IMG/VR virus record: IMGVR_UViG_3300026167_000080
Strand: one strand, 5' to 3'
DNA length: 64,000 bases
From: an uncultured virus (IMG/VR IMGVR_UViG_3300026167_000080)
Taxonomy: Duplodnaviria; Heunggongvirae; Uroviricota; Caudoviricetes
Both the position numbers and the translations under genes were made by a program. Below the pieces are notes generated by a model, which saw only the letters and a program-made list of their open reading frames with translations, ran no database searches and was not told the DNA's origin. Each line of letters opens with the position of its first letter. The first letter of the stretch is position 1. Shown here one piece after another: positions 1 through 64,000 of this stretch.

Positions 1-329
1 GCATTAATTTTATCTCCATAAATATCTATAACTTTGCATGTATCCAATCCTAAATCCTCTTTAAATATGGTTATGGCAGGATAGTAATCATGAAGTAGTA
101 TAAAATCTCTCCACTCATAAAGGCTACTCATATTCTCTGATTCTTTAATTAAAGAATAAGCTAACTGGGCTTCACGATAAAACAAGTATAGAATCTGGGC
201 ACTTTTAAATATGGAATCATCAAGATGTATCATGTCTTTACAAAGACTTTCAAAGTCCTGGAAGTCTTGGAAGTCCTGAAGGTTTTGAAAGCCTTTGATA
301 TCATTGGGATTCATAGTGTTTATGCTCAT
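1..329 (-). CDS. hypothetical protein, 3'-truncated at window edge
   Basis: Open frame from ATG at 329 (MSINTMNPNDIKGFQNLQDFQDFQDFESL...) running off position 1; same strand as neighbours. Confidence 0.6.
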   Translation of the reverse strand, partial: MSINTMNPNDIKGFQNLQDFQDFQDFESLCKDMIHLDDSIFKSAQILYLFYREAQLAYSLIKESENMSSLYEWRDFILLHDYYPAITIFKEDLGLDTCKVIDIYGDKIN

Positions 330-349
330 ACAGTTGTCTTCTTCTATTA

Positions 350-754
350 TTAAAATCTATTATTGTACGCATTATGGATAATCCTCTTGCAATCATTAGA
401 ATCAAGTAATCTAGCTAATCTTCTGCTTCTTCTACAAAACAAAGGGATTAACACTTCTTCATTATCTAATATATACATACCTAACCAAATATTAGGTGCT
501 CTCACAAATAAATCAAATCTATTTAAATCGTATATAGCTTGATCTATATGACTCTTGAGATTTAAGAAAATACTTGATGACAATAAAAGTGAAATCCATT
601 CTAAAGCTATTATTGCAATAAGTAAAACTGCTCTATCTTCAAAATAAAATACATTTAATGTCAGTAGTACCAAACCAATAAAACTAGTCAATACTAATAA
701 CAAAGATGCTAACAATTTCAATCTAGTTCTATTCCTATAGATAATCTCTTTCAT
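350..754 (-). CDS. hypothetical membrane protein (2 TM)
   Basis: 134 aa ORF with two hydrophobic stretches. Confidence 0.6.
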   Translation of the reverse strand: MKEIIYRNRTRLKLLASLLLVLTSFIGLVLLTLNVFYFEDRAVLLIAIIALEWISLLLSSSIFLNLKSHIDQAIYDLNRFDLFVRAPNIWLGMYILDNEEVLIPLFCRRSRRLARLLDSNDCKRIIHNAYNNRF

Positions 755-877
755 ACACTTCTACTATTTACACTTAAATAAATCTTTAGTCTCAATCTGA
801 ATCTTTATGGGATATACTATTGATCTTCTTATTTAACTTGGTCGCTTAGTATATTGTTAAGGTTCTTACTAAACTAA

Positions 878-1243
878 TTAGTTAAATGCATTGTTGAAAA
901 AATGTAAGATATAATCTTTAATGATGTGAAATACATGCTTATCTGCTTCTTCTTGACCTTCATTTTTACATGCTTCTTTATAAGCTCTTTCTGATTGTAA
1001 AATATGACGCTTAGAAGCAGTTTCAAAGATCATAGATATATACCAATCATGATCTGTTTGGCAGTACTGAGGGTATTGATCATATAAAGACTCAAAAAGG
1101 TCAACTTCAGTTCTAGTCAACTCGAATACGGTACCGTCTCTATTGTCCCATATATAATAATTCTCTTTTCCTGAATCACCGACATAACAAACCAAACTAT
1201 ATTCTTCTGAAGAATGTTCTATCATCTTACTAAAATAAATCAA
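878..1243 (-). CDS. hypothetical protein
   Basis: 121 aa ORF, co-oriented. Confidence 0.55.
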   Translation of the reverse strand: MIYFSKMIEHSSEEYSLVCYVGDSGKENYYIWDNRDGTVFELTRTEVDLFESLYDQYPQYCQTDHDWYISMIFETASKRHILQSERAYKEACKNEGQEEADKHVFHIIKDYILHFFNNAFN

Positions 1244-1338
1244 CTCTGACTATTTGTTTACAAACAAGTTTAGTAACTAAACTATATTACTAAACGTAAC
1301 CACTGGGGTTTATAAAAATCTCAGTTGTACTTAATATC

Positions 1339-2040
1339 CTAAGATTCTTCTACAAATTTCATCAACTCTTTATTTCTCCTTTCATTGCCTAAGTTGAATA
1401 TAGGTACTGAATAAGAAGTAGCTATTCTTATAGCCGTACCAGTACCACCGGTCTCTCTAGTCGTAAGGTCTCCATGTTCTACTCCGTCTTTGGTGTAGCA
1501 AAGCACTAAATCAGATTTAGATTGTAAATCTAAACCTAAAATTTGAAATGTATTCCTTATTAACAATCTTTTAGTCTTTATATTTAATCTATCAAAGATT
1601 GGATGATGCTTTCTAGCTATATCTGTAGCTAAACTCCAAGTAACCTTTAAATACCTTTTACTTATACTCTTATATTCTTCTCTTTCGTCCTTCTCATCCG
1701 ATAATTTATTATCAAATTCTCTCCATAAACCTCCAGGTTTTTCGTCTTTATTCACTTTTGGATTCCTTACTTTGTAGTGATACGCAGTGTAAATCTCTAA
1801 TCCCGATTTGGTATTCTTTAACGTATCCTCAAATATCTTGTCAGAACCTATAGCATTTCCTGACCTGAGAATTAACTTGAATCTATTTCCTAATTTATAA
1901 GAAATTAGTGTGATTAAATTAGTTATATCGGCTGGGCACTTCCTGGCACCAATACCAGTTAAAATTAAAGGCCTATCTTCAGTTAGTATTTGGCTTATAT
2001 AAGACTCGAAGTGTAAATGTTTCTTAACTTTAATGTTCAT
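1339..2040 (-). CDS. SLOG/DprA-like (Smf-type) protein
   Basis: TGIGAR, LRSGNAIGSD and TGGTGTAIRIA motifs typical of phage SLOG/DprA-like proteins. Confidence 0.7.
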   Translation of the reverse strand: MNIKVKKHLHFESYISQILTEDRPLILTGIGARKCPADITNLITLISYKLGNRFKLILRSGNAIGSDKIFEDTLKNTKSGLEIYTAYHYKVRNPKVNKDEKPGGLWREFDNKLSDEKDEREEYKSISKRYLKVTWSLATDIARKHHPIFDRLNIKTKRLLIRNTFQILGLDLQSKSDLVLCYTKDGVEHGDLTTRETGGTGTAIRIATSYSVPIFNLGNERRNKELMKFVEES

Positions 2041-2325
2041 CTCAAAATCTTTAGTAATGCCTAAACGTAATTAGTTTATACTTATGCGAAGTAAGTGATT
2101 CATATCAGGACTACTATCTTAAAAGCAAGAAAGAGTAAATTCGAGCCGCTTCCTGTGCAGGCGGAGGACAGCCTATAGTTAATAGTTAAGTTATACATCA
2201 ATCTATTAGTTTATTAATATTCTATTTATTAATTGAGAATATAGATTTATAAATATACTTTCATAGTTAGACTTCCATAGTTAGACTACTGAATATATTC
2301 ATAAATCTATTTCGTCTTTAGCTAG

Positions 2326-2718
2326 TTATGGTTCCAATGCCTGTAAATCCGCTTTTAATTGCTCCAAAGATTTACTATGAAGTGCCTCCTCTTCTTTATC
2401 AGCAATAACAGCTAGCAGTTTCATTCTTAGAGCCTTAACCTCTCTTCGTTTATCCCTGCGTCTTTGTTCCTCTACCTTGTAATTAATGATATGAACAACA
2501 ATATTAAGTTGTAAGCGAAGAGGGTCACTTGGTTTAGTAGATTCGGTAGGAATAAAACTTTCTTCTTGTAAGCCCTTTAACTCATGATTTATAGCTTTAG
2601 CTATATCGTTTAAACTTTGAAGACTTAAAGTCCATAAGTCTTCAGTACTGACAATACCTTTATCAGTACGGAACCGAATTCGTTCTCTTGATGCTTGTTC
2701 GAATATATTAGTATCCAT
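2326..2718 (-). CDS. conserved phage-type hypothetical protein (coiled coil)
   Basis: NIFEQASR..RF...G.VSTEDLW.L N-terminus resembles a family common in large phages, usually next to the following gene. Confidence 0.6.
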   Translation of the reverse strand: MDTNIFEQASRERIRFRTDKGIVSTEDLWTLSLQSLNDIAKAINHELKGLQEESFIPTESTKPSDPLRLQLNIVVHIINYKVEEQRRRDKRREVKALRMKLLAVIADKEEEALHSKSLEQLKADLQALEP

Positions 2719-2790
2719 TGTTACTTTTATGAATTTGACACAAACAATTGATAAACCTAAAACTATTAAAGGCTATTAATTGAAATGAAA

Positions 2791-4824
2791 TTAATCAATA
2801 ACGACTTTAAAGACTTTAGCTTTATTGTCTTTAGAGACTTTACAAATAAAGCTATTTTGTAGAGTAGATGAGAATCCTAACCCATGTAATGGAATTCCTT
2901 TAGGTTCTTTTACTTTTAACTTATTACTAATAGCTTCAAAGATTCTCTTATGGTCAGTTAATAATTCCTCTTTTAAGAATTCATTGAAGAAAGGTTTTAC
3001 ATTAGATTCCTCTTGATCTCTAACACATTCATTTAAGAAAAAGAAGAAGTGTTTATTTCCTATTTTATTACTCCAATAATTGGGAGATAGTAACAAATTA
3101 TTTACCTTATGAAATCTATTAGTACCTAAACCCCATATCTTTTTAGAATTTAATTTAGAAGACTTAAGATTTAAATCTATCTTCTCTTGGATGGAAAATC
3201 CAGATTTCTTACTATAATTTACTAGAGCTACTTCAACTTCTTGACCTTCGTTAATTCGTTTATCATGGTGAAAAGTATGTGTTTTACCATCAAATTCTAT
3301 TTCTACAGTAAAACCTATATCTATTGTTTCTCTAGGTTTAAAGTTAGTAACTCTTATTAAATAAGAACCTTCTAGTAAATTAGCATTATAAGGGTAGATA
3401 ATATTCTCTACAGCAGATCTTGTATTAGCTCTCACATTCATATCAACATCTAAGGACCCTTTAGTTATAATTGACCTACGATTTGCGTAGTAAATCAACT
3501 GGCCGTTAGGTTCAATTATGCTAATGTCTAAATCGTCATAATTATGCCAACTTAAAGAAGCTCTTAATAATCCTTCTACTTTACCTCCAGCCCTTTTAAC
3601 CCTTTCTTTTATAGAGTCAGCTGTCGATCCTCTGTAACACCATGAGAAGTTGTTGTCCCATTTAAATAAACCAGGAGCTTTACAATCCTCAGCAGTAATT
3701 AATGACACAAAATTATTAATATGAGATTCTTGTAATAGTACTTCTAAAGACATAGCTTTAGGTAACATATTTGTAATGAAATCTTCAATTTGAATATTCT
3801 CAGCTTTATTAAAACTAAGAGGATTTTCAATAATATCCTTGCTTAGAGAATCGAATATATCTCCCTGCTCTAAATAACTTCTATCAGTAAAGATAATATT
3901 GTCTAATTCTAGATCATCCATAATTGCATAACGACGATCTAAAGCTGATGTTAATCCTAACTTTTCTATAGTATCTTTAGCTTTATTTAAAGTAGTCGTA
4001 GTAACAATTGGATTAGGTCTCTTATAGTTAGAAGGGGCCATTACTGTTTCAAAAGCCTTGACAGCTTTTTCAAGATCCATATCTGAACTCAAGTTTATTA
4101 ATAATGTCCCAATAGCAGTATTACGTATACGGGATAAAAATGGACTTAAAGTTGAGTTCTTCCAATAGAAGTTATGTCTTAATTCATCTGGACATTCTTT
4201 ATGCTTATTCTTTAAAGAATAAAAAGTATTTACTAATTTCTTAAACTCATTTCCTCTATATAAATTGTTAGATTCAATTAAATCTAAAGTTTGCTCCACA
4301 GCCTCATCAGATATAGATTCTAATGACCTTCTTAATACAGATTTAGAAGTAATAGCCTCACCCATTTTTCTTGATAACGATAGGTGGCTATCATTAAAAA
4401 TATAGCTCTTAGAAGAAGTAGCCATTTGAATAAACAGATGATGCCATAATGTTCGATCCATACTGTAGTTCTGACTAGTACCTAAAGCAATACGATTGGT
4501 CAAAAATAAACTATTGACCTTTTTACTGGTCACAAGCTTATCCAATTCTTTAAATACTTCTTTATAATAATCCTCTACACCTTCTAATTCCATATCCCAT
4601 ATGGACTGTAAAGTATAATCCTCTTTAATAAATACAAGATTTCCATAATTATGTAAAAAGGATTTACATGCGTTACAGTTATTTATCTTTTGTTCTTCTT
4701 TAGGAAAGCTTTGTATATAACAATCCCATATCTCTCCTTTATTAACATCGGTTAGAAATACGAAAGTATTCTCCGCAAGGTTTATAAAGTTTCTACTTAA
4801 CTGATTTTTGACTAACTTAAACAT
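2791..4824 (-). CDS. conserved large-phage hypothetical protein (CxxC; YfaP/DUF2135-like SLSWxNxDDLD segment)
   Basis: 677 aa; NCNACKSF, RASLSWHNYDDLDI, GSLDVDMN, AVENI. Confidence 0.65.
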   Translation of the reverse strand: MFKLVKNQLSRNFINLAENTFVFLTDVNKGEIWDCYIQSFPKEEQKINNCNACKSFLHNYGNLVFIKEDYTLQSIWDMELEGVEDYYKEVFKELDKLVTSKKVNSLFLTNRIALGTSQNYSMDRTLWHHLFIQMATSSKSYIFNDSHLSLSRKMGEAITSKSVLRRSLESISDEAVEQTLDLIESNNLYRGNEFKKLVNTFYSLKNKHKECPDELRHNFYWKNSTLSPFLSRIRNTAIGTLLINLSSDMDLEKAVKAFETVMAPSNYKRPNPIVTTTTLNKAKDTIEKLGLTSALDRRYAIMDDLELDNIIFTDRSYLEQGDIFDSLSKDIIENPLSFNKAENIQIEDFITNMLPKAMSLEVLLQESHINNFVSLITAEDCKAPGLFKWDNNFSWCYRGSTADSIKERVKRAGGKVEGLLRASLSWHNYDDLDISIIEPNGQLIYYANRRSIITKGSLDVDMNVRANTRSAVENIIYPYNANLLEGSYLIRVTNFKPRETIDIGFTVEIEFDGKTHTFHHDKRINEGQEVEVALVNYSKKSGFSIQEKIDLNLKSSKLNSKKIWGLGTNRFHKVNNLLLSPNYWSNKIGNKHFFFFLNECVRDQEESNVKPFFNEFLKEELLTDHKRIFEAISNKLKVKEPKGIPLHGLGFSSTLQNSFICKVSKDNKAKVFKVVID

Positions 4825-4992
4825 TTTACCTTTAACCTATTGTTAACTAGTTAATTATCCTAATACTCTGCTCTTATACTTTTTGTACTCTTTTTATATT
4901 TACCCAATACAAAATAAAGGAAGACAAGGCAAAATAGAATAAACTATAATACCTTGTCTTTTTATGATCATTATAAACTTCGTATTAAATAC

Positions 4993-5838
4993 CTAGTCAA
5001 TAATGGTGCACTGTCCTAACCTCTCAATCTTTGAGATTGTTCTTGTTAGAGAAGGCAATAAGTCTTTACCATTGTAACTACTTACAATAGTATTACCTTG
5101 TTGATAAGCTATCCTATCAAATTCTCCATGTTTAATAAATGTTTGAGCTTCTCTTAGTAGAGATAAATGTTCTCTATACAAATAAGCAGGAGTTGAAGTG
5201 ATATTAAGTAGAGGACGAACTATCATTCTCCACAAGATCTTATCTTGTATTAAAAATGATTCCTCATTGGGTTTAGGAACTTTGAATGTGTCAGGCCAAT
5301 TAGCATTAGGCCATAATTCACTACAAGTCTTATAATTGCTAATTGAAGGTTCTATTTTTATACCATAAGCATAAACCTCCTCTCGTAGACTTATCCAAGC
5401 TTCTTTCACCGGTAACTTGTATTTGATATTAAGCTCATCTAATTTTAGTATTACTGCTTCAGGATTGTATCTATCTGTAATTACTTTTAAAGAACATTTA
5501 TTCTCTCCCTCCTGTGTAAATTCACAATAAGGATTGAATCTTTTATAATTCGGAGTCTTAAAAGTCCCTACTAGACTACATAATGTAATTAATGACTCCT
5601 TGGTTAATCCATAACCTTCTAAGAATAAATTGTCTGTTATTACATTATCCCAGCAATCTGTGAATACATCATCTCTATAACTTAATGTAATAGGAAAGTC
5701 TTCTTCAACTTTTAATCCATCAACTTCTTCTATTTGGTATATTTCAATATTCCAACTATATACTTCTAGACATTGATAGAACTTAATTTTTAATCTAAAT
5801 TCAAAGCCGGAATTTATTAAACAATACTGGGTTTCCAT
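4993..5838 (-). CDS. hypothetical protein
   Basis: 281 aa ORF. Confidence 0.65.
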   Translation of the reverse strand: METQYCLINSGFEFRLKIKFYQCLEVYSWNIEIYQIEEVDGLKVEEDFPITLSYRDDVFTDCWDNVITDNLFLEGYGLTKESLITLCSLVGTFKTPNYKRFNPYCEFTQEGENKCSLKVITDRYNPEAVILKLDELNIKYKLPVKEAWISLREEVYAYGIKIEPSISNYKTCSELWPNANWPDTFKVPKPNEESFLIQDKILWRMIVRPLLNITSTPAYLYREHLSLLREAQTFIKHGEFDRIAYQQGNTIVSSYNGKDLLPSLTRTISKIERLGQCTIID

Positions 5839-5899
5839 AAATAATATAAATCCTCTAACCGTAAGTTAACACATGTGTGTGTATGAGCCCTTTTCCCTT

Positions 5900-6271
5900 T
5901 TAACTATTTAATTGATAGTGATAAATGGGCATCTCAATTTCATTGGAATCCATTGGCTCAGAACTGACTTCTAATAAAGCAATACCTTCCTGATTATCTT
6001 CGCGAATTCTTAAAGATTTTACCTTTAAACTTACAAGGATATCGTATTCATCAATATCTCTTAGATATACGTTAAAGAATTTATTGGCACAAGTAGGTGA
6101 AACATATAATGTGCACGTATCTCACTCTACATCTATATCAAATATTTGTAAAGATATAATAATGTTATTCTTTAACCAATAAGCAATTTCTTCTTTATTA
6201 TTGAAAATTAATGTCCATTCATTTTTATTAGTAAATCTAACCAGAAGTTTCTCTCCATTAGAATAAGGCAT
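5900..6271 (-). pseudogene. ORF with one internal TGA (pseudogene, read-through or sequence error)
   Basis: GGAGG RBS then ATG at 6271; frame open to TAA at 5900-5902 except TGA at 6122-6124 (codon 50). Confidence 0.55.
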
Positions 6272-6461
6272 TTAATTCCTCCATATAATCAATAATAATG
6301 ACCCTTTCTTTTCCTTTCCTTCCTTATTCATTTCATCTTATATTTGATAAGAAAGTCTCTTCACAATAAATATACCTAAATAAAAATTATTATTAGATTT
6401 ATCTAATATAAAGAGACTGTCTTAGCTTATAAAGACTCCCATTGAAGTTAAGCTTATTTAT

Positions 6462-7343
6462 CTAAACTGTCTTATTCAATATAGTCAACAACTTAGCTCT
6501 ATAAGCGTCCCTACCCTTTTTGAAGGCTTCGTTTAACAATTTACTAATGGTCTCAGCTTCATATTTATCCTTTGTAGTCAATAATCTTTCCCCTTCATAA
6601 TTAATATCTTCATTAGATATTAGAATAAGGTTCGTTCCATCATAAGCAACTCCTTCTATAAGAGGATAGCCTAAAGGTATATAGTAATTATCGTTAGATC
6701 TAGATATAACCCATTCTTCGATTCTATATACTGTAGTGGGATGGCCTATCTTTAACTGAAGCTGCTCATTAACTTCAAAAGGATAAGGACATAGAGGTTG
6801 GTTACTAATATGACCTTTCCCTTCTAATTCTTCTATTCCTATATATGAATGAAACTCTAATTCTTGTTTCATTGAATTAGAAGTTACATTAGCTTTTGAC
6901 AATAAAGCATTTACTAGTTCCTTTCCCTCTTGTCTACCTAGATTATCTCTTTGACTTAATCTATTAATTATTCGATTTTTATTCTCGTAGTTAATTTCAC
7001 AATTAAAAATATTAATCGAATTGGTAATAATGACATCCAAAACTTTATTTAAATCCTGGGCTATTAAAATACCTTCTTCTAAGGAATCAACTTTATACCT
7101 CTTATAAAAAGAATAAAATTCACCAAAACATTCTATATAAAACTCTGGCTCATTCTTTATGTCCTTTACATCCTGTTGAGGATAATCAACAACCATTGGA
7201 TTTAAAAGATATTGTGAATCTACCGGCTCTTGATAAGCATGCCATAGTAAATTCTTAGTAAAGTAAACATTATTATTTCTTAGAAACTCTCTTGTCTTGT
7301 CTGATAGTAAATACTTTAATACATTAGACGGTAATTTAAACAT
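6462..7343 (-). CDS. hypothetical protein
   Basis: 293 aa ORF with GGGGAG RBS. Confidence 0.7.
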   Translation of the reverse strand: MFKLPSNVLKYLLSDKTREFLRNNNVYFTKNLLWHAYQEPVDSQYLLNPMVVDYPQQDVKDIKNEPEFYIECFGEFYSFYKRYKVDSLEEGILIAQDLNKVLDVIITNSINIFNCEINYENKNRIINRLSQRDNLGRQEGKELVNALLSKANVTSNSMKQELEFHSYIGIEELEGKGHISNQPLCPYPFEVNEQLQLKIGHPTTVYRIEEWVISRSNDNYYIPLGYPLIEGVAYDGTNLILISNEDINYEGERLLTTKDKYEAETISKLLNEAFKKGRDAYRAKLLTILNKTV

Positions 7344-7713
7344 AACTTACTCCCCTACTATCCTGTCTTTAGCTTTTTCCTATATTAATTATTAAACCAT
7401 TTTTCCTCTTATTCTTTAAGTAAGAAAAATGGTTTAATTCTTTTGTACTTAGTTAATCATTATCAGATTCTAAAAACTCAATCTCTAGCATTACTAACCA
7501 ACTTAATTCATTGATATAATCGATAATTGATTGAATGGTCATGATTTAGCTCCTAGCTGTTAAATACGGTTATATAAGTTAAATCAAGCTGATACGTAAT
7601 AATAGATGATTCACATACAAATAGTAGAAAGGAACTATACAAAGCTTAGACTAGAACACATAAAGTTATGTAATGGAGAGTAAACATGTCTAATTAAACT
7701 GAAACGTTAACGA

Positions 7714-8022
7714 TTAAACTAATTCAGCTTTTACCTTTCTAGCCAACAAACAATTTTTAATAGTTAATGCATTCCTATAATTTCCTTCATAGACTATAGC
7801 ATGCCCTTTCTCTCTTATTACTTTTACTTTTTCGATAGCATTTGAAAGACCTATAGATGTACATTCGGATATTATATGGCTAAAATCAAGGTCTGTTAAG
7901 TTTATATTATTAAATACCTTTACTTTGGAAATCTCTTCTTCCTTATCAGGACTTTTACTATAGAGTCTGTTTAATGCTTCTACTTCAGGTGTAGTTGTAT
8001 AAACCATATCAATTTCAATCAT
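7714..8022 (-). CDS. ClpS-like adaptor homologue (degenerate N-degron pocket)
   Basis: KVKVFNN...IREKGHAIVYEG...L aligns by eye with ClpS YKVIxLNDD...VHxxGxAIV. Confidence 0.55.
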   Translation of the reverse strand: MIEIDMVYTTTPEVEALNRLYSKSPDKEEEISKVKVFNNINLTDLDFSHIISECTSIGLSNAIEKVKVIREKGHAIVYEGNYRNALTIKNCLLARKVKAELV

Positions 8023-8383
8023 TGTTTTTATTTATAAATCTTTTTTACTTTACTTGATAGAACTAAAATCTATTACAAAATGAAAATGCCTTAATAACTT
8101 CTATTACAACTTCTTTTGGCTTAATCTTTAACTTACTATTTAAACTTATATTAAATGTTTCGTTTATATGAATCATATCTAGATAGATTAATCACTTTAT
8201 TAAAGTTCAATTATAAATCTTTAATTCATACAATTATTAAGATTAAATAAAACTGTTTGATAGAAGTTATTATAGACTATTTCATTATTACTCACTCTCT
8301 TGATTCTTTTCTTTATCCTAATCCTAGCTTGTTATCTAATGATATAAAACTAATTTATTGAAAGGATTTAAATAAAGAAAGAA

Positions 8384-8833
8384 TTATTCTAATGAGATAC
8401 ACCTGTCATTCTTTTTAGGAACACAAGCTCGAATACCTTCGTACTCTCTTATAACATTAATAAATCCACTTTTATTAACGCAATGAACTCCTTCCTTTCC
8501 TATCCCAAATATGGATAGGCAACCGTTAACAACTGAAATACTAGAGGGATGTAATTCCCGTAAACAAGAATAATCATCACTATTACTAGCTCTGTCAGCT
8601 TTATCTTGTTTATTCTCTTTAGCTTTTATTAAAGCTAATAATAAATTAAGAAATGACTTAGCCTCTTCTTCTACGAATTGTATTACTACATTACTTAGAA
8701 AGCTTAAGTCATCTAAATTTATAAAGTAATTGTAAACTTCCTCATCAGAAGGTATTTCATAAACCTTCTGGCAGAAATACGCTTGACGCACGAACTCTTC
8801 TACGTCCATGTTTAAATTCTTCTTATCTAGCAT
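8384..8833 (-). CDS. hypothetical protein
   Basis: 149 aa ORF. Confidence 0.6.
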   Translation of the reverse strand: MLDKKNLNMDVEEFVRQAYFCQKVYEIPSDEEVYNYFINLDDLSFLSNVVIQFVEEEAKSFLNLLLALIKAKENKQDKADRASNSDDYSCLRELHPSSISVVNGCLSIFGIGKEGVHCVNKSGFINVIREYEGIRACVPKKNDRCISLE

Positions 8834-8900
8834 AAAACCATTTCCTTTTTATCCGACTGAATCCTTTTATTTTTATTAGTGAAATTCATTAGATTGACAT

Positions 8901-8911
8901 ACTCCTCACAC
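8901..8911 (+). promoter_or_regulatory. exact match to cyanobacterial Yfr1 conserved motif ACTCCTCACAC (complementary site on minus strand)
   Basis: ACTCCTCACAC at 8901-8911; minus strand reads GTGTGAGGAGT-ATG-TCA-ATC-TAA. Confidence 0.3.
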
Positions 8912-9049
8912 CTTTTCATTAACATTTTAGTCTTTAAATACTTGATTAAAGTAACCTTAATCTTTAATCTCTTCAATAACAATTTAGTGTTACTAGATGA
9001 TTTAGATAATAGGATGGGTAAGGAGAATTAGCTAATTAAACTAAATCTT

Positions 9050-12000
9050 TTAACTCCTTTTAGCTATATCAAATTCTATTTTATCTTCATCCTCCCATTC
9101 TTTAGGTATAGCAATAGGTTTAGAGAAAATATATCCTTGTATATCATTACACCCTAATTCCTGTAATAAATCTAGTTGACTTGTACTATCTACTCCTTCA
9201 GCTACTACATCTAAATACAAAGTATGTGCTAATCCAATAATAGCTTTAATAAATCTAATACTCTTTTTATCTAAATCAAATTCTTTTATAAATTTCCTAT
9301 CAATCTTTAATACATCTATAGGTAATTGACTTACATAACATAGTGATGAATATTTCATACCAAAATCATCTAAATAGATTTTCAATCCCATATCTCTTAA
9401 AGCAGTTAAAAATAGTTTACAATGGGAAAGATTATCAATCGCAATACTTTCTGTAACCTCAATCCCTAAATTAGGAATTAACTCTTTATTCCAATACCTT
9501 GTTATATTATCCGTTAATTGTCTCGCATTAGAATTAGTGAGAAAATGGTTCCCACTTACATTAATATTCAATCCTATGGGTTTATAGCCTTTTTCCATCC
9601 TTTTCTTATTAAGATTACCTATTAATTTAAAAGCTTTCTTCATTACTTCTAAATCTAAATATATTATCATTCCTGTCTGTTCTCCTACTTGAATGAATTC
9701 TTCTGATAATCTTAATGATTTGTTATTCTCTTCATCTAGTATTGTATATCTCATTAACGCCTCCACATAAATCATCTGTCTAGTAGAAACGTCTACAATA
9801 GGTTGAAATAATACTTCTATCTGCTCATCATCACTTTTAACTATATTGTTAATACGGGCTTCTTCAGTTAGAAGAATATTTAATTTATCTGATATACGTT
9901 GGGTATAATTAACTACTTGCAAGTTCTCTTTCTTCGATTCATTTAAGGCTAAACTTGCTTCTGATAATAACTTTTCACTAAATTTAATATACTCTTTAAA
10001 ACATTGCTCTGGACCATTTTTAGTGTTATCATCTTTCTTTACACAATATTGGGTATCTAAATGGCTAGTACCTATATTACATTCTAAATAGACCTGATAT
10101 CTGCTGTCATTAACTTTTATTAGAAAGGGGACTTCAGTTATAGCTAATATTTTGTCGATTATATTTTGGATCTCTTGATCTTCATGATCTAGTAATATAA
10201 AAGCGAATTCATTAGACTCTATATGTAATAACTTGATTCTATCTTTATTAAAATCGCATATTAATTTTAATCTACCAGCTAGTTCTTTAATCAGTTTATC
10301 GCCAATAGATCTGCCATAATTGTCGCTATATAACTTAAATCTTTTTATACTTAAAAGTAATAAACTAACTTTATTACCAAACAGATTACACATGTCTCTC
10401 TCTAGCCAGGTCCAATTAGGTAAGGATGTTAAACTATTTATTCTGTACCTTTCTATGAAAGATGAACTACTGTTAAAGATAACTGCATACCCTTTGAACT
10501 CTTTATCGTTACATCTAATATGATTAGATATATCAATATTTTCCTGTCTTCTTGTATATAAAGTAATTATATTTATCAGATTATCTTCTGATAATTCTTC
10601 TTCATTAACTTTACTAGGTATATCATAAGGCGTCTCAACAATTTTTATATCCTTTTCATCTTTATCTGTACTCCCTTCCTCTATCTGATTGCAATATGAC
10701 TCTCTATTGTCAGATTCAGTAATAAAATCAAATAAGCATTTGTATTCCTTTTTAAAGTAATATTTATTATTTCTGCTATATACGTAATTCTCGCCTGCTG
10801 CGTTTATTAATATGACTTCTTTATCTGAGTTCAATACCACTAAAGCATCATCACTTATTCTCAATAAACTCTTAATATTGTCATATATTAATTCATCAAT
10901 TGAACTAATATCTTTTTCGCTCTTGTCTAACCTTTCATCACTAGCTTTATTATTAATATGCTGTGATATAAAAGGCCAATAAACTCCATTTCTTATATCT
11001 ATAACATCAGAGCTACTAAAGTCTTTAATATTACTTAGATTTCTGTATTTATATTTCTTGCCAATCGTCTTTGTAATTATTCTATTATCGCTCTCTTCAT
11101 AAATATAAGTATTTGTACAAATGTCTCCAATAAACCAAATATCATTTGAACTATTTGGATTAGCATTGTTGACTTTATGTTTAGCAAAATTTACCTGTAA
11201 CTCTAAAGGATTTATATAAGGGTAAATATTATAAGCCGGTAGGACACCATTAAAAGTACAAGTCTCTTTTAATAGCTTTAAGTGTTTTATATAAGACTTT
11301 AAGCCAAACAAATATAAATCTGAATTTACTGATTCTCTATTGTTTGAAAAAGCTTTTTCATTCGGATTATATGTATGACTTTCTAAAAGGCTGATACTAC
11401 TACTATTTAATACTTTCTCTTGCTCTTGCTCTTGCTTTTCCTTTTCTTCTTCTAAATTTCTATAATCTAATCCTCTATGTTTATCATTTTTATCATGTTT
11501 ATCTACATAATTAGATTTGTATCGGACAGCTACATTACTGACCAGTATACTCACTGCTAATTCTAGATCTCTTATGTCTCTATATAACAATTTATAAACA
11601 TTGTTACCAATTAAAGACGAATTGTTATTTATGTAAACATAATCTTTATTTATATACTTATAGGTCCTGAAATACTGCCATTGACCTGAAGATAATCCTA
11701 GTAAACATAAAATTAAATCTATATCTTCTAATCTCCCAATTCTTAAGGCCTCTTCAAAGTCGTCAACTATTATTAACTTAGCCCCTAAAGCTAACATGTC
11801 CCGCTTTAATTTATCTTCTCTTTCAGTATCTATATCTCTAATTATCAATAAACAAACTATTGACTTCTTATAGCTGATATTAACTTTGTCTTTAATATCT
11901 TCACTAAATTCACCTTTCTCATAACGAGGTTTAGAATTAGACGTGGCTTTAAACGTAGAGCTTATAGTCGGGATATAAGAAGATTTGGTATTTAATATAT

Positions 12001-12583
12001 AATTTGAATTACTATAAGTTGAATTTACTTCAAAGGACGGACTTAACTTCCCAATATTTACTATATCGACTTTGGCAAAGTCTGAACTGATAGGATTTCT
12101 ACTGACTATAAAGTTGTTAAGTTCATCCTCATTATATTTATAAGGTGGCTCCCAATACTGTCCATTTATACTATGACTCGCTTTTCTATATGAATTAGTC
12201 TCGTTTAATTCTATAGACCCTTTTGCTCCTGCCTCTGCCTCATTTCTTTTATCTTTATTATTTCTATGATTTTTAACTAGACCTTTGACTATACTCTCCC
12301 TTCTTACTTTAGAGTCGGATCCTTTCTTATGTCTTTTGTTAAGACCATCTAATACTTTCTTAGATAATTTCCTTGATAATAGATTTATATGGCCTATTAA
12401 TGTCGAACTTTTTATATGAACTTCATCTAAAGAATATAGTTTATCTATTTTTCTATTGAAAATATTACTGTCTTTAATACTAGTTAATATATATATAATT
12501 GATTGAATTATTTCAATGCCTACATTGAAGTTGAAATTAGAGTTGAAATTCATGATAATAATAATGATGATAGTGACAAGCAA
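9050..12583 (-). CDS. EAL-domain c-di-GMP phosphodiesterase with degenerate GGDEF and PAS-like/REC-like N-terminal segments
   Basis: FQPIVD, EALMR, INVS, IEVTE, LDDFG, LKIDR, VAEGV, QGYIFSKP intact; GGDEF site reads ESNEF; true start may be the downstream ATG (MNFNS). Confidence 0.9.
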   Translation of the reverse strand: MLVTIIIIIIMNFNSNFNFNVGIEIIQSIIYILTSIKDSNIFNRKIDKLYSLDEVHIKSSTLIGHINLLSRKLSKKVLDGLNKRHKKGSDSKVRRESIVKGLVKNHRNNKDKRNEAEAGAKGSIELNETNSYRKASHSINGQYWEPPYKYNEDELNNFIVSRNPISSDFAKVDIVNIGKLSPSFEVNSTYSNSNYILNTKSSYIPTISSTFKATSNSKPRYEKGEFSEDIKDKVNISYKKSIVCLLIIRDIDTEREDKLKRDMLALGAKLIIVDDFEEALRIGRLEDIDLILCLLGLSSGQWQYFRTYKYINKDYVYINNNSSLIGNNVYKLLYRDIRDLELAVSILVSNVAVRYKSNYVDKHDKNDKHRGLDYRNLEEEKEKQEQEQEKVLNSSSISLLESHTYNPNEKAFSNNRESVNSDLYLFGLKSYIKHLKLLKETCTFNGVLPAYNIYPYINPLELQVNFAKHKVNNANPNSSNDIWFIGDICTNTYIYEESDNRIITKTIGKKYKYRNLSNIKDFSSSDVIDIRNGVYWPFISQHINNKASDERLDKSEKDISSIDELIYDNIKSLLRISDDALVVLNSDKEVILINAAGENYVYSRNNKYYFKKEYKCLFDFITESDNRESYCNQIEEGSTDKDEKDIKIVETPYDIPSKVNEEELSEDNLINIITLYTRRQENIDISNHIRCNDKEFKGYAVIFNSSSSFIERYRINSLTSLPNWTWLERDMCNLFGNKVSLLLLSIKRFKLYSDNYGRSIGDKLIKELAGRLKLICDFNKDRIKLLHIESNEFAFILLDHEDQEIQNIIDKILAITEVPFLIKVNDSRYQVYLECNIGTSHLDTQYCVKKDDNTKNGPEQCFKEYIKFSEKLLSEASLALNESKKENLQVVNYTQRISDKLNILLTEEARINNIVKSDDEQIEVLFQPIVDVSTRQMIYVEALMRYTILDEENNKSLRLSEEFIQVGEQTGMIIYLDLEVMKKAFKLIGNLNKKRMEKGYKPIGLNINVSGNHFLTNSNARQLTDNITRYWNKELIPNLGIEVTESIAIDNLSHCKLFLTALRDMGLKIYLDDFGMKYSSLCYVSQLPIDVLKIDRKFIKEFDLDKKSIRFIKAIIGLAHTLYLDVVAEGVDSTSQLDLLQELGCNDIQGYIFSKPIAIPKEWEDEDKIEFDIAKRS

Positions 12584-12860
12584 CTTTATCCTGTCTTTGG
12601 CTTAAACTTTTATTAAGTCTATTCCTTTATAATCTCATTCCTTTATTCTCTTACATCTATTCTCTTCATCTCTATACTCATTTTGTTTCTTATTATGTAC
12701 TACCTTTATTATTATCTGAGTTTGTAAGATATACTTTTTATTCTTTTTATTATATATTTACTGCTCACCTCTCCTCATCACAACATTAATCCTATACGTG
12801 TAATCCTAAGCTTCCCTATGAGTAACTAAAAGAAGTCATTCCATAGTAAATCCCAAATAT

Positions 12861-12915
12861 TAAATACTAAACATTAAATACTAAACATTAAATACTAAAC
12901 ATTAAATACTAAATA
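12861..12915. repeat. tandem repeat (TAAATACTAAACAT)x3 plus partial copies
   Basis: Directly visible 14-nt unit. Confidence 0.85.
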
Positions 12916-13899
12916 CTAGATACCAAATCCTAAATACTAAACACCAAATTCTTTAAGTATTCACAAAGTATTTTATAAGTTCTGCGCTACTAGTTACATC
13001 AGGCTAAAAAGTAGCTGGAAAATACATCTTAAAGTATGTGCGGCTATAGTAACTTTCAGCCATTCGTTTTATATAAAACTTTTCCTGTCTAAGTACTGTC
13101 TCAGGCTTTTCTATCTGGAAATGTATTGATAATTTATTCGTAAAACATTGCTATTTTTAGACCCCTGGACGGGCATTTAGCTGGGTATAAAGGTTTGACT
13201 ACTTTATAAACGAGTCTATAGTCGCTTTCTGATACGTTAATGAGTTTTACTATTTCAATATTTACTCTATAAATTGAGTCTATATATTAACTTATAAGTC
13301 TGTTGATATATATATATATCAATTTATATTAGTTGAGTATCAATTCATATAACCTAATGAATTTGGTGGTTGTTTCACTCGCTATAATTAGTAATTTGAA
13401 TTGAGCTGTCTCAGTTCGATCTCAGTTCGATTTTAATTAAACAATAATAAAAATGGGCCCCTCCATCCCTCTTCCTCTTCTTATGATTACAATCCTATGT
13501 TACTTTATTTATCCTATATTATATTCCAATTGGTGGGAATATCTTACTTAAATAATATAAGTTTATATCTTTCTATATGTATAAAATAATAACTTCTTGG
13601 AAGGTTGATTATTTGTTAATTTATTAACTTATTTATTACTTTTTATGCTTCTATACTATCTATAAATTTATAACACCTTATATCATACATTTTCTTTATA
13701 CAAGATTTTGATGATTATTGTGCCTCCTCCCTCTCTCTTCCTTTATTGAAAATGTAAACTTTGAACACTGAACTTGGTTTGTAAACATAAAGATTGAAGC
13801 TTTGAGATATGAAAATGAAAAATTAAAGATAAAGATATAAAACTTTGATATATAAGGAAAGGATAAGATAACAAGCAAGTAAGCAGGGTATAAATAAAG

Positions 13900-14180
13900 T
13901 CTTAAGATATGAAGCCTTAAGATATGAAGTATAGGATATAGCGGATAAGATATAGAGGGTAAAGATATAAGGGATAAGACATAGAAGATAAGGGTTAAGG
14001 GTTAAGAGTTAAGCTTTAAGATGTAGAAGATAAAAATATAAAGGGTAAGATATGGGGATAAAGATATAAAGGGTAAGATATGGGGGATAAGATATGGGGG
14101 ATAAGAATTGAGTTTTAAGATATAGGGGATAAAGATATAGAGGATAAGAATTGAGTTTTAAGATATAGGGGATAAAGGTT
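13900..14180. repeat. purine-rich imperfect repeat tract (GGGGATAA(A)GATAT-like units)
   Basis: Many copies of GGATAAGATAT/GGGTAAGATAT; GGATAAGAATTGAGTTTTAAGATATAGGGGATAAAG occurs twice. Confidence 0.8.
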
Positions 14181-14532
14181 TATTGTGGAGAGTAAAGTAA
14201 ACAAGGTTTATTTTAATATTTGATACTATAGACTGAAACTTAAGTACGTGACATTATACAAATCTACTTCCCTTCTAGAGATACGTAGAAGTGCATTATT
14301 AAATAAATACTTAATAATAGATTTATAAAGTAAAGATCTAATATTTCAGTAAGTCGTAAATAAATAATAAGCAAGAGTTTAGAAAGTATAAAGAGAAAGA
14401 GAAAGAAAAGGTAAGAAGTAACTCTTAAGAAAAAAGAAGCTTTAGGAATGGATTGAAGTAAATAGTATTTAATCAAATCAAATCCTAAAGCTTAAAATCT
14501 TAATTCAGATCAATTCAGATCCTTGACGTTAT

Positions 14533-15657
14533 CTAACGAGAGAAGAGTTCTTCCCCATCATCATCCTGAGTACTGAAAGCTGGGGCATTAGAAGGCGCAT
14601 CGGCTCCAGCACCGGGAAGACTATTGCTGCTGACAGGGACAGTCTCAATAGAAATCTTCGGACGAGCCGGAGAAGCATTACGCTCTATATCATTCTTAGA
14701 GGTGTTTTGATTACCACCTAAGACTAAAGCCGAAACGTCAATTTGACTAGGATCTACCCCTGAATCTAATTGATCGCTTAAAGTCTTCCGAATGACTCCG
14801 TTATCCCTTAATTCCCGACCTCGGGTAGCCATCTTACGAGCGGTATCTCGGTTAGGCACCTTGGCAGAGGTCTGAGGGACACAAATAGGTTGCTCATAAT
14901 TATTAGAGAGCCAATTCATGAACACGTTCTCAATATGAGAACTATCATAATCCTTTGTCAGCTTATTCTGTAATTCATGAATACTCTCATCCCAGCCCTT
15001 TGATAGTTTAAGAGCTAAGTTATAGATAGCAAGCAAACCTTTATTCCGATTGAAGTCTGGATGTAATCCGGTTAAGGCAGATACCCATTCTTCAACATTG
15101 TCAAGGTCCGGCAGAGAATCCGCTTTGAAGTCCTTATCAGTCAATTGTTGAATCTGGATTAAGAACTTAACGAAGTTCTGAAAGAACTTCAAGTTCTCAT
15201 CTTTAGCCACGCAATCGAGAGCGTAACTCAATGTAGTTTGCCACACTGAATTACGAGGCATTACGTTATAAAGACCTGCAATAGCCCGTTTTTGCAGAAA
15301 GACAAAGATATCTTTCGAAGCTAACCCTTGAGTATTAGGATCCGGCACATAAGCCGGGAGTCCCGAAGAAGTGGTGGGATCCAGGTAAAAGTACAAGTTC
15401 ATAGCTCCTAACCCTTTAGGGTCATCGACATTGGACTCTTTATAAAGACCAATAGAACCATCCTCCTGCCGCATTTGAGGACTTAAAGGATATGCCCGGA
15501 CGAACATAGTCCCTCCCAAATCTTTATCCATATTAGCCAATACCAAACGTGTGGCAACATACAAAGGCGAGCCTTTAGCAGTTGCTGCCATTTGACCCAT
15601 CAGCTCTTTATCGATAGAGCCAGCATTTTGAGTTTGTTGATTTTTAACTTCAACCAT
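14533..15657 (-). CDS. hypothetical protein with acidic C-terminal tail (SSB-like architecture)
   Basis: 374 aa; AGGAGG RBS; GC-richer codons; P/A/S-rich linker ending DDDGEELFSR. Confidence 0.7.
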   Translation of the reverse strand: MVEVKNQQTQNAGSIDKELMGQMAATAKGSPLYVATRLVLANMDKDLGGTMFVRAYPLSPQMRQEDGSIGLYKESNVDDPKGLGAMNLYFYLDPTTSSGLPAYVPDPNTQGLASKDIFVFLQKRAIAGLYNVMPRNSVWQTTLSYALDCVAKDENLKFFQNFVKFLIQIQQLTDKDFKADSLPDLDNVEEWVSALTGLHPDFNRNKGLLAIYNLALKLSKGWDESIHELQNKLTKDYDSSHIENVFMNWLSNNYEQPICVPQTSAKVPNRDTARKMATRGRELRDNGVIRKTLSDQLDSGVDPSQIDVSALVLGGNQNTSKNDIERNASPARPKISIETVPVSSNSLPGAGADAPSNAPAFSTQDDDGEELFSR

Positions 15658-17731
15658 TTTGTTAATTTCCTCCTTATTGGAAATTCAGTTTATTTAGGAT
15701 ATCTTCTTATTTATATACGTTTAATAACCTATATAAAGCTCTTTATTCATATCCTTTATCCTGCTGAGTCTCAGGATTCTTAGTCTATTTCAATTCAACT
15801 TCTTCTTCTTAGTCTATTTCAATTCAACTTATTCTTCTTATTCTTCTTACTCTTCTTCTTCTTCTTCTTCAAATTCTTCTATTTATTATTCTTGTGATTC
15901 AATTAGTTTACTCTATCTTTTACATATAATTCTAATACAAATGTATTAAGTTAATAGTAAAATCCTATAAGGGATTGATGAAGAAAATAGATAAAAAATG
16001 AATGAATTTATGTGCAAGAAAAGATGAATAGAATATATGAAATATATATCAATATTCAATAAGTGTTTTATAAGTATTATATAAATGCTATGCCTGTCTA
16101 TAAGCCTGTCTTACTAATTTAAAAGGGAATTTTAAAAACAATAAAAAATTAAATGGAAGGTTTAAATAATTAAATAGTCAAATAATTAAAAATTAAATAA
16201 GACCACATAGTTTAAATATATAAAGCCATCCCTGTGTTATTCCCGACTGTTTGAATATAAAAATATGCATCTCGCATCATTAAGATTTTTATATATCTGA
16301 CTCTTTGGTTTTGATCAGCTCGTTTATATTTGCAGTAAAGAATCTTTTTATTAATCTGTATGAATCTATATCAATCTGTATTAACCTGTATCAATCTTTA
16401 TTCCATTCATGTTCTTTTCAATCTTTATTAATATCTAATTATTATATTTCTATAACTCTCCTTTATTTGCTCATTAAGAACCCCTTATTTAACTCTTTAT
16501 ATAAAGACTTAAAAATAGAAGAATCATTCGTTGTAGGTACGTTACAAGTTAAGAGAAGAAAGAATATAAAAGACAAAGGTAATGATGAAATATAAGTTAA
16601 TAAAAAGTCTATAGATTGTACTGTTCTCTCTAATATCAGCTCATTCATTGCTTTATATTATCTATCCATTGATAAGTTAAGCTTATAACAAATAATAAAC
16701 TATTCGTTGTTTAATGTTAAATGCTAATTAGTTTCTCTATGCTACTTTAAGACTGTTTCTCTAATTGGTCGATACTCATTTCCTATATAGGAAGTAGCAC
16801 TTTATTTAATTAAAAAGTATATAAGAGAATCTTATATTTAAATAGTAAAAAGTAAAAAGAGAAGATAAAAGGAAAGTCATATAAAGAATGAAGAATTGAA
16901 AAGTATAGAGGGAAAGATAAAACTCTATTCTTCTTAATATAATTCTCATTCTCTATATGACATAAACTGACTCCTTTAAAGGTTTAGTGGCTGTAAGGAA
17001 TCCTCTTAATATTTAATCTTAATTGTCGTAACTAATGTCTTCTTATAAATGAAGATTAATGAAAGGAATATAAAGATGAAAGGGAGATAAAGATAAAAGA
17101 AAGATGAAAGGAATATAAAGATAAAAGGAAGATGAAAAGAAAAAAGAAAGAATGGAAGGAATAGAAAGTAAAAACATAATTAAGGTAAGGATATGAAGGA
17201 TTACTTTTATAAAATGAAAAGAATCTAAAGAACATTGAAAGATTGGATCGGAAGATAAATAGTATAAATGGACTTTACTTAACTTATATAGATCCTCTTA
17301 TTACTATCTACTTTCTCTATCCTGTTACTCTAAAGTATGTTAGGGGTTTCTCTAAAGTATTCTTAAAGATGTTCTAAGATCTATTTCCTATATCCTCTTC
17401 CTTTATATTCATTATATTGTTTACTTACTTATTCACTTCCATCTTTATCAATTAATAAGGAGGATGAAACTCAATTACTGATTCCACCCAAAACTTATAT
17501 AGGTGTTCTCTACCCGTGCTGTAAGGAATCTATAAAACTTTTCTAATAAAGCTTGTCCTGTCCTTTCCTCCTTATTTGATCGAATCTATTTGACTCAACT
17601 TAATCCAATATCTAAATTCTTTAGATGCTTATAAAGATATACCTTATTAATAATATTGCTGATTACTTGCCGATTATCAAAAGACAACAAATGAATTAGT
17701 ATACGCTGTAAGTAATCCGTATTCTTTCAAT

Positions 17732-18346
17732 CTATAAGCACCATCTATCTAAACACAATTCATTTACTCCTCTTAACAAACCTAGATGAAATAACTGACT
17801 ACTAAATATGGATCCATAAGGATTAGATAATCCATTCTCTAATTGTTTTATTAATCCTCTCTTCTTCTTATCGTCTATATCCATATCTTCTACTAAATGA
17901 AAAGGATCTATCTCTAAATGTCTTAATACATAATAGGCCCATCCTATTACCGCTAATGTATTTGAATATATTATTCTTTCATCTATCAATCTATTTCTAT
18001 TTGATCCATATACTATTCTCTCTATACTCTCCTCTACATTTCCACTTATTTCCCTTCTTATCTCTCTCGGTATAGTTGCTAAATTACCTGCCTTACGTAA
18101 TATAATACCTATCTTTGCTCCTTTACTAAATAAAACTCTTCCTCTCTCTATAACACATTTTGATGCACTCTCTCTATTCTTTATATTCTCTTTATTCTCT
18201 TTATTCTCTATTAACTCTGTCTCTATTCCAATACTTTCTATAAACTTTATTACTCTATTAAAATCCTCTTCTCCCAATCCCAATTCCAATCCTTCTCTTC
18301 CCAGCGTCTCTTTATTTGATTCTATCCTTTCCTCTTTAACTGCCAT
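17732..18346 (-). CDS. zincin-like (HEAGH-family) protein with lost metal ligands, inside the array
   Basis: RVIKFIESIGI...IERG...GIILRKAGNLATIP...LAVIGWAY...LEIDP resembles proteins carrying GDLLHEAGHLA. Confidence 0.55.
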   Translation of the reverse strand: MAVKEERIESNKETLGREGLELGLGEEDFNRVIKFIESIGIETELIENKENKENIKNRESASKCVIERGRVLFSKGAKIGIILRKAGNLATIPREIRREISGNVEESIERIVYGSNRNRLIDERIIYSNTLAVIGWAYYVLRHLEIDPFHLVEDMDIDDKKKRGLIKQLENGLSNPYGSIFSSQLFHLGLLRGVNELCLDRWCL

Positions 18347-18425
18347 TTCTCTTTATATATTTAATATCTATCTTAATGATCAATACTTATCTTAAGGATT
18401 TATATCTAATATATGTACTTGTTAC

Positions 18426-18462
18426 CCAAACGGCGCCTTACCCGTCACCGACTGTAAGGAGG
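18426..18462 (+). repeat. GC-rich element copy 1 (CCAAAYGGCGC-N-CCGACYGTARGGAGG)
   Basis: Second copy at 22551-22585; mini-hairpin with GTA triloop. Confidence 0.6.
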
Positions 18463-19541
18463 TGTCCGTTAATTCTAAGATTTATTAATCCCTAATATTT
18501 AATTGTTAATCTTCATTTATTAGATTCTTTAGGTTTTAAGTCTTTAAGTCTTCAAGTCTCTAAGTCTTTAAGTCTTATCCCTCAGTCTTAACACTCAGTC
18601 TTAGACTTTTAATCGCTTATTAAACTCTAAGGTATAGAGGAGGCTGCGCCGCTACCAGACACAATAAAATTAATATGTATAGAATAACTACTAAAGGTTT
18701 ACTTTAGATAATCCAATTTAAAGATGAAATGATATAGGGAAAGAAAAGGAAAGAAAAGAAAAGTCAGTGAGATACATCTTTCCCTTAATTAAAAGGAATG
18801 ATTAAGATATATCTCATCAGACTGATTAGTGTATTGCCAACCTAGCAAGTTCACACTGACTCCTTCCCATGACCGCTCGATAGGAATCACATTTTGGTGC
18901 TGTAAGGAATCCAATTAATTTTTATTGAAATAGTAAAGAATTGAAATAAAAGAATTGTTGAATAGAAGAGAAATAGTAAAGAATTGAAATAAAAGAGTAG
19001 GGTAAGTCTAAATAGATATACCCTACATATTCACATATTTACTTATTCAACAATTAACCACGGTCTACTAACTCCTTTTATTGGTATCAGAGGGCTTGCT
19101 GTAAGGAGTTTATATATTCAGCATTAATTGAAATAATTGTTATTGTATTGTAGTGTATTGACTTAATAAAGATCAACTTAAATCTTCTGATTCCATTTTA
19201 TTAGGAGGGAAAGTTAGAAAATAATCTATGCTGTAAGGAATCCATATAATTTTATATTTTTAATACACTCTCATATTGAATGGAAAGAAAAGCAATTTAT
19301 AACGGACCTGACTCCTAATATTATGACTAGGTTCATATAATGAAATGCTGCAAGGAATCTATTATTAATGCTGTAAGGAATCTATTATTAATATTGACCC
19401 ATAAATGGATATATAAAAGAAACAATATAAACTGAAAAATGATGTATCTGATTCCTATGACTGGTCTAGGAGAGAGAGAGGATTTACTCAAAGTGCTGTA
19501 AGGAATCTACAATTTATAAATTATTAAAAGTAAAAGGAATA

Positions 19542-19590
19542 AATTTGGTTATTAGTAATAGAAAGTCTATTATTAACTAATAACCAAATT
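19542..19590 (-). terminator. 15-bp perfect inverted repeat downstream of array unit 9
   Basis: AATTTGGTTATTAGT / ACTAATAACCAAATT. Confidence 0.5.
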
Positions 19591-19755
19591 GAGATGAGAA
19601 CTCTATTTGACAAGAACGAACAGACCTGATTCCATTTATTAACCCGGTACATAGAAAGTCCTGCTGTAAGGAATCTTTAATCAATGTTCAAATAGGCTTC
19701 TAATACTTTTCACTAACCTTCAATTAATCTTTAAACAATATTAAAGTAATTAGTT

Positions 19756-20589
19756 TTAAACAAATTGATAAGGCTGAATCGTAATAAAAGGATCTTGATC
19801 ATAATCAAGAAGAGGATTCACTTTTAATAATGGTTGAAAGCTACCGTCATTTATTCTAGTTATTTGTATTAAGTCTTGTAATGACTCATTATACAGCTTG
19901 TAATGACTCATTATACAGTAGGCAGTATTAAATATTAAATCTATTAATCCTATTTCAATAATTATTTTGTAAGGGTCAATATTAAATATCAATTTAAAGG
20001 AAGATATTTCTACTCTCTCATTATCAATTCCTAATATTAATCCGTTTAATGCCTCTTTTAATACTTCATGTTCCAATAAAGATTGGGCTTGATCATAATC
20101 ATCTCTTGATATCCAAATACTATTTTCTAAATATGTCTTCTTTATACAACTTCCTTTTAGATGTACTGGTGCCCTTGTATATATTTCTAAGGTCTTCTCT
20201 TTAAGAACATCGTATTTCTCTTCATATAACAATTCTTCTTCTATACTTATACCTTGTAATTCATATTCTTTATTTTGTAAAGCTCTCTCTATCAATATCT
20301 GTGTTAATTCTTGGTTATTAGTACTTAATAACAAATCTTCCTTCAATATATACCAATGAGTATTTTTACCTTGTACAGATAAAGAATATATCTCACCATT
20401 CTCTCTATTAACAACTCTTATCTCCTTACTATTTAGAGATAATGGTAAAACTATAGTTCCACCACTAAATATACATTCAATAGTTAATTCTAATTGCTCT
20501 AAGTCAATCTCTGCATACATATTGTTTCTTCTCTTTATATTTATCTTTATATTTATATTTATCTTTATATTTATCTTTAATATAATCAT
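19756..20589 (-). CDS. hypothetical protein
   Basis: 277 aa ORF; probable start at internal MYAEID because the N-terminus overlaps a simple repeat. Confidence 0.6.
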   Translation of the reverse strand: MIILKINIKININIKINIKRRNNMYAEIDLEQLELTIECIFSGGTIVLPLSLNSKEIRVVNRENGEIYSLSVQGKNTHWYILKEDLLLSTNNQELTQILIERALQNKEYELQGISIEEELLYEEKYDVLKEKTLEIYTRAPVHLKGSCIKKTYLENSIWISRDDYDQAQSLLEHEVLKEALNGLILGIDNERVEISSFKLIFNIDPYKIIIEIGLIDLIFNTAYCIMSHYKLYNESLQDLIQITRINDGSFQPLLKVNPLLDYDQDPFITIQPYQFV

Positions 20590-20722
20590 TCATTAGTCTA
20601 ATCTACCTATCCTAATCATTTATAATTAGAGTATGTCTTGACTTTAATGGCCAATTCTATAAGCTATTTATAAATATTTATTCAATCAAATTATAAATCT
20701 TTATTCAATCAAATAGAAAGAA

Positions 20723-21178
20723 ATGAAATATCAACATTCAGAAACACAAGCATTGAGAAAGAGTATTGATCAAGTAAAAGTAGTCCAACATTTATTGGCA
20801 TCATCTCAAATAGCTTTATTAAATAGACAACTAAATCATGACTCTACTAAATTAGAAAATCCTGAATGGCGTAGGGTTCTTTATAAATTTGATAAAGAAC
20901 AATTCCCTATGTCAGATAAGGATTTAGAACAAGCTCAACATCATCATTATGCTCATAATAGACATCACCCTCAGAGGTTTGAAAATGGTGTAGATGATAT
21001 GCATATTATAGATATAGTAGAGATGATTATCGATTGGATTGGTGATGCTTATTGTGATAAAGAAGATCCTATTGAAGCAGTTAAACGTAAATCAGAAAAG
21101 TATAATATTAATCCTCAATTGATGAATATCTTTCTTAATACTGTTGAATGGGCTCAGAATGAAGCCTATATGTTCTAA
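20723..21178 (+). CDS. DUF5662-like / HD-like metal-binding protein
   Basis: HDSTK, HHHYAHNRHHP, M..IDIVEMIIDW motifs. Confidence 0.7.
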   Translation: MKYQHSETQALRKSIDQVKVVQHLLASSQIALLNRQLNHDSTKLENPEWRRVLYKFDKEQFPMSDKDLEQAQHHHYAHNRHHPQRFENGVDDMHIIDIVEMIIDWIGDAYCDKEDPIEAVKRKSEKYNINPQLMNIFLNTVEWAQNEAYMF

Positions 21179-21302
21179 GTAAACCTTTGTTAATTAGTCT
21201 ATTGATTATTCAATTCAATTCAATTGAATTGGAACTGGTACTGGAACTGGAACTAGAATGGGATTGGGAATGGGAATGAGGTGGATTAAATTAGTTAATT
21301 AA

Positions 21303-21911
21303 TCATGAAGAATAGCTTATTCTTTTAATACGATAAACATAACCATCATCCAAATCATTTGAAGTAATGATAATTTCATTGGATAACTGATCGTAAATAC
21401 ACCCTATTTCATATAGGATTTGTGAATGATAACCAAATTCATCTAGACTGAACTCTAAAAGTAATTTACTCACTAATCCTTCAGAAAGACTTAAAGGATA
21501 ATAATCAAAGAATAAATATAGTTCTAATGTATTCTTCTCTGAATATAATAGGAACTTTATTGTGAAAATCTCACTACTTCCATCATCATTTACTGCCACT
21601 TCAACATCGGTTATTAAAAAGATTTCTCCATATTTGTTAATGATTTGTTCTTCTATAAATTCATTAATGGCTTCTCTTACTTCAGGCACCTTGTCTTGTA
21701 CAGTATTATATTGGATACTTATACTATTCTCATTGTCTATTAGCAACCATTTTATAAACCCAAAGTATCGTAGTCTATAAAATATCTCATAATCTTTCCC
21801 TTCAACTGTCTTAGATATATGGACTAGATCTCTATCTAAAACCTTTGGTAAAGTTATAAATCCTAATTTAAATAATTCATTTAAATTATCTGATAATTTG
21901 TTAATATCCAT
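21303..21911 (-). CDS. hypothetical protein
   Basis: 202 aa ORF. Confidence 0.6.
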   Translation of the reverse strand: MDINKLSDNLNELFKLGFITLPKVLDRDLVHISKTVEGKDYEIFYRLRYFGFIKWLLIDNENSISIQYNTVQDKVPEVREAINEFIEEQIINKYGEIFLITDVEVAVNDDGSSEIFTIKFLLYSEKNTLELYLFFDYYPLSLSEGLVSKLLLEFSLDEFGYHSQILYEIGCIYDQLSNEIIITSNDLDDGYVYRIKRISYSS

Positions 21912-21936
21912 TATTATCTATTACTTCCCTTTGCAT

Positions 21937-22395
21937 TCAATTTATGAATGTGTCTAATTGCTTTATCAACCTCTCGTATTCCTGTTCCAATTCATCATAA
22001 AATGGTACTTGATTGAATTGAGAAAGTTCACATTCGTAGAATACACAATATGCCGCTATATTCTTTGTGAATTCTATATACCCTAATGTAAGAGATTCGT
22101 AGATATAAGTCTCTATAAGGTTTAATAAATATACTTGACTAAACACTCTTTCTATATATAGAATATGTTTCTCTACTATTAACGGATTATTCTCTGAATA
22201 TGTATATTCATAAATACTCTTTATACAATAATCCTTTTCTATCCAATTACCTTCTGAATCTTCTATACTTTCTTCAAATTCATATTGCTCTAAGATAGCT
22301 CTATATATCTCTTCTCTTACTCTACATCGATCTATTAGATTTACTATCCATATTGAAAAACTTATCTCTTTATTAGACGGTATATACAAATCCAT
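21937..22395 (-). CDS. hypothetical protein
   Basis: 152 aa ORF. Confidence 0.6.
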   Translation of the reverse strand: MDLYIPSNKEISFSIWIVNLIDRCRVREEIYRAILEQYEFEESIEDSEGNWIEKDYCIKSIYEYTYSENNPLIVEKHILYIERVFSQVYLLNLIETYIYESLTLGYIEFTKNIAAYCVFYECELSQFNQVPFYDELEQEYERLIKQLDTFIN

Positions 22396-22550
22396 TAGTC
22401 TCTATCTCTACACTTTGCCTTTTATTTGCAACCTATTTGACCCTATTTACTTACTCCCTTTATCCTTATATAGCTATACTCTAATCTTATTGATCCTAGA
22501 CTTATGCATCGATTATCTTACTTTGTTAAATACTTATTATTACTTCATAT

Positions 22551-22585
22551 CCAAATGGCGCTGCCAGCTGCCGACCGTAGGGAGG
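22551..22585 (+). repeat. GC-rich element copy 2
   Basis: CCAAATGGCGC-tgccagctg-CCGACCGTAGGGAGG, matching 18426-18462. Confidence 0.6.
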
Positions 22586-22659
22586 CTTAAATGCCAACGT
22601 TCCTTAAATTAAAGGCTCTATAACAATCAATAGGATATATATAAATCTATAAGGTAAAT

Positions 22660-22929
22660 CTATAAGGAACATATATGTTCAAATATAGGAACACCTTTGT
22701 CAGTTAAGGAAAGGAATTCTTTAATAGGTCTATCCCATATACATTTATCTCCAAACTCATCAGAATAGTATAAGGCTTGATATATTACTTTTCTTAATTG
22801 GGGATTACCTGAATCTCTGGATACATTGAGTACTCTATAATAATTACCTTTGTAATGTTTATATATACCATTTAGTACTACGACTCTACTATCTGGTTCA
22901 TTGACTTCTATATTGCCTGTCTGTGACAT
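22660..22929 (-). CDS. DUF1653 family protein
   Basis: GIYKHYKGNYYRVL...VIYQALY...WDRP..EF. Confidence 0.85.
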   Translation of the reverse strand: MSQTGNIEVNEPDSRVVVLNGIYKHYKGNYYRVLNVSRDSGNPQLRKVIYQALYYSDEFGDKCIWDRPIKEFLSLTDKGVPIFEHICSL

Positions 22930-22968
22930 CTTAAATATTATTTATCTATTGTAAGAATAAAGAAATCA

Positions 22969-23110
22969 GTGAAGTACCCAACGCCAACGCTTTACTTTTG
23001 GCGTGGGCTTCCTGGTTCAATGACAATTGCCGCTACCAGAAACAGTTTCCAGCTTTGGTCTTACATCGTCTCCACAGGCTAAAACGCCACTTCCTGACGC
23101 TAAGAAATAG
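22969..23110 (-). ncRNA. putative TnpB omegaRNA (reRNA) scaffold
   Basis: Expected position overlapping tnpB 3' end and right-end hairpin; 5' boundary approximate. Confidence 0.55.
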
Positions 23111-24171
23111 TCACGCAAATTTAGAGCTGCATTGATATCTCTATCATGCAACTTTGTACAGTTGGGGCATTCCCAAGTTCTAATCTGTAGAGGCATTGAT
23201 TTCATTCGATGCCCACAACAATTACAAGTCTTGGAACTGGGGAAAAATCGGTCTACAAACTTAACGACTTTCCCAAGTTCCAAGGCTTTGTACTCAGTTA
23301 GAGTTTGCAGCAATCCCCAGGCAGCATCGTTAATCGATTTCGCTAAACAATGATTGCGAGTCATACTTTTGATATTTAGAGTCTCAAACACGATGACTTG
23401 GTTTTCGTCCACTAGCTTGCGTGAAAGCTTGTGATGAGAATCTAAACGACAATTTGCAATTTTATTGTGAACTTTAGCGACTTTTAATCGGGCTTTGTTG
23501 CGATTAGCAGAACCTTTAGTTTTACGAGATAATCGCTTCTGGTGTTTCGCTAACTTCTTTTCATACTTTCGATAGAACTTGGGCGGTTTAATCTTTTCAC
23601 CATCGCTGGTAACGATTAAGGCATCTAAGCCTAAATCAATACCGATAACTTTACCCTCTGTTGATTGTTCGGGAAATTCTCCAGGTAACTCAATTCTGAG
23701 AGAGGCAAAGTATTGACCCGATGGGGTCATCGAAACCGTAACAGATTTTATTTTACCCTTGATTTCTCGATGAACTTTGGCTCGGACTTCACCAAGCTTA
23801 GGAAGTTTAATAGAGCGTTCATTAATTTGAAACCCTTGAGGATAAGTTGCAGATTGCTTTCGATGCTTTGACTTAAATCTTGGATGCCTACCCGTCCCTC
23901 TAAAAAAGTTCTTGAAAGCTGTCTCTAAGTTTTTAAGCGATTGCTGTAATACTTGACTGGCAACTGTGCTTAACCAAGGTAATTCTTGTTTGAGAACGGG
24001 TAATTGATTGGCGCATTTTGTGTAACTTAATCCTTTACCCGTTTTCTCATAAGCCTTGTTCCACTCATCAAGAAACCGATTAAATACAAACCGAGCGCAT
24101 CCAAACTCTCTTGAGAGTTGAATGCGTTGTTCTGCGTCTGGATATAACCGGATTTTTAGAGAGGTAAACAT
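23017..24171 (-). CDS. tnpB: RNA-guided endonuclease TnpB
   Basis: N-terminal HTH (KIRLYP...FGCARFVFN), RuvC motifs GIDLG / VFETL / DRDINAA, CxxC...CxxC zinc finger. Confidence 0.95.
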   Translation of the reverse strand: MFTSLKIRLYPDAEQRIQLSREFGCARFVFNRFLDEWNKAYEKTGKGLSYTKCANQLPVLKQELPWLSTVASQVLQQSLKNLETAFKNFFRGTGRHPRFKSKHRKQSATYPQGFQINERSIKLPKLGEVRAKVHREIKGKIKSVTVSMTPSGQYFASLRIELPGEFPEQSTEGKVIGIDLGLDALIVTSDGEKIKPPKFYRKYEKKLAKHQKRLSRKTKGSANRNKARLKVAKVHNKIANCRLDSHHKLSRKLVDENQVIVFETLNIKSMTRNHCLAKSINDAAWGLLQTLTEYKALELGKVVKFVDRFFPSSKTCNCCGHRMKSMPLQIRTWECPNCTKLHDRDINAALNLRDYFLASGSGVLACGDDVRPKLETVSGSGNCH

Positions 24172-24354
24172 TAACCTTGAGTGATAGACTATTACTTAGT
24201 ATACCGCAAATAGAGGGACAACTGTTGAAAAATTGAAAATTACATTGAGGAGCAAGATAGACCTGAAAAGGTTTGTTCTTTGAGTCACGATTCATCCCGT
24301 CGCCAACATTCTTTATGGCGCGGGTCTTCTCGCGACCTTAAGATAATAAAGAAA

Positions 24355-24747
24355 TCAATTCCAGAATTTATCAAGGCATTCTATTACTTTTAATATATAG
24401 TCCATTTCCTGCATATTGTTGATGGGCTTTAAAAGTCTATCCTTTATTTCTTCTATACAAACATCTGTAATTCTATTGATAGTTATATATTCTTCATATA
24501 TAAATGTTAATTCTTTACCACTCTCTTTACTTTTTTCATCCCCTTTATCCTCTCTAACACTTAAGGACAGTTCTTCCATAGTACTCATATGCATTAGTTT
24601 GGAATAAGCAAATTCATATGATCCTATTCCACTAGTCTCAATTGTCTCAATTGTATCTATTGATTCTACATTCTTTAATAGAATGATGAACTTTATTAAA
24701 TACTCATCACCATGTTTATTAATTTGTAAGTCTTTTATTTGAAACAT
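24355..24747 (-). CDS. hypothetical protein
   Basis: 130 aa ORF. Confidence 0.55.
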   Translation of the reverse strand: MFQIKDLQINKHGDEYLIKFIILLKNVESIDTIETIETSGIGSYEFAYSKLMHMSTMEELSLSVREDKGDEKSKESGKELTFIYEEYITINRITDVCIEEIKDRLLKPINNMQEMDYILKVIECLDKFWN

Positions 24748-24794
24748 ATGAATATTATTTTACCCTTCCTCCGTTTCCCCCGCCCTTCAATTAA

Positions 24795-25301
24795 TTATTT
24801 ATATTGATCTTTAAGATACCAAAATAGAATAGACCACCTTTCTTTATTCAACTTTTCTGTTGCATGTAAATGTTTACAATTAAATTCAACAATATCTCCT
24901 TTCTTTAATCTATATCCTACATATTCCTTGGAAGGATCATCATTTATATAAAATATACATTCAGTCATATTTATACAAACAGCCGTCTTAAAGAAGACTG
25001 TATGATCTCTATGAGGATTAATATTTGAACCAGAGGGATAGTAAAGACAAAGACCAATATCAAAATTAGATAAACAAAGATTGCCTAAAGAAGTTATAAA
25101 TTCATCTTCATAAGCAGGATGTAAAGTAAACGATTTCTTAAGATCACATTTAGTTTTAATCCATAATTCCTGTCTACCTCTAGCGTAAGAACTAATAGTT
25201 GGAGATAGTAAAGGTTGTATAGATTGACACCAATTAGATAATTTATTTATTGACTCTTCTGTTAGACTTCCCTTCTTCTTTACTAGTTTTCTATTATCCA
25301 T
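24795..25301 (-). CDS. 2OG-Fe(II) dioxygenase (AlkB-like)
   Basis: Y.....INPHRD (HxD), distal H in HAT, R in ERWSILFW. Confidence 0.8.
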   Translation of the reverse strand: MDNRKLVKKKGSLTEESINKLSNWCQSIQPLLSPTISSYARGRQELWIKTKCDLKKSFTLHPAYEDEFITSLGNLCLSNFDIGLCLYYPSGSNINPHRDHTVFFKTAVCINMTECIFYINDDPSKEYVGYRLKKGDIVEFNCKHLHATEKLNKERWSILFWYLKDQYK

Positions 25302-25365
25302 ATCTCCTGTCTCCTGTCTTTAATAAAAAATAATTAAATAAATAGAAACAGGCATTTTGAAAGAT

Positions 25366-25848
25366 TTATCTTTTAATTAAAGTATCTTCTCCGTCTAAGA
25401 AATCGGAGTACTGTCCTTCTACGTATTTAAACTTTACTAGATCTATGTATTGATATAAGAAGACCATCTTAGATTGTTTTAGATCAAAAATTCTTATACC
25501 CGGAATTTCGGGTGGATCATAATGTATCTCTGCTAAATCATGGATACTGAGATGCTCTAATGCCATTACATTATTAGCATAAGTAGAACCTTCAAAGAAT
25601 GATGTTTTATCCACCTCTAATAATGTCCATACAAAATCACTATCTACACAATAGTACAAAAGATTACTGGGTAGATGGATGGATGCATTATCTATTATTG
25701 GATTAGTGGCTGATATTGCTATATCTTCTAAATCAACACTAACCAATACCGTATTTTCTAATATTCTTAGTGAAGACAGTTCTTGAAGAACTAATTCTTC
25801 ATCTTCTATTTCAATCTTATCGTCGGGAATAAATATTAATATCTTCAT
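25366..25848 (-). CDS. hypothetical protein
   Basis: 160 aa ORF. Confidence 0.6.
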   Translation of the reverse strand: MKILIFIPDDKIEIEDEELVLQELSSLRILENTVLVSVDLEDIAISATNPIIDNASIHLPSNLLYYCVDSDFVWTLLEVDKTSFFEGSTYANNVMALEHLSIHDLAEIHYDPPEIPGIRIFDLKQSKMVFLYQYIDLVKFKYVEGQYSDFLDGEDTLIKR

Positions 25849-25892
25849 TCTTAATTCTTAATTCTTAATTCTTAATTCTTAATTCTTAATTT
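25848..25892. repeat. tandem repeat (TTCTTAA)x~6
   Basis: Directly visible. Confidence 0.85.
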
Positions 25893-25970
25893 TGATCTTA
25901 TATATAGACAAAATTAACGGCCCCACTATTGTTATAATATTAATACAAAGAATAAAAATGCAATAATATT

Positions 25971-28178
25971 ATGAACAGTAGCAAGACCGCTTCCTTAAAC
26001 AACAATTCCAAAGATCTAATTAAACCACCAATTGAATCTAAAAGATCTATGAAAACTGCTGATATCGATAACCCCAAAGAATTAATAAAACCAGCGAACT
26101 GTAATAATCCTTTGAAGTTAACCGATATAAATAATGATAACACAAAATTAATTGAAATTACAGGAAATACAAAAGTTGAAATAGAAAAGATAATAGCAAG
26201 GACTAAAAAGGGTAAGCAACGTTCATTAACTCTTATAGGTTCTTATCCTAACTTAGGCTTAATTGATTTATATGGAAACTTAAAGAAGAAATCAGAGAAT
26301 GAAATGATTCCTTTAAAGCTTCAAATAATGAGAAATAGAAAAGGGGAATTATTAACTCTTCGAGAATTAGTTAGATATATACAAGAAGGAATAGTGGATA
26401 ATAATAAAGCAGGATTTAGCTCTTTACAGGTACTAAAACGTTGGAAAGATAGTTCTTATAATATCACTTCACAACCCTTTGAATATACAAAAGGAATAGG
26501 AACTCGCTCTCGTGTAAAAAGAAAGAAAGGAATATCAAACTTAGTAGTCGATATTGCTAAATACTATATAGACACACCAGGTCTACAAATAATAGAAGAT
26601 ATATGGGAGACATATAATGTGAAAGTAGATGAAATATATTGGCCAGATGATGAGAAGAAACAAGAAGCATCAATGGCCCATGCGGAAGTATATTACACAA
26701 CTCTTCAAAGAGAAAGGACAGAGAAAATAGTGAACTTAATAGTAAGAGTTAAGAACTTGAAGAAGGACTTAGACAAAGAGGAAGGACTAACCATTAAGGC
26801 AATATGGGACTTAGTTAGATCTTTAGTACCCGGCTATCAACCAGAGAGGCATAGAGAAATAACTAAAGAAATAGCAAGGCAATATAGGAAGCAAATCAAA
26901 GGAATTAGAAAAGGAATGGGAAATAAGAAACTACCAACATTGAATCAAGCAGTAGAAGGAATGAGAGCCGATGGAGAAGACATAGAGGCAACAGGTAGGG
27001 AGCTAGATAAAGATAAAGTAGGAGATAAAGATAAAGATAAAGATATATATGTTAAGGTGAGCGACTACTCACCTTATAATACTATCCCCTCTAGTGATCC
27101 TAATAATAGTCATAATGATATCTCATCTAGTGATCCCGATTCTAATGCTAATCCTGTCTTCCTTGATAAAGAGCCTTCGCTATGTGAAGTTATAGCTCCT
27201 GAGTCCCAACCATTTCACTCATATGTAATAGAAGAAGCAGCTCGTATATTCTCTCTCCAATATCCATTAACCTGCCACGCATATAATGAAGCATTTGCAG
27301 TCAACCTATTAAGTTATTGTCCTGTAGATGTAATTGATGAAAGGCAATTAGAGGTGATGCATAGAGATGGGTTCTTACCTTCTGAATATCAGATGTGCTC
27401 ACCCAACAGTCCTCGTGTGTACTCTAAAGAGATAGACAATCTGTTTTATTGTCGTAAGGAGTTAAGGCTGCAAGCAATGGAAGGTTTAGGATTTGTAGAT
27501 ATGGATATAGAGAACTGCCATGCTCATATAGCTTTAGGGTTATGGGGAGAAGATCTTCCTTTACTAAGTAAGTTTATGGAAGAAGGTTCGTTATGGACAT
27601 CGTATGAAGAAGTGTTTAGAAAAGAAGGAGTTAAGTTTTACAAATCGTTAATCAAAGCGATGCATCATGCGACGTTCTTGGGAGGGTGTGAACCTGCCTA
27701 TAGAAAGGCTTTAAATCGTTATAACCTAAAGCATCAAGGATCCAAGATAAAGGAAGATGAATTCGAGTGTATTCTGAAAGTCTTTAAGAAATGCCCTATA
27801 TATAAAGAGTTAAAAACTTTATTCAAAAAGATAGGAGAAGACTTACATGGGAAGAAAGTTAAATTAATGACGGGAGAGACCTTCAATGTAAAAGCTTTAA
27901 GAAGATATAAAGATAATAGTGTGCCTGAAGGCTATCGCATTGAATATGGTAATGTCCCCACCGTCATTGCTGCTATGCTACAGGCGGTAGAAGTTACAAT
28001 CATGTCATACGTTATCTGTCGAGCTCATGAGTACTTCATACCTGTCTTATGGCAACATGATGGATTCACCATCAAAGCATTATATAAAGATAGTGAAGAA
28101 AAGATACGAGTAGCTCTTACTGAGATTAGTGAAGCCTTACTTGATAGAGGTCTAAACATGACTGTAACTAATCTGTAA
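25971..28178 (+). CDS. divergent family A-like (TV-Pol-type) polymerase
   Basis: C-terminal RVY, DMDIENCH (motif A), K...HA..LGG (motif B-like), LQAVE...WQHDG (motif C); no exonuclease motifs seen. Confidence 0.65.
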   Translation: MNSSKTASLNNNSKDLIKPPIESKRSMKTADIDNPKELIKPANCNNPLKLTDINNDNTKLIEITGNTKVEIEKIIARTKKGKQRSLTLIGSYPNLGLIDLYGNLKKKSENEMIPLKLQIMRNRKGELLTLRELVRYIQEGIVDNNKAGFSSLQVLKRWKDSSYNITSQPFEYTKGIGTRSRVKRKKGISNLVVDIAKYYIDTPGLQIIEDIWETYNVKVDEIYWPDDEKKQEASMAHAEVYYTTLQRERTEKIVNLIVRVKNLKKDLDKEEGLTIKAIWDLVRSLVPGYQPERHREITKEIARQYRKQIKGIRKGMGNKKLPTLNQAVEGMRADGEDIEATGRELDKDKVGDKDKDKDIYVKVSDYSPYNTIPSSDPNNSHNDISSSDPDSNANPVFLDKEPSLCEVIAPESQPFHSYVIEEAARIFSLQYPLTCHAYNEAFAVNLLSYCPVDVIDERQLEVMHRDGFLPSEYQMCSPNSPRVYSKEIDNLFYCRKELRLQAMEGLGFVDMDIENCHAHIALGLWGEDLPLLSKFMEEGSLWTSYEEVFRKEGVKFYKSLIKAMHHATFLGGCEPAYRKALNRYNLKHQGSKIKEDEFECILKVFKKCPIYKELKTLFKKIGEDLHGKKVKLMTGETFNVKALRRYKDNSVPEGYRIEYGNVPTVIAAMLQAVEVTIMSYVICRAHEYFIPVLWQHDGFTIKALYKDSEEKIRVALTEISEALLDRGLNMTVTNL

Positions 28179-28200
28179 TTAATGTAATCTCAATCAATGA

Positions 28201-28650
28201 TTAACCTAAAGATTGTTTAATATCTTTAGGAGCAAATTGATTAGGATAATTAGATTTAAAGAAGGGCATAGCCTCTCTCATAGAGCTAAGGTTATGTTCT
28301 TTTAGAATCTCTTTAATTCTATCTTTAGATAATTGAGGAGGTTGGAATTGTTTAAGGAAATGTATATAGTCCTCAATGTCCTTAGGGATAAAGTTATTAT
28401 CACCTTCTATAGCAGTACCTTTAGTCAGTCTATTGATTAGACTATTGATACCTGTTACTTCTTCTTCAAAAGAAATAGGATCCTTAACATCCTTTTTATC
28501 CTTTATCCTTTGTTGCTCAATAATAGATTTAAGATCAGATTGAGCGGTATTAGCCATTATTCTCAATGCTCTATCTCTACGTTTTAAAGCTGCATTACTT
28601 ATGTTCCCGAGTCTATAGAAGATTGATAAATTGCTATTTATATCATTCAT
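28201..28650 (-). CDS. GatB/YqeY domain protein
   Basis: AALKRRD...LKQFQPPQLS...MREAMPFFK; typical size. Confidence 0.7.
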   Translation of the reverse strand: MNDINSNLSIFYRLGNISNAALKRRDRALRIMANTAQSDLKSIIEQQRIKDKKDVKDPISFEEEVTGINSLINRLTKGTAIEGDNNFIPKDIEDYIHFLKQFQPPQLSKDRIKEILKEHNLSSMREAMPFFKSNYPNQFAPKDIKQSLG

Positions 28651-28685
28651 AAAAAATACCTTTTAGATAAATATGGAAATAGTTA

Positions 28686-29072
28686 CTAGAAATACCTAAT
28701 AACAAAACAGACTGAGAATAGTCTATGAGAAAGGCTACCAAATTTAATACCTTGACAGTTCAATTCTAAAGATTCTGGTAAATACTTATCAAACAGAATC
28801 TCATTTCTCATATCAATAGGATAATGCTTAAAAGCAGCCCATACCTGTTGGATTAATTCAAGGTTATGCGGATCGGATAGATATATATATTGCCCTTTAG
28901 GATAGTTTTCTAAACCACCTTCTAATTCAATATCAGAGACTTTAAGATATGTATAATCAGTAGGATGAATTATGGATTGATTTGTGGTAGTGGCCAGATT
29001 ATTAATAGTTGATTGAGTCTTAAGTTTTATATTGTCTATAAAAGTTAATGTATCAATAATTGTTTTCATCAT
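28686..29072 (-). CDS. hypothetical protein, paralogue of 29151-29540
   Basis: Shared C-terminus DKYL..SL.LN.QGI.FGSL.H.LFS..F..RY. Confidence 0.7.
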   Translation of the reverse strand: MMKTIIDTLTFIDNIKLKTQSTINNLATTTNQSIIHPTDYTYLKVSDIELEGGLENYPKGQYIYLSDPHNLELIQQVWAAFKHYPIDMRNEILFDKYLPESLELNCQGIKFGSLSHRLFSVCFVIRYF

Positions 29073-29150
29073 ACTTTTTTATTAATAAATAAATAAATTA
29101 ATTGAATTGAAATGAAATGAAATGATTCAAGAGAGCCAAATAAGAAATAG

Positions 29151-29540
29151 TTAGATATGAACTGGAAGATCCCCTGGATTATAGAGATATCTAAAAATAA
29201 AGACCAAAGAAAATAGTTTATGGGGAAGACTACCAAATTCAATACCTTGTTTATTTAAAGATAAAGATTGAATTAAATACTTATCAAGAACGGACTGTCT
29301 AACTGTCGTATGGTAAATATTAAAGAAGGTAGACATTAAGTAAAGAAGCCTTTGAGATTCTTCTGAATATATATTTAGGGAAGATCTACTAATTGTCCAT
29401 TCATAATGATCTCTATAATTTAAAGGGTTTATATTACCACCTAATACTTTGTCATTAAATTCTTCTCTTTCTATTTGTTCTTCTACTTGTCCTTTTATGT
29501 GTTCTTCAAATCCGTTTTCTATCTTAATTTGTATGGACAT
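29151..29540 (-). CDS. hypothetical protein, paralogue of 28686-29072
   Basis: Same shared C-terminal motif. Confidence 0.7.
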   Translation of the reverse strand: MSIQIKIENGFEEHIKGQVEEQIEREEFNDKVLGGNINPLNYRDHYEWTISRSSLNIYSEESQRLLYLMSTFFNIYHTTVRQSVLDKYLIQSLSLNKQGIEFGSLPHKLFSLVFIFRYLYNPGDLPVHI

Positions 29541-29623
29541 TGTTAATATTTTAATGATTGATATTGACGTCTCCCCTGTCTCTAAATGAGAAGGGATTTA
29601 ATAGTACTCAATTAGCTTAGTAC

Positions 29624-30373
29624 TCAATTAGCCTTGGATAATAATGGTTCATCTATATTTATATCCTCAATGTTTATGTCCTCAATGTTCATATATTCAG
29701 AGGGATTATAGTCTAATACAGATTTTAGACTAGGGATAAATAAAGAAAGATCACAACTAAGACTGTTATTTTGTATAAGCGCTACTCCTTGATTAGAAGT
29801 GACAGTAAAGTCTATAGCTTCTGGAATAGTTAAAGCCTTTATAGGATGATTCATTTTAAAGACCTTACTTTTATCAATATGACCATCACCAATTATCCAT
29901 TGATGATGATCATAAAAGAATAGTTTATCTAATAAATGATTAAAGAATTGATGAGGATCATAGAAAATATGGATATCAAAATTAGATGCTAAGGCTAAAT
30001 GGAATTTGTAAGTAGAAGTATTAGAAGTACTATTTAAAGACTCATCGATTCTTTTAAAGAAAGTATTGCTATTGTTATGTATTGGAGGTAATTCTAATTC
30101 TCTTACTATCCTCCCTTTTCCGTTATATCTTTCAGAACTTTCAATCCATGAATATGAGGATATTTGCTGTATCTCTTTATGAGATAAGAATTCGTTTATA
30201 TTATTCTTATCATTATCCTTATCTTTACTCTTACTGTTATCTTTGCTCTTAGCCGTACTTATATTATCTTTATGACAATTTGCCTTTTCTTTTATTAAGG
30301 ATTCTAATTCTTTATAAATACGGTTTTCTAAATCTATCTTATGCGTCTTAAATCCTAACGTTGAATATTTCAT
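29624..30373 (-). CDS. hypothetical protein
   Basis: 249 aa ORF. Confidence 0.6.
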   Translation of the reverse strand: MKYSTLGFKTHKIDLENRIYKELESLIKEKANCHKDNISTAKSKDNSKSKDKDNDKNNINEFLSHKEIQQISSYSWIESSERYNGKGRIVRELELPPIHNNSNTFFKRIDESLNSTSNTSTYKFHLALASNFDIHIFYDPHQFFNHLLDKLFFYDHHQWIIGDGHIDKSKVFKMNHPIKALTIPEAIDFTVTSNQGVALIQNNSLSCDLSLFIPSLKSVLDYNPSEYMNIEDINIEDINIDEPLLSKAN

Positions 30374-30387
30374 ATCTAAATAACAAA

Positions 30388-30927
30388 TTATCTACGAACA
30401 ATTGAAATAGAATAAAATGAAGGTCTATTAAGAATATTCATCTGATAATAGTTCAACACTTTATTAGAAGTAATAGCGAATTTGTTGAATAACTTATCTC
30501 TTCTCAATGAGTCCTTTATGAAGCTATTACATATCGAGATGTTAAAATGTTCTTCTCTATCCTTATTTAAATTATTAATACTAGGAACGTATAACTCTTT
30601 CTTACTAAAAGGATTTGAAGTTAATAAAAATAGATGGGAATCTATGACGTTCACTAAAGAATTAAGAAAGAGTACATTCTCTATTCTTAGAATATTGTTA
30701 TTTAGTTCAATATCCTCAATATCAGGTGACTTAAATATTCCATAAGGTAATATTAACTCTATCCTTTTAACATTAATAGAGTTGGGATCGTCATTCTCTA
30801 TATTAGAAGAATAGGGTATATCCATATTTATTCTCATACCTTCAAATGATATATCTTTATCAGGAAAATGAAAATAAAAATGTATTAATTGTTTTATTAT
30901 TTCTATTACCGTGGATTCCATGTTCAT
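30388..30927 (-). CDS. hypothetical protein
   Basis: 179 aa ORF. Confidence 0.6.
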   Translation of the reverse strand: MNMESTVIEIIKQLIHFYFHFPDKDISFEGMRINMDIPYSSNIENDDPNSINVKRIELILPYGIFKSPDIEDIELNNNILRIENVLFLNSLVNVIDSHLFLLTSNPFSKKELYVPSINNLNKDREEHFNISICNSFIKDSLRRDKLFNKFAITSNKVLNYYQMNILNRPSFYSISIVRR

Positions 30928-31047
30928 GTCAATCTTACTTAATTAATTTCAATTCAACTTAATTAGTTGTTATAAGTCTTATAAGTCTTATAAGTCTTAG
31001 ACATTTAGACCAATCCAAATTCAATTTATTATAGGAAAGGTTAAGAA

Positions 31048-32148
31048 TTAGGATCCCTGTCTTTGTCTTTTAAAAGTCAAATATTTCCTATTTATTGATT
31101 TAGACCAAAGAAAGCGATAGTAGATTGTTAAGAACAAATTGAATTTTACTTTCTTATTGGATAGAGGTCCCTTATAAAAACATTCACCTGTTTTAGTCCT
31201 TAGATTAGTATATGTAAAAAGATATTCTTCTATAAGAAGATAATTGAAAAAGTCTTCTCCATATTCTTGTCTTATATTAATAAGCTTTTTCTTAGAGATT
31301 AATAAAGGTATTTTATATGTATCTTTATTAATATCTTTATTAATATCTTTATTAGATCTAATGTTTAAACAATAAGGAACAAATACATCTTCTATAAAAG
31401 ATGAGGTTGTCTTAGAATGTTTAGAATATCTCATATAACCTAAGATAGCGTCTAATGCTTCTTCGACACCTGCTAAGACATTCAATGTATCATCCAGTCT
31501 TAATATATGACTATCAGTAAAACTAATGGACCTTTTATCTATATCAATATTGAAAGCTCCATATAGACTGTTAGGTTTAATAAATAGAGAGTCAATATTA
31601 TATTTCAAATCTGCTATCGAAATGATACCTGCACTTAGAATTATCTCTATGCTTCGTGGAAGGTATTGAGAATTAATATCCCAAGGTAAAGGTTCTTCTA
31701 ACATAAAGTTTAGAATAAATATATCATCTAAATCTCTATGAATATTATTTTGTATATAAGTCTTTCCTTTGTCTGTCAAAGAATATATAGGATCTAAAGT
31801 TATCAAATAGTTAGATTTTATATATCCTTTTAACTTTAAAGAAGAAATAACTAAAACTGAATAGGGTGTTCTTCTTGTTACTTCCCTTAAAGTTGAATAA
31901 ATAAGTTTTCCATTGTCGGTGATTCTTTCATATATATTAGCTTTATCTTTCCATAGACCTTCCTTTATTTCTCCTTCTTTAGTACCTCCTAAGATATATT
32001 CATTCAGAATATTATCTATAGTTCTAGCTACTGAAACTATTTGTTGAGCAAATGCATATCTATCCTTTAAGATATACAATAGACATCTTTCTTCATAAGT
32101 AAGACTGTCTCCAGATTTATCTATTCCTTTATTATTAGATCCCATCAT
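31048..32148 (-). CDS. hypothetical protein (possible winged-helix segment)
   Basis: 366 aa; SLKLKGYI...YSLTDKGK resembles a wHTH wing. Confidence 0.6.
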   Translation of the reverse strand: MMGSNNKGIDKSGDSLTYEERCLLYILKDRYAFAQQIVSVARTIDNILNEYILGGTKEGEIKEGLWKDKANIYERITDNGKLIYSTLREVTRRTPYSVLVISSLKLKGYIKSNYLITLDPIYSLTDKGKTYIQNNIHRDLDDIFILNFMLEEPLPWDINSQYLPRSIEIILSAGIISIADLKYNIDSLFIKPNSLYGAFNIDIDKRSISFTDSHILRLDDTLNVLAGVEEALDAILGYMRYSKHSKTTSSFIEDVFVPYCLNIRSNKDINKDINKDTYKIPLLISKKKLINIRQEYGEDFFNYLLIEEYLFTYTNLRTKTGECFYKGPLSNKKVKFNLFLTIYYRFLWSKSINRKYLTFKRQRQGS

Positions 32149-32296
32149 ATATTATCCTGTCCTGTCTCGTCTTATCCTGTCTTATTTATTTATTTGATAA
32201 ATTAGGCATCAAATAAAAATATAGATTTAGATTGAATTAAATTAGGATGTAACGAATTACAACACATTTAAATCTAAATCTAAATCTATATTCAAA

Positions 32297-33685
32297 TTAG
32301 TTAATACGATAAGAGGAGCCAGTTTCGTTCCATTGTTTAATGAAAGACATAGCCTGATCTCCTTCAGATTCTTTCAATATCGTATTTCTATTAGCAATCT
32401 CTCTAATTGCTCTCAATCTTTTCTTTGTCTCTTCATAAAGACTATCGACTAATTCCCCAAAAGGAGAGAGATTACCAAGATCATCAGTCAGTCTATAATA
32501 TAAACTAGATTTCTGTTCTCTCATAGTCTCCCAATAATGTTGCATATACAAAAATAGAGGGACTGGAGATGCTCCATCAACATTAAGAAAAGAATAAATA
32601 TCATTGTTTAAAGATGGCTGTCCATCAGGATTTCTATCCTTAATAAAATAAAACTTTTCATCTTCATCAAGATAGATCTCAGAAAAGTCTATATCAAGAA
32701 GACTACCGGTATTAGTGATTCTACCTTTAGCTGACCTTCGAACAAAGCCCGCTAATACAGCCAAGCCAATGTCTGAAATAGGGGCTTCTACTTGAACACC
32801 CCGTTCTAGTTCCCTATAAATTCTAGTAAGAGCCCAAGAGTTATAAATCTCTTTTACTAACGGTTCAGCAATTGATGAAGTTTCACCTGCTTCATTAATA
32901 ATCTCAATATTAGTTATTGAGGGGTCTAACTTCAACCATTGCTGTCTAAATAGTTGGAATGCTAGATTCTCAACATTAGAGTTATTAGGATTTACAGAAC
33001 TCTTTAGATAATTTTCTTCTTCCTCCATTAAAAAAGCCCTTAACTTTCTAGCTTCGGAATCATTTACATAAAAAGGGATTTCACTTTCCTTAACAGGTAA
33101 AGTATAAGTTCCTTCCCCTGTAATTAGACAGAAGAATACCCATAGATTTGGACTATAGCCACTCAGACCATATCCTTCATATATAGTAAAGGCTATATAC
33201 CTCAAAGCCAACCTTTTCATATTCAGGCGGTCTTTTAAGTTATTAGGCACAACTGGACTGTTTAATATATCCATCGTATTTGGCGGTACCTTATATCGTC
33301 TTGATAAAGCCGATATAAGAATATAATAGGTAGATATTAGAGTACTGTACCACTGAAAGGCTTCAGCAACTACAGATCTTTGTGTCGCCAATGTACCTAT
33401 ATACAAAGGAGTTAGATCATTAGTTGTATAAGAAAGTAATCCTCTTTTTATTTTCCCCTCTTCATTAACTAAACATTTCTTATGCTTAGGATCTGCTGTA
33501 TTCTCAAAGAAGGAGAATAGATCGGTTTCCTCGATTTCTTCTCTTCTCAATCCTCTAGTGGCAAAGTAACCAACGGGTGAGGATAAATATCTAGGTTCCC
33601 TTTTATACGCATTCATCAACTCCTTTAGGAGTCGGGATGTGTATTCATTGTCATCATCTACAGTTCTTTGTTTAAATCTAACCAT
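32297..33685 (-). CDS. hypothetical protein
   Basis: 462 aa ORF with GGAG RBS. Confidence 0.75.
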   Translation of the reverse strand: MVRFKQRTVDDDNEYTSRLLKELMNAYKREPRYLSSPVGYFATRGLRREEIEETDLFSFFENTADPKHKKCLVNEEGKIKRGLLSYTTNDLTPLYIGTLATQRSVVAEAFQWYSTLISTYYILISALSRRYKVPPNTMDILNSPVVPNNLKDRLNMKRLALRYIAFTIYEGYGLSGYSPNLWVFFCLITGEGTYTLPVKESEIPFYVNDSEARKLRAFLMEEEENYLKSSVNPNNSNVENLAFQLFRQQWLKLDPSITNIEIINEAGETSSIAEPLVKEIYNSWALTRIYRELERGVQVEAPISDIGLAVLAGFVRRSAKGRITNTGSLLDIDFSEIYLDEDEKFYFIKDRNPDGQPSLNNDIYSFLNVDGASPVPLFLYMQHYWETMREQKSSLYYRLTDDLGNLSPFGELVDSLYEETKKRLRAIREIANRNTILKESEGDQAMSFIKQWNETGSSYRIN

Positions 33686-33842
33686 TTATCTCTCTCTCTC
33701 TCCTTTATTCCTTTATTCCTTTATTCCTTTCTTCATTTACTATCCACCATTTACCTCCATATTATGAATTTAATATTATGAATCAAGCTCTTACTATTTA
33801 GCTTCTTAAAAGAAATTGACAGTGAACTAAAAGTTGAAAGTA

Positions 33843-34490
33843 TTATTTCTGGAAGACCATTGATAATGAATTATTAAAAGTCTTTTGGTATAGCAATTGA
33901 TCCTCAGTAATAACCAATCCAGAGTTATAGAATTGATACAAAGAGTCGATAGGCACAATTATATAACGACTAGTATATTTACTATAAGGTTCCCAGGTAA
34001 GGCCTGCATAAGGACCTAATAGAGAATCTAATAGCAAATATAACTTGTTATATTGCTTATCGTCGCTTATTGGTCTTTTTACACATAACTTAATACTTTC
34101 TCCATCATTATGAAGAGAACCTTTACCAATAATCCAACTTAATAAAGAGCTTTCATCAAGTTTAAAGTCGGAAGGTAAAGATAATGTAGGAGAGTACCAT
34201 CTAGTATAAAGAGACTCACAATAATCTACATTATTATAGTACCAGACATAATACAGATCTCCACGTTTAATCTCTTCTGACACACTACCTTTAAATTTAA
34301 TCGATCGAGGTAGTGCGGATAACCATAGATTGAATCTATCTAAATCTGCATTACCAAATGCGAAGAAGTATGCTCCACATGAATAATCTCCTAAGAACCC
34401 ATCTTTAATTATAGGATGCTCTAAAGGATTATTAAGATATGTATTACTTTTAGCTTTAGTATCAGTTCTATTTAACTGTATGGTAGGCAT
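33843..34490 (-). CDS. LAGLIDADG-like endonuclease homologue (degenerate)
   Basis: IIKDGFLGD and LLSWIIGKGS resemble the two LAGLIDADG_2 helices; second acidic residue missing. Confidence 0.55.
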   Translation of the reverse strand: MPTIQLNRTDTKAKSNTYLNNPLEHPIIKDGFLGDYSCGAYFFAFGNADLDRFNLWLSALPRSIKFKGSVSEEIKRGDLYYVWYYNNVDYCESLYTRWYSPTLSLPSDFKLDESSLLSWIIGKGSLHNDGESIKLCVKRPISDDKQYNKLYLLLDSLLGPYAGLTWEPYSKYTSRYIIVPIDSLYQFYNSGLVITEDQLLYQKTFNNSLSMVFQK

Positions 34491-34564
34491 GATCTTCCGT
34501 CCTTTTTTAATTTCCTTTTAATCTGAATAAAGCTTTATAAAGCCTTGTAAAACCTTGTAAAACT

Positions 34565-34870
34565 TTAGAAAACGATATATCCTTTACCTGTACAAACATT
34601 ACAAGTAATATAAACTTCTTTTGTATCATTCCATACAAACCCTTGTCCTTCACAACAGGAACACTTATTATCTCGGTCATGCTTATGATCTATATTATGT
34701 CTATTACCTTTTCTGCCCATGCTAATAATATCTTTAAGGTGTTTGACAGTCAGTTGTGAATGAACTTGGTTAGAGTCAATTGGGTTCCTAGGGATATATA
34801 AATAATATATATTAGTTACATTTATCCTGTCTGGTTTTGTTTTAAATGGCTTTTGAGTCTTTATATTCAT
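34565..34870 (-). CDS. small DnaJ-type zinc-finger protein
   Basis: CSCCEGQG and CNVCTGKG (CxxCxGxG x2). Confidence 0.65.
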   Translation of the reverse strand: MNIKTQKPFKTKPDRINVTNIYYLYIPRNPIDSNQVHSQLTVKHLKDIISMGRKGNRHNIDHKHDRDNKCSCCEGQGFVWNDTKEVYITCNVCTGKGYIVF

Positions 34871-34962
34871 AATTCTTTTTAGTGTTTATTTTTGTTTGTA
34901 TTTAGCCTTTTAGAATAGTAAAGTAGTAATAAGAATTTAAGATTAAAAAGTTTTATCAAAAT

Positions 34963-35811
34963 ATGTTTACTTTCAGACCACCTAGCCATTTAAATAAGGC
35001 TAAGGATAAGTCAGGTTTTAAAAGCAATTATGATATTAAATTCATAGACAAATTGTCATCTACTTCTAATACTTCTAATTCATCATCTACTTCTAATACT
35101 TCTAATACTTCTAATAATTCCAATCCGACCTATAAACATTCATCCTGTATTTCTGCTACAACATCAACATCAGTTAACTCAATAGGAGAAACAGTCATTA
35201 GAAAAGGAGAATGTGGAGAAGGGTTACACTGTCCTACCTGTCTTAATATATTTAGTAAAAGTGAGTTATTAGAATTATTAAACTCTCAATATGGCCTATG
35301 TAATAGTGATAGGATTAATAATGAGAATAGACAAAAGGCTGATAATAAGAGAGAAAGTGATAAAAATAATAACGATAGTAAAGATGAGAAAGATGAGAAT
35401 ATGATAAAGAAAAGTATTAAGAGTAAATCTAGAAATATTAAAAGTACTAAAAGTACTAAAAGTAGAAGAAGAAAAGGGAGGCGACCTCATTTAATATGTA
35501 TATATGAAATAAGGAATGAAGTCACGAATAAAGTTTATATAGGAAGTTCGAGAGATACATGTTTAAGATGGAATAGTCATATAATAAGTATCCTATCAAA
35601 GAAGCATGCATCTAAAGCTTTAATAGAAGATTGGAACAAATATGGTTATAGCCAATTCACTTTCAGAATATTAGAGTTAATAGATAATAGATATATCAAG
35701 TCTAATGAATTAAGAAAGCTTGAGCAGTCTTATATAGATAAAGTAGACAATCAAAATCTATATAATCTAAAAAGAGCAAGTGCAAAAACTAAAGTAACTA
35801 AGAAGGATTGA
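34963..35811 (+). CDS. GIY-YIG endonuclease
   Basis: CIYEIRN...VYIGSS...RW..H...E...I...YN. Confidence 0.85.
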   Translation: MFTFRPPSHLNKAKDKSGFKSNYDIKFIDKLSSTSNTSNSSSTSNTSNTSNNSNPTYKHSSCISATTSTSVNSIGETVIRKGECGEGLHCPTCLNIFSKSELLELLNSQYGLCNSDRINNENRQKADNKRESDKNNNDSKDEKDENMIKKSIKSKSRNIKSTKSTKSRRRKGRRPHLICIYEIRNEVTNKVYIGSSRDTCLRWNSHIISILSKKHASKALIEDWNKYGYSQFTFRILELIDNRYIKSNELRKLEQSYIDKVDNQNLYNLKRASAKTKVTKKD

Positions 35812-35833
35812 CATACTTTATCTAAATAAGTTA

Positions 35834-36790
35834 TTAACAAAAAGTAAGTTGTTTACAAAGAGTAAGAGAGTCGTAATTCTCCATATTCTTACAGCTACGT
35901 AAGAAAGACTTAACAATACCTGGAAGTCTTGATTTGACTATTTCTATAGAGGAAAGAGACTTATCTCTCAACCAATTCCAAGTATCCATTAGAAAGTTAG
36001 CATCTCTATTCTTATCCAATTGATATTTTAAATTCTTCCATCCTCCAAATCCTTCAGCTCCCTTTTCAAATTGAAGTAAATTCAATTCTTTTAGGAAGGC
36101 ATTAAAAGGATCATTAGAATCCCCATCAAAATCTATAGGAGGCGCTTCTAACAATATAATTACTGAGCTCAAGAATTCTTTAGTACGTTGTATAGTTAAT
36201 TCTATCAGGGACATAATGAATCCATTTATCCTATCTTTAAGAATAGGCTTTCCGTCTTTTCTATAAGCAACTATATGCTCAAATTTATGAGGAAAGAATT
36301 CAACTACGTAACGACCTGATTGAACTTTACTTAATAGGCGATGAATAAGATTATGTACTGGGTAAAGATTAGAACATTGATTATCCAATACATTACCATT
36401 TATATGATGGATTTCATATATATCTTTTTCTATTACAAATCCTCTACGAATCCAATTAACACCATATTGAAAAAACAATATGACTTGACTCAGGTACACT
36501 CCAAAGCCATTAGGTTTATAAGCTTTATTAGATACAAAGACATCAAAGAAACCCATATCCTTGAGATCATCAATAAGTTCTTTATTATGAGGTGCTGGAA
36601 GATAAGGTCTATTATCTTTAGTAAACCTAATAACAAATCCCAAGTTAAATTGTTCATGATTTAATTTGGGATTAAAAGAGTGATTCTCTCTTCGAATAAT
36701 TTCTAAAGGTTTAAACAGTCTCCTATAGTGGGAAAATAGACTATAGGGTAACCACCTATTCCTATATTCTTCTATAGACTTATAGGACAT
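35834..36790 (-). CDS. HNH endonuclease domain protein
   Basis: EIHHINGNVLDNQCSNL...H. Confidence 0.75.
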   Translation of the reverse strand: MSYKSIEEYRNRWLPYSLFSHYRRLFKPLEIIRRENHSFNPKLNHEQFNLGFVIRFTKDNRPYLPAPHNKELIDDLKDMGFFDVFVSNKAYKPNGFGVYLSQVILFFQYGVNWIRRGFVIEKDIYEIHHINGNVLDNQCSNLYPVHNLIHRLLSKVQSGRYVVEFFPHKFEHIVAYRKDGKPILKDRINGFIMSLIELTIQRTKEFLSSVIILLEAPPIDFDGDSNDPFNAFLKELNLLQFEKGAEGFGGWKNLKYQLDKNRDANFLMDTWNWLRDKSLSSIEIVKSRLPGIVKSFLRSCKNMENYDSLTLCKQLTFC

Positions 36791-37341
36791 AAATTAAGAA
36801 TTATAATTAATATAATTTTATTAAGTGTAAAAGGAGAGAAGGAAAGCTGATTTAACTTCTTCAATATTCTCTTTATTAATCATAAATTTATTTACTAATA
36901 GTACTAATTCCATAGACATGAGAACTCTCCCCTAAACTAAAAGATTAAAAAATAACTTATTAGGATCGAGGATAAATCTCAGTACATATAAATAAATTCA
37001 GCATTCTGAATGATTAGTACCGAGCCTCTGCGGCGTTCACTCCAAGTGTGGCGCATTTGATTTTAATTAATAATGAAAGATAATTAAATAATCATATCTT
37101 TCAACCAAATGACTTAGGGAGCCAGATTATCTTTAAAAAACACATCCCAAAAGGGTAGGTTACAAAAGCAGCGTGTACGACAGAGGGTTGTAAATATATA
37201 TTATGATCAATAAGAGAAAGATTGTAGAATAATATCAACTTCCCTTCCCTTAATTATTAATTATAATACATTAATAAAGGTATTATCAAGTAAGTAGCAA
37301 TAAAACTTTTAGATTATATGAATAAATAATAAATCATTTAA

Positions 37342-37956
37342 TCAATCAATAACAAAACTATTTGCAAAAGTATCCATAGGTTGCTTTAAGTCTTCAATAT
37401 CTACTAAATCAATTTTAGAAAGATCTATAAGTTGAGAATATTCATATAAGAAGTGAGTAATGACTTTATTAGTTATGGTGTGTAATAGATCTTTTCTAAT
37501 TGCAAATATATAAAAGATAGGGAAATTATCTGAATGAATATAATAATCTTCTTTAAGATTTAGATTAATAGGTTCATTTTCATTAATTAATGTTTGAAAA
37601 GAAAAGAGGTAAGACGAATTGAAGTTATTCCCTTTACCTAAATTAGAAAAGTTAATAGTAATCCAATACATAGATCTTATATTGGAGACGTCAAGAGATT
37701 CATTATTAATAGGGGTAGAGATATATTGGAATGTAGCAACCTCATAAAAATCGTCGCTCTGAATTAAAGTTTTATTATTAAGTAATTCAGTATTCTTTTT
37801 AGCACATGCTATTGTTGCCTCTTTCTTAGATTCAAATATTTGTTCTACTTTACTTTCATAATCTTTAGTTCTTACACTATATACTTTGTAGAAGTCAAAG
37901 TTATACCACCCTCCTTCTCCCTTTCCTTTTCCTTTAAATGCTTTTAATATATCCAT
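37342..37956 (-). CDS. hypothetical protein
   Basis: 204 aa ORF. Confidence 0.6.
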   Translation of the reverse strand: MDILKAFKGKGKGEGGWYNFDFYKVYSVRTKDYESKVEQIFESKKEATIACAKKNTELLNNKTLIQSDDFYEVATFQYISTPINNESLDVSNIRSMYWITINFSNLGKGNNFNSSYLFSFQTLINENEPINLNLKEDYYIHSDNFPIFYIFAIRKDLLHTITNKVITHFLYEYSQLIDLSKIDLVDIEDLKQPMDTFANSFVID

Positions 37957-37994
37957 GCCGATCTACGATTTCTCCCTTTAGCTTTAGTTAGAGT

Positions 37995-38621
37995 TTACAC
38001 AGGATACGAATAAGATTGTATAAGAGTTAATAGATGACTCATATATTCGTAGTTAATCAAACTATGAATGCATGCTGACTTTGATATAAAAGCTTCTACA
38101 TCCTTAAGTGTAGAGGGCTCTTCTTCAATTTTACTAATTAGTAAAACCTGATAGGTCTTAAATAAAAAACTACCATCAATTCTAAAGTCTATATCTTGAT
38201 ATCTAAAGAAGACATCTACTAATGGTAAAGAGTATGAGTTATCATCATCATTCTTAGAGTCTTCAATTAAATAGTTATCCGAAATTAGATCTCTAGCATC
38301 TTGAAGATATTTTAGAAAATCTTCTCTATTACTAATAGGACTTTTAGTTCTTAATCTAGGATGCTTATTTTTATTAAGAACGATCTCATCTTCTACAAAT
38401 ACATCTAAATCATTTATAGTCTCAATTTCATTTTTAATTAAAGGAATATATAAGTAATTATTTCCATCAATAGAATTATAATTAGTATCTATAAAGAATA
38501 AACTATAGACCCCTTCAGAATTAGTATCTAGTACAATTGTCTTAAAGAAAGGGGGGATATTTGAATTCTTGAAAATAGATATTAAACCTTGTAAAGAGAA
38601 AGTATGTGGTATATATTTCAT
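37995..38621 (-). CDS. hypothetical protein
   Basis: 208 aa ORF. Confidence 0.6.
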   Translation of the reverse strand: MKYIPHTFSLQGLISIFKNSNIPPFFKTIVLDTNSEGVYSLFFIDTNYNSIDGNNYLYIPLIKNEIETINDLDVFVEDEIVLNKNKHPRLRTKSPISNREDFLKYLQDARDLISDNYLIEDSKNDDDNSYSLPLVDVFFRYQDIDFRIDGSFLFKTYQVLLISKIEEEPSTLKDVEAFISKSACIHSLINYEYMSHLLTLIQSYSYPV

Positions 38622-38673
38622 TTATAGAAAGCAGCTATTAAACCTTGTAAAGATAAAGTATGTGTTATAGATT

Positions 38674-39774
38674 TTATTTATAGAAAGTAGTAGAACCGTC
38701 CGGCTCATCAGTAATTCTCACATTACTTAATAATAGTAGATCTTCTATTTCTTTAATTAAAGGATGATTAGATTCTCTTCTAGCTTGATGTCTTCTCTTA
38801 ATTAACTCAATTATTAATATTCTCTCTATGTCATCCTTATTATTGTCAATCTTATTATCTTCAATAATATTAGGAGTAGTTTGGATTTGGGTTTCGTTAT
38901 AGTTATTAGGAATATAGGAAGTATAATCTAATCCTATTAAAGAAAGAATGAAAGCTAAAGAATTCCATTTTACAAAGAGCTGGTCAATTAAATGTTTTCT
39001 CCCAGTCGATTGAAAAACTACTTGCTCTAAACTTTTATTTATATCGATAGCTAAAGAATAAATATAATTAACCGTTCCCTTCACATCTAAATTGTCTGAT
39101 AGTAATTTATTTACCATTTTTATATGTGGACTATTAGCTATATCAAATAACCTTTTATCCCACATATACTTTAATGCTGTTACATCTTTTAAAGATATAG
39201 CATTGATGATAATAGTATTAACATTTTCTATATGAGAAAGATTCCAACTACCTTCCATATAAATAAACCATTTTAATTTATTCATATTTAAAGATAATAA
39301 AGATTCTTCATCATAACTGTCTACATCAGGAAACCATTTATTAATAAAGTAAACTAGACTATTACCTTTATCTTTTTCTATATCAATCAGTCCAAATATT
39401 TCCTCTTTAGAATCTGGATATATACCTAAAGATTTATCATCATTAATAATGAATAAATTATAGGGAGCTGTTAACTTATCTTTCAATTCTTTTAAAGAAT
39501 AATAAGTTATATAAGAAGTATTAAGAATATTCTCTAACTTTAATCTGTCTGATTTCTCCAATCTATTCTCATTATGTTCATCTATAGAATCATAACAGAA
39601 TAGGTTTACATTAATTCCTTTAAATAGAAGAAACCTTTTTAAGAGCTCTATATATATAAAGTCAGCATAAGCTTTTATTAATTCTTTATCATTCCTATAA
39701 ATATAAATAACATTTATAGATTTTAGATCTAGTAAAGAAATAACTTTATTAGTGATACTATCTCTCAATCTCAT
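38674..39774 (-). CDS. cysteinyl-tRNA synthetase-derived protein lacking catalytic motifs
   Basis: MRLRDSIT N-terminus, IELLKRFL..KG..V segment and C-terminal LIKRRHQARRE...IEDLL...VRITDEPDGSTT match CysRS landmarks; no HIGH/KMSKS. Confidence 0.6.
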   Translation of the reverse strand: MRLRDSITNKVISLLDLKSINVIYIYRNDKELIKAYADFIYIELLKRFLLFKGINVNLFCYDSIDEHNENRLEKSDRLKLENILNTSYITYYSLKELKDKLTAPYNLFIINDDKSLGIYPDSKEEIFGLIDIEKDKGNSLVYFINKWFPDVDSYDEESLLSLNMNKLKWFIYMEGSWNLSHIENVNTIIINAISLKDVTALKYMWDKRLFDIANSPHIKMVNKLLSDNLDVKGTVNYIYSLAIDINKSLEQVVFQSTGRKHLIDQLFVKWNSLAFILSLIGLDYTSYIPNNYNETQIQTTPNIIEDNKIDNNKDDIERILIIELIKRRHQARRESNHPLIKEIEDLLLLSNVRITDEPDGSTTFYK

Positions 39775-39836
39775 ATTAAAAATAAAGATATATACAGAAT
39801 ATTATCAATATAAATCTTCTAAATAAATATATAAAG

Positions 39837-39898
39837 TTTGATCATCTATATATAAAGCAGATATGCTAATACATACTACCTATCTATAGATGATCAAA
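39837..39898 (-). terminator. 14-bp perfect inverted repeat downstream of RNAP gene
   Basis: TTTGATCATCTATA / TATAGATGATCAAA. Confidence 0.55.
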
Positions 39899-39912
39899 TT
39901 AGTAATATTCAA

Positions 39913-42117
39913 TTAACTCAATACATTATCGTCTAAAGGATTAATTGCTATTCCTTTACATTCAAATAACTCATCACCTCTAACAACAGGACACGTAACT
40001 GAGTCACCGTCTGCATCACCTTCATTGGCAAATTGATGTGTACTGCTGAGAGTAAATACAGTACCAAAAGGCACCAGTTCATTCGATATTACTTTAAGCA
40101 AATCCATTCCCGGTACAGGAATTCTGCCAAAGATTAAATAATCTCCTACAGTATCTCCGTAAGTACTAGGATTTTCTTTACTTATCTTACCGTCCACCTT
40201 CCAATGATAAGAAACGTTATCATTAGCAGGATCCTTCAAAGGATCAAGATGAACTGAATAGTGAGAATGTAGTCCGTAATAAGCAACCGACGCTGGATGA
40301 AGATGAATTTCATTAGGGCGAATAATACCCCAATTAGTAGTACCAATTCTAGCTGATAGACAGATCTTCTCTGTCTTTGACATCTTTGCTGCCATAGAAT
40401 TTGATTCAGCTATTAGCTTTTCTAATCGTCCCTTAACAATTTGGATAGATCTATAAAATAGACCATTCCAACCTTCATCTCGCTTATCTAAAGGAGTCTC
40501 TAATAACATTAGTAGACTTATAAAGTCCCTATAAGTAAGAGAATTTCCATTACGAGTATATTGAATAAAACTCTTTAATGGAATGAATAGTAAAGAGGGA
40601 GAAGTACTTCTTGAAGAAAAGAATAGTAATCCTTTAATATCCTTTTTACTTAACTTTCTTTCTAGAATAGTAAGAGCTGAATCCCAATCTAAAGAATCAG
40701 ATAACATGAGTTCATGCAAAGCATTAGACCTATACTCTTCTCCTCCATCAGGGAATACTACTAGCATTCTTTCTTTATCGAAATCTTCTCTCCAAGTTAT
40801 CTTAGAATTCTCAGTTAAGATTAGCGATTCCCTTTGATATTTATCAAAGGAGGGAGGTAATTGTAATACTGCAGGATACTCAGGATCATTAAGACTTTTC
40901 TTATATTCCCATTCTTCAAAGCTGTTCAAACAATCATAGAATAAGCCCATCCCAGAATAAAGTTCTACTATATTAGCTTTATTTCTACGCATTGAATCGA
41001 GGAACTTCTGGAATAGAACGGGGTACTCACTCCCTAAATATAAGATATGTTCTAGAAACAAAGAGGTCTTCCCAGCAAATGCTAAGGTAGTAGGAGTTTC
41101 TACTACTTCAGTTTGTACTCCCTGCCAGAATGGAACTTCTTTATGAACAATGGATCTAGTATCATCATCAAAGATGAATTTAGGATCATCTCCATAAAGG
41201 TTCTTAAATCCCGAATATATTTCAGGATCAATGTCCCATCTGGAGACATCTACTTTCAACATCATCTCTTCCATCTTAGAGACAATTGTTTCAAAGTTTT
41301 CCCATTGTCCCGTTAGAGAATCCCAGATAGCTCCAGGTTCCCCTAGTTCATGAGCTACTAAACCCACTACGAAGAGAATAGTTTTACTTTCCTCTGTGGA
41401 AATAACTCTTTCCAATTGGAGGTAATTACCTTCTTCATCCTTTAAAGGAATATTCGGATTAAAGACCAATTTACCAGTCCCTGATTCCTGGATTTTAATA
41501 CTTCTATCAAAACCTCCATCAGATCTATACTTACTAAATCCTCGGAATTTCTCTACATCCGATATCCTTAACTGCTCTACACTTATCTTAATTTGAAGAT
41601 TATTGGTAATCTCTGAATGGATTACTTCTATATCCTTCACCCTTCCAGGAAGGACAGATTCCCATCTCAGAATGGGAAGTACTTTATCCTGAGCAGATTT
41701 TATAGATACTAATGGTGTCCCAAGGGATACCAGACTTTCTGCTTTTATAGCAACTACTCTACTTTTTATATACTCTTCAATAGTTAAAGTCTCAGTAGTC
41801 CCTGCAGGTACAGGTATGTCTACTCGCTCCACTGTGATAGTGGAAATGATTCTTTTAGTATCAGGATGACTATGACCTTGACCACTCCCCTCCGGGGTTA
41901 AAGGGCTTAAACATACTCCTACTAAATAGTTGATTCCTGCGTAACGGATCACTTCCCCTTGAGGTGATCTGAATCCTACAGGACTCTCTTGAATTACAGT
42001 CTTTCCGTCCCCAACCCCTAATAAATTGTCTTTTACTAAATCTTCTAGGCGCTTTTGTGCATCAATAGAAGCTGTATCTCCCACATAAGGTTTGGGAATT
42101 CTGTTTACCTTAACCAT
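39913..42117 (-). CDS. divergent two-barrel DNA-dependent RNA polymerase (beta C-terminal part fused to beta' catalytic barrel)
   Basis: beta-like AGINYLVGV, VSLGTPLVSIK, PGRVKDIEV, LRISDVEKFRGFSK; beta'-like KICLSAR...RPNEIHLHP, FGRIP, ANEGDADGD. Confidence 0.8.
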   Translation of the reverse strand: MVKVNRIPKPYVGDTASIDAQKRLEDLVKDNLLGVGDGKTVIQESPVGFRSPQGEVIRYAGINYLVGVCLSPLTPEGSGQGHSHPDTKRIISTITVERVDIPVPAGTTETLTIEEYIKSRVVAIKAESLVSLGTPLVSIKSAQDKVLPILRWESVLPGRVKDIEVIHSEITNNLQIKISVEQLRISDVEKFRGFSKYRSDGGFDRSIKIQESGTGKLVFNPNIPLKDEEGNYLQLERVISTEESKTILFVVGLVAHELGEPGAIWDSLTGQWENFETIVSKMEEMMLKVDVSRWDIDPEIYSGFKNLYGDDPKFIFDDDTRSIVHKEVPFWQGVQTEVVETPTTLAFAGKTSLFLEHILYLGSEYPVLFQKFLDSMRRNKANIVELYSGMGLFYDCLNSFEEWEYKKSLNDPEYPAVLQLPPSFDKYQRESLILTENSKITWREDFDKERMLVVFPDGGEEYRSNALHELMLSDSLDWDSALTILERKLSKKDIKGLLFFSSRSTSPSLLFIPLKSFIQYTRNGNSLTYRDFISLLMLLETPLDKRDEGWNGLFYRSIQIVKGRLEKLIAESNSMAAKMSKTEKICLSARIGTTNWGIIRPNEIHLHPASVAYYGLHSHYSVHLDPLKDPANDNVSYHWKVDGKISKENPSTYGDTVGDYLIFGRIPVPGMDLLKVISNELVPFGTVFTLSSTHQFANEGDADGDSVTCPVVRGDELFECKGIAINPLDDNVLS

Positions 42118-42309
42118 GATTATCTCTCCTTTGCGTTCCCTTTATTTCCTGTTCTATTTATGTATTTTCTGTGAACTACCAAGCGGTGAATCAGAGATTA
42201 CATCGTTGGTTTCTTATCCAACAGACTATACTCCTAGTAGACTTCTTTTGTCCTTCACTGTCTCTTCCAATTAATTTAAATATTTAATTCAACTATAGAT
42301 ATGAAATGA

Positions 42310-42361
42310 TATATCTAACTCAATTCAATAATATAAAGTAAAAAGAATTGAGTTAGATATA
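42310..42361 (-). terminator. 17-bp perfect inverted repeat
   Basis: TATATCTAACTCAATTC / GAATTGAGTTAGATATA just after stop of 42393-44090. Confidence 0.55.
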
Positions 42362-42392
42362 AAAGTTATTCTTTATTTCACCTCACTTCACT

Positions 42393-44090
42393 TCACTCCT
42401 TGAAACTATCAAGATAGCTTCTTACTTTTTCATCTCCTGCATTCTGAATACCTTTAAAAGATTGAGAATAACACATTCCTCCCGTGGGTACTAACGCTAA
42501 AAGTCTACCGCCTAGTTTAGAGATTTTATCAGGATCAAAAGGTAAAGCAAACTCCCATTGATCCTTAGCCAATAGATCTATATCTTTAAGAGATATAAAT
42601 AACTTCTTAAGTAGTTCCCTATCCATAGTTGCTAGGATAGATAGTAAAGTACGTGTAGGAGTGTAGGTCTTCCTCTCGTCTCTATGTATATCTAATACCC
42701 TATCTAAAACATTCAGATAGAAATCTCTTTTATCTTGATGTTCTGTTGGAACATCAAGTATGACTTCCAGTTTTCCTTGTGATCTCAATGTCAAAAGATC
42801 ATCCAATAAAGTATATAGTTCTTTAACTTTTGGAATAAATGTAACACCTATACCTCCTGAATCAACACTCACCCATTTGGCACTTTTATTGGGTAGAAAA
42901 GGCGTCTTATACTTTGTTGTCAAAGTCCTTAAAGCAAGAATAGAATCGCTTGCTTTAGTTAACGAGAGATCCATATAACTATAGATATTCACATTTAGAT
43001 CAAGAGAGCCCAATACTCTCTTCAAATGGTAATCTAACATTTTATGTGGATATCCCACATAGACTTTAGATACAAATGCTTCTGTTAGATATGCCTTTCT
43101 ACCTTTTAGTTCTGTAGCATTAGTAGACGTAGACAAATAACCAAGTATTAATAATAAAACCTTATTAGTATCGAATAATACTTCCTCATTAATCGATACA
43201 TAATATCTAATTTGTTGGTCTCCAATAAACCAATCAAATTTGCAACTAAGAGAAACAGAAGAATAGTCGGGGCGTCTATAACATTGAATATTCATAGTAT
43301 TATATCTACTACTAATCACATTCAAGTCATATGAAAGTAATGCCCCTTCATACTTATCGTTATTTACTTCATGTTCAGTCTCAGTTGTTGAAACCTTTTT
43401 ATTCCCCGCCATATTATAGAGAAAAGCTTCGATATCATGTATCGAAACTTTAGACTCTAATAACGAGTTTAAGAATAAATCATTGACTGTGACTATCTTT
43501 ACTCCTACAGTCTTAAGAAGATTAAATACTTTTATTAACTCCTTATCTTGCTTAACCTTATCAGAGTAGTGTACTAATAAATATCCCCCTTCGACGATTT
43601 TGGAAACCGTCTCATTATTTGTCAATAGCTCTTCTTTAGCAGCTTCATCTGCTCCTTTCTGTTCTTCACTTTGTTTGTCAGTAATACCAACAAATTGGGA
43701 TCCAACTCCTAATAGGCTTTGACGAGTTACTGTTATATCTTTAAATAATTCCTCGAACTCTGGGTTTCTACAAAACCCAAATTCCTCCGTTTCTAAACTA
43801 TTAGTAAGTCGATATACGAATAACTTTTTATTCCTAATTAGGGACTTGTATAAGCTACCTACTGGAGGTATTAATGAGTAGAACAATACTAATGATGTCG
43901 GTACCCCAAAGGCTCCCATCACCTGCATTGATGATCCTTTTAAAACGAATGCTCTATCAATTTCATCCCAAGATTCTAAGAATACATCTTTCTTAAAATA
44001 AGCTGGGTTTTCTAATAGAGGTAATCTAGTTGTCGCCATCAACTGCTCGCGAAGAACTCTAGATTGACTGAGGGGATTGTTGATTTGCAT
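42393..44090 (-). CDS. hypothetical protein upstream of RNAP gene
   Basis: 565 aa ORF, no motif confidently recognised. Confidence 0.75.
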   Translation of the reverse strand: MQINNPLSQSRVLREQLMATTRLPLLENPAYFKKDVFLESWDEIDRAFVLKGSSMQVMGAFGVPTSLVLFYSLIPPVGSLYKSLIRNKKLFVYRLTNSLETEEFGFCRNPEFEELFKDITVTRQSLLGVGSQFVGITDKQSEEQKGADEAAKEELLTNNETVSKIVEGGYLLVHYSDKVKQDKELIKVFNLLKTVGVKIVTVNDLFLNSLLESKVSIHDIEAFLYNMAGNKKVSTTETEHEVNNDKYEGALLSYDLNVISSRYNTMNIQCYRRPDYSSVSLSCKFDWFIGDQQIRYYVSINEEVLFDTNKVLLLILGYLSTSTNATELKGRKAYLTEAFVSKVYVGYPHKMLDYHLKRVLGSLDLNVNIYSYMDLSLTKASDSILALRTLTTKYKTPFLPNKSAKWVSVDSGGIGVTFIPKVKELYTLLDDLLTLRSQGKLEVILDVPTEHQDKRDFYLNVLDRVLDIHRDERKTYTPTRTLLSILATMDRELLKKLFISLKDIDLLAKDQWEFALPFDPDKISKLGGRLLALVPTGGMCYSQSFKGIQNAGDEKVRSYLDSFKE

Positions 44091-44148
44091 ATCTTTCCTT
44101 TCTATTCCCTTTCTATTTCCTTTTTTACATAGGATACCTAACCTCTAG

Positions 44149-44218
44149 CAATTAGCGAATAAAGATAATATTAGTTAAATGATTAACTTAATATAATAGA
44201 ATCTTTATTCGCTAATTG
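44149..44218 (-). terminator. 18-bp perfect inverted repeat with nested inner hairpin
   Basis: CAATTAGCGAATAAAGAT / ATCTTTATTCGCTAATTG abutting stop at 44219. Confidence 0.6.
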
Positions 44219-45133
44219 TTAAATAGGTATATAAATTTTATTACCTACTCTAAAAGGATTAGATACCTCTAATAAATATTTGTTTATGTCAATATCTTCC
44301 CCATCTATATCCTCAAGTCTTCCTAAATGTTTATAAGAAGGGTCTAAGCTTTTTACAATTAGTTTACTATCTAATTTCTTAGGATGTTGATGATAAAAAG
44401 AACTGACAAAGTTGGCATCTTTAGATGGTGTACATATTTGTACTCTTTGTATTTTGTTGATGTCATATCTGAACTCTTGAGTTGCTAGATAGGAAACCTT
44501 ATCTAGTACTCTCGTTCCTAAAGAGTTAACCCTTTCTATGTACTCAGGACAGTTTTCTATTCTATCTACTTTCACTGAGTAAGAAGCTAATCCTTGAACT
44601 TGAATATGAAGTTGAAGGGAATTTATTAGAGATACCCCTTCTGCATTCTCATTCGGATTATGAAGAGAATATAGATAAGGTACTAACAAACTTTTTATTT
44701 CCTGCTCCCATATCCCTAAGGGTACTATGAAAGATACTAAAAACTTTTCATATAAAGTCCCATCTAAATAACTTTGTAGTTCTTTATAGTCCTTCGTAGG
44801 AATATCTCTTATCCAATTGCTTGAATGAGAGACATAGTCTCTATATCTTCTTTCACCTTCATCAGAATTTGTACTGACTCTTAAAGCTAATGGACAGCCT
44901 GCTATAGCTGGTTGTGGCCAGTCTAAGTAAACTCTAGCCATAGCTTTGACTTTCCTGTCAAAAGCTAAGTATTCTCCTAAAATTATTCTTTTGATAGGAT
45001 TTCGATTTCCATAAAGGTCAATTTCTTTTGTACTCTTTAAGTCGTCATGAAGTTTTATCCTGGATAACGGATAGACTAACTCTATAACATTGTCATTGGG
45101 CCCTAAACAGAACTCATCAGTTCTATTAAACAT
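44219..45133 (-). CDS. hypothetical protein, member of in-window paralogue family
   Basis: LVYPLSR; LHNPNENAEGVSLINSLQLHIQV. Confidence 0.7.
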   Translation of the reverse strand: MFNRTDEFCLGPNDNVIELVYPLSRIKLHDDLKSTKEIDLYGNRNPIKRIILGEYLAFDRKVKAMARVYLDWPQPAIAGCPLALRVSTNSDEGERRYRDYVSHSSNWIRDIPTKDYKELQSYLDGTLYEKFLVSFIVPLGIWEQEIKSLLVPYLYSLHNPNENAEGVSLINSLQLHIQVQGLASYSVKVDRIENCPEYIERVNSLGTRVLDKVSYLATQEFRYDINKIQRVQICTPSKDANFVSSFYHQHPKKLDSKLIVKSLDPSYKHLGRLEDIDGEDIDINKYLLEVSNPFRVGNKIYIPI

Positions 45134-45298
45134 CTTCTTTCCTTTTCACCTTATCAAACCTTCATAATCTTAAATATTTTTATATTTATTATTTTTATAT
45201 TTATTATTTCTATATTTATTAAAGGTGTAAAACAATTATTAAAGCCTGTCTTACACCTTTTGTTCAGAGTTGCTAAAAAGATCTAACTTAAATAAAGC

Positions 45299-46192
45299 TT
45301 ACATAAGTCTAAATCTCTCTCTTGCCTCCTCTCCTTCCTCTCCTTCTATTTTCTCTACTTCTAATGGATATACCTTATTACTCCCATCATTAGTGAAATA
45401 ACCTTTTACATCACTAGAGTCTCCCACCATTTGTATTTGTAAATCTAACTTGTCCCACTTAGGAGAAAACTCAAACCATTCCTTCTCAAAGAATCTTTTA
45501 GTAGCTTCTTCTCTAGTTAATACAATATCATCTGGATCTTGTCCCTGATTCGAGTCTTGGAAGTCTTCGGTAACTACTTCCTCATTATTATCATTAATGG
45601 AATCCTGAGTATCATTCTCATTGTCGCCAGTACTATCTTCATTATCTTCTTCTGCTGGCAACTCAATTAATTCCTCCATAATAATACTATCCATTGCATC
45701 AGCAGCCACTAACTCTGCTGTGTCAGAAATGGCTGCCTTTACCCAGTCTTGTTCCTCTTCATCTTCATCCCAATCCCTATGTTCATCCTCATCCTTAGCC
45801 TCATTCTCATCTTGTTTAGCTTTATCAGTTTCATCTGTATTTACTTTATTCTCATCTTCTTCCCGACCGTCAGTCTGAGACAAATTAGTATTTGTGTTGT
45901 TAGGACTTAATAAGGAATTAATTAGGTCCTTCGATTCTTGATCTAATTCAAAGAGTGATAGGACTGATAGAAGCTCTTCATCTTGTTTCAACTGGTTACT
46001 TAAAATTTGGATGTCTTGTTCTAATCTTGATATCTGTTGATTCGCCTCAAGAATTAAAGCTAGGCTTTCTCTATTAGCCTCTAATAACTCTTTTAGATTA
46101 TTTAGTTGTTCAAGTTTTGTAGAAAGATCTGATAATCTTTCTTGTTGCTGATCTAAAACCCCATCAGTTGATTGGCTATTTAAAGTTATCAT
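45299..46192 (-). CDS. acidic coiled-coil hypothetical protein
   Basis: N-terminal heptads, D/E-rich centre. Confidence 0.7.
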   Translation of the reverse strand: MITLNSQSTDGVLDQQQERLSDLSTKLEQLNNLKELLEANRESLALILEANQQISRLEQDIQILSNQLKQDEELLSVLSLFELDQESKDLINSLLSPNNTNTNLSQTDGREEDENKVNTDETDKAKQDENEAKDEDEHRDWDEDEEEQDWVKAAISDTAELVAADAMDSIIMEELIELPAEEDNEDSTGDNENDTQDSINDNNEEVVTEDFQDSNQGQDPDDIVLTREEATKRFFEKEWFEFSPKWDKLDLQIQMVGDSSDVKGYFTNDGSNKVYPLEVEKIEGEEGEEARERFRLM

Positions 46193-46328
46193 TGTCTAAG
46201 TCTCCTATCAATCTTGTATTTTGTTTATTGTTTCAATGCAAATTGAATAATACCTTCTTACTTTATCTAATACATATTTTTATTTGTAAGAAGGTATTAT
46301 TTTTATCACTTATTTTAAAGCTTAAAAC

Positions 46329-47591
46329 CTAAAGCTCTACATACCTTTTGTTGGGTTTAAAAGAATCACTATCTATCTCTATCTTCACTCTCTGTTCCTC
46401 TATACCCTTATGATCCTCTTTTTTGTCATCCTCTTCTTTCTCCCTATCTTTCCCTTGGGTTTGTGACTCTTCAGATGAAGAATTAGGATTAGGATTGAAA
46501 TTAGGATTAGGATTAGAAGTAGAGTAAGTACATGAGTCTTTTTTATACCCATACATTCCGCCTTCAGGTCTTCTATCTTTACCAACTCCCGAATTTAAAT
46601 AACTGGAAGTCATGTTCCTTAAACACTGAGAAGTTATTTCCTTTAGAACCTCAGGATCTTTAATGGGTTCTTGTGTGGATGAAACAGCGTCCTCAAATAA
46701 GGTAGATACAATAGTGCTGGCATAAACCGGGACTGTATTTTCTTGTCTTAGGCGGAATTCTAAGAACATAGGATTCGGTTTATAACTAGGGCTATAACCT
46801 TCACCATGTCCTCCATTATGTCCTTGGTTAGGATCAAGTACCTGAGCTGGAACAACGCCGACTCCTAGGATAGCATGAGGAGCAATATTTAAGGATAGTG
46901 TTTCATAAAGAGTGTCACCGGAGTCGTAGGTACCAGGGACCATATCACATAAAGAATGCATATCAAACTTTACGTGAACTTGGAGTCTACTTCCTAGACT
47001 ACTTATACCTCTACGATCAGTAGGAGGATTTAATAGATCAACAGGATATGAACCCTGTTGAGTTAGTTGTAGTATTAGGTCTATAAGTTGACTATGTAAC
47101 GCATCGGTTAGATAATACCTAAAGTTTTTACGTACTTGTATACATGCTTCTTGTTCGAAGTCTAAATATACTTCCTCTTTCCATTTAGTATCATTAATAC
47201 TTGATGATATGATATCAACGATCAACTCGTGGATACCACCAATTCTGATTAGATTCCCTTCGTCCCTCCATGCTTTTCCAAACCCTAATTTGGATAAGAT
47301 AGTGATTACTTGTATCTTATCGGAATCATTATTGTAGAATATTTGGCAACAATACTTTCTACTCTTATTTAGAAAGTTTATTTCTCTTCTTTCTCCGTCC
47401 TGAAAGAAATATAGACCAGCCGGGGATCCCTCCATCTCTCTTCTTCCTACAAAGTATCTGGCAATACTTTTGGGAGTACCCTTAGACGGCACTTCTCCAA
47501 ACATCAATCTATCTCCTCGTCCCTGTGAAGTGTTTAGAAGTCTCCCTAAAGGGTATACTAAAACGCCGTATTTACTGATGTCCATATGCAA
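46329..47591 (-). CDS. hypothetical protein, member of in-window paralogue family
   Basis: LVYPLGR; YFVGRREMEG..GLY; LLNPPTDRRGISSL..LQVHVKFD; IAPHAILG. Confidence 0.7.
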   Translation of the reverse strand: MHMDISKYGVLVYPLGRLLNTSQGRGDRLMFGEVPSKGTPKSIARYFVGRREMEGSPAGLYFFQDGERREINFLNKSRKYCCQIFYNNDSDKIQVITILSKLGFGKAWRDEGNLIRIGGIHELIVDIISSSINDTKWKEEVYLDFEQEACIQVRKNFRYYLTDALHSQLIDLILQLTQQGSYPVDLLNPPTDRRGISSLGSRLQVHVKFDMHSLCDMVPGTYDSGDTLYETLSLNIAPHAILGVGVVPAQVLDPNQGHNGGHGEGYSPSYKPNPMFLEFRLRQENTVPVYASTIVSTLFEDAVSSTQEPIKDPEVLKEITSQCLRNMTSSYLNSGVGKDRRPEGGMYGYKKDSCTYSTSNPNPNFNPNPNSSSEESQTQGKDREKEEDDKKEDHKGIEEQRVKIEIDSDSFKPNKRYVEL

Positions 47592-47684
47592 TTTCCTTAT
47601 GCAATTTCCTTAATACTTTCTCAAAACAAGGGAGTGTTGATAAGAATCTTTTAGAATTCAGTAATAAATACTTATATCAGAATT

Positions 47685-48281
47685 CTATTCGTAACTCTCA
47701 TCGAATATGATATTAGGCGCTACTCGTACACCCGGTTCAATATAAGTCGGATCACGACCACTTTGAAGAAGCTCTATGCCTTGGATTCTATTAGCTGAGT
47801 AATTTAATATTACTTCGCACTTGGCTTTCTCTTTACAATAACTGCTTCTTACTACATGATGCTCAACATGAACCGCTTCATCATCCACTTTTACTTGTAT
47901 CTGGATATCTCTTATTAAAGACACATTTCTTTTGTCTTTAGGAGGATTACAAAGATAATCCTTTCTCTTATGTTTGATATACTCTAATAATCTCTCTTTG
48001 ACTGAACGAGTTAGAGAACTAGATATACCACTAACTAATAAAATCGGTACACTATCAAGACTTGCCATGTCTTGATGGGTTAGAGACACGATTTTATTGT
48101 CCTTGCCTTTTACTATTAAAGGCGTGGCTCTTATAAATCCGTCGTTATAATGTTCCCTCCCTAAATAAAACGTCCCAGTGTCTATGGGTCTATTTAAAAA
48201 ATATGAGTACAACTGACCGAGATTTAATGTAAAAGGATCTAACATCCCTGAAACAGGAAATATAAACCTCATGCTCATCAT
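47685..48281 (-). CDS. hypothetical protein, member of in-window paralogue family
   Basis: FYLGRE; LCNPPKDKRNVSLIRDIQIQVKVD. Confidence 0.7.
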   Translation of the reverse strand: MMSMRFIFPVSGMLDPFTLNLGQLYSYFLNRPIDTGTFYLGREHYNDGFIRATPLIVKGKDNKIVSLTHQDMASLDSVPILLVSGISSSLTRSVKERLLEYIKHKRKDYLCNPPKDKRNVSLIRDIQIQVKVDDEAVHVEHHVVRSSYCKEKAKCEVILNYSANRIQGIELLQSGRDPTYIEPGVRVAPNIIFDESYE

Positions 48282-48419
48282 CAGCCTCCTCTTAATAAAC
48301 CTTCCTTCCTTTTACTTATCATTAGCACCTCCTTATGACTATCTATCTATTTACCTATCTTTGTCTGATGTATATAAGTACATCAGACATTGCACACCAA
48401 TATAAGTGTTACTTCATTC

Positions 48420-48878
48420 TTATTCAACTATTACTGGGCAACGATCATGAACTAATCCAGAACTATTTAGTTCTTTCCTAGCTTCTATAGTTACGATAGA
48501 TGTGACTATATCATTCTCCCAGTATTGACGTCTACCTCGTCGGATGGCAGCAAGAATATAACCTTTCTCGATAGGCCACCAAATTTCTCTTTCTTTATAA
48601 TGGGTAGCTAATAAGGGAACCCAAGAGATTATATAAGGATTCCAATAATCAGATACACTCTCCCACTTTAGAAAAGGATTAATTGGTAGAGAAGGTAAAA
48701 ATGAGTCAATAATGTTCTCTTCTTTGAGTCTATTTAAAAGACTACTATTGTCTAAACTCGTCTTTCCTAAGTACACCATACTACTCGGTATACTTATACC
48801 ACGACTTACTGACACTTCTCTTTTATGAACGTTAGTGTGCTCAATGCCCTTTGTCCCTGTTCTAATATGTGTACACAT
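48420..48878 (-). CDS. hypothetical protein
   Basis: 152 aa ORF with AGGAG RBS. Confidence 0.6.
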   Translation of the reverse strand: MCTHIRTGTKGIEHTNVHKREVSVSRGISIPSSMVYLGKTSLDNSSLLNRLKEENIIDSFLPSLPINPFLKWESVSDYWNPYIISWVPLLATHYKEREIWWPIEKGYILAAIRRGRRQYWENDIVTSIVTIEARKELNSSGLVHDRCPVIVE

Positions 48879-48957
48879 ATCTTACTCTCCTCTCCCTCTC
48901 TCTCTCTATCTTCATTCTCTTTCCTTTTTGACATCCTGCCTTTCTTAGAATACTGTT

Positions 48958-49230
48958 TTAATTAGTAATTTCAAACCATCCTACCTCCTTACCTTCTTTT
49001 GGGTCTTTTATTTTTATAACCTTCTTATACTTTATATAGCGAATGGCTTTTACATAAACAAAAAGTCTAGATCTAAAAGCTGTTGGAGGTAAAACTTTAT
49101 ACTCACAATCCAATACTTCTATAGATCCCGAGTCTCCTTTATCGTCTATTTCAAGAAGATTAAACTCAGGTATCTTTGCTACTTCTTCAAAATCTAGAAT
49201 GCTATTGTTAGATGATGATTCTTGACTCAT
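48958..49230 (-). CDS. hypothetical protein
   Basis: 90 aa ORF overlapping the end of tmk. Confidence 0.5.
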   Translation of the reverse strand: MSQESSSNNSILDFEEVAKIPEFNLLEIDDKGDSGSIEVLDCEYKVLPPTAFRSRLFVYVKAIRYIKYKKVIKIKDPKEGKEVGWFEITN

Positions 49231-49831
49231 TGTGTAATGCTTCTATGGTTAGATTGGAACTTGATAGAGTTCTGTTATCGCATTTAAAATCTAAATCAGA
49301 TAACAACTTCTCAAAGTCTAAATTATCGTATTGTTCTCTACTCTTATCTAGCCATTCAGTACCTTCAAATATGGGACTGTCTGATCTTTTATTTAATCTC
49401 TTTACTTGATTCTCTTTATCTACTTTTAGCAATAATAAAGAACATTTATGACCTTTACATCCCTTTAGTATTTCTCTATTGTTTTGAATGAATAAGTCAT
49501 AATCTACTAATCCATTTACTACTTGATAGATATAAGAAGATACGAAGGATCTATCACTTATTATTGTCTTCCCTTTCTCTAATTGTGGTATTACTAAGGA
49601 TTCGTAAAGATGAGCTCTATCCATTAAGAATCCATAAAATCTGCCGAGGTTAGATAAGTCCTTATCATAAATTAATATGTTTCTTAAAGACTTTCCTATT
49701 TCTGTCCCTCCTGGTTCTCTTACTAATAGACAAGAATCTGGCTCTCTTTTATTTATCTCTTTATACAAAGAATCAGCTAAAGAGCTTTTACCCGATCCAT
49801 CAGTACCTTCTATAATTATTAATCTTCCCAC
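49208..49831 (-). CDS. tmk: thymidylate kinase
   Basis: IIIEGTDGSGKSS P-loop, REPGGTEIG, DRAH, ISDRSFVSSYIYQ. Confidence 0.95.
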   Translation of the reverse strand: MGRLIIIEGTDGSGKSSLADSLYKEINKREPDSCLLVREPGGTEIGKSLRNILIYDKDLSNLGRFYGFLMDRAHLYESLVIPQLEKGKTIISDRSFVSSYIYQVVNGLVDYDLFIQNNREILKGCKGHKCSLLLLKVDKENQVKRLNKRSDSPIFEGTEWLDKSREQYDNLDFEKLLSDLDFKCDNRTLSSSNLTIEALHNESRIII

Positions 49832-49886
49832 TAAATCTGAACCCTTTTCTTTATTAGTACTCTACTTTATTAATACTTTTATATAC

Positions 49887-50123
49887 TTATAAGACTTTAC
49901 CCATAAGATAAACCAGGGCATTCTTCTTTCGATAATTATCTACCAGTAGGTAAAATATAATCTCCAGTATTTCTTTAGGTATGCGCCTGTTCTTCTCTAG
50001 TTGTCTAATAGAATCTCTAATCCTTAACTCTTGTGTTGGGGGAATATTACAAGAATCTAATAAAGGATCTCCAGTTTCCATATTTGGAATTGGTAGTTGA
50101 TGAATTTGTTCGTTATTTTCCAT
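49887..50123 (-). CDS. hypothetical protein
   Basis: 78 aa ORF. Confidence 0.5.
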   Translation of the reverse strand: MENNEQIHQLPIPNMETGDPLLDSCNIPPTQELRIRDSIRQLEKNRRIPKEILEIIFYLLVDNYRKKNALVYLMGKVL

Positions 50124-50248
50124 AGTTAATAATTATCTCACTACTTTACTTAAACAACTTCATGAATATTAATCATATTGACTTTATAAATTCATTCTTT
50201 ACTATATAAAGTCAATATAACTAATACTCTATTTTATTTATCCTATCA

Positions 50249-51541
50249 CTAAAAGTTTGTTGCTAAGATAAATAAAGGAATAGCTGGCATACTCGCACTA
50301 CCCAATGTATTACTCTTTCTGACGAGAAGACTGAGCATCGTAAAGATGCCACCAATGAGTAAGACCATTAACAAGCTATTGATATTCACTACAAGAATAA
50401 TTACTGAGATAACTAATAGAATATATTTGTAAATCTTGTCTAGAAGAATCACAGATAATCCTGTAGCTGAATGTACGTTCTTGTAGAGATTGAAGATGAC
50501 TCCAAAGCTACTACCAATAAGTAAGACCAGGCCAATTGAAACGAGAAGAATTGTCATCCATTCTTGAAGAGTAGGTGCAAAGGCCAGACGACCCATTAAG
50601 TCCATATCTCCACGTACTAATCCCATAAGAACTAGAATGAATAAACAAACCACATCACTAATAGCCCCAATAAACCCATTGTTAATGCGAGCTTGAATAG
50701 AATCAATTCCTTTATCTTTGTGTTCAATAGCTAATAAAGCTGATTGGGAAGTAAAGGCAAATAGATTAGAAAGTACAACTAATAACATAGCTCTAGCGGA
50801 AAGACTACAGTTATAATGACTTCCTAAGATCTCTTCCTCATCAATATTAAGAAACTGTTGGAGTTGGTCTTTATCCAATTTACTTTTGGATAATAACACC
50901 AAAGGCCCCAATACCGTCAATGACATGAACGGAGAGCTACCTAAATAATTAGCTAATAAATACAATAGACCCGCTGTACAAACGGCTACTGTACCCCAGC
51001 TAAATCTGTCTTTTTTATCTACACAAATAACTAGATAAATAGCCCAGATACTAATGGATACTGGCAAAGATAATGTTAATAAGAGAGGGGTATAAATACT
51101 TGTATAACGTACTAGTAATTGAGGTACCCCAACTAGTACCAATATAGTTAGCAATACCAGAGCAAATGTATAGATGATAGTCTTATGTTGCCATTCTGCT
51201 TTAATCAGTCCAAGTAATACTCGTACACTATTCTCGTTATTGTCAACGTATCCATTAATCTCTTCCTCTTCTTTACTACGAATAGTCTTTAAAAAGGATT
51301 GAGAAATATAGAATACGAAGAACGCCATGTAAACTGTGGGTAAAGATAATACCCCAAATCCTTGACCCATTAACAAAGGCCAGGATACAAAGCTAGCATA
51401 ACGACCTGCATTTAAACCTAACACTAATGCAGAAAGTGCTAGTCCCAATAATAATCCCATTACTAACGGAGCAACTGCATTAAAGCAGACTGTCGCTAGG
51501 ATCACTAGAATGCTGATAATAATAATATTGAGCTTATTCAT
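50249..51541 (-). CDS. polytopic membrane protein
   Basis: 430 aa with ten or more hydrophobic segments. Confidence 0.75.
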   Translation of the reverse strand: MNKLNIIIISILVILATVCFNAVAPLVMGLLLGLALSALVLGLNAGRYASFVSWPLLMGQGFGVLSLPTVYMAFFVFYISQSFLKTIRSKEEEEINGYVDNNENSVRVLLGLIKAEWQHKTIIYTFALVLLTILVLVGVPQLLVRYTSIYTPLLLTLSLPVSISIWAIYLVICVDKKDRFSWGTVAVCTAGLLYLLANYLGSSPFMSLTVLGPLVLLSKSKLDKDQLQQFLNIDEEEILGSHYNCSLSARAMLLVVLSNLFAFTSQSALLAIEHKDKGIDSIQARINNGFIGAISDVVCLFILVLMGLVRGDMDLMGRLAFAPTLQEWMTILLVSIGLVLLIGSSFGVIFNLYKNVHSATGLSVILLDKIYKYILLVISVIILVVNINSLLMVLLIGGIFTMLSLLVRKSNTLGSASMPAIPLFILATNF

Positions 51542-51678
51542 ATCTTTCCTTTCCTTTCCTTTATCTTTATTCTAAGAATATATGACACTCAGCCTCTATT
51601 AGACTTGAACTTATTTGTTATGGTCGTATAGATATCATCAATATACCTTTAAAATAATGATGATATCTATTTCAATGT

Positions 51679-52674
51679 CTAATAACTCTCCAACATCTCT
51701 TTAATAAATGCACTTACATGCCCTACTGCTAGAATGACGATGGGTATAGAGATTATGATCACTGGATAGGTGTACCACGGCTTAGGATCATTACGATATC
51801 TTACACCCATATCTCTTTGAATTACTTCATTTAAGAAGTCCTTTTCATTGCGGACTTCTGTAACCGTTCTACCCTGCGGGTCTCCATAACCCTTACAATC
51901 ACTTAAATCAGACACTTCTTCAGATGCTACTAAAGAATATCGGTCATTTGCATGTAAAGCTTGAATCTTGACTAGTTGATCTTTTTTTAATACCGCCTCA
52001 TTTACAACGTATGTTTCACTCTTATCCAAAGGACGACTTCCATACTCTGTAAGGTAGCCAGCTTCTGGGTCCTTCAAGAAGACATCTATTAGGACATCTT
52101 TATATGAAACAAGTTGCCCGTTAATTACACAGAAAGTAACGGTTTGTACTTCACCTGTATTATCACTGGATAATCCTTGAGGATGTACATTAGGTTGAGC
52201 TAAGTTGAAACCATCTTTCTCAAGAAGGTTTCCATAACTATCAATTTGAAGAGATAATTCACTTACATCTCCTGGTTCCCCTAATGCAAAGTCATTAGAT
52301 AAATCTAATGATACTGGCTTCTTGTTATTAGGAAGTTCTACTCTTAATTCATCCCCAATATTTAACTCTTTTTTACTCTGATATAACCACGTAATATATC
52401 CTGCAGCTTCAGTAAGTTGATACCTATTATCTCCATAATCAGCTGTGACGAAGACCTTTTCTACTAACCCTTTACTATCAGTATTCGCTGCAAGATTATA
52501 ATCACTACAAGTATAATGGACTACACTTTTATCTTTGCCTTCAAATCCTTCTAGCATGCAAATCTGTTCGATTACTCTAATATTATTCCCACTGAATAAT
52601 TTAGGTACAAAAAAGGCTATTAAAAGGATGATAATCCCTAACCATGCGAGATTTGAATTTTCCTTAGAAGTCAT
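51679..52674 (-). CDS. membrane-anchored protein (N- and C-terminal TM)
   Basis: 331 aa; hydrophobic segments at both ends. Confidence 0.7.
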   Translation of the reverse strand: MTSKENSNLAWLGIIILLIAFFVPKLFSGNNIRVIEQICMLEGFEGKDKSVVHYTCSDYNLAANTDSKGLVEKVFVTADYGDNRYQLTEAAGYITWLYQSKKELNIGDELRVELPNNKKPVSLDLSNDFALGEPGDVSELSLQIDSYGNLLEKDGFNLAQPNVHPQGLSSDNTGEVQTVTFCVINGQLVSYKDVLIDVFLKDPEAGYLTEYGSRPLDKSETYVVNEAVLKKDQLVKIQALHANDRYSLVASEEVSDLSDCKGYGDPQGRTVTEVRNEKDFLNEVIQRDMGVRYRNDPKPWYTYPVIIISIPIVILAVGHVSAFIKEMLESY

Positions 52675-52878
52675 AATATCCTCTTTCCTTTCGAATATTG
52701 TTTAATCTCTGATTCTTATCTTAATATGGCTTATCTCAATTAATCTAGAAATAAAACTTAATCTTTAAGTTAAAGTTTATTTTTACCTTTACTTTATAAA
52801 GTAAATATCTTATTTAGATATATATATATATATGAATTTTTTATAAATAGATAGACAGATAGATAAATAGAAATGTAT

Positions 52879-53316
52879 TTAGTTCTTTGCCTTAATATGG
52901 TATAACGCGTTAAGATGACGTTTTATATGTTGTAACGCTTTCTCATGAGCCCAGTCTAAATGTTCTTTACTTAAATGATTTACACTAAGTCTTTTTAGTC
53001 TTTCGTCTTTAAGACATAAATAATCTACTGCCAAATGTAATGGCATAGGATTCTCGATTAGTAACTTAGGTACATCCTCTAGACATCCTTGGTATGCTTT
53101 TGATATAGCGCTATAGCACGATAGATCCTTTGATCTATAACTTATATTATAGAGTTCAATTACTGCATTTAATATTGAGTTCTGTTTCTCTTCATCATAC
53201 ACACCTCTATAAGCTGCGTGAGGGGCTAATATTAAGTCCTCATACCTCTCTAGAGTGTAGGGCTTACTATCTATTTCCCTTAACCTCCTTATCTTATTTG
53301 GTTCGACTGTATACAC
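52879..53316 (-). CDS. hypothetical protein
   Basis: 145 aa ORF. Confidence 0.55.
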   Translation of the reverse strand: MYTVEPNKIRRLREIDSKPYTLERYEDLILAPHAAYRGVYDEEKQNSILNAVIELYNISYRSKDLSCYSAISKAYQGCLEDVPKLLIENPMPLHLAVDYLCLKDERLKRLSVNHLSKEHLDWAHEKALQHIKRHLNALYHIKAKN

Positions 53317-53459
53317 GATATGTTTTTATTATATGTTTAAAGGATTAAAATCAATTTATATTATAATCCTTACCCAGTTCACTCAACTCTAACTTCCAAG
53401 TGATGTACATATATACAAATTCATAATAGATATAGCTAATAAATCAATATAAAAATTAA

Positions 53460-53660
53460 TTAGCTAGTTTTATTCGTATCTTTCTCTTCTTTAGAAGTGT
53501 CAAGTTCTTCGTATAACTCTTGGAGAAATAGTGCTGCCCAAGCTAGCCTATCGTTTGTTTCAGCACATTCTTCTATTATCTGTCTAGCTGACATTAACAG
53601 CAATGCCCGCCCTTTTGTATTCATATCAACGATAGATTGAGACATTACAGATTGAGACAT
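53460..53660 (-). CDS. hypothetical protein
   Basis: 66 aa ORF. Confidence 0.5.
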   Translation of the reverse strand: MSQSVMSQSIVDMNTKGRALLLMSARQIIEECAETNDRLAWAALFLQELYEELDTSKEEKDTNKTS

Positions 53661-53976
53661 GATAATTTGTTTTGTATTAAAAATTCAGAATTAATCAATA
53701 TAAGAACTTCAATAAAAACCTTGACATCTTCCCTTCCCTTCCCTTCCTCCTCCCCTATGTCTATCCCTTCTTTATGTAATAATCATTCTTTATGTAATAA
53801 TCATTCTTTGTTCTTTCTCCTCTTTATCTTATTATTTCTTTTATTAGAATATATCTAGATTCTTATCTTTATCTTCTAGAATTCATAATATGGAATTCTA
53901 TGAGAGATTCTTAGATAATAAAAATATTTAATTTTAATCTTTAATCTTTAATCTTTAATCTGAAATCTATTTGGAC

Positions 53977-54708
53977 TTATCCGGGTATTAAAGCTATACC
54001 CATAAATCCATTCTGCGGAGGGAATCCATATTTAGGTTTACACTCCACAGTTAAATGAAAATCTCTTAGAGCCTCTTCAATAGAAGATACCGCCTCCTCG
54101 AGAACTATAGACTTTGGATGAATGTAAATGATGAACAATAGATAGTAAGGAGTTGAAAGAGTAGGTTCCCTTAACTCTACCTTAGCTATCTTTGATGAAG
54201 CAGAAGTAACACTCGGACTTAGATCTATTAGACACTCATTATAAGCACATCTAATATTTACTCCTTCTAATCTATCTAGAAGTAATTCCTCATTACCTTC
54301 TATTGGTAATAATAAATTATTACCACTCGCTTCAATAGGTAAAGCTAGTTGACTATTTTTATATTCTTCTAAGGCTTCATCTCTATCTTTGCTGTATTTA
54401 TAGTAGTTGGGAAGACAGACTACTTCTACCTCAAATAAAGTTAATCCCTTCACTTCAAGACTAAATCTCTTATGACTAACTTTTAAATAGTGACTATTAC
54501 CAAAGTCGTAGAGAGTAATTAGATCAATCTCTTCTTCTTCTTCCTCTACAATCTCAGTTGATACCCTGTAAGGTCTCTTTTCTTTTACCTTATAAAGTTC
54601 CTCCCTCCTTGAATTTATGTATTCATTTAGACGAGAAGCATGGCATTCTCCATATAAGTATCCACTTATAATATGCAATGGCTCTTTCGGTAATCTTAGA
54701 TCGATCAT
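53977..54708 (-). CDS. hypothetical protein
   Basis: 243 aa ORF. Confidence 0.65.
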   Translation of the reverse strand: MIDLRLPKEPLHIISGYLYGECHASRLNEYINSRREELYKVKEKRPYRVSTEIVEEEEEEIDLITLYDFGNSHYLKVSHKRFSLEVKGLTLFEVEVVCLPNYYKYSKDRDEALEEYKNSQLALPIEASGNNLLLPIEGNEELLLDRLEGVNIRCAYNECLIDLSPSVTSASSKIAKVELREPTLSTPYYLLFIIYIHPKSIVLEEAVSSIEEALRDFHLTVECKPKYGFPPQNGFMGIALIPG

Positions 54709-54910
54709 ACCTTTTATGTCCTCTTCTCTCCTATCCTTGTTTGATTCTTTCCTTTAATTAATTATTTAAACCCTAGTCTAATCTAATCTAATCTAGTTTA
54801 GTCTCTTCTAGTTTAGTAAAGAATGAAGAATTGATAAAGGAAGACTAGGGTTTAGCATTCTTTCTTATCCTATATCATTCTCTTATTACAGTACACTGAA
54901 CCACTCCCCC

Positions 54911-55615
54911 CTATACTATTACGAGTTTGAATAATAGGAACGATATTAGTCTCCCTATAAAAACTGACATTGAATAAGTAATGCAATTTTTAAGTAAACT
55001 CTTTGCTCTTAAGTGATAAGATAACTGACAATTAGCTGAAGATGTCTGTAAATAATACTGTATAAAATTACGACTTCTTCGAGCACCATAGTCAATATCT
55101 CTTACGTCATATATATGATCCTGAGGCCCTTCTATCTTTCGTAATAAAGATAGATCGTACACAGTTGATGTTACTCTAACTCCTTGACCTAAAGGATTAA
55201 TTCTATAATCTACTCTCTCTACAATATATGGATTTTGAGGAGAAGTATTAAGAGTTAAAATAGAACCTTCTCGAGAAAAGAATACCCCTGAATGTTTTGA
55301 TAAATTCATAAAGATAGATAGGAATTGAGTTTTTATTTTGACCTCTCCTATTGATCCTAAGAACTTGTCAACACACCGGGAGTCTTCAATGACTGTAAGA
55401 TTCCCACCTGCCTTTATCTCCTCAATAACAAGATAATATAGCAGTTCCTGAAATATAGTTTGATACTCCTCACAACCTCTAACTGACCTACAGTCAGGTA
55501 GGCCTTTAGAAAACTTCTTTAGATTGTAATAAAAGTAATAAGGTAGAGGTAGACCATATACAGACGGTAATAATTCTACATCTGTTTCTCTTACTGTATT
55601 AATTCTTTCGCTCAT
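54911..55615 (-). CDS. hypothetical protein
   Basis: 234 aa ORF. Confidence 0.65.
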   Translation of the reverse strand: MSERINTVRETDVELLPSVYGLPLPYYFYYNLKKFSKGLPDCRSVRGCEEYQTIFQELLYYLVIEEIKAGGNLTVIEDSRCVDKFLGSIGEVKIKTQFLSIFMNLSKHSGVFFSREGSILTLNTSPQNPYIVERVDYRINPLGQGVRVTSTVYDLSLLRKIEGPQDHIYDVRDIDYGARRSRNFIQYYLQTSSANCQLSYHLRAKSLLKNCITYSMSVFIGRLISFLLFKLVIV

Positions 55616-55823
55616 GAAGTATTCCCTTTTTCCTTTTCCCTGGTTTATATGGTTTTATTAGCAACTGGTAAAGAGAGACAACTTATTCCTAAATTAATTA
55701 GTTTCAGTTATCTCTCTTTATTCCTTCATCTCTTTACCCCTTTTCTCCCCTTCCCTTTATACAATTAGTTAGATTTCCCTCCCGCCCTCCGCATACGATC
55801 TAACTAATTTCTATTCTCTTTCT

Positions 55824-56813
55824 CTACATTGGAGAGTCAAAGTTAACTTCACCTTCTGCTGCTGCTGCTGCTGCTTCTTCAGGTACACTTGGGAAACTAG
55901 CAGCAGAGTCGGCTACTCCTTCCTCAGGATTATACTCCGACTCACTCGGTGCAGGCTCTAGCCCTAACTCACTAGCCAATCCTTGAAATAAACTATCAGG
56001 AATATCAACCCTTGAAGAACTAGGACTAGAGACTTGCAAATAGCGAGCAGCGGCTGCTAGTTTTCGTGACAAGGCGTTGGGGCTAGTAAGTACACTGCTA
56101 CTCATAGCAGCCTGTGAGAGGCGAAGTTTTTGACGATCCTGTGCAATAATGCTTCTAGCAGTAGCATTATTGTTTGCTGCTTGCAGCACCATACTTTTCA
56201 CCATACCAGGTGCGTATTCAGCCGGTACGAAACTAGGCATTCCATTGAACTGAGCAGTGTACCGCTCAATTTCAACAATATCAATTGCTGAAGGATCAGA
56301 AGGTAACGTTGGTGTGACTGTTTCTACACCATTAGGGGCTAAGAATACCCCTTGAAGAATCGCATGCGGAATACGGATAGTAACCGTAACCGCGTCTACA
56401 TTTAGCTCATTCATTTTGTTTTGAATAAGCATCAGTTGCTGACTGTCCACTGTCACTTGAATAGTCACACCCCGACCTGCATTTTCAGCTGAGGTTGCAA
56501 TGGGTAGCTGATGTGTCTTACCTTGGGTTGTAATATATTGATACTTCAACCGCTCGAATAGGTTTTCTCCATCTTTTTCTTCTTTTACATAAGAAGCTTC
56601 GTATAAACCTAAGATGTTGTACCACCCTTCGATGGCAGAACGACCTGCGTATATTTCATTTGGATTGGAGATAGTGTCTCTCAACCCACTATTATTCGAG
56701 TTGGGCTTCAGTCGACGGACTACTAAGTCTACAAACAAATTGCTGTAAGACTTTCCGAAGTTGTAGCTGGTGTTTAAAGGTAAACCTTTAATGTTCTTGC
56801 GTTTGATGCTCAT
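55824..56813 (-). CDS. hypothetical protein, paralogue family member with acidic tail (SSB-like architecture)
   Basis: IYAGRSAIEG..LGLY; GRGVTIQVTVD; IRIPHAILQG; ends EGEVNFDSPM. Confidence 0.75.
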   Translation of the reverse strand: MSIKRKNIKGLPLNTSYNFGKSYSNLFVDLVVRRLKPNSNNSGLRDTISNPNEIYAGRSAIEGWYNILGLYEASYVKEEKDGENLFERLKYQYITTQGKTHQLPIATSAENAGRGVTIQVTVDSQQLMLIQNKMNELNVDAVTVTIRIPHAILQGVFLAPNGVETVTPTLPSDPSAIDIVEIERYTAQFNGMPSFVPAEYAPGMVKSMVLQAANNNATARSIIAQDRQKLRLSQAAMSSSVLTSPNALSRKLAAAARYLQVSSPSSSRVDIPDSLFQGLASELGLEPAPSESEYNPEEGVADSAASFPSVPEEAAAAAAEGEVNFDSPM

Positions 56814-56882
56814 ATTCGTTTCCTCAGAATTGTTGAATTGTTGAATTGTTGAATTGTTGAAATTAGATTAGATTAACTTGTT

Positions 56883-57623
56883 TTAATCTAATTGTTTATA
56901 GGGCCAGTAAAAGGTAGAAGGATCTCCACCTTTTGCTTCATGTAAAGCTAACCCTGTTTGAACATCTAATTTAGGCTTTACATCCTCTCTTCCTCCTTTT
57001 TCTATAAGATGACACCAATCTCGGTCTGAAGTATCAACTACTCCATTCACCAATAGTGGGTGAAAGAATTGGATTTGTGTAAGAAGCCTATTCTCGTACC
57101 ACTCTTCTATTACATAGTCAGTGATACGGTATAATTTGCTAGATACATCTAAAAGCTCTCTAGCAAAACTGACTGCCTCTTCAAGATTAGACACACATCC
57201 TTCTACTAATCCACCCTTTCGGGTTATTACAAAGGAAGAGGAGTTTTTACTGTCCCCCTTTGCAAACGGATATCTGTTGATAGCTAATTGCCTATTCGTA
57301 TATACAGGCTTTAATAGCTCTTCTCTCAGAGAACTTTTTATTTCATCACTATCCCCTCTTAATTTCAGCAGACATAGTACGTCTGCTAACCTGATTTCCT
57401 CATAAGTAAACGTTCTACCTTCTATTACCCTAGAACACGTCTGTTTGTACCCTACCCCTATAACATATACACCTGATATATGCGGGATAGAGCTTAAAAG
57501 CTCCTCTACGTACTTTTCGTTATGTTCCTTTAACCTACACTTATCCTTCTTTCTGACTCGCCTTTTAGTAGGCTTAGGGAGTCCAGGCCTTTGAGTCCTT
57601 CTCTTTTCTAATAGTAATGCCAC
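56883..57623 (-). CDS. hypothetical protein
   Basis: 246 aa ORF, basic N-terminus. Confidence 0.6.
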   Translation of the reverse strand: MALLLEKRRTQRPGLPKPTKRRVRKKDKCRLKEHNEKYVEELLSSIPHISGVYVIGVGYKQTCSRVIEGRTFTYEEIRLADVLCLLKLRGDSDEIKSSLREELLKPVYTNRQLAINRYPFAKGDSKNSSSFVITRKGGLVEGCVSNLEEAVSFARELLDVSSKLYRITDYVIEEWYENRLLTQIQFFHPLLVNGVVDTSDRDWCHLIEKGGREDVKPKLDVQTGLALHEAKGGDPSTFYWPYKQLD

Positions 57624-57694
57624 TATTTTCTTTCCTTGTTCTTTCTTTGCTTCTAAATAGTTTTAATACTTTAGATGATTATAAGAAGCAGTAA

Positions 57695-59023
57695 TTAGAC
57701 AAACTCTAAAGCTTTCTCTTCAAAGAAGAATGACGCTTTTAGAAAATCTAAATTAAATACTCCTTCATCATCAACTGGACACACAACCTTCAAACTGGTT
57801 GTATGTCTCGTGATACCAACAAATGCTCCTCCATGCATCGTAGTCATATGCTGCTCTAGGAACAACTGGACATTCTCAAAGGTTTTCCCTTGAGAAAGAT
57901 GCAGGGTTAATGCAAACGCTAATTGAATGGGTAGTCCAAGAACTACTTCTCCCTCTTGTGGTACATACCCTTCCTTATATTCTTTTAGCTTGCCTTGACT
58001 CTCGATTTGGATCTCATATGTCACCTCCTTGTCTAATCTATTTACATAAATGCAAATATTCTCTGTTGATAGATGGACTACTTTGCCAAGGTCGCCATTC
58101 ACAACACCTTTCTCCTTATCATTCTTACGAATAATAACAGGACAACCCTTACATAAATATAAAGGGGAATTGCCTAGACCCTTATAGCAATATAAGTCTT
58201 TACCTTCTGAACCACTATTTACAAACTGTAATAACCTGATGTTATTTCTTTCTTGTAACATCTTTCGGCTAAGACAAATATCTACTTCATTGGGGTCTAA
58301 GGAAGGTGAATCCAACAAGATGCCTCGACTAAGCAAATAGTTCAGAATAATATTTTCTTTCTTAGCCGTGTCTTTCCCTCTTAACAAGGAAATTACTTCA
58401 GCAAAGTCTTGGTCCTTTTGTCTCACAACTTTAGTGAGCCGGATGACCTTTACCTCTCTTAATCTTAAAGATAAGAAGAATGGCTGTACTTTCACTCCCA
58501 ATAATTGAGCAGGATCCATGACTAGACATATCTTAAATCCCAATTTATCTGCTAGATTAAAGAGTTCGTCTATCACTCTCCCGTCTAAAAATGAGGCTTC
58601 ATCCACAATCATTAAGGTGGGTCCCTTTAAAGTTTCTTCATAAAGTTGACCTTCCGCATAATGAGTTAACGTATATAACAAACTATTAAGACCATTCATT
58701 CCTAAATAAGAATGAATAGTTTTACCATTTTGATATTCTGCTGCAGCAGCTCCCGTAGGAGCTACTACAATAACGTTTGTTCCCTCATTCTTTGCTCTTT
58801 CTATCAACTTACGAGTGTGATAACTTTTACCCGTTCCCGGCCCTCCAGAGACTACTATTTTGTTGTCTTTGCTATCTAGGACTTCACCTAACTCTAAGTC
58901 TTTATGAAGTCCTGTTCCCTCTGTGTTAAACGTTGATCTTTCTACGACCCGAGGCGGGGTCGATAAAGCTAACTGACTTGCTGCCATCTTTCTTTGCCTT
59001 TGTCTCTCGTCTAATAATTCCAA
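57695..59023 (-). CDS. SF1B PIF1/RecD-like DNA helicase
   Basis: GGPGTGKS, APTGAAA, TIHS, IVDEAS, DPAQL, LTKVVRQ, NGDLG, AFALTLHLSQG. Confidence 0.9.
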   Translation of the reverse strand: MELLDERQRQRKMAASQLALSTPPRVVERSTFNTEGTGLHKDLELGEVLDSKDNKIVVSGGPGTGKSYHTRKLIERAKNEGTNVIVVAPTGAAAAEYQNGKTIHSYLGMNGLNSLLYTLTHYAEGQLYEETLKGPTLMIVDEASFLDGRVIDELFNLADKLGFKICLVMDPAQLLGVKVQPFFLSLRLREVKVIRLTKVVRQKDQDFAEVISLLRGKDTAKKENIILNYLLSRGILLDSPSLDPNEVDICLSRKMLQERNNIRLLQFVNSGSEGKDLYCYKGLGNSPLYLCKGCPVIIRKNDKEKGVVNGDLGKVVHLSTENICIYVNRLDKEVTYEIQIESQGKLKEYKEGYVPQEGEVVLGLPIQLAFALTLHLSQGKTFENVQLFLEQHMTTMHGGAFVGITRHTTSLKVVCPVDDEGVFNLDFLKASFFFEEKALEFV

Positions 59024-59651
59024 ATCTCTCTACAGATAAGTCTTGTTCCAAAGGTAATTCTTTGTCTGGATTATATGTCTCATCTTTTACTTTTACTACT
59101 TGAGACTTCTTCTGAGGTCTCTGAGGCTTCTGAGGTTTCGTATTATTCTGGAAAGAATACTCCGATTTGGGTACAATAAATACTTCTAAATATTCATCTT
59201 TAACTTCATAGTCTTTAAGTCTTTCAAGAGAGCCAATGAGTTTCGGTAACTGAACTATAATTCCCTCAACTACCTCTTCATTACAGACCTTGTCCGTAAA
59301 GAATTTGATACTGTTATCATCTTGCTTGATGCTTAGTACTCTTACAAATCCTGCACTACTACAAATAAGCACAGGATTGAAGTCATGCTTTAAAGCCACA
59401 TCAAGCTTATTATCCCTCATCCATTCTTCAAAAGATAATTGAAGAACTGTAGAACACCAAGAGTAATCTTGACTGTTCTTTACCGGACTAATTAATTTCT
59501 TTAGCTTATTACCATATTTGGTAAAGCAAGCTTTACGAATTCCCTCAGAAATCTCTTTAAGATTATTGACTTGTTCAACAAACGATTTGACTTGAGTAGG
59601 ATCTAGTCCTAGTTCGTGACACAGGTAATTTAAGACTGTACTGGCAGACAT
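58926..59651 (-). CDS. hypothetical protein
   Basis: 241 aa ORF overlapping helicase start. Confidence 0.6.
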   Translation of the reverse strand: MSASTVLNYLCHELGLDPTQVKSFVEQVNNLKEISEGIRKACFTKYGNKLKKLISPVKNSQDYSWCSTVLQLSFEEWMRDNKLDVALKHDFNPVLICSSAGFVRVLSIKQDDNSIKFFTDKVCNEEVVEGIIVQLPKLIGSLERLKDYEVKDEYLEVFIVPKSEYSFQNNTKPQKPQRPQKKSQVVKVKDETYNPDKELPLEQDLSVERFGIIRRETKAKKDGSKSVSFIDPASGRRKINV

Positions 59652-59700
59652 AATATCTTCTCTCCTTTTCTTTCCTTTCCTTTCCTTTTTTCCTTTTATC

Positions 59701-60303
59701 TTAATTACGATCTACATACTGAAGTATATCTCTGTAATAAGGACACTTTCCTGTAGCACGAGAAATAACAGGCTCTGATGCTAGTTGAAAGCAGTTAGGT
59801 CCCATTCTTCTTATTTCTGCAAGTGTAGGAGAAAAATCAGAATCTCCCGATAATAAGACTAATGAGTCTTTTGAATTCATTCCTCTTGAAATCCTCATTA
59901 GAAAAGCAAATATTAACCCATCTAAATTTGCTTTAACTCTTTGCTCATTCTGATTGATAAAGACTGAACCTTCTACCACGATAGGTATAAATCCTAACCT
60001 ACGCATACTGAAGACATGGTTACTCAACCTTTCCCTTTGAGAAAAAGGTAATCTAGGAGAAACTCCTAAAAATAAATATCTCTCCCTAAACTTTCCAAAC
60101 TCTTTATCTAGATTCTCTACTATATTCTTAAGAAGGAAATATATGGCCTTTAAATCAAATGTATCATCTAATGGTGCATTTAAAAATAGAACACCCCAGT
60201 TGATGAAATTATTATAATCAACTATTAATACATTCTTATTCTCAATTCCTTCCCCTTCCTCTTCCTTCTTCTTCTTCTCTTTGCTCTTCTCTATACTACC
60301 CAT
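59701..60303 (-). CDS. NYN/LabA-like (PIN-fold) domain protein
   Basis: LIVDYNN, K.NLD, LVLLSGDSDF.P. Confidence 0.85.
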   Translation of the reverse strand: MGSIEKSKEKKKKEEEGEGIENKNVLIVDYNNFINWGVLFLNAPLDDTFDLKAIYFLLKNIVENLDKEFGKFRERYLFLGVSPRLPFSQRERLSNHVFSMRRLGFIPIVVEGSVFINQNEQRVKANLDGLIFAFLMRISRGMNSKDSLVLLSGDSDFSPTLAEIRRMGPNCFQLASEPVISRATGKCPYYRDILQYVDRN

Positions 60304-60338
60304 CTCTGCTCTTTAATTTATCTATTTGAATTATTAAA

Positions 60339-60896
60339 TTAAAATTTAGTATATTCATGTATGCAATTTTCATTAGCCCATAAAGCTTTATAAGAAGTCG
60401 ATATGGTAGACCCCCAATTAGTATGTATTGGACTGGTTAACTCTAATCCAACACTTGAATTCCATTTATCTAATAGTCCTACCTTAGGAATCCATTTTAC
60501 TAATCCATGGGTATAGGCTCCTTTAGTATCTCTAATCTTATCTTTAGGTAAAGGACACCAAATCCTTTTAGGACCAGATTCTTCTGACTCTTCACAAAGA
60601 TAAACTCTGTCAATAATTACCGTCTTATTGTCTGTGTTTTGATAGAGATGTAGAGATAACCTGATGTTATCTATACACTCGTCTCTTAAATCTCCAATTA
60701 ATACATATCCCTTTAAACCTCGACTTACTATAGGGCCCGATGAAGTTGATCTTAAAATCTTTTCACCTATTTTCATAAGCTCTATTCCTTCTATATCTTT
60801 TAGTCTTTCAACTATAGAACTAAAAACTCCTTCAGGATAATCTTCTAAAGACACTGTTTCTTCTATATTAATAGTTACGGTTCTTGTGGACGGCAT
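60339..60896 (-). CDS. hypothetical protein
   Basis: 185 aa ORF. Confidence 0.6.
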   Translation of the reverse strand: MPSTRTVTINIEETVSLEDYPEGVFSSIVERLKDIEGIELMKIGEKILRSTSSGPIVSRGLKGYVLIGDLRDECIDNIRLSLHLYQNTDNKTVIIDRVYLCEESEESGPKRIWCPLPKDKIRDTKGAYTHGLVKWIPKVGLLDKWNSSVGLELTSPIHTNWGSTISTSYKALWANENCIHEYTKF

Positions 60897-61101
60897 ATCA
60901 AACTTATAGATACTGTTTAACTGTTTATTCGAGTATTAATCTCTAAAATCTATATCCCATCCTTTTAGGATTTCTTTGAACCAGGATATATCTTGTCTAA
61001 TATGTACTTCAATCTGTAATAATTACTTATTGAAATTATTATTAGATCAAGATATATCCTCTAAATTTTTATTTAGTTCGTTCAATAAAGAATGTGTAAA
61101 T

Positions 61102-61617
61102 CTAACTTACACACTCTTTATTGACTGTAGAAAAGTCTAAGAATAATAGTACCTCTTCCACTTGTAGTGGTACTGATCCATTCTTAAATTCTTCAAGACC
61201 CTTTATTCTGGTGTACTCCTCTAAGGTTAATTTTATATGTCTGTCATTGGATAAAACCAATGTATATCCCTCTTGGGTTCTGTTAACCATAAGAACCTTT
61301 AAGGGATTCCAGCTTAACGAACCAGCTAGACTAGTCATACCAGACATTCCTTCTCTTTTATTCCTGAATTCTATGGATTCAGGCTTGAAGAAATTGTAAA
61401 CAGTTTTATCAATCTCTTCTGTAGAAACTTCTCCCCCTATACGAAGGTTGTTTACTATCTTTTCCTCTGTCCATTCATGAGGACTCTTTGCGTTCCATGG
61501 GATGATTACGGTATCTGTTGGGGAGAATTCATAAACGTAATCTCCTCCTACAATCTTAGGAACCCTTAGGACATAAGGACGAGTTCTCTTTTCCTCTTTT
61601 CTTCCTTTACTACTCAT
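61102..61617 (-). CDS. hypothetical protein
   Basis: 171 aa ORF. Confidence 0.6.
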   Translation of the reverse strand: MSSKGRKEEKRTRPYVLRVPKIVGGDYVYEFSPTDTVIIPWNAKSPHEWTEEKIVNNLRIGGEVSTEEIDKTVYNFFKPESIEFRNKREGMSGMTSLAGSLSWNPLKVLMVNRTQEGYTLVLSNDRHIKLTLEEYTRIKGLEEFKNGSVPLQVEEVLLFLDFSTVNKECVS

Positions 61618-61660
61618 TCTTCTAATTAGCTCTTTGTGGTCATACTTTAACTCCTGTATA

Positions 61661-61737
61661 TCTAATACCTAATATCTAATACCTAATATCTAATACCTAA
61701 TATCTAATACTTAATATCTAATACTTAATACCTAATA
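61661..61737. repeat. tandem repeat (TCTAATACYTAATA)x5
   Basis: Directly visible 14-nt unit. Confidence 0.85.
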
Positions 61738-61755
61738 AGTCCATGAGGAAAGGAC

Positions 61756-62403
61756 TTATATTAAAGTTAATTCTTTTCTTTGGGATATGTATCTAAGACA
61801 TTCAAATTTAATACCTTTCTTTAATATATCCTCTTCATCTTTAATAGATATTTGAGCTTCTGTTCTAGATAATAACTCTACTTTACCATCTTTATTGATG
61901 ACACAAAATCTGTCATTTATTAAATCTTCTAAAATCTCTTCTAGAACTTCTAATGCATAATGGTCCTCTTTAGGAAAATAATCATAGGTTGATATTATTC
62001 TTAACTTATCCTGCTTCTCTTTTTCCTCATTAGGATATAAACGCTCCCTTAGTGCTTTTGGGATTAACATTTTATATTCTTCTAAAATTATGTATCCTCT
62101 GATAGGTCGTATTCCTTTTAGTTCAATTTCATATCTCCCTTTATCAGTATCTAATACTAGAAAAGAACTTTTTATTTCCCATTCTTTTAATTGAACTTCT
62201 TTTAAACTTTTCAGCAAAGACCCTCTATTATTTGTCCAGTTATTAATGATTTTAATTATCTCTTCTACTTTAACTGGACCCCCCTCTAGATCCATGCTTG
62301 AATCAGGTCTTATTCTTATTAATGGTCCATTCATTAACCTATATGCAATAGTGCTATCAGTTTTATTTCTTTGAGCGTTATATTTTCTTGCTTTTAATTT
62401 CAT
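61756..62403 (-). CDS. hypothetical protein
   Basis: 215 aa ORF. Confidence 0.6.
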   Translation of the reverse strand: MKLKARKYNAQRNKTDSTIAYRLMNGPLIRIRPDSSMDLEGGPVKVEEIIKIINNWTNNRGSLLKSLKEVQLKEWEIKSSFLVLDTDKGRYEIELKGIRPIRGYIILEEYKMLIPKALRERLYPNEEKEKQDKLRIISTYDYFPKEDHYALEVLEEILEDLINDRFCVINKDGKVELLSRTEAQISIKDEEDILKKGIKFECLRYISQRKELTLI

Positions 62404-62580
62404 AATATTTTAATAAATATGGATATGATGGCTTCAATAAAAATAGAAGAAAGATGGAAGAAAGATAAGATTAAAGATAGAAGAGAGTCAAGTTTAAGTT
62501 ATCTTGAACTCTCTTCCCTCCTAATCTTTAATCCTATTTCTTCTGCTCAAACCTACTTTCATCTTGGCCTGGCACTAATC

Positions 62581-63231
62581 CTATCGCACCGTATAACTCG
62601 GGACGGGAGCATATTGAGCAGGAGTAGGAGCAGGACTAGGAGTAGGAGTAGGAGAAGACTCCCGTGTACTTTGAGCACGTTCTTCTCGTTCACGCTGTTG
62701 TTGCTCTCGGAAGTCCTCTACTAAAGGATGTTCAGGAGCCCCTAAACGTAACACAGAGGTTTCCATATTAACCGTCGATGGCCACATCGTAATGTTAAAG
62801 AAATCGACACGCTGGGTTCCGTCACTTAAATCGAGACCTAAAGTCGCTGGGAGAATCTCCTTGTGAGAAATAATTAACGTAGCCACTTTTGTATCTTTCA
62901 TGGCGGCGTTAACACGAGCGTAGTCTTCTTCTTTCATGTAGAGACGTACAGTGTCACCCTTTTTAATGGGTGCGATACCTAAGTTTTCATCTGTCTCTTC
63001 ATACTTCGTTCCGTTGGCTTCACGGACAACTAGGCTCGGAATGCATTGAGCATTACCTTCCGCATTGTCGATAAATTGACCAAGAACTAGTTTCCAAGGC
63101 TCCCCCTTGACCATTACATCCTTAGTATATAAATCGGGATTGTTTTTACCGATATAAAGGGCTACTCGACTAGTAGTCATTACTTGTTTTTGTTCTTGTT
63201 GGGTAGTGGAATTAAATTGGTTGATTTTCAT
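62581..63231 (-). CDS. hypothetical protein, possible paralogue family member
   Basis: DTVRLYM...VATLIISHKEIL resembles 55824 VTIQVTV...VTIRIPHAIL; Pro-rich tail; GC-richer codons. Confidence 0.7.
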   Translation of the reverse strand: MKINQFNSTTQQEQKQVMTTSRVALYIGKNNPDLYTKDVMVKGEPWKLVLGQFIDNAEGNAQCIPSLVVREANGTKYEETDENLGIAPIKKGDTVRLYMKEEDYARVNAAMKDTKVATLIISHKEILPATLGLDLSDGTQRVDFFNITMWPSTVNMETSVLRLGAPEHPLVEDFREQQQREREERAQSTRESSPTPTPSPAPTPAQYAPVPSYTVR

Positions 63232-63360
63232 TGTTTCCTTCCTGCCTTTTTACTTAGTACATTGATGGTCAATATTTAAGTTGATAACTTAAATACGGTT
63301 TGATGTTATCTTATATTGACCAAATTGTTTCCTTCTTCCTTGCTCTTTCTATCACTATTC

Positions 63361-63437
63361 GATAGATAGTACCATCTATGTATATAAGATAAAACTAGAA
63401 GTCTCATAAATTATATACATGGATGGTACTATCTATC
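63361..63437 (-). terminator. 27-bp inverted repeat (one mismatch) downstream of TilS-like gene
   Basis: GATAGATAGTACCATCTATGTATATAA / TTATATACATGGATGGTACTATCTATC. Confidence 0.55.
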
Positions 63438-63456
63438 TTTCTTTATTTCTACAACT

Positions 63457-63999
63457 CTAACTTAAACTAGCTAATAAAGCCTGGTCTTCTTTGTCTAAGC
63501 TAGTGATATATCTATTTAACCAATCTTCGTATTGATTAGCGAAAGCTCCTTGCATTTGTGAGATGGCTTCTTTGAGCGCTGGGATTAATTTCTCTACAGC
63601 TGCTCTATCACCATGACTATTCTCAGGATCCTCTAAATAAGGAATACTCTTACGAATGACCTCTCTTTTTATATCTTCTTTAGCCATTCGATATAGAGGT
63701 CTTACAACCTTTACACCTTGATGATTCCCTATTAAAGGAATAAAACATCTTCGACTATTTTTCAGTCTAGACATTATCCACGAAACTAATTGATCTGTTT
63801 CATGATGAGCTACTAACAATACAGGTCGTTCATTAGAAGCTGTATTCGTTTTATTTAAGACTCTTGCAAAGAATTTATATCTACTATCCCTCCAATTAGC
63901 TTCCTTATTGTTATTACTACAATCCTTATTATGGATTCCTTCTAACTCACTACTAAGTATTAAAGGTACTTTATATTGATTACAAACCTCCCTTAATAA
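63457..63999 (-). CDS. TilS/PP-loop-like tRNA-modifying protein, 5'-truncated at window edge
   Basis: Frame open to the window end: EANWRDSRYKFF...LLVAHHETDQ...VVRPL...K...IPYLEDPEN...R. Confidence 0.8.
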   Translation of the reverse strand, partial: LLREVCNQYKVPLILSSELEGIHNKDCSNNNKEANWRDSRYKFFARVLNKTNTASNERPVLLVAHHETDQLVSWIMSRLKNSRRCFIPLIGNHQGVKVVRPLYRMAKEDIKREVIRKSIPYLEDPENSHGDRAAVEKLIPALKEAISQMQGAFANQYEDWLNRYITSLDKEDQALLASLS

Positions 64000-64000
64000 A

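Follow-up and report, generated by a model that had tools for sequence, protein, structure and literature searches.

Particles made of the ring protein Ro60 and Y RNAs are known in animals, some bacteria and a few phages, and in these particles Y RNAs tether or gate Ro60. Bacterial and phage Y RNAs, such as YrlA (RF02553) and Yrl1 and Yrl2 of Thermus phage phiLo, are small RNAs with paired ends, which are encoded near a Ro60-type gene, on the same strand and often by tRNA genes. In Chen 2014, the Ro60-binding motif of Y RNAs is given as GGUCCGA or GNCGAAN0-1G. A second group of small RNAs, the Class I RNAs of Dictyostelium, has been published as unique to dictyostelids. They are 42-65 nt long, their genes are clustered in intergenic DNA, and they are described as stable and abundant in Kjellin 2021. 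Their known direct binder in Dictyostelium is CIBP/Rnp1A, an RRM protein. They have no known mechanism and have been linked to how aggregative multicellularity arose.

Here we analyzed a 64-kb stretch of phage DNA (the window) with an array of small-RNA-like units that resembles both groups. They are members of an apparently unnamed RNA family, widespread in phages and bacteria, in which a different handle, (U)UACAGCAA, goes with a different and very large branch of proteins that are Ro60-like by predicted fold.

Ten minus-strand units in the window

The contig is phage-like and at least 119.5 kb long, and 57 of the 62 open reading frames (ORFs) of 100 or more amino acids in the window lie on the minus strand. 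Ten units, also all on the minus strand, were found within 3.4 kb (Table 1). Each reads G-N5, UUACAGC, a unique loop of 15-39 nt, N5'-C and AG, with a predicted RNA of ~36-75 nt, and the spacing between units is irregular (119-1197 nt). The initial annotation had described nine of them, with coordinates and loop lengths that we reproduced, and had overlooked the tenth (w0). The surrounding 7 kb is gene-poor and rich in tandem repeats.

Table 1. Positions of the small-RNA units, the hairpins that follow some of them and the flanking ORFs. Layouts give 5' arm, handle, loop length, 3' arm and tail; R1 and R2 are the covariance models described in the text.
Feature	Position	Strand	Layout or description	Score
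w0	16297..16344	minus	GAUUCU-UUACUGC-27 nt-AGAGUC-AG	41.2 bits R1, 29.8 bits R2
w1	16967..17002	minus	GAUUCC-UUACAGC-15 nt-GGAGUC-AG	27.3 bits R2
w2	17478..17530	minus	GAUUCC-UUACAGC-32 nt-GGAAUC-AG	25.6 bits R2
w3	17659..17717	minus	GAUUAC-UUACAGC-38 nt-GUAAUC-AG	27.1 bits R2
w4	18856..18911	minus	GAUUCC-UUACAGC-35 nt-GGAGUC-AG	18.0 bits R2 (weakest)
w5	19068..19110	minus	AACUCC-UUACAGC-22 nt-GGAGUU-AG; three compensated pairs	24.0 bits R2
w6	19187..19242	minus	GAUUCC-UUACAGC-35 nt-GGAAUC-AG	50.7 bits R1, 34.5 bits R2 (best)
w7	19308..19382	minus	23-nt handle duplication (repeat family D12)	23.1 bits R2, long form
w8	19448..19507	minus	GAUUCC-UUACAGC-39 nt-GGAAUC-AG	22.6 bits R2
w9	19626..19675	minus	GAUUCC-UUACAGC-29 nt-GGAAUC-AG; first unit downstream of 277-aa ORF	25.9 bits R2
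Hairpin after w1	16876..16961	minus	long, with U-rich tract, terminator-like	-29.7 kcal/mol, z -5.78
Hairpin after w4	18764..18826	minus	long, with U-rich tract, terminator-like	-24.7 kcal/mol, z -5.10
Hairpin after w5	18985..19022	minus	with U-rich tract, terminator-like	-14.7 kcal/mol, z -4.41
Hairpin after w9	19542..19590	minus	with U-rich tract, terminator-like	-18.6 kcal/mol, z -6.99
204-aa ORF	17732..18346	minus	within array, no family match; w3 and w2 just downstream	
277-aa ORF	19756..20589	minus	directly upstream of array, no family match	

When up to two mismatches are allowed, the 13-mer GATTCCTTACAGC matches 11 times, every time on the minus strand and between 16332 and 19675, compared with a mean of 1.36 in shuffled sequence, where none of 100 shuffles reached 11; at three mismatches (27 versus 17.3) the count does not discriminate. 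Seven of the ten units carry CCUUACAGC, and w0, w3 and w7 carry one-letter variants. In w7 the handle is present twice, at 19347-19359 (UUGCAGC, one change) and at 19370-19382 (exact), and the loop measures 31 nt from the near copy and 54 nt from the other. A 6-8 bp stem is present in all ten units, with G first in nine, and this terminal stem is kept in the minimum-energy fold of every one. Nine units end in C-AG and w5 ends in U-AG; at the head they have RG, not AAG, and the loops have no tRNA-like arm.

Changes in one arm of the stem are compensated in the other in w3 and w5, as the initial annotation had pointed out (GAUUAC/GUAAUC and AACUCC/GGAGUU), and also in w0. A U-G pair that is possible on the minus strand only, previously noted for w1, w4 and w7, was found in w0 as well. 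When the ten units were aligned with five from relatives, 93.3% of the cells of an 8-bp helix were paired and five pairs varied on both sides; none of 500 shuffles reached any of the five measures used. Covariation in homologous loci, which had been proposed as a check, was present in 28 units from relatives: the helix was paired in 157 of 157 cells (100%), with both-sided changes in 61 cells (16.8 in shuffles) and a covariation score of 0.925 (0.248 in shuffles), neither reached by any of 500 shuffles, figures to be read knowing that alignments fitted to a model lean towards that model's structure.

The three long hairpins described earlier (after w1, w4 and w9) proved real, each being followed by a U-rich tract, and a fourth was found after w5. 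The reading of the units as minus-strand small RNAs, which the initial annotation had put forward, is supported at the sequence level because the units are co-oriented with the genes, both in the window and in every relative, have G-U pairs on that strand only, and are followed in four cases by a hairpin plus U-rich tract. Scans of the window for terminators by a G+C-rich rule found none, and sigma-70-like promoters were not enriched (22 versus 25.8 expected).

No tRNA gene was found in the 64-kb window by a tRNA scan, and no match to phage records at E <= 1e-5 was obtained with its DNA. A 374-aa ORF had no homologue among 5.8 billion proteins. The stretch is present, wholly or partly, in 10 sequencing runs, all recorded as DNA and labelled soil metagenome; contigs from four of these runs showed strain-level differences, without joints or gain or loss of a unit-sized segment.

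Relatives in phages and bacteria and the gene beside them

A first model, R1, whose training units came mostly from the window, returned exactly ten units from the 64 kb (35.5-50.7 bits), the next match scoring 13.8 bits. The 24 units behind R2 came from 17 loci and included none from the window or from contig L013, but R2 is not fully independent because set A8 was collected with R1. With R2, the ten window units were the top ten matches in the 64 kb, with scores of 34.5-18.0 bits and E-values running from 5.6e-5 to 0.28, one unit reaching only the latter value. An 11th match followed at 15.6 bits, and L013 units scored 38-45 bits. The signature of the family is (A)AG-stem-(U)UACAGCAA-variable loop-stem-C-UG(U). 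It was found in 17 or more contigs of viral or metagenome origin and in bacteria or archaea at 39 of 80 loci; two named phages, Listeria phage LP-064 and Salmonella phage Si3, also have it. The family's sources include one giant-virus bin (L287/G008).

In relatives the handle is UUACAGCAAA, and AAG or UAG heads and CUGU tails occur in L053, L261, L142 and LP-064. Window units depart from this consensus: they do not conserve the AA that follows AGC, and all ten end in AG where the family has UG(U). Loops of relatives range from ~20 to ~290 nt and are A-rich or contain tRNA-like modules, such as the tRNA-like arms in L053 (2876-2990) and L261. Their units follow one another head to tail, 5-12 nt separating each CUGUU tail from the AAG head of the following unit, and tRNAs are interleaved. 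In L013, units are immediately adjacent to a stop codon, to a tRNA and to a ribosome-binding site. No other family members seen are as short or as numerous as the window units.

A strict pattern scan of the viral collection yielded 0 loci. In the metagenome collection, 17 of 18 loci were rejected as single chance-like matches in contigs of 40-68% G+C, and L013 was a true relative. Looser viral scans returned mostly conserved coding sequence and coding repeats, from which we kept loci with several stem-closed units or R2 matches. A locus with one unit (L035; 32.1 bits R1, 26.6 bits R2) was left out of all counts as apparently antisense coding DNA.

A DUF2828/DUF7788 homologue adjoins the units or lies on the same record in 15 of 17 contigs that were found by the RNA pattern alone, and seven of the 17 have same-strand tRNA genes in the fetched piece. 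When R2 was applied to 80 genome loci found by the protein, 56 matches at E <= 0.01 were obtained in 39 loci, 33 of which had contributed no training row; all 56 were on the strand of the gene, and 46, by our tally, were at most 700 nt upstream of it. Units are always on the gene strand, nearly always beside a DUF2828/DUF7788 gene and often among tRNA genes.

An AlphaFold model of a DUF2828 protein (pLDDT 73.4) had Ro60/TROVE chains as all 13 of its best PDB fold matches, the best being Ro60 of Thermus phage phiLo (E 7e-10, TM 0.46-0.50), and on this predicted fold the neighbour protein is Ro60-like. A sequence search against the PDB was not significant (Ro60, E 0.22), only the fold comparison being clear. 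Pfam does not file this branch under TROVE, and mycobacteriophage homologues are annotated "Ro-like RNA binding protein". At E <= 0.001 there are at least 8000 DUF2828/DUF7788 proteins; the gene is present in 710 phage records and in many bacterial genome contigs (189 relatives), most of which have the look of prophages or of contigs from phage bins and carry tRNA clusters. No published binding of a family member to a DUF2828 protein was found in the literature.

Within the 64-kb window we found no DUF2828, DUF7788 or TROVE gene: tblastn gave nothing at E <= 10, hmmsearch at most 2.5 bits, hhalign against 25 ORFs at most 1.5% probability, and Pfam on 63 ORFs neither a Ro60-like gene nor a cas-like neighbour.

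The family is present in laboratory-tractable phages of the Listeria P100/A511 and Felix O1 types. In Listeria phage LP-064 the DUF2828 gene has three units 70-340 nt upstream and, 1.3 kb downstream, an RtcB-like ligase gene, a Y-RNA-like feature; in Salmonella phage Si3 the units lie inside the tRNA cluster that follows the DUF2828 gene. The three-unit segment maps to 25,276-25,577 of phage cka15. According to the CKA15 transcriptome paper, a short distance upstream of the Rsr-like gene there are three non-coding RNAs of very high abundance that it leaves unexplained; the segment falls within the 2-kb interval given there and outside the one region for which the paper prints coordinates (26,236-26,727), which by offset from LP-064 is a ROOL RNA.

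Possible functions of the array

The units are, in our judgment, probably genes for Y-RNA-like small RNAs, expressed from the minus strand, in which a handle for protein binding is combined with a variable module. The constant stem and UUACAGC behave as a conserved handle around a free loop, as first proposed, and we read them as protein-binding and the loop as a variable module because the family adjoins a Ro60-like gene. The 6-8 bp stem would join both ends of the RNA and leave (U)UACAGC(AA) single-stranded directly 3' of the 5' arm; the free loop would follow, and the conserved C-WG(U) tail would close each RNA. Minus-strand transcripts may be released either at the AAG and CUG(U) flanks, which are conserved, or where a hairpin is followed by a U-rich tract. 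Stem and motif would then bind the Ro60-like protein, any downstream effect being likewise presumed, and by analogy with Y RNAs the RNA might tether or gate the ring. For this phage, the partner protein would be encoded outside the window or by the host.

That ten minimal handles act instead as a decoy or sponge, occupying and disabling a host-encoded DUF2828/Ro60-like protein, is unlikely, even though there is no partner gene in the 64 kb, no shorter or more numerous units were seen elsewhere (there are ten within 3.4 kb, without a tRNA-like module), and a host copy is possible given the many bacterial contigs with DUF2828 genes. A contig of at least 119.5 kb could simply carry the partner outside the window, most bacterial matches appear to be of prophage or phage-bin origin, and action of a host DUF2828 protein against phages is a supposition. 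We give somewhat less weight still to cis-acting punctuation, in which stem and motif mark cleavage sites in long transcripts and the free RNAs have no function. The close head-to-tail packing of relatives' units among tRNAs, the start of w3 14 nt past the stop codon of the 204-aa ORF, and the abutting L013 units would suit such a role, whereas strand-specific linkage to one protein gene (56/56 matches) would not be expected from it. The long tRNA-like loop modules also argue against it, as does the stability and abundance of the look-alike Class I RNAs described in Kjellin 2021.

The initial annotation had favored a programmable guide or antisense repertoire, in which each loop pairs with a target for an effector that holds the handle; we now consider this quite improbable. 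No two loops are alike, and their size is that of spacers; among strains, three loop positions vary and no position of the stems or handle does, with only ~28 differences seen in 4.1 kb. However, no loop matches the window over more than 13 nt, and that longest match is CT-rich. Among the phage and plasmid matches listed (best 15 of 37 and 15 of 109 for the six-unit cluster; for the array as a whole, best 12 of 75 and best 12 of 78), none falls in a loop; with phage sequences, the matches listed would have included every perfect match of at least 27 nt. The strongest fall on an 8-nt tandem repeat (18537-18576). Furthermore, relatives' loops vary from ~20 to ~290 nt and are A-rich or tRNA-like, and the linked protein has a predicted Ro60 fold, not a nuclease fold. 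An omega-RNA reading was dropped because the ends of the IS605-type TnpB element in the window (23017-24171) are G+C-richer and bear no likeness to the handle.

Sites acting at the DNA level (attC-type recombination sites, mobile-element ends, iterons or phage-polymerase promoters) are very improbable. The 7-kb gene-poor stretch is full of tandem repeats, and attC sites are inverted repeats with a variable centre, which the units resemble. On the other hand, four units contain pairs that form on one strand only, as G-U or G-T, the orientation is always that of the genes, the linkage is to a Ro60-like RNA-binding protein and tRNAs rather than to an integrase, and the contigs of the four runs show neither joints nor gained or lost units.

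Comparison with described RNA systems

The statement of the initial annotation that the units match nothing known holds to the extent that no Rfam cut-off is reached; a gathering search of the window found nothing, and an E-value search of 12500-23200 gave a lone miRNA match, judged to be chance. It fails in part because relatives match two Rfam families below cut-off: RF01414 (Dicty_Class_I_RNA) at 15-39.7 bits (cut-off 41.5) and, for a single unit (L144, 872-984), YrlA at 32.9 bits (cut-off 69). Window units had no match to YrlA, nor to RF01414 at E <= 5 or E <= 10. Beyond the sub-threshold Dictyostelium match, Rfam 15 holds no family for this RNA, and literature on the literal motif and on DUF2828 yielded no description of it.

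CRISPR mini-arrays, TIGR, omega RNAs and bridge RNAs likewise combine clustered constant handles with spacer-sized variable segments. In CRISPR-type arrays the variable part lies between direct repeats, whereas in the units it lies inside a hairpin with inverted arms, and unlike guide-RNA arrays the units have no cas, tas or recombinase neighbour.

The family shares with Y RNAs paired ends, a terminal stem whose internal loop is large, and a position near a Ro60-type gene on the same strand, often by tRNA genes; the 64-kb window itself has no such gene. Some relatives and some Y RNAs have tRNA-like loop modules, which window units lack. The handle (U)UACAGCAA, UUACAGC in the window, differs from the GNCGAAN0-1G or CGAA motif of Y RNAs.

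RF01414 has nearly the same architecture and consensus as the phage family. Window units share with Class I RNAs the short end-joining stem with a 5'-most G, and beside the 5' arm, where Class I RNAs have the 11-nt motif CCUUACAGCAA, there is CCUUACAGC in seven window units, in which the motif's final two A's are not conserved, and UUACAGCAAA in relatives. The Class I flanks, an AAG start and a CUGU end, are absent from the window, where the tail is AG. Class I genes have a DUSE promoter element (consensus CCCAYAA) ~60 nt upstream, and a DUSE-like CCCAYAA was found on the minus strand upstream of none of the ten units. Hosts also differ (phages, bacteria and one giant-virus bin here, dictyostelids for Class I), as do the proteins, the known Class I binder being RRM-type and the protein linked to the phage family Ro60-like.

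The likeness may reflect homology or convergence. We tentatively suggest, as a possibility short of an even chance, that dictyostelid Class I RNAs are a eukaryotic branch of this prokaryotic and viral Y-RNA-like family that partners DUF2828-type Ro60-like proteins. If so, dictyostelids would have acquired them from phages, from bacteria taken as prey or from giant viruses, and their mechanism would become testable as that of a Ro60-like ribonucleoprotein. The first candidate protein would be DDB_G0281243, an uncharacterised protein from a DdR-21 pull-down, which in the literature found is named only by the Kjellin preprint. The phage and bacterial family provides the first candidates for Class I RNAs outside Dictyostelia.

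The ten-unit array and its setting

All nine units reported in the initial annotation were found in place, and we identified a tenth, w0. Read as minus-strand RNA, each unit has the layout G-N5, UUACAGC, a unique loop, N5'-C and AG, with the stem and the UUACAGC motif making up the handle. A 13-mer gave 11 matches at two or fewer mismatches against 1.36 expected, a count reached by none of 100 shuffles. The covariation claimed for the arms was borne out, as stem changes are compensated within units, and the wobble proposed to exist only as minus-strand RNA was observed as a U-G pair peculiar to that strand in four units. The terminal stem was retained in the minimum-energy fold of all ten units. 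In w7, a 23-nt tandem duplication spans the handle and its flank, with one copy mutated to UUGCAGC, apparently through recent slippage.

The three long hairpins described previously, as well as a fourth that we found, were far more stable than shuffled sequences (z within -4.4 to -7.0), and a U-rich tract follows each of the four. A generic promoter scan showed no excess, with 22 promoter-like sites where 25.8 would be expected by chance, and a generic terminator scan using a G+C-rich rule returned zero terminators.

The window is A+T-rich (25-40% G+C) and densely coding, with 57 of its 62 ORFs of at least 100 aa on the minus strand, and it looks like a large phage. A 677-aa protein, assigned to PHROG 1735, has homologues in 549 phage records; other genes encode a thymidylate kinase, a GIY-YIG endonuclease and a RecD/Pif1-type helicase, and family searches gave no match for the majority of window ORFs. 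Few genes and many repeats occupy 12.6-19.8 kb. Ten DNA runs labelled soil metagenome contain the stretch; contigs from four of them showed approximately 28 strain differences over 4.1 kb, none in stems or handles and three in loops, numbers that are too small to weigh.

Several other features of the window were recorded (Table). The sole match of the 374-aa ORF among 5.8 billion proteins was itself, and it had no Pfam or PHROG match. The GGDEF + EAL protein, of a type associated with cyclic-di-GMP turnover, lies on a phage-like contig, and the TnpB gene, which is unrelated to the array, appears to have entered the phage recently with an IS605-family element. The tandem-repeat blocks are candidate iterons or a candidate origin; matches to Borreliella plasmids and Propionibacterium phages come from the 8-nt repeat. 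The first G+C-rich element forms a short CACC/GGUG hairpin whose loop displays CCUUACAGUC, nearly identical to the unit handle. Neither of our two RNA models, R1 and R2, matched this element or the second and third G+C-rich patches.

Table. Coordinates of features in the window and in related loci
Feature	Sequence	Position	Strand	Description
Unit w0	window	16297-16344	minus	tenth unit
Unit w7	window	19308-19382	minus	duplication at 19347-19382
GGDEF + EAL protein	window	9050-12583	minus	1177 aa
374-aa ORF	window	14533-15657	minus	isolated within non-coding stretch; G+C above surroundings
TnpB gene	window	23017-24171	minus	OrfB_IS605, Cas12f1-like TNB and HTH domains; higher-G+C patch, structured flanks
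Tandem repeat	window	12833-12952		period 14 nt; array's gene-poor stretch
Tandem repeat	window	13919-14175		period 14-15 nt; same stretch
Tandem repeat	window	17052-17141		period 11-17 nt; same stretch
Tandem repeat	window	18537-18576		period 8 nt; same stretch
G+C-rich element	window	18425-18470	minus	5' leader of 204-aa ORF
Second G+C-rich patch	window	18620-18660
Third G+C-rich patch	window	22560-22610
Unit array	L261	1750-3250	minus	at least 8 units head to tail, directly downstream of DUF7788 gene
tRNA-model match	L240	2159-2277
tRNA-model match	L240	2370-2489
tRNA-model match	L274	2373-2488
ROOL-like stretch	L419 (LP-064)	1471-2022

Relatives of the units in other contigs

A strict pattern found no loci in viral contigs and 18 in metagenomes, 17 of which were chance-like. 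The exception, L013, is a 1.2-kb fragment (29% G+C) carrying three units, all on the gene strand, whose stems differ yet are compensated (GAUUAC/GUAAUC, GAUUUCC/GGAAAUC and GAUUCC/GGAAUC); a tRNA-Ile gene adjoins one of them. Looser scans recovered contig L053, in which a tRNA cluster is followed by four units, one having a 96-nt loop with a T-arm, a closed acceptor-like hairpin and a D-arm. They also recovered arrays in L142, L144, L206, L240, L261, L274, L287 and L325, and further arrays were found in L285, L232, L299, L300, L220, L258 and L293. The majority of the remaining looser-pattern matches were conserved coding sequence and were discarded. The consensus across the family reads (A)AG-stem-(U)UACAGCAAA-loop-stem-C-UGUU.

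We examined six stem pairs in 28 relatives' units aligned to R1, a covariance model built mostly from window units. Pairing was found in 157 of 157 stem cells, in an alignment whose fitting to R1 favours pairing, and both-sided changes occurred in 61 cells against 16.8 in shuffles. The observed paired cells, double-change cells and covariation score were reached by none of 500 shuffles, while 67 of 500 equalled a coarser measure, the number of pairs in which any double change occurs (6 against 4.6).

The second model, R2, was trained on 24 units from 17 loci, with the window and L013 absent; its independence is qualified in that these units were gathered with R1, itself trained mostly on window units. 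When R2 was run over the 64 kb with filters off, the window units took ranks 1-10 (34.5-18.0 bits, E 5.6e-5 to 0.28) and the next match scored 15.6 bits. The L013 units scored 38-45 bits.

Two sets of relatives show further variation. The motif of the units in L261, a CheckV-complete 126-kb phage, varies (UACAGCAA, CACAGCAA, AACAGCAA), and several of its loops hold T-arm-like GGUUCGAAUCC modules. In each of three tRNA-model matches in L240 and L274 (115-120 nt, 42-53 bits), about 45 nt are inserted past the anticodon position, and the inserted segment contains a [C/A]ACAGCAA motif; these stretches represent tRNAs that contain short inserts or, alternatively, tRNA-shaped relatives within the unit RNA family.

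Linkage to a Ro60-like protein

Starting from the RNA, we found that 15 of 17 contigs encode a DUF2828 + DUF7788 (vWA) protein, either next to the units or elsewhere in the record; the other two are L013 and L206, whose array reaches the contig end. Same-strand tRNA genes were present in the fetched piece for seven of the 17. Starting from the protein, 189 relatives in genome contigs yielded 80 loci, and R2 gave 56 matches at E <= 0.01 in 39 of these, 33 of which had contributed no training row. All 56 matches were on the gene's strand, and 46, by our tally, lay no more than 700 nt upstream of it. In Listeria phage LP-064, the DUF2828 gene is preceded at 70-340 nt by three units, and 1.3 kb downstream lies a gene for an RtcB-like ligase; in Salmonella phage Si3 the units lie within a tRNA cluster behind the DUF2828 gene. 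A giant-virus bin of 1.6 Mb (L287/G008) encodes a DUF7788 protein (170.5 bits), close to which lie two units that scored 40.5 and 19.1 bits, each on a different model; therefore, the protein-RNA pair also occurs in a bin of eukaryotic-virus type.

Sequence-only searches with the DUF2828 protein gave no significant match. When its AlphaFold model (pLDDT 73.4, five-sequence alignment) was compared by fold, the 13 best PDB matches were all Ro60/TROVE chains, namely Thermus phage phiLo Ro60 (E 7e-10, TM 0.46-0.50), D. radiodurans Rsr, and Xenopus and human Ro60. The protein belongs to a very large family, of which at least 8000 members scored E <= 0.001. This family is present in 710 phage records, among them those of Felix O1-type, P100/A511-type, Staphylococcus, Campylobacter, Enterococcus and Vibrio phages and mycobacteriophages; the mycobacteriophage homologues are annotated 'Ro-like RNA binding protein'.

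Interpretation and comparison with known RNAs

Our results indicate that the array is a real feature and that it constitutes a new member, minimal in form and present in ten copies, of a Y-RNA-like family, apparently undescribed, tied to DUF2828-type Ro60-like proteins. The units would be Y-RNA-like RNAs in which the stem and UACAGC may form the handle for a Ro60-like ring and the loop a variable module. The window covers only part of a contig that spans 119.5 kb or more, and the partner protein might be encoded in the rest of it or by the host. Three observations argue against simply applying the Y-RNA picture to the window: protein, profile and profile-profile searches found no Ro60-like gene within the 64-kb window, a tRNA scan found no tRNA genes there, and the window units differ from the family in their AG tail and in having lost AA after AGC. 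The ten minimal handles could instead act as a sponge. The initial annotation had favored a guide-RNA array, a reading that gained no support from loop searches of the window and of phage and plasmid records and is improbable.

In the CKA15 study (PMC12282133), three very abundant non-coding regions are placed up to 2 kb upstream of an Rsr-like gene, and 26,236-26,727 (spurious ORFs CKA15_059-061) is the most transcribed, unexplained non-coding region. The DUF2828 protein CKA15_055 was detected in virions. A stretch of LP-064 that resembles the Rfam ROOL RNA (87.4 bits, cut-off 99.1, E 7e-17) falls by offset at approximately 26.2-26.7 kb in phage cka15. The unit segment maps to 25,276-25,577 of phage cka15, within the 2-kb interval, but the only region with printed coordinates corresponds by offset to the ROOL RNA, not to the units. 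Expression of the units in the published data is therefore plausible.

Rfam 15 contains no family for these units. Chen et al. 2014 (PMC4201824) described YrlA RNAs from 254 bacteria and 22 phages; these are encoded no more than 4 kb from Ro60 genes, share their strand, and have tRNA-like domains and a GNCGAAN0-1G motif. The phiLo paper (PMC12135203) reports that the phage Ro60 binds host PNPase as well as two Yrl RNAs of the phage. The unit family matches Y RNAs in gene neighbourhood, terminal stem and, in some members, a tRNA-like module, whereas its handle and protein branch are different; one unit matched YrlA at 32.9 bits (cut-off 69). Y RNAs are the putative functional analogue.

The one consistent Rfam resemblance was to RF01414, the Dictyostelium Class I RNA (cut-off 41.5 bits), whose consensus is GaUcuC-CUUACAGCAA...GagAuC-UG. 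No match to it was registered on the window units; the L013 units scored 23.2-27.3 bits, below the cut-off, and whole viral records 15-39.7 bits, the best being in a CheckV-complete 126-kb phage. In the passages considered from Kjellin et al. 2021 (PMC7919456), Myxococcus xanthus is the only bacterium searched, and Class I RNAs are described as 42-65 nt long and encoded by clustered genes. A short stem brings their two ends together, an 11-nt motif adjoins the 5' arm, the first G is conserved, and the RNAs start with AAG and end with CUGU. That description fits the phage family almost point for point; kinship between the two is possible and is the most interesting lead from the array.
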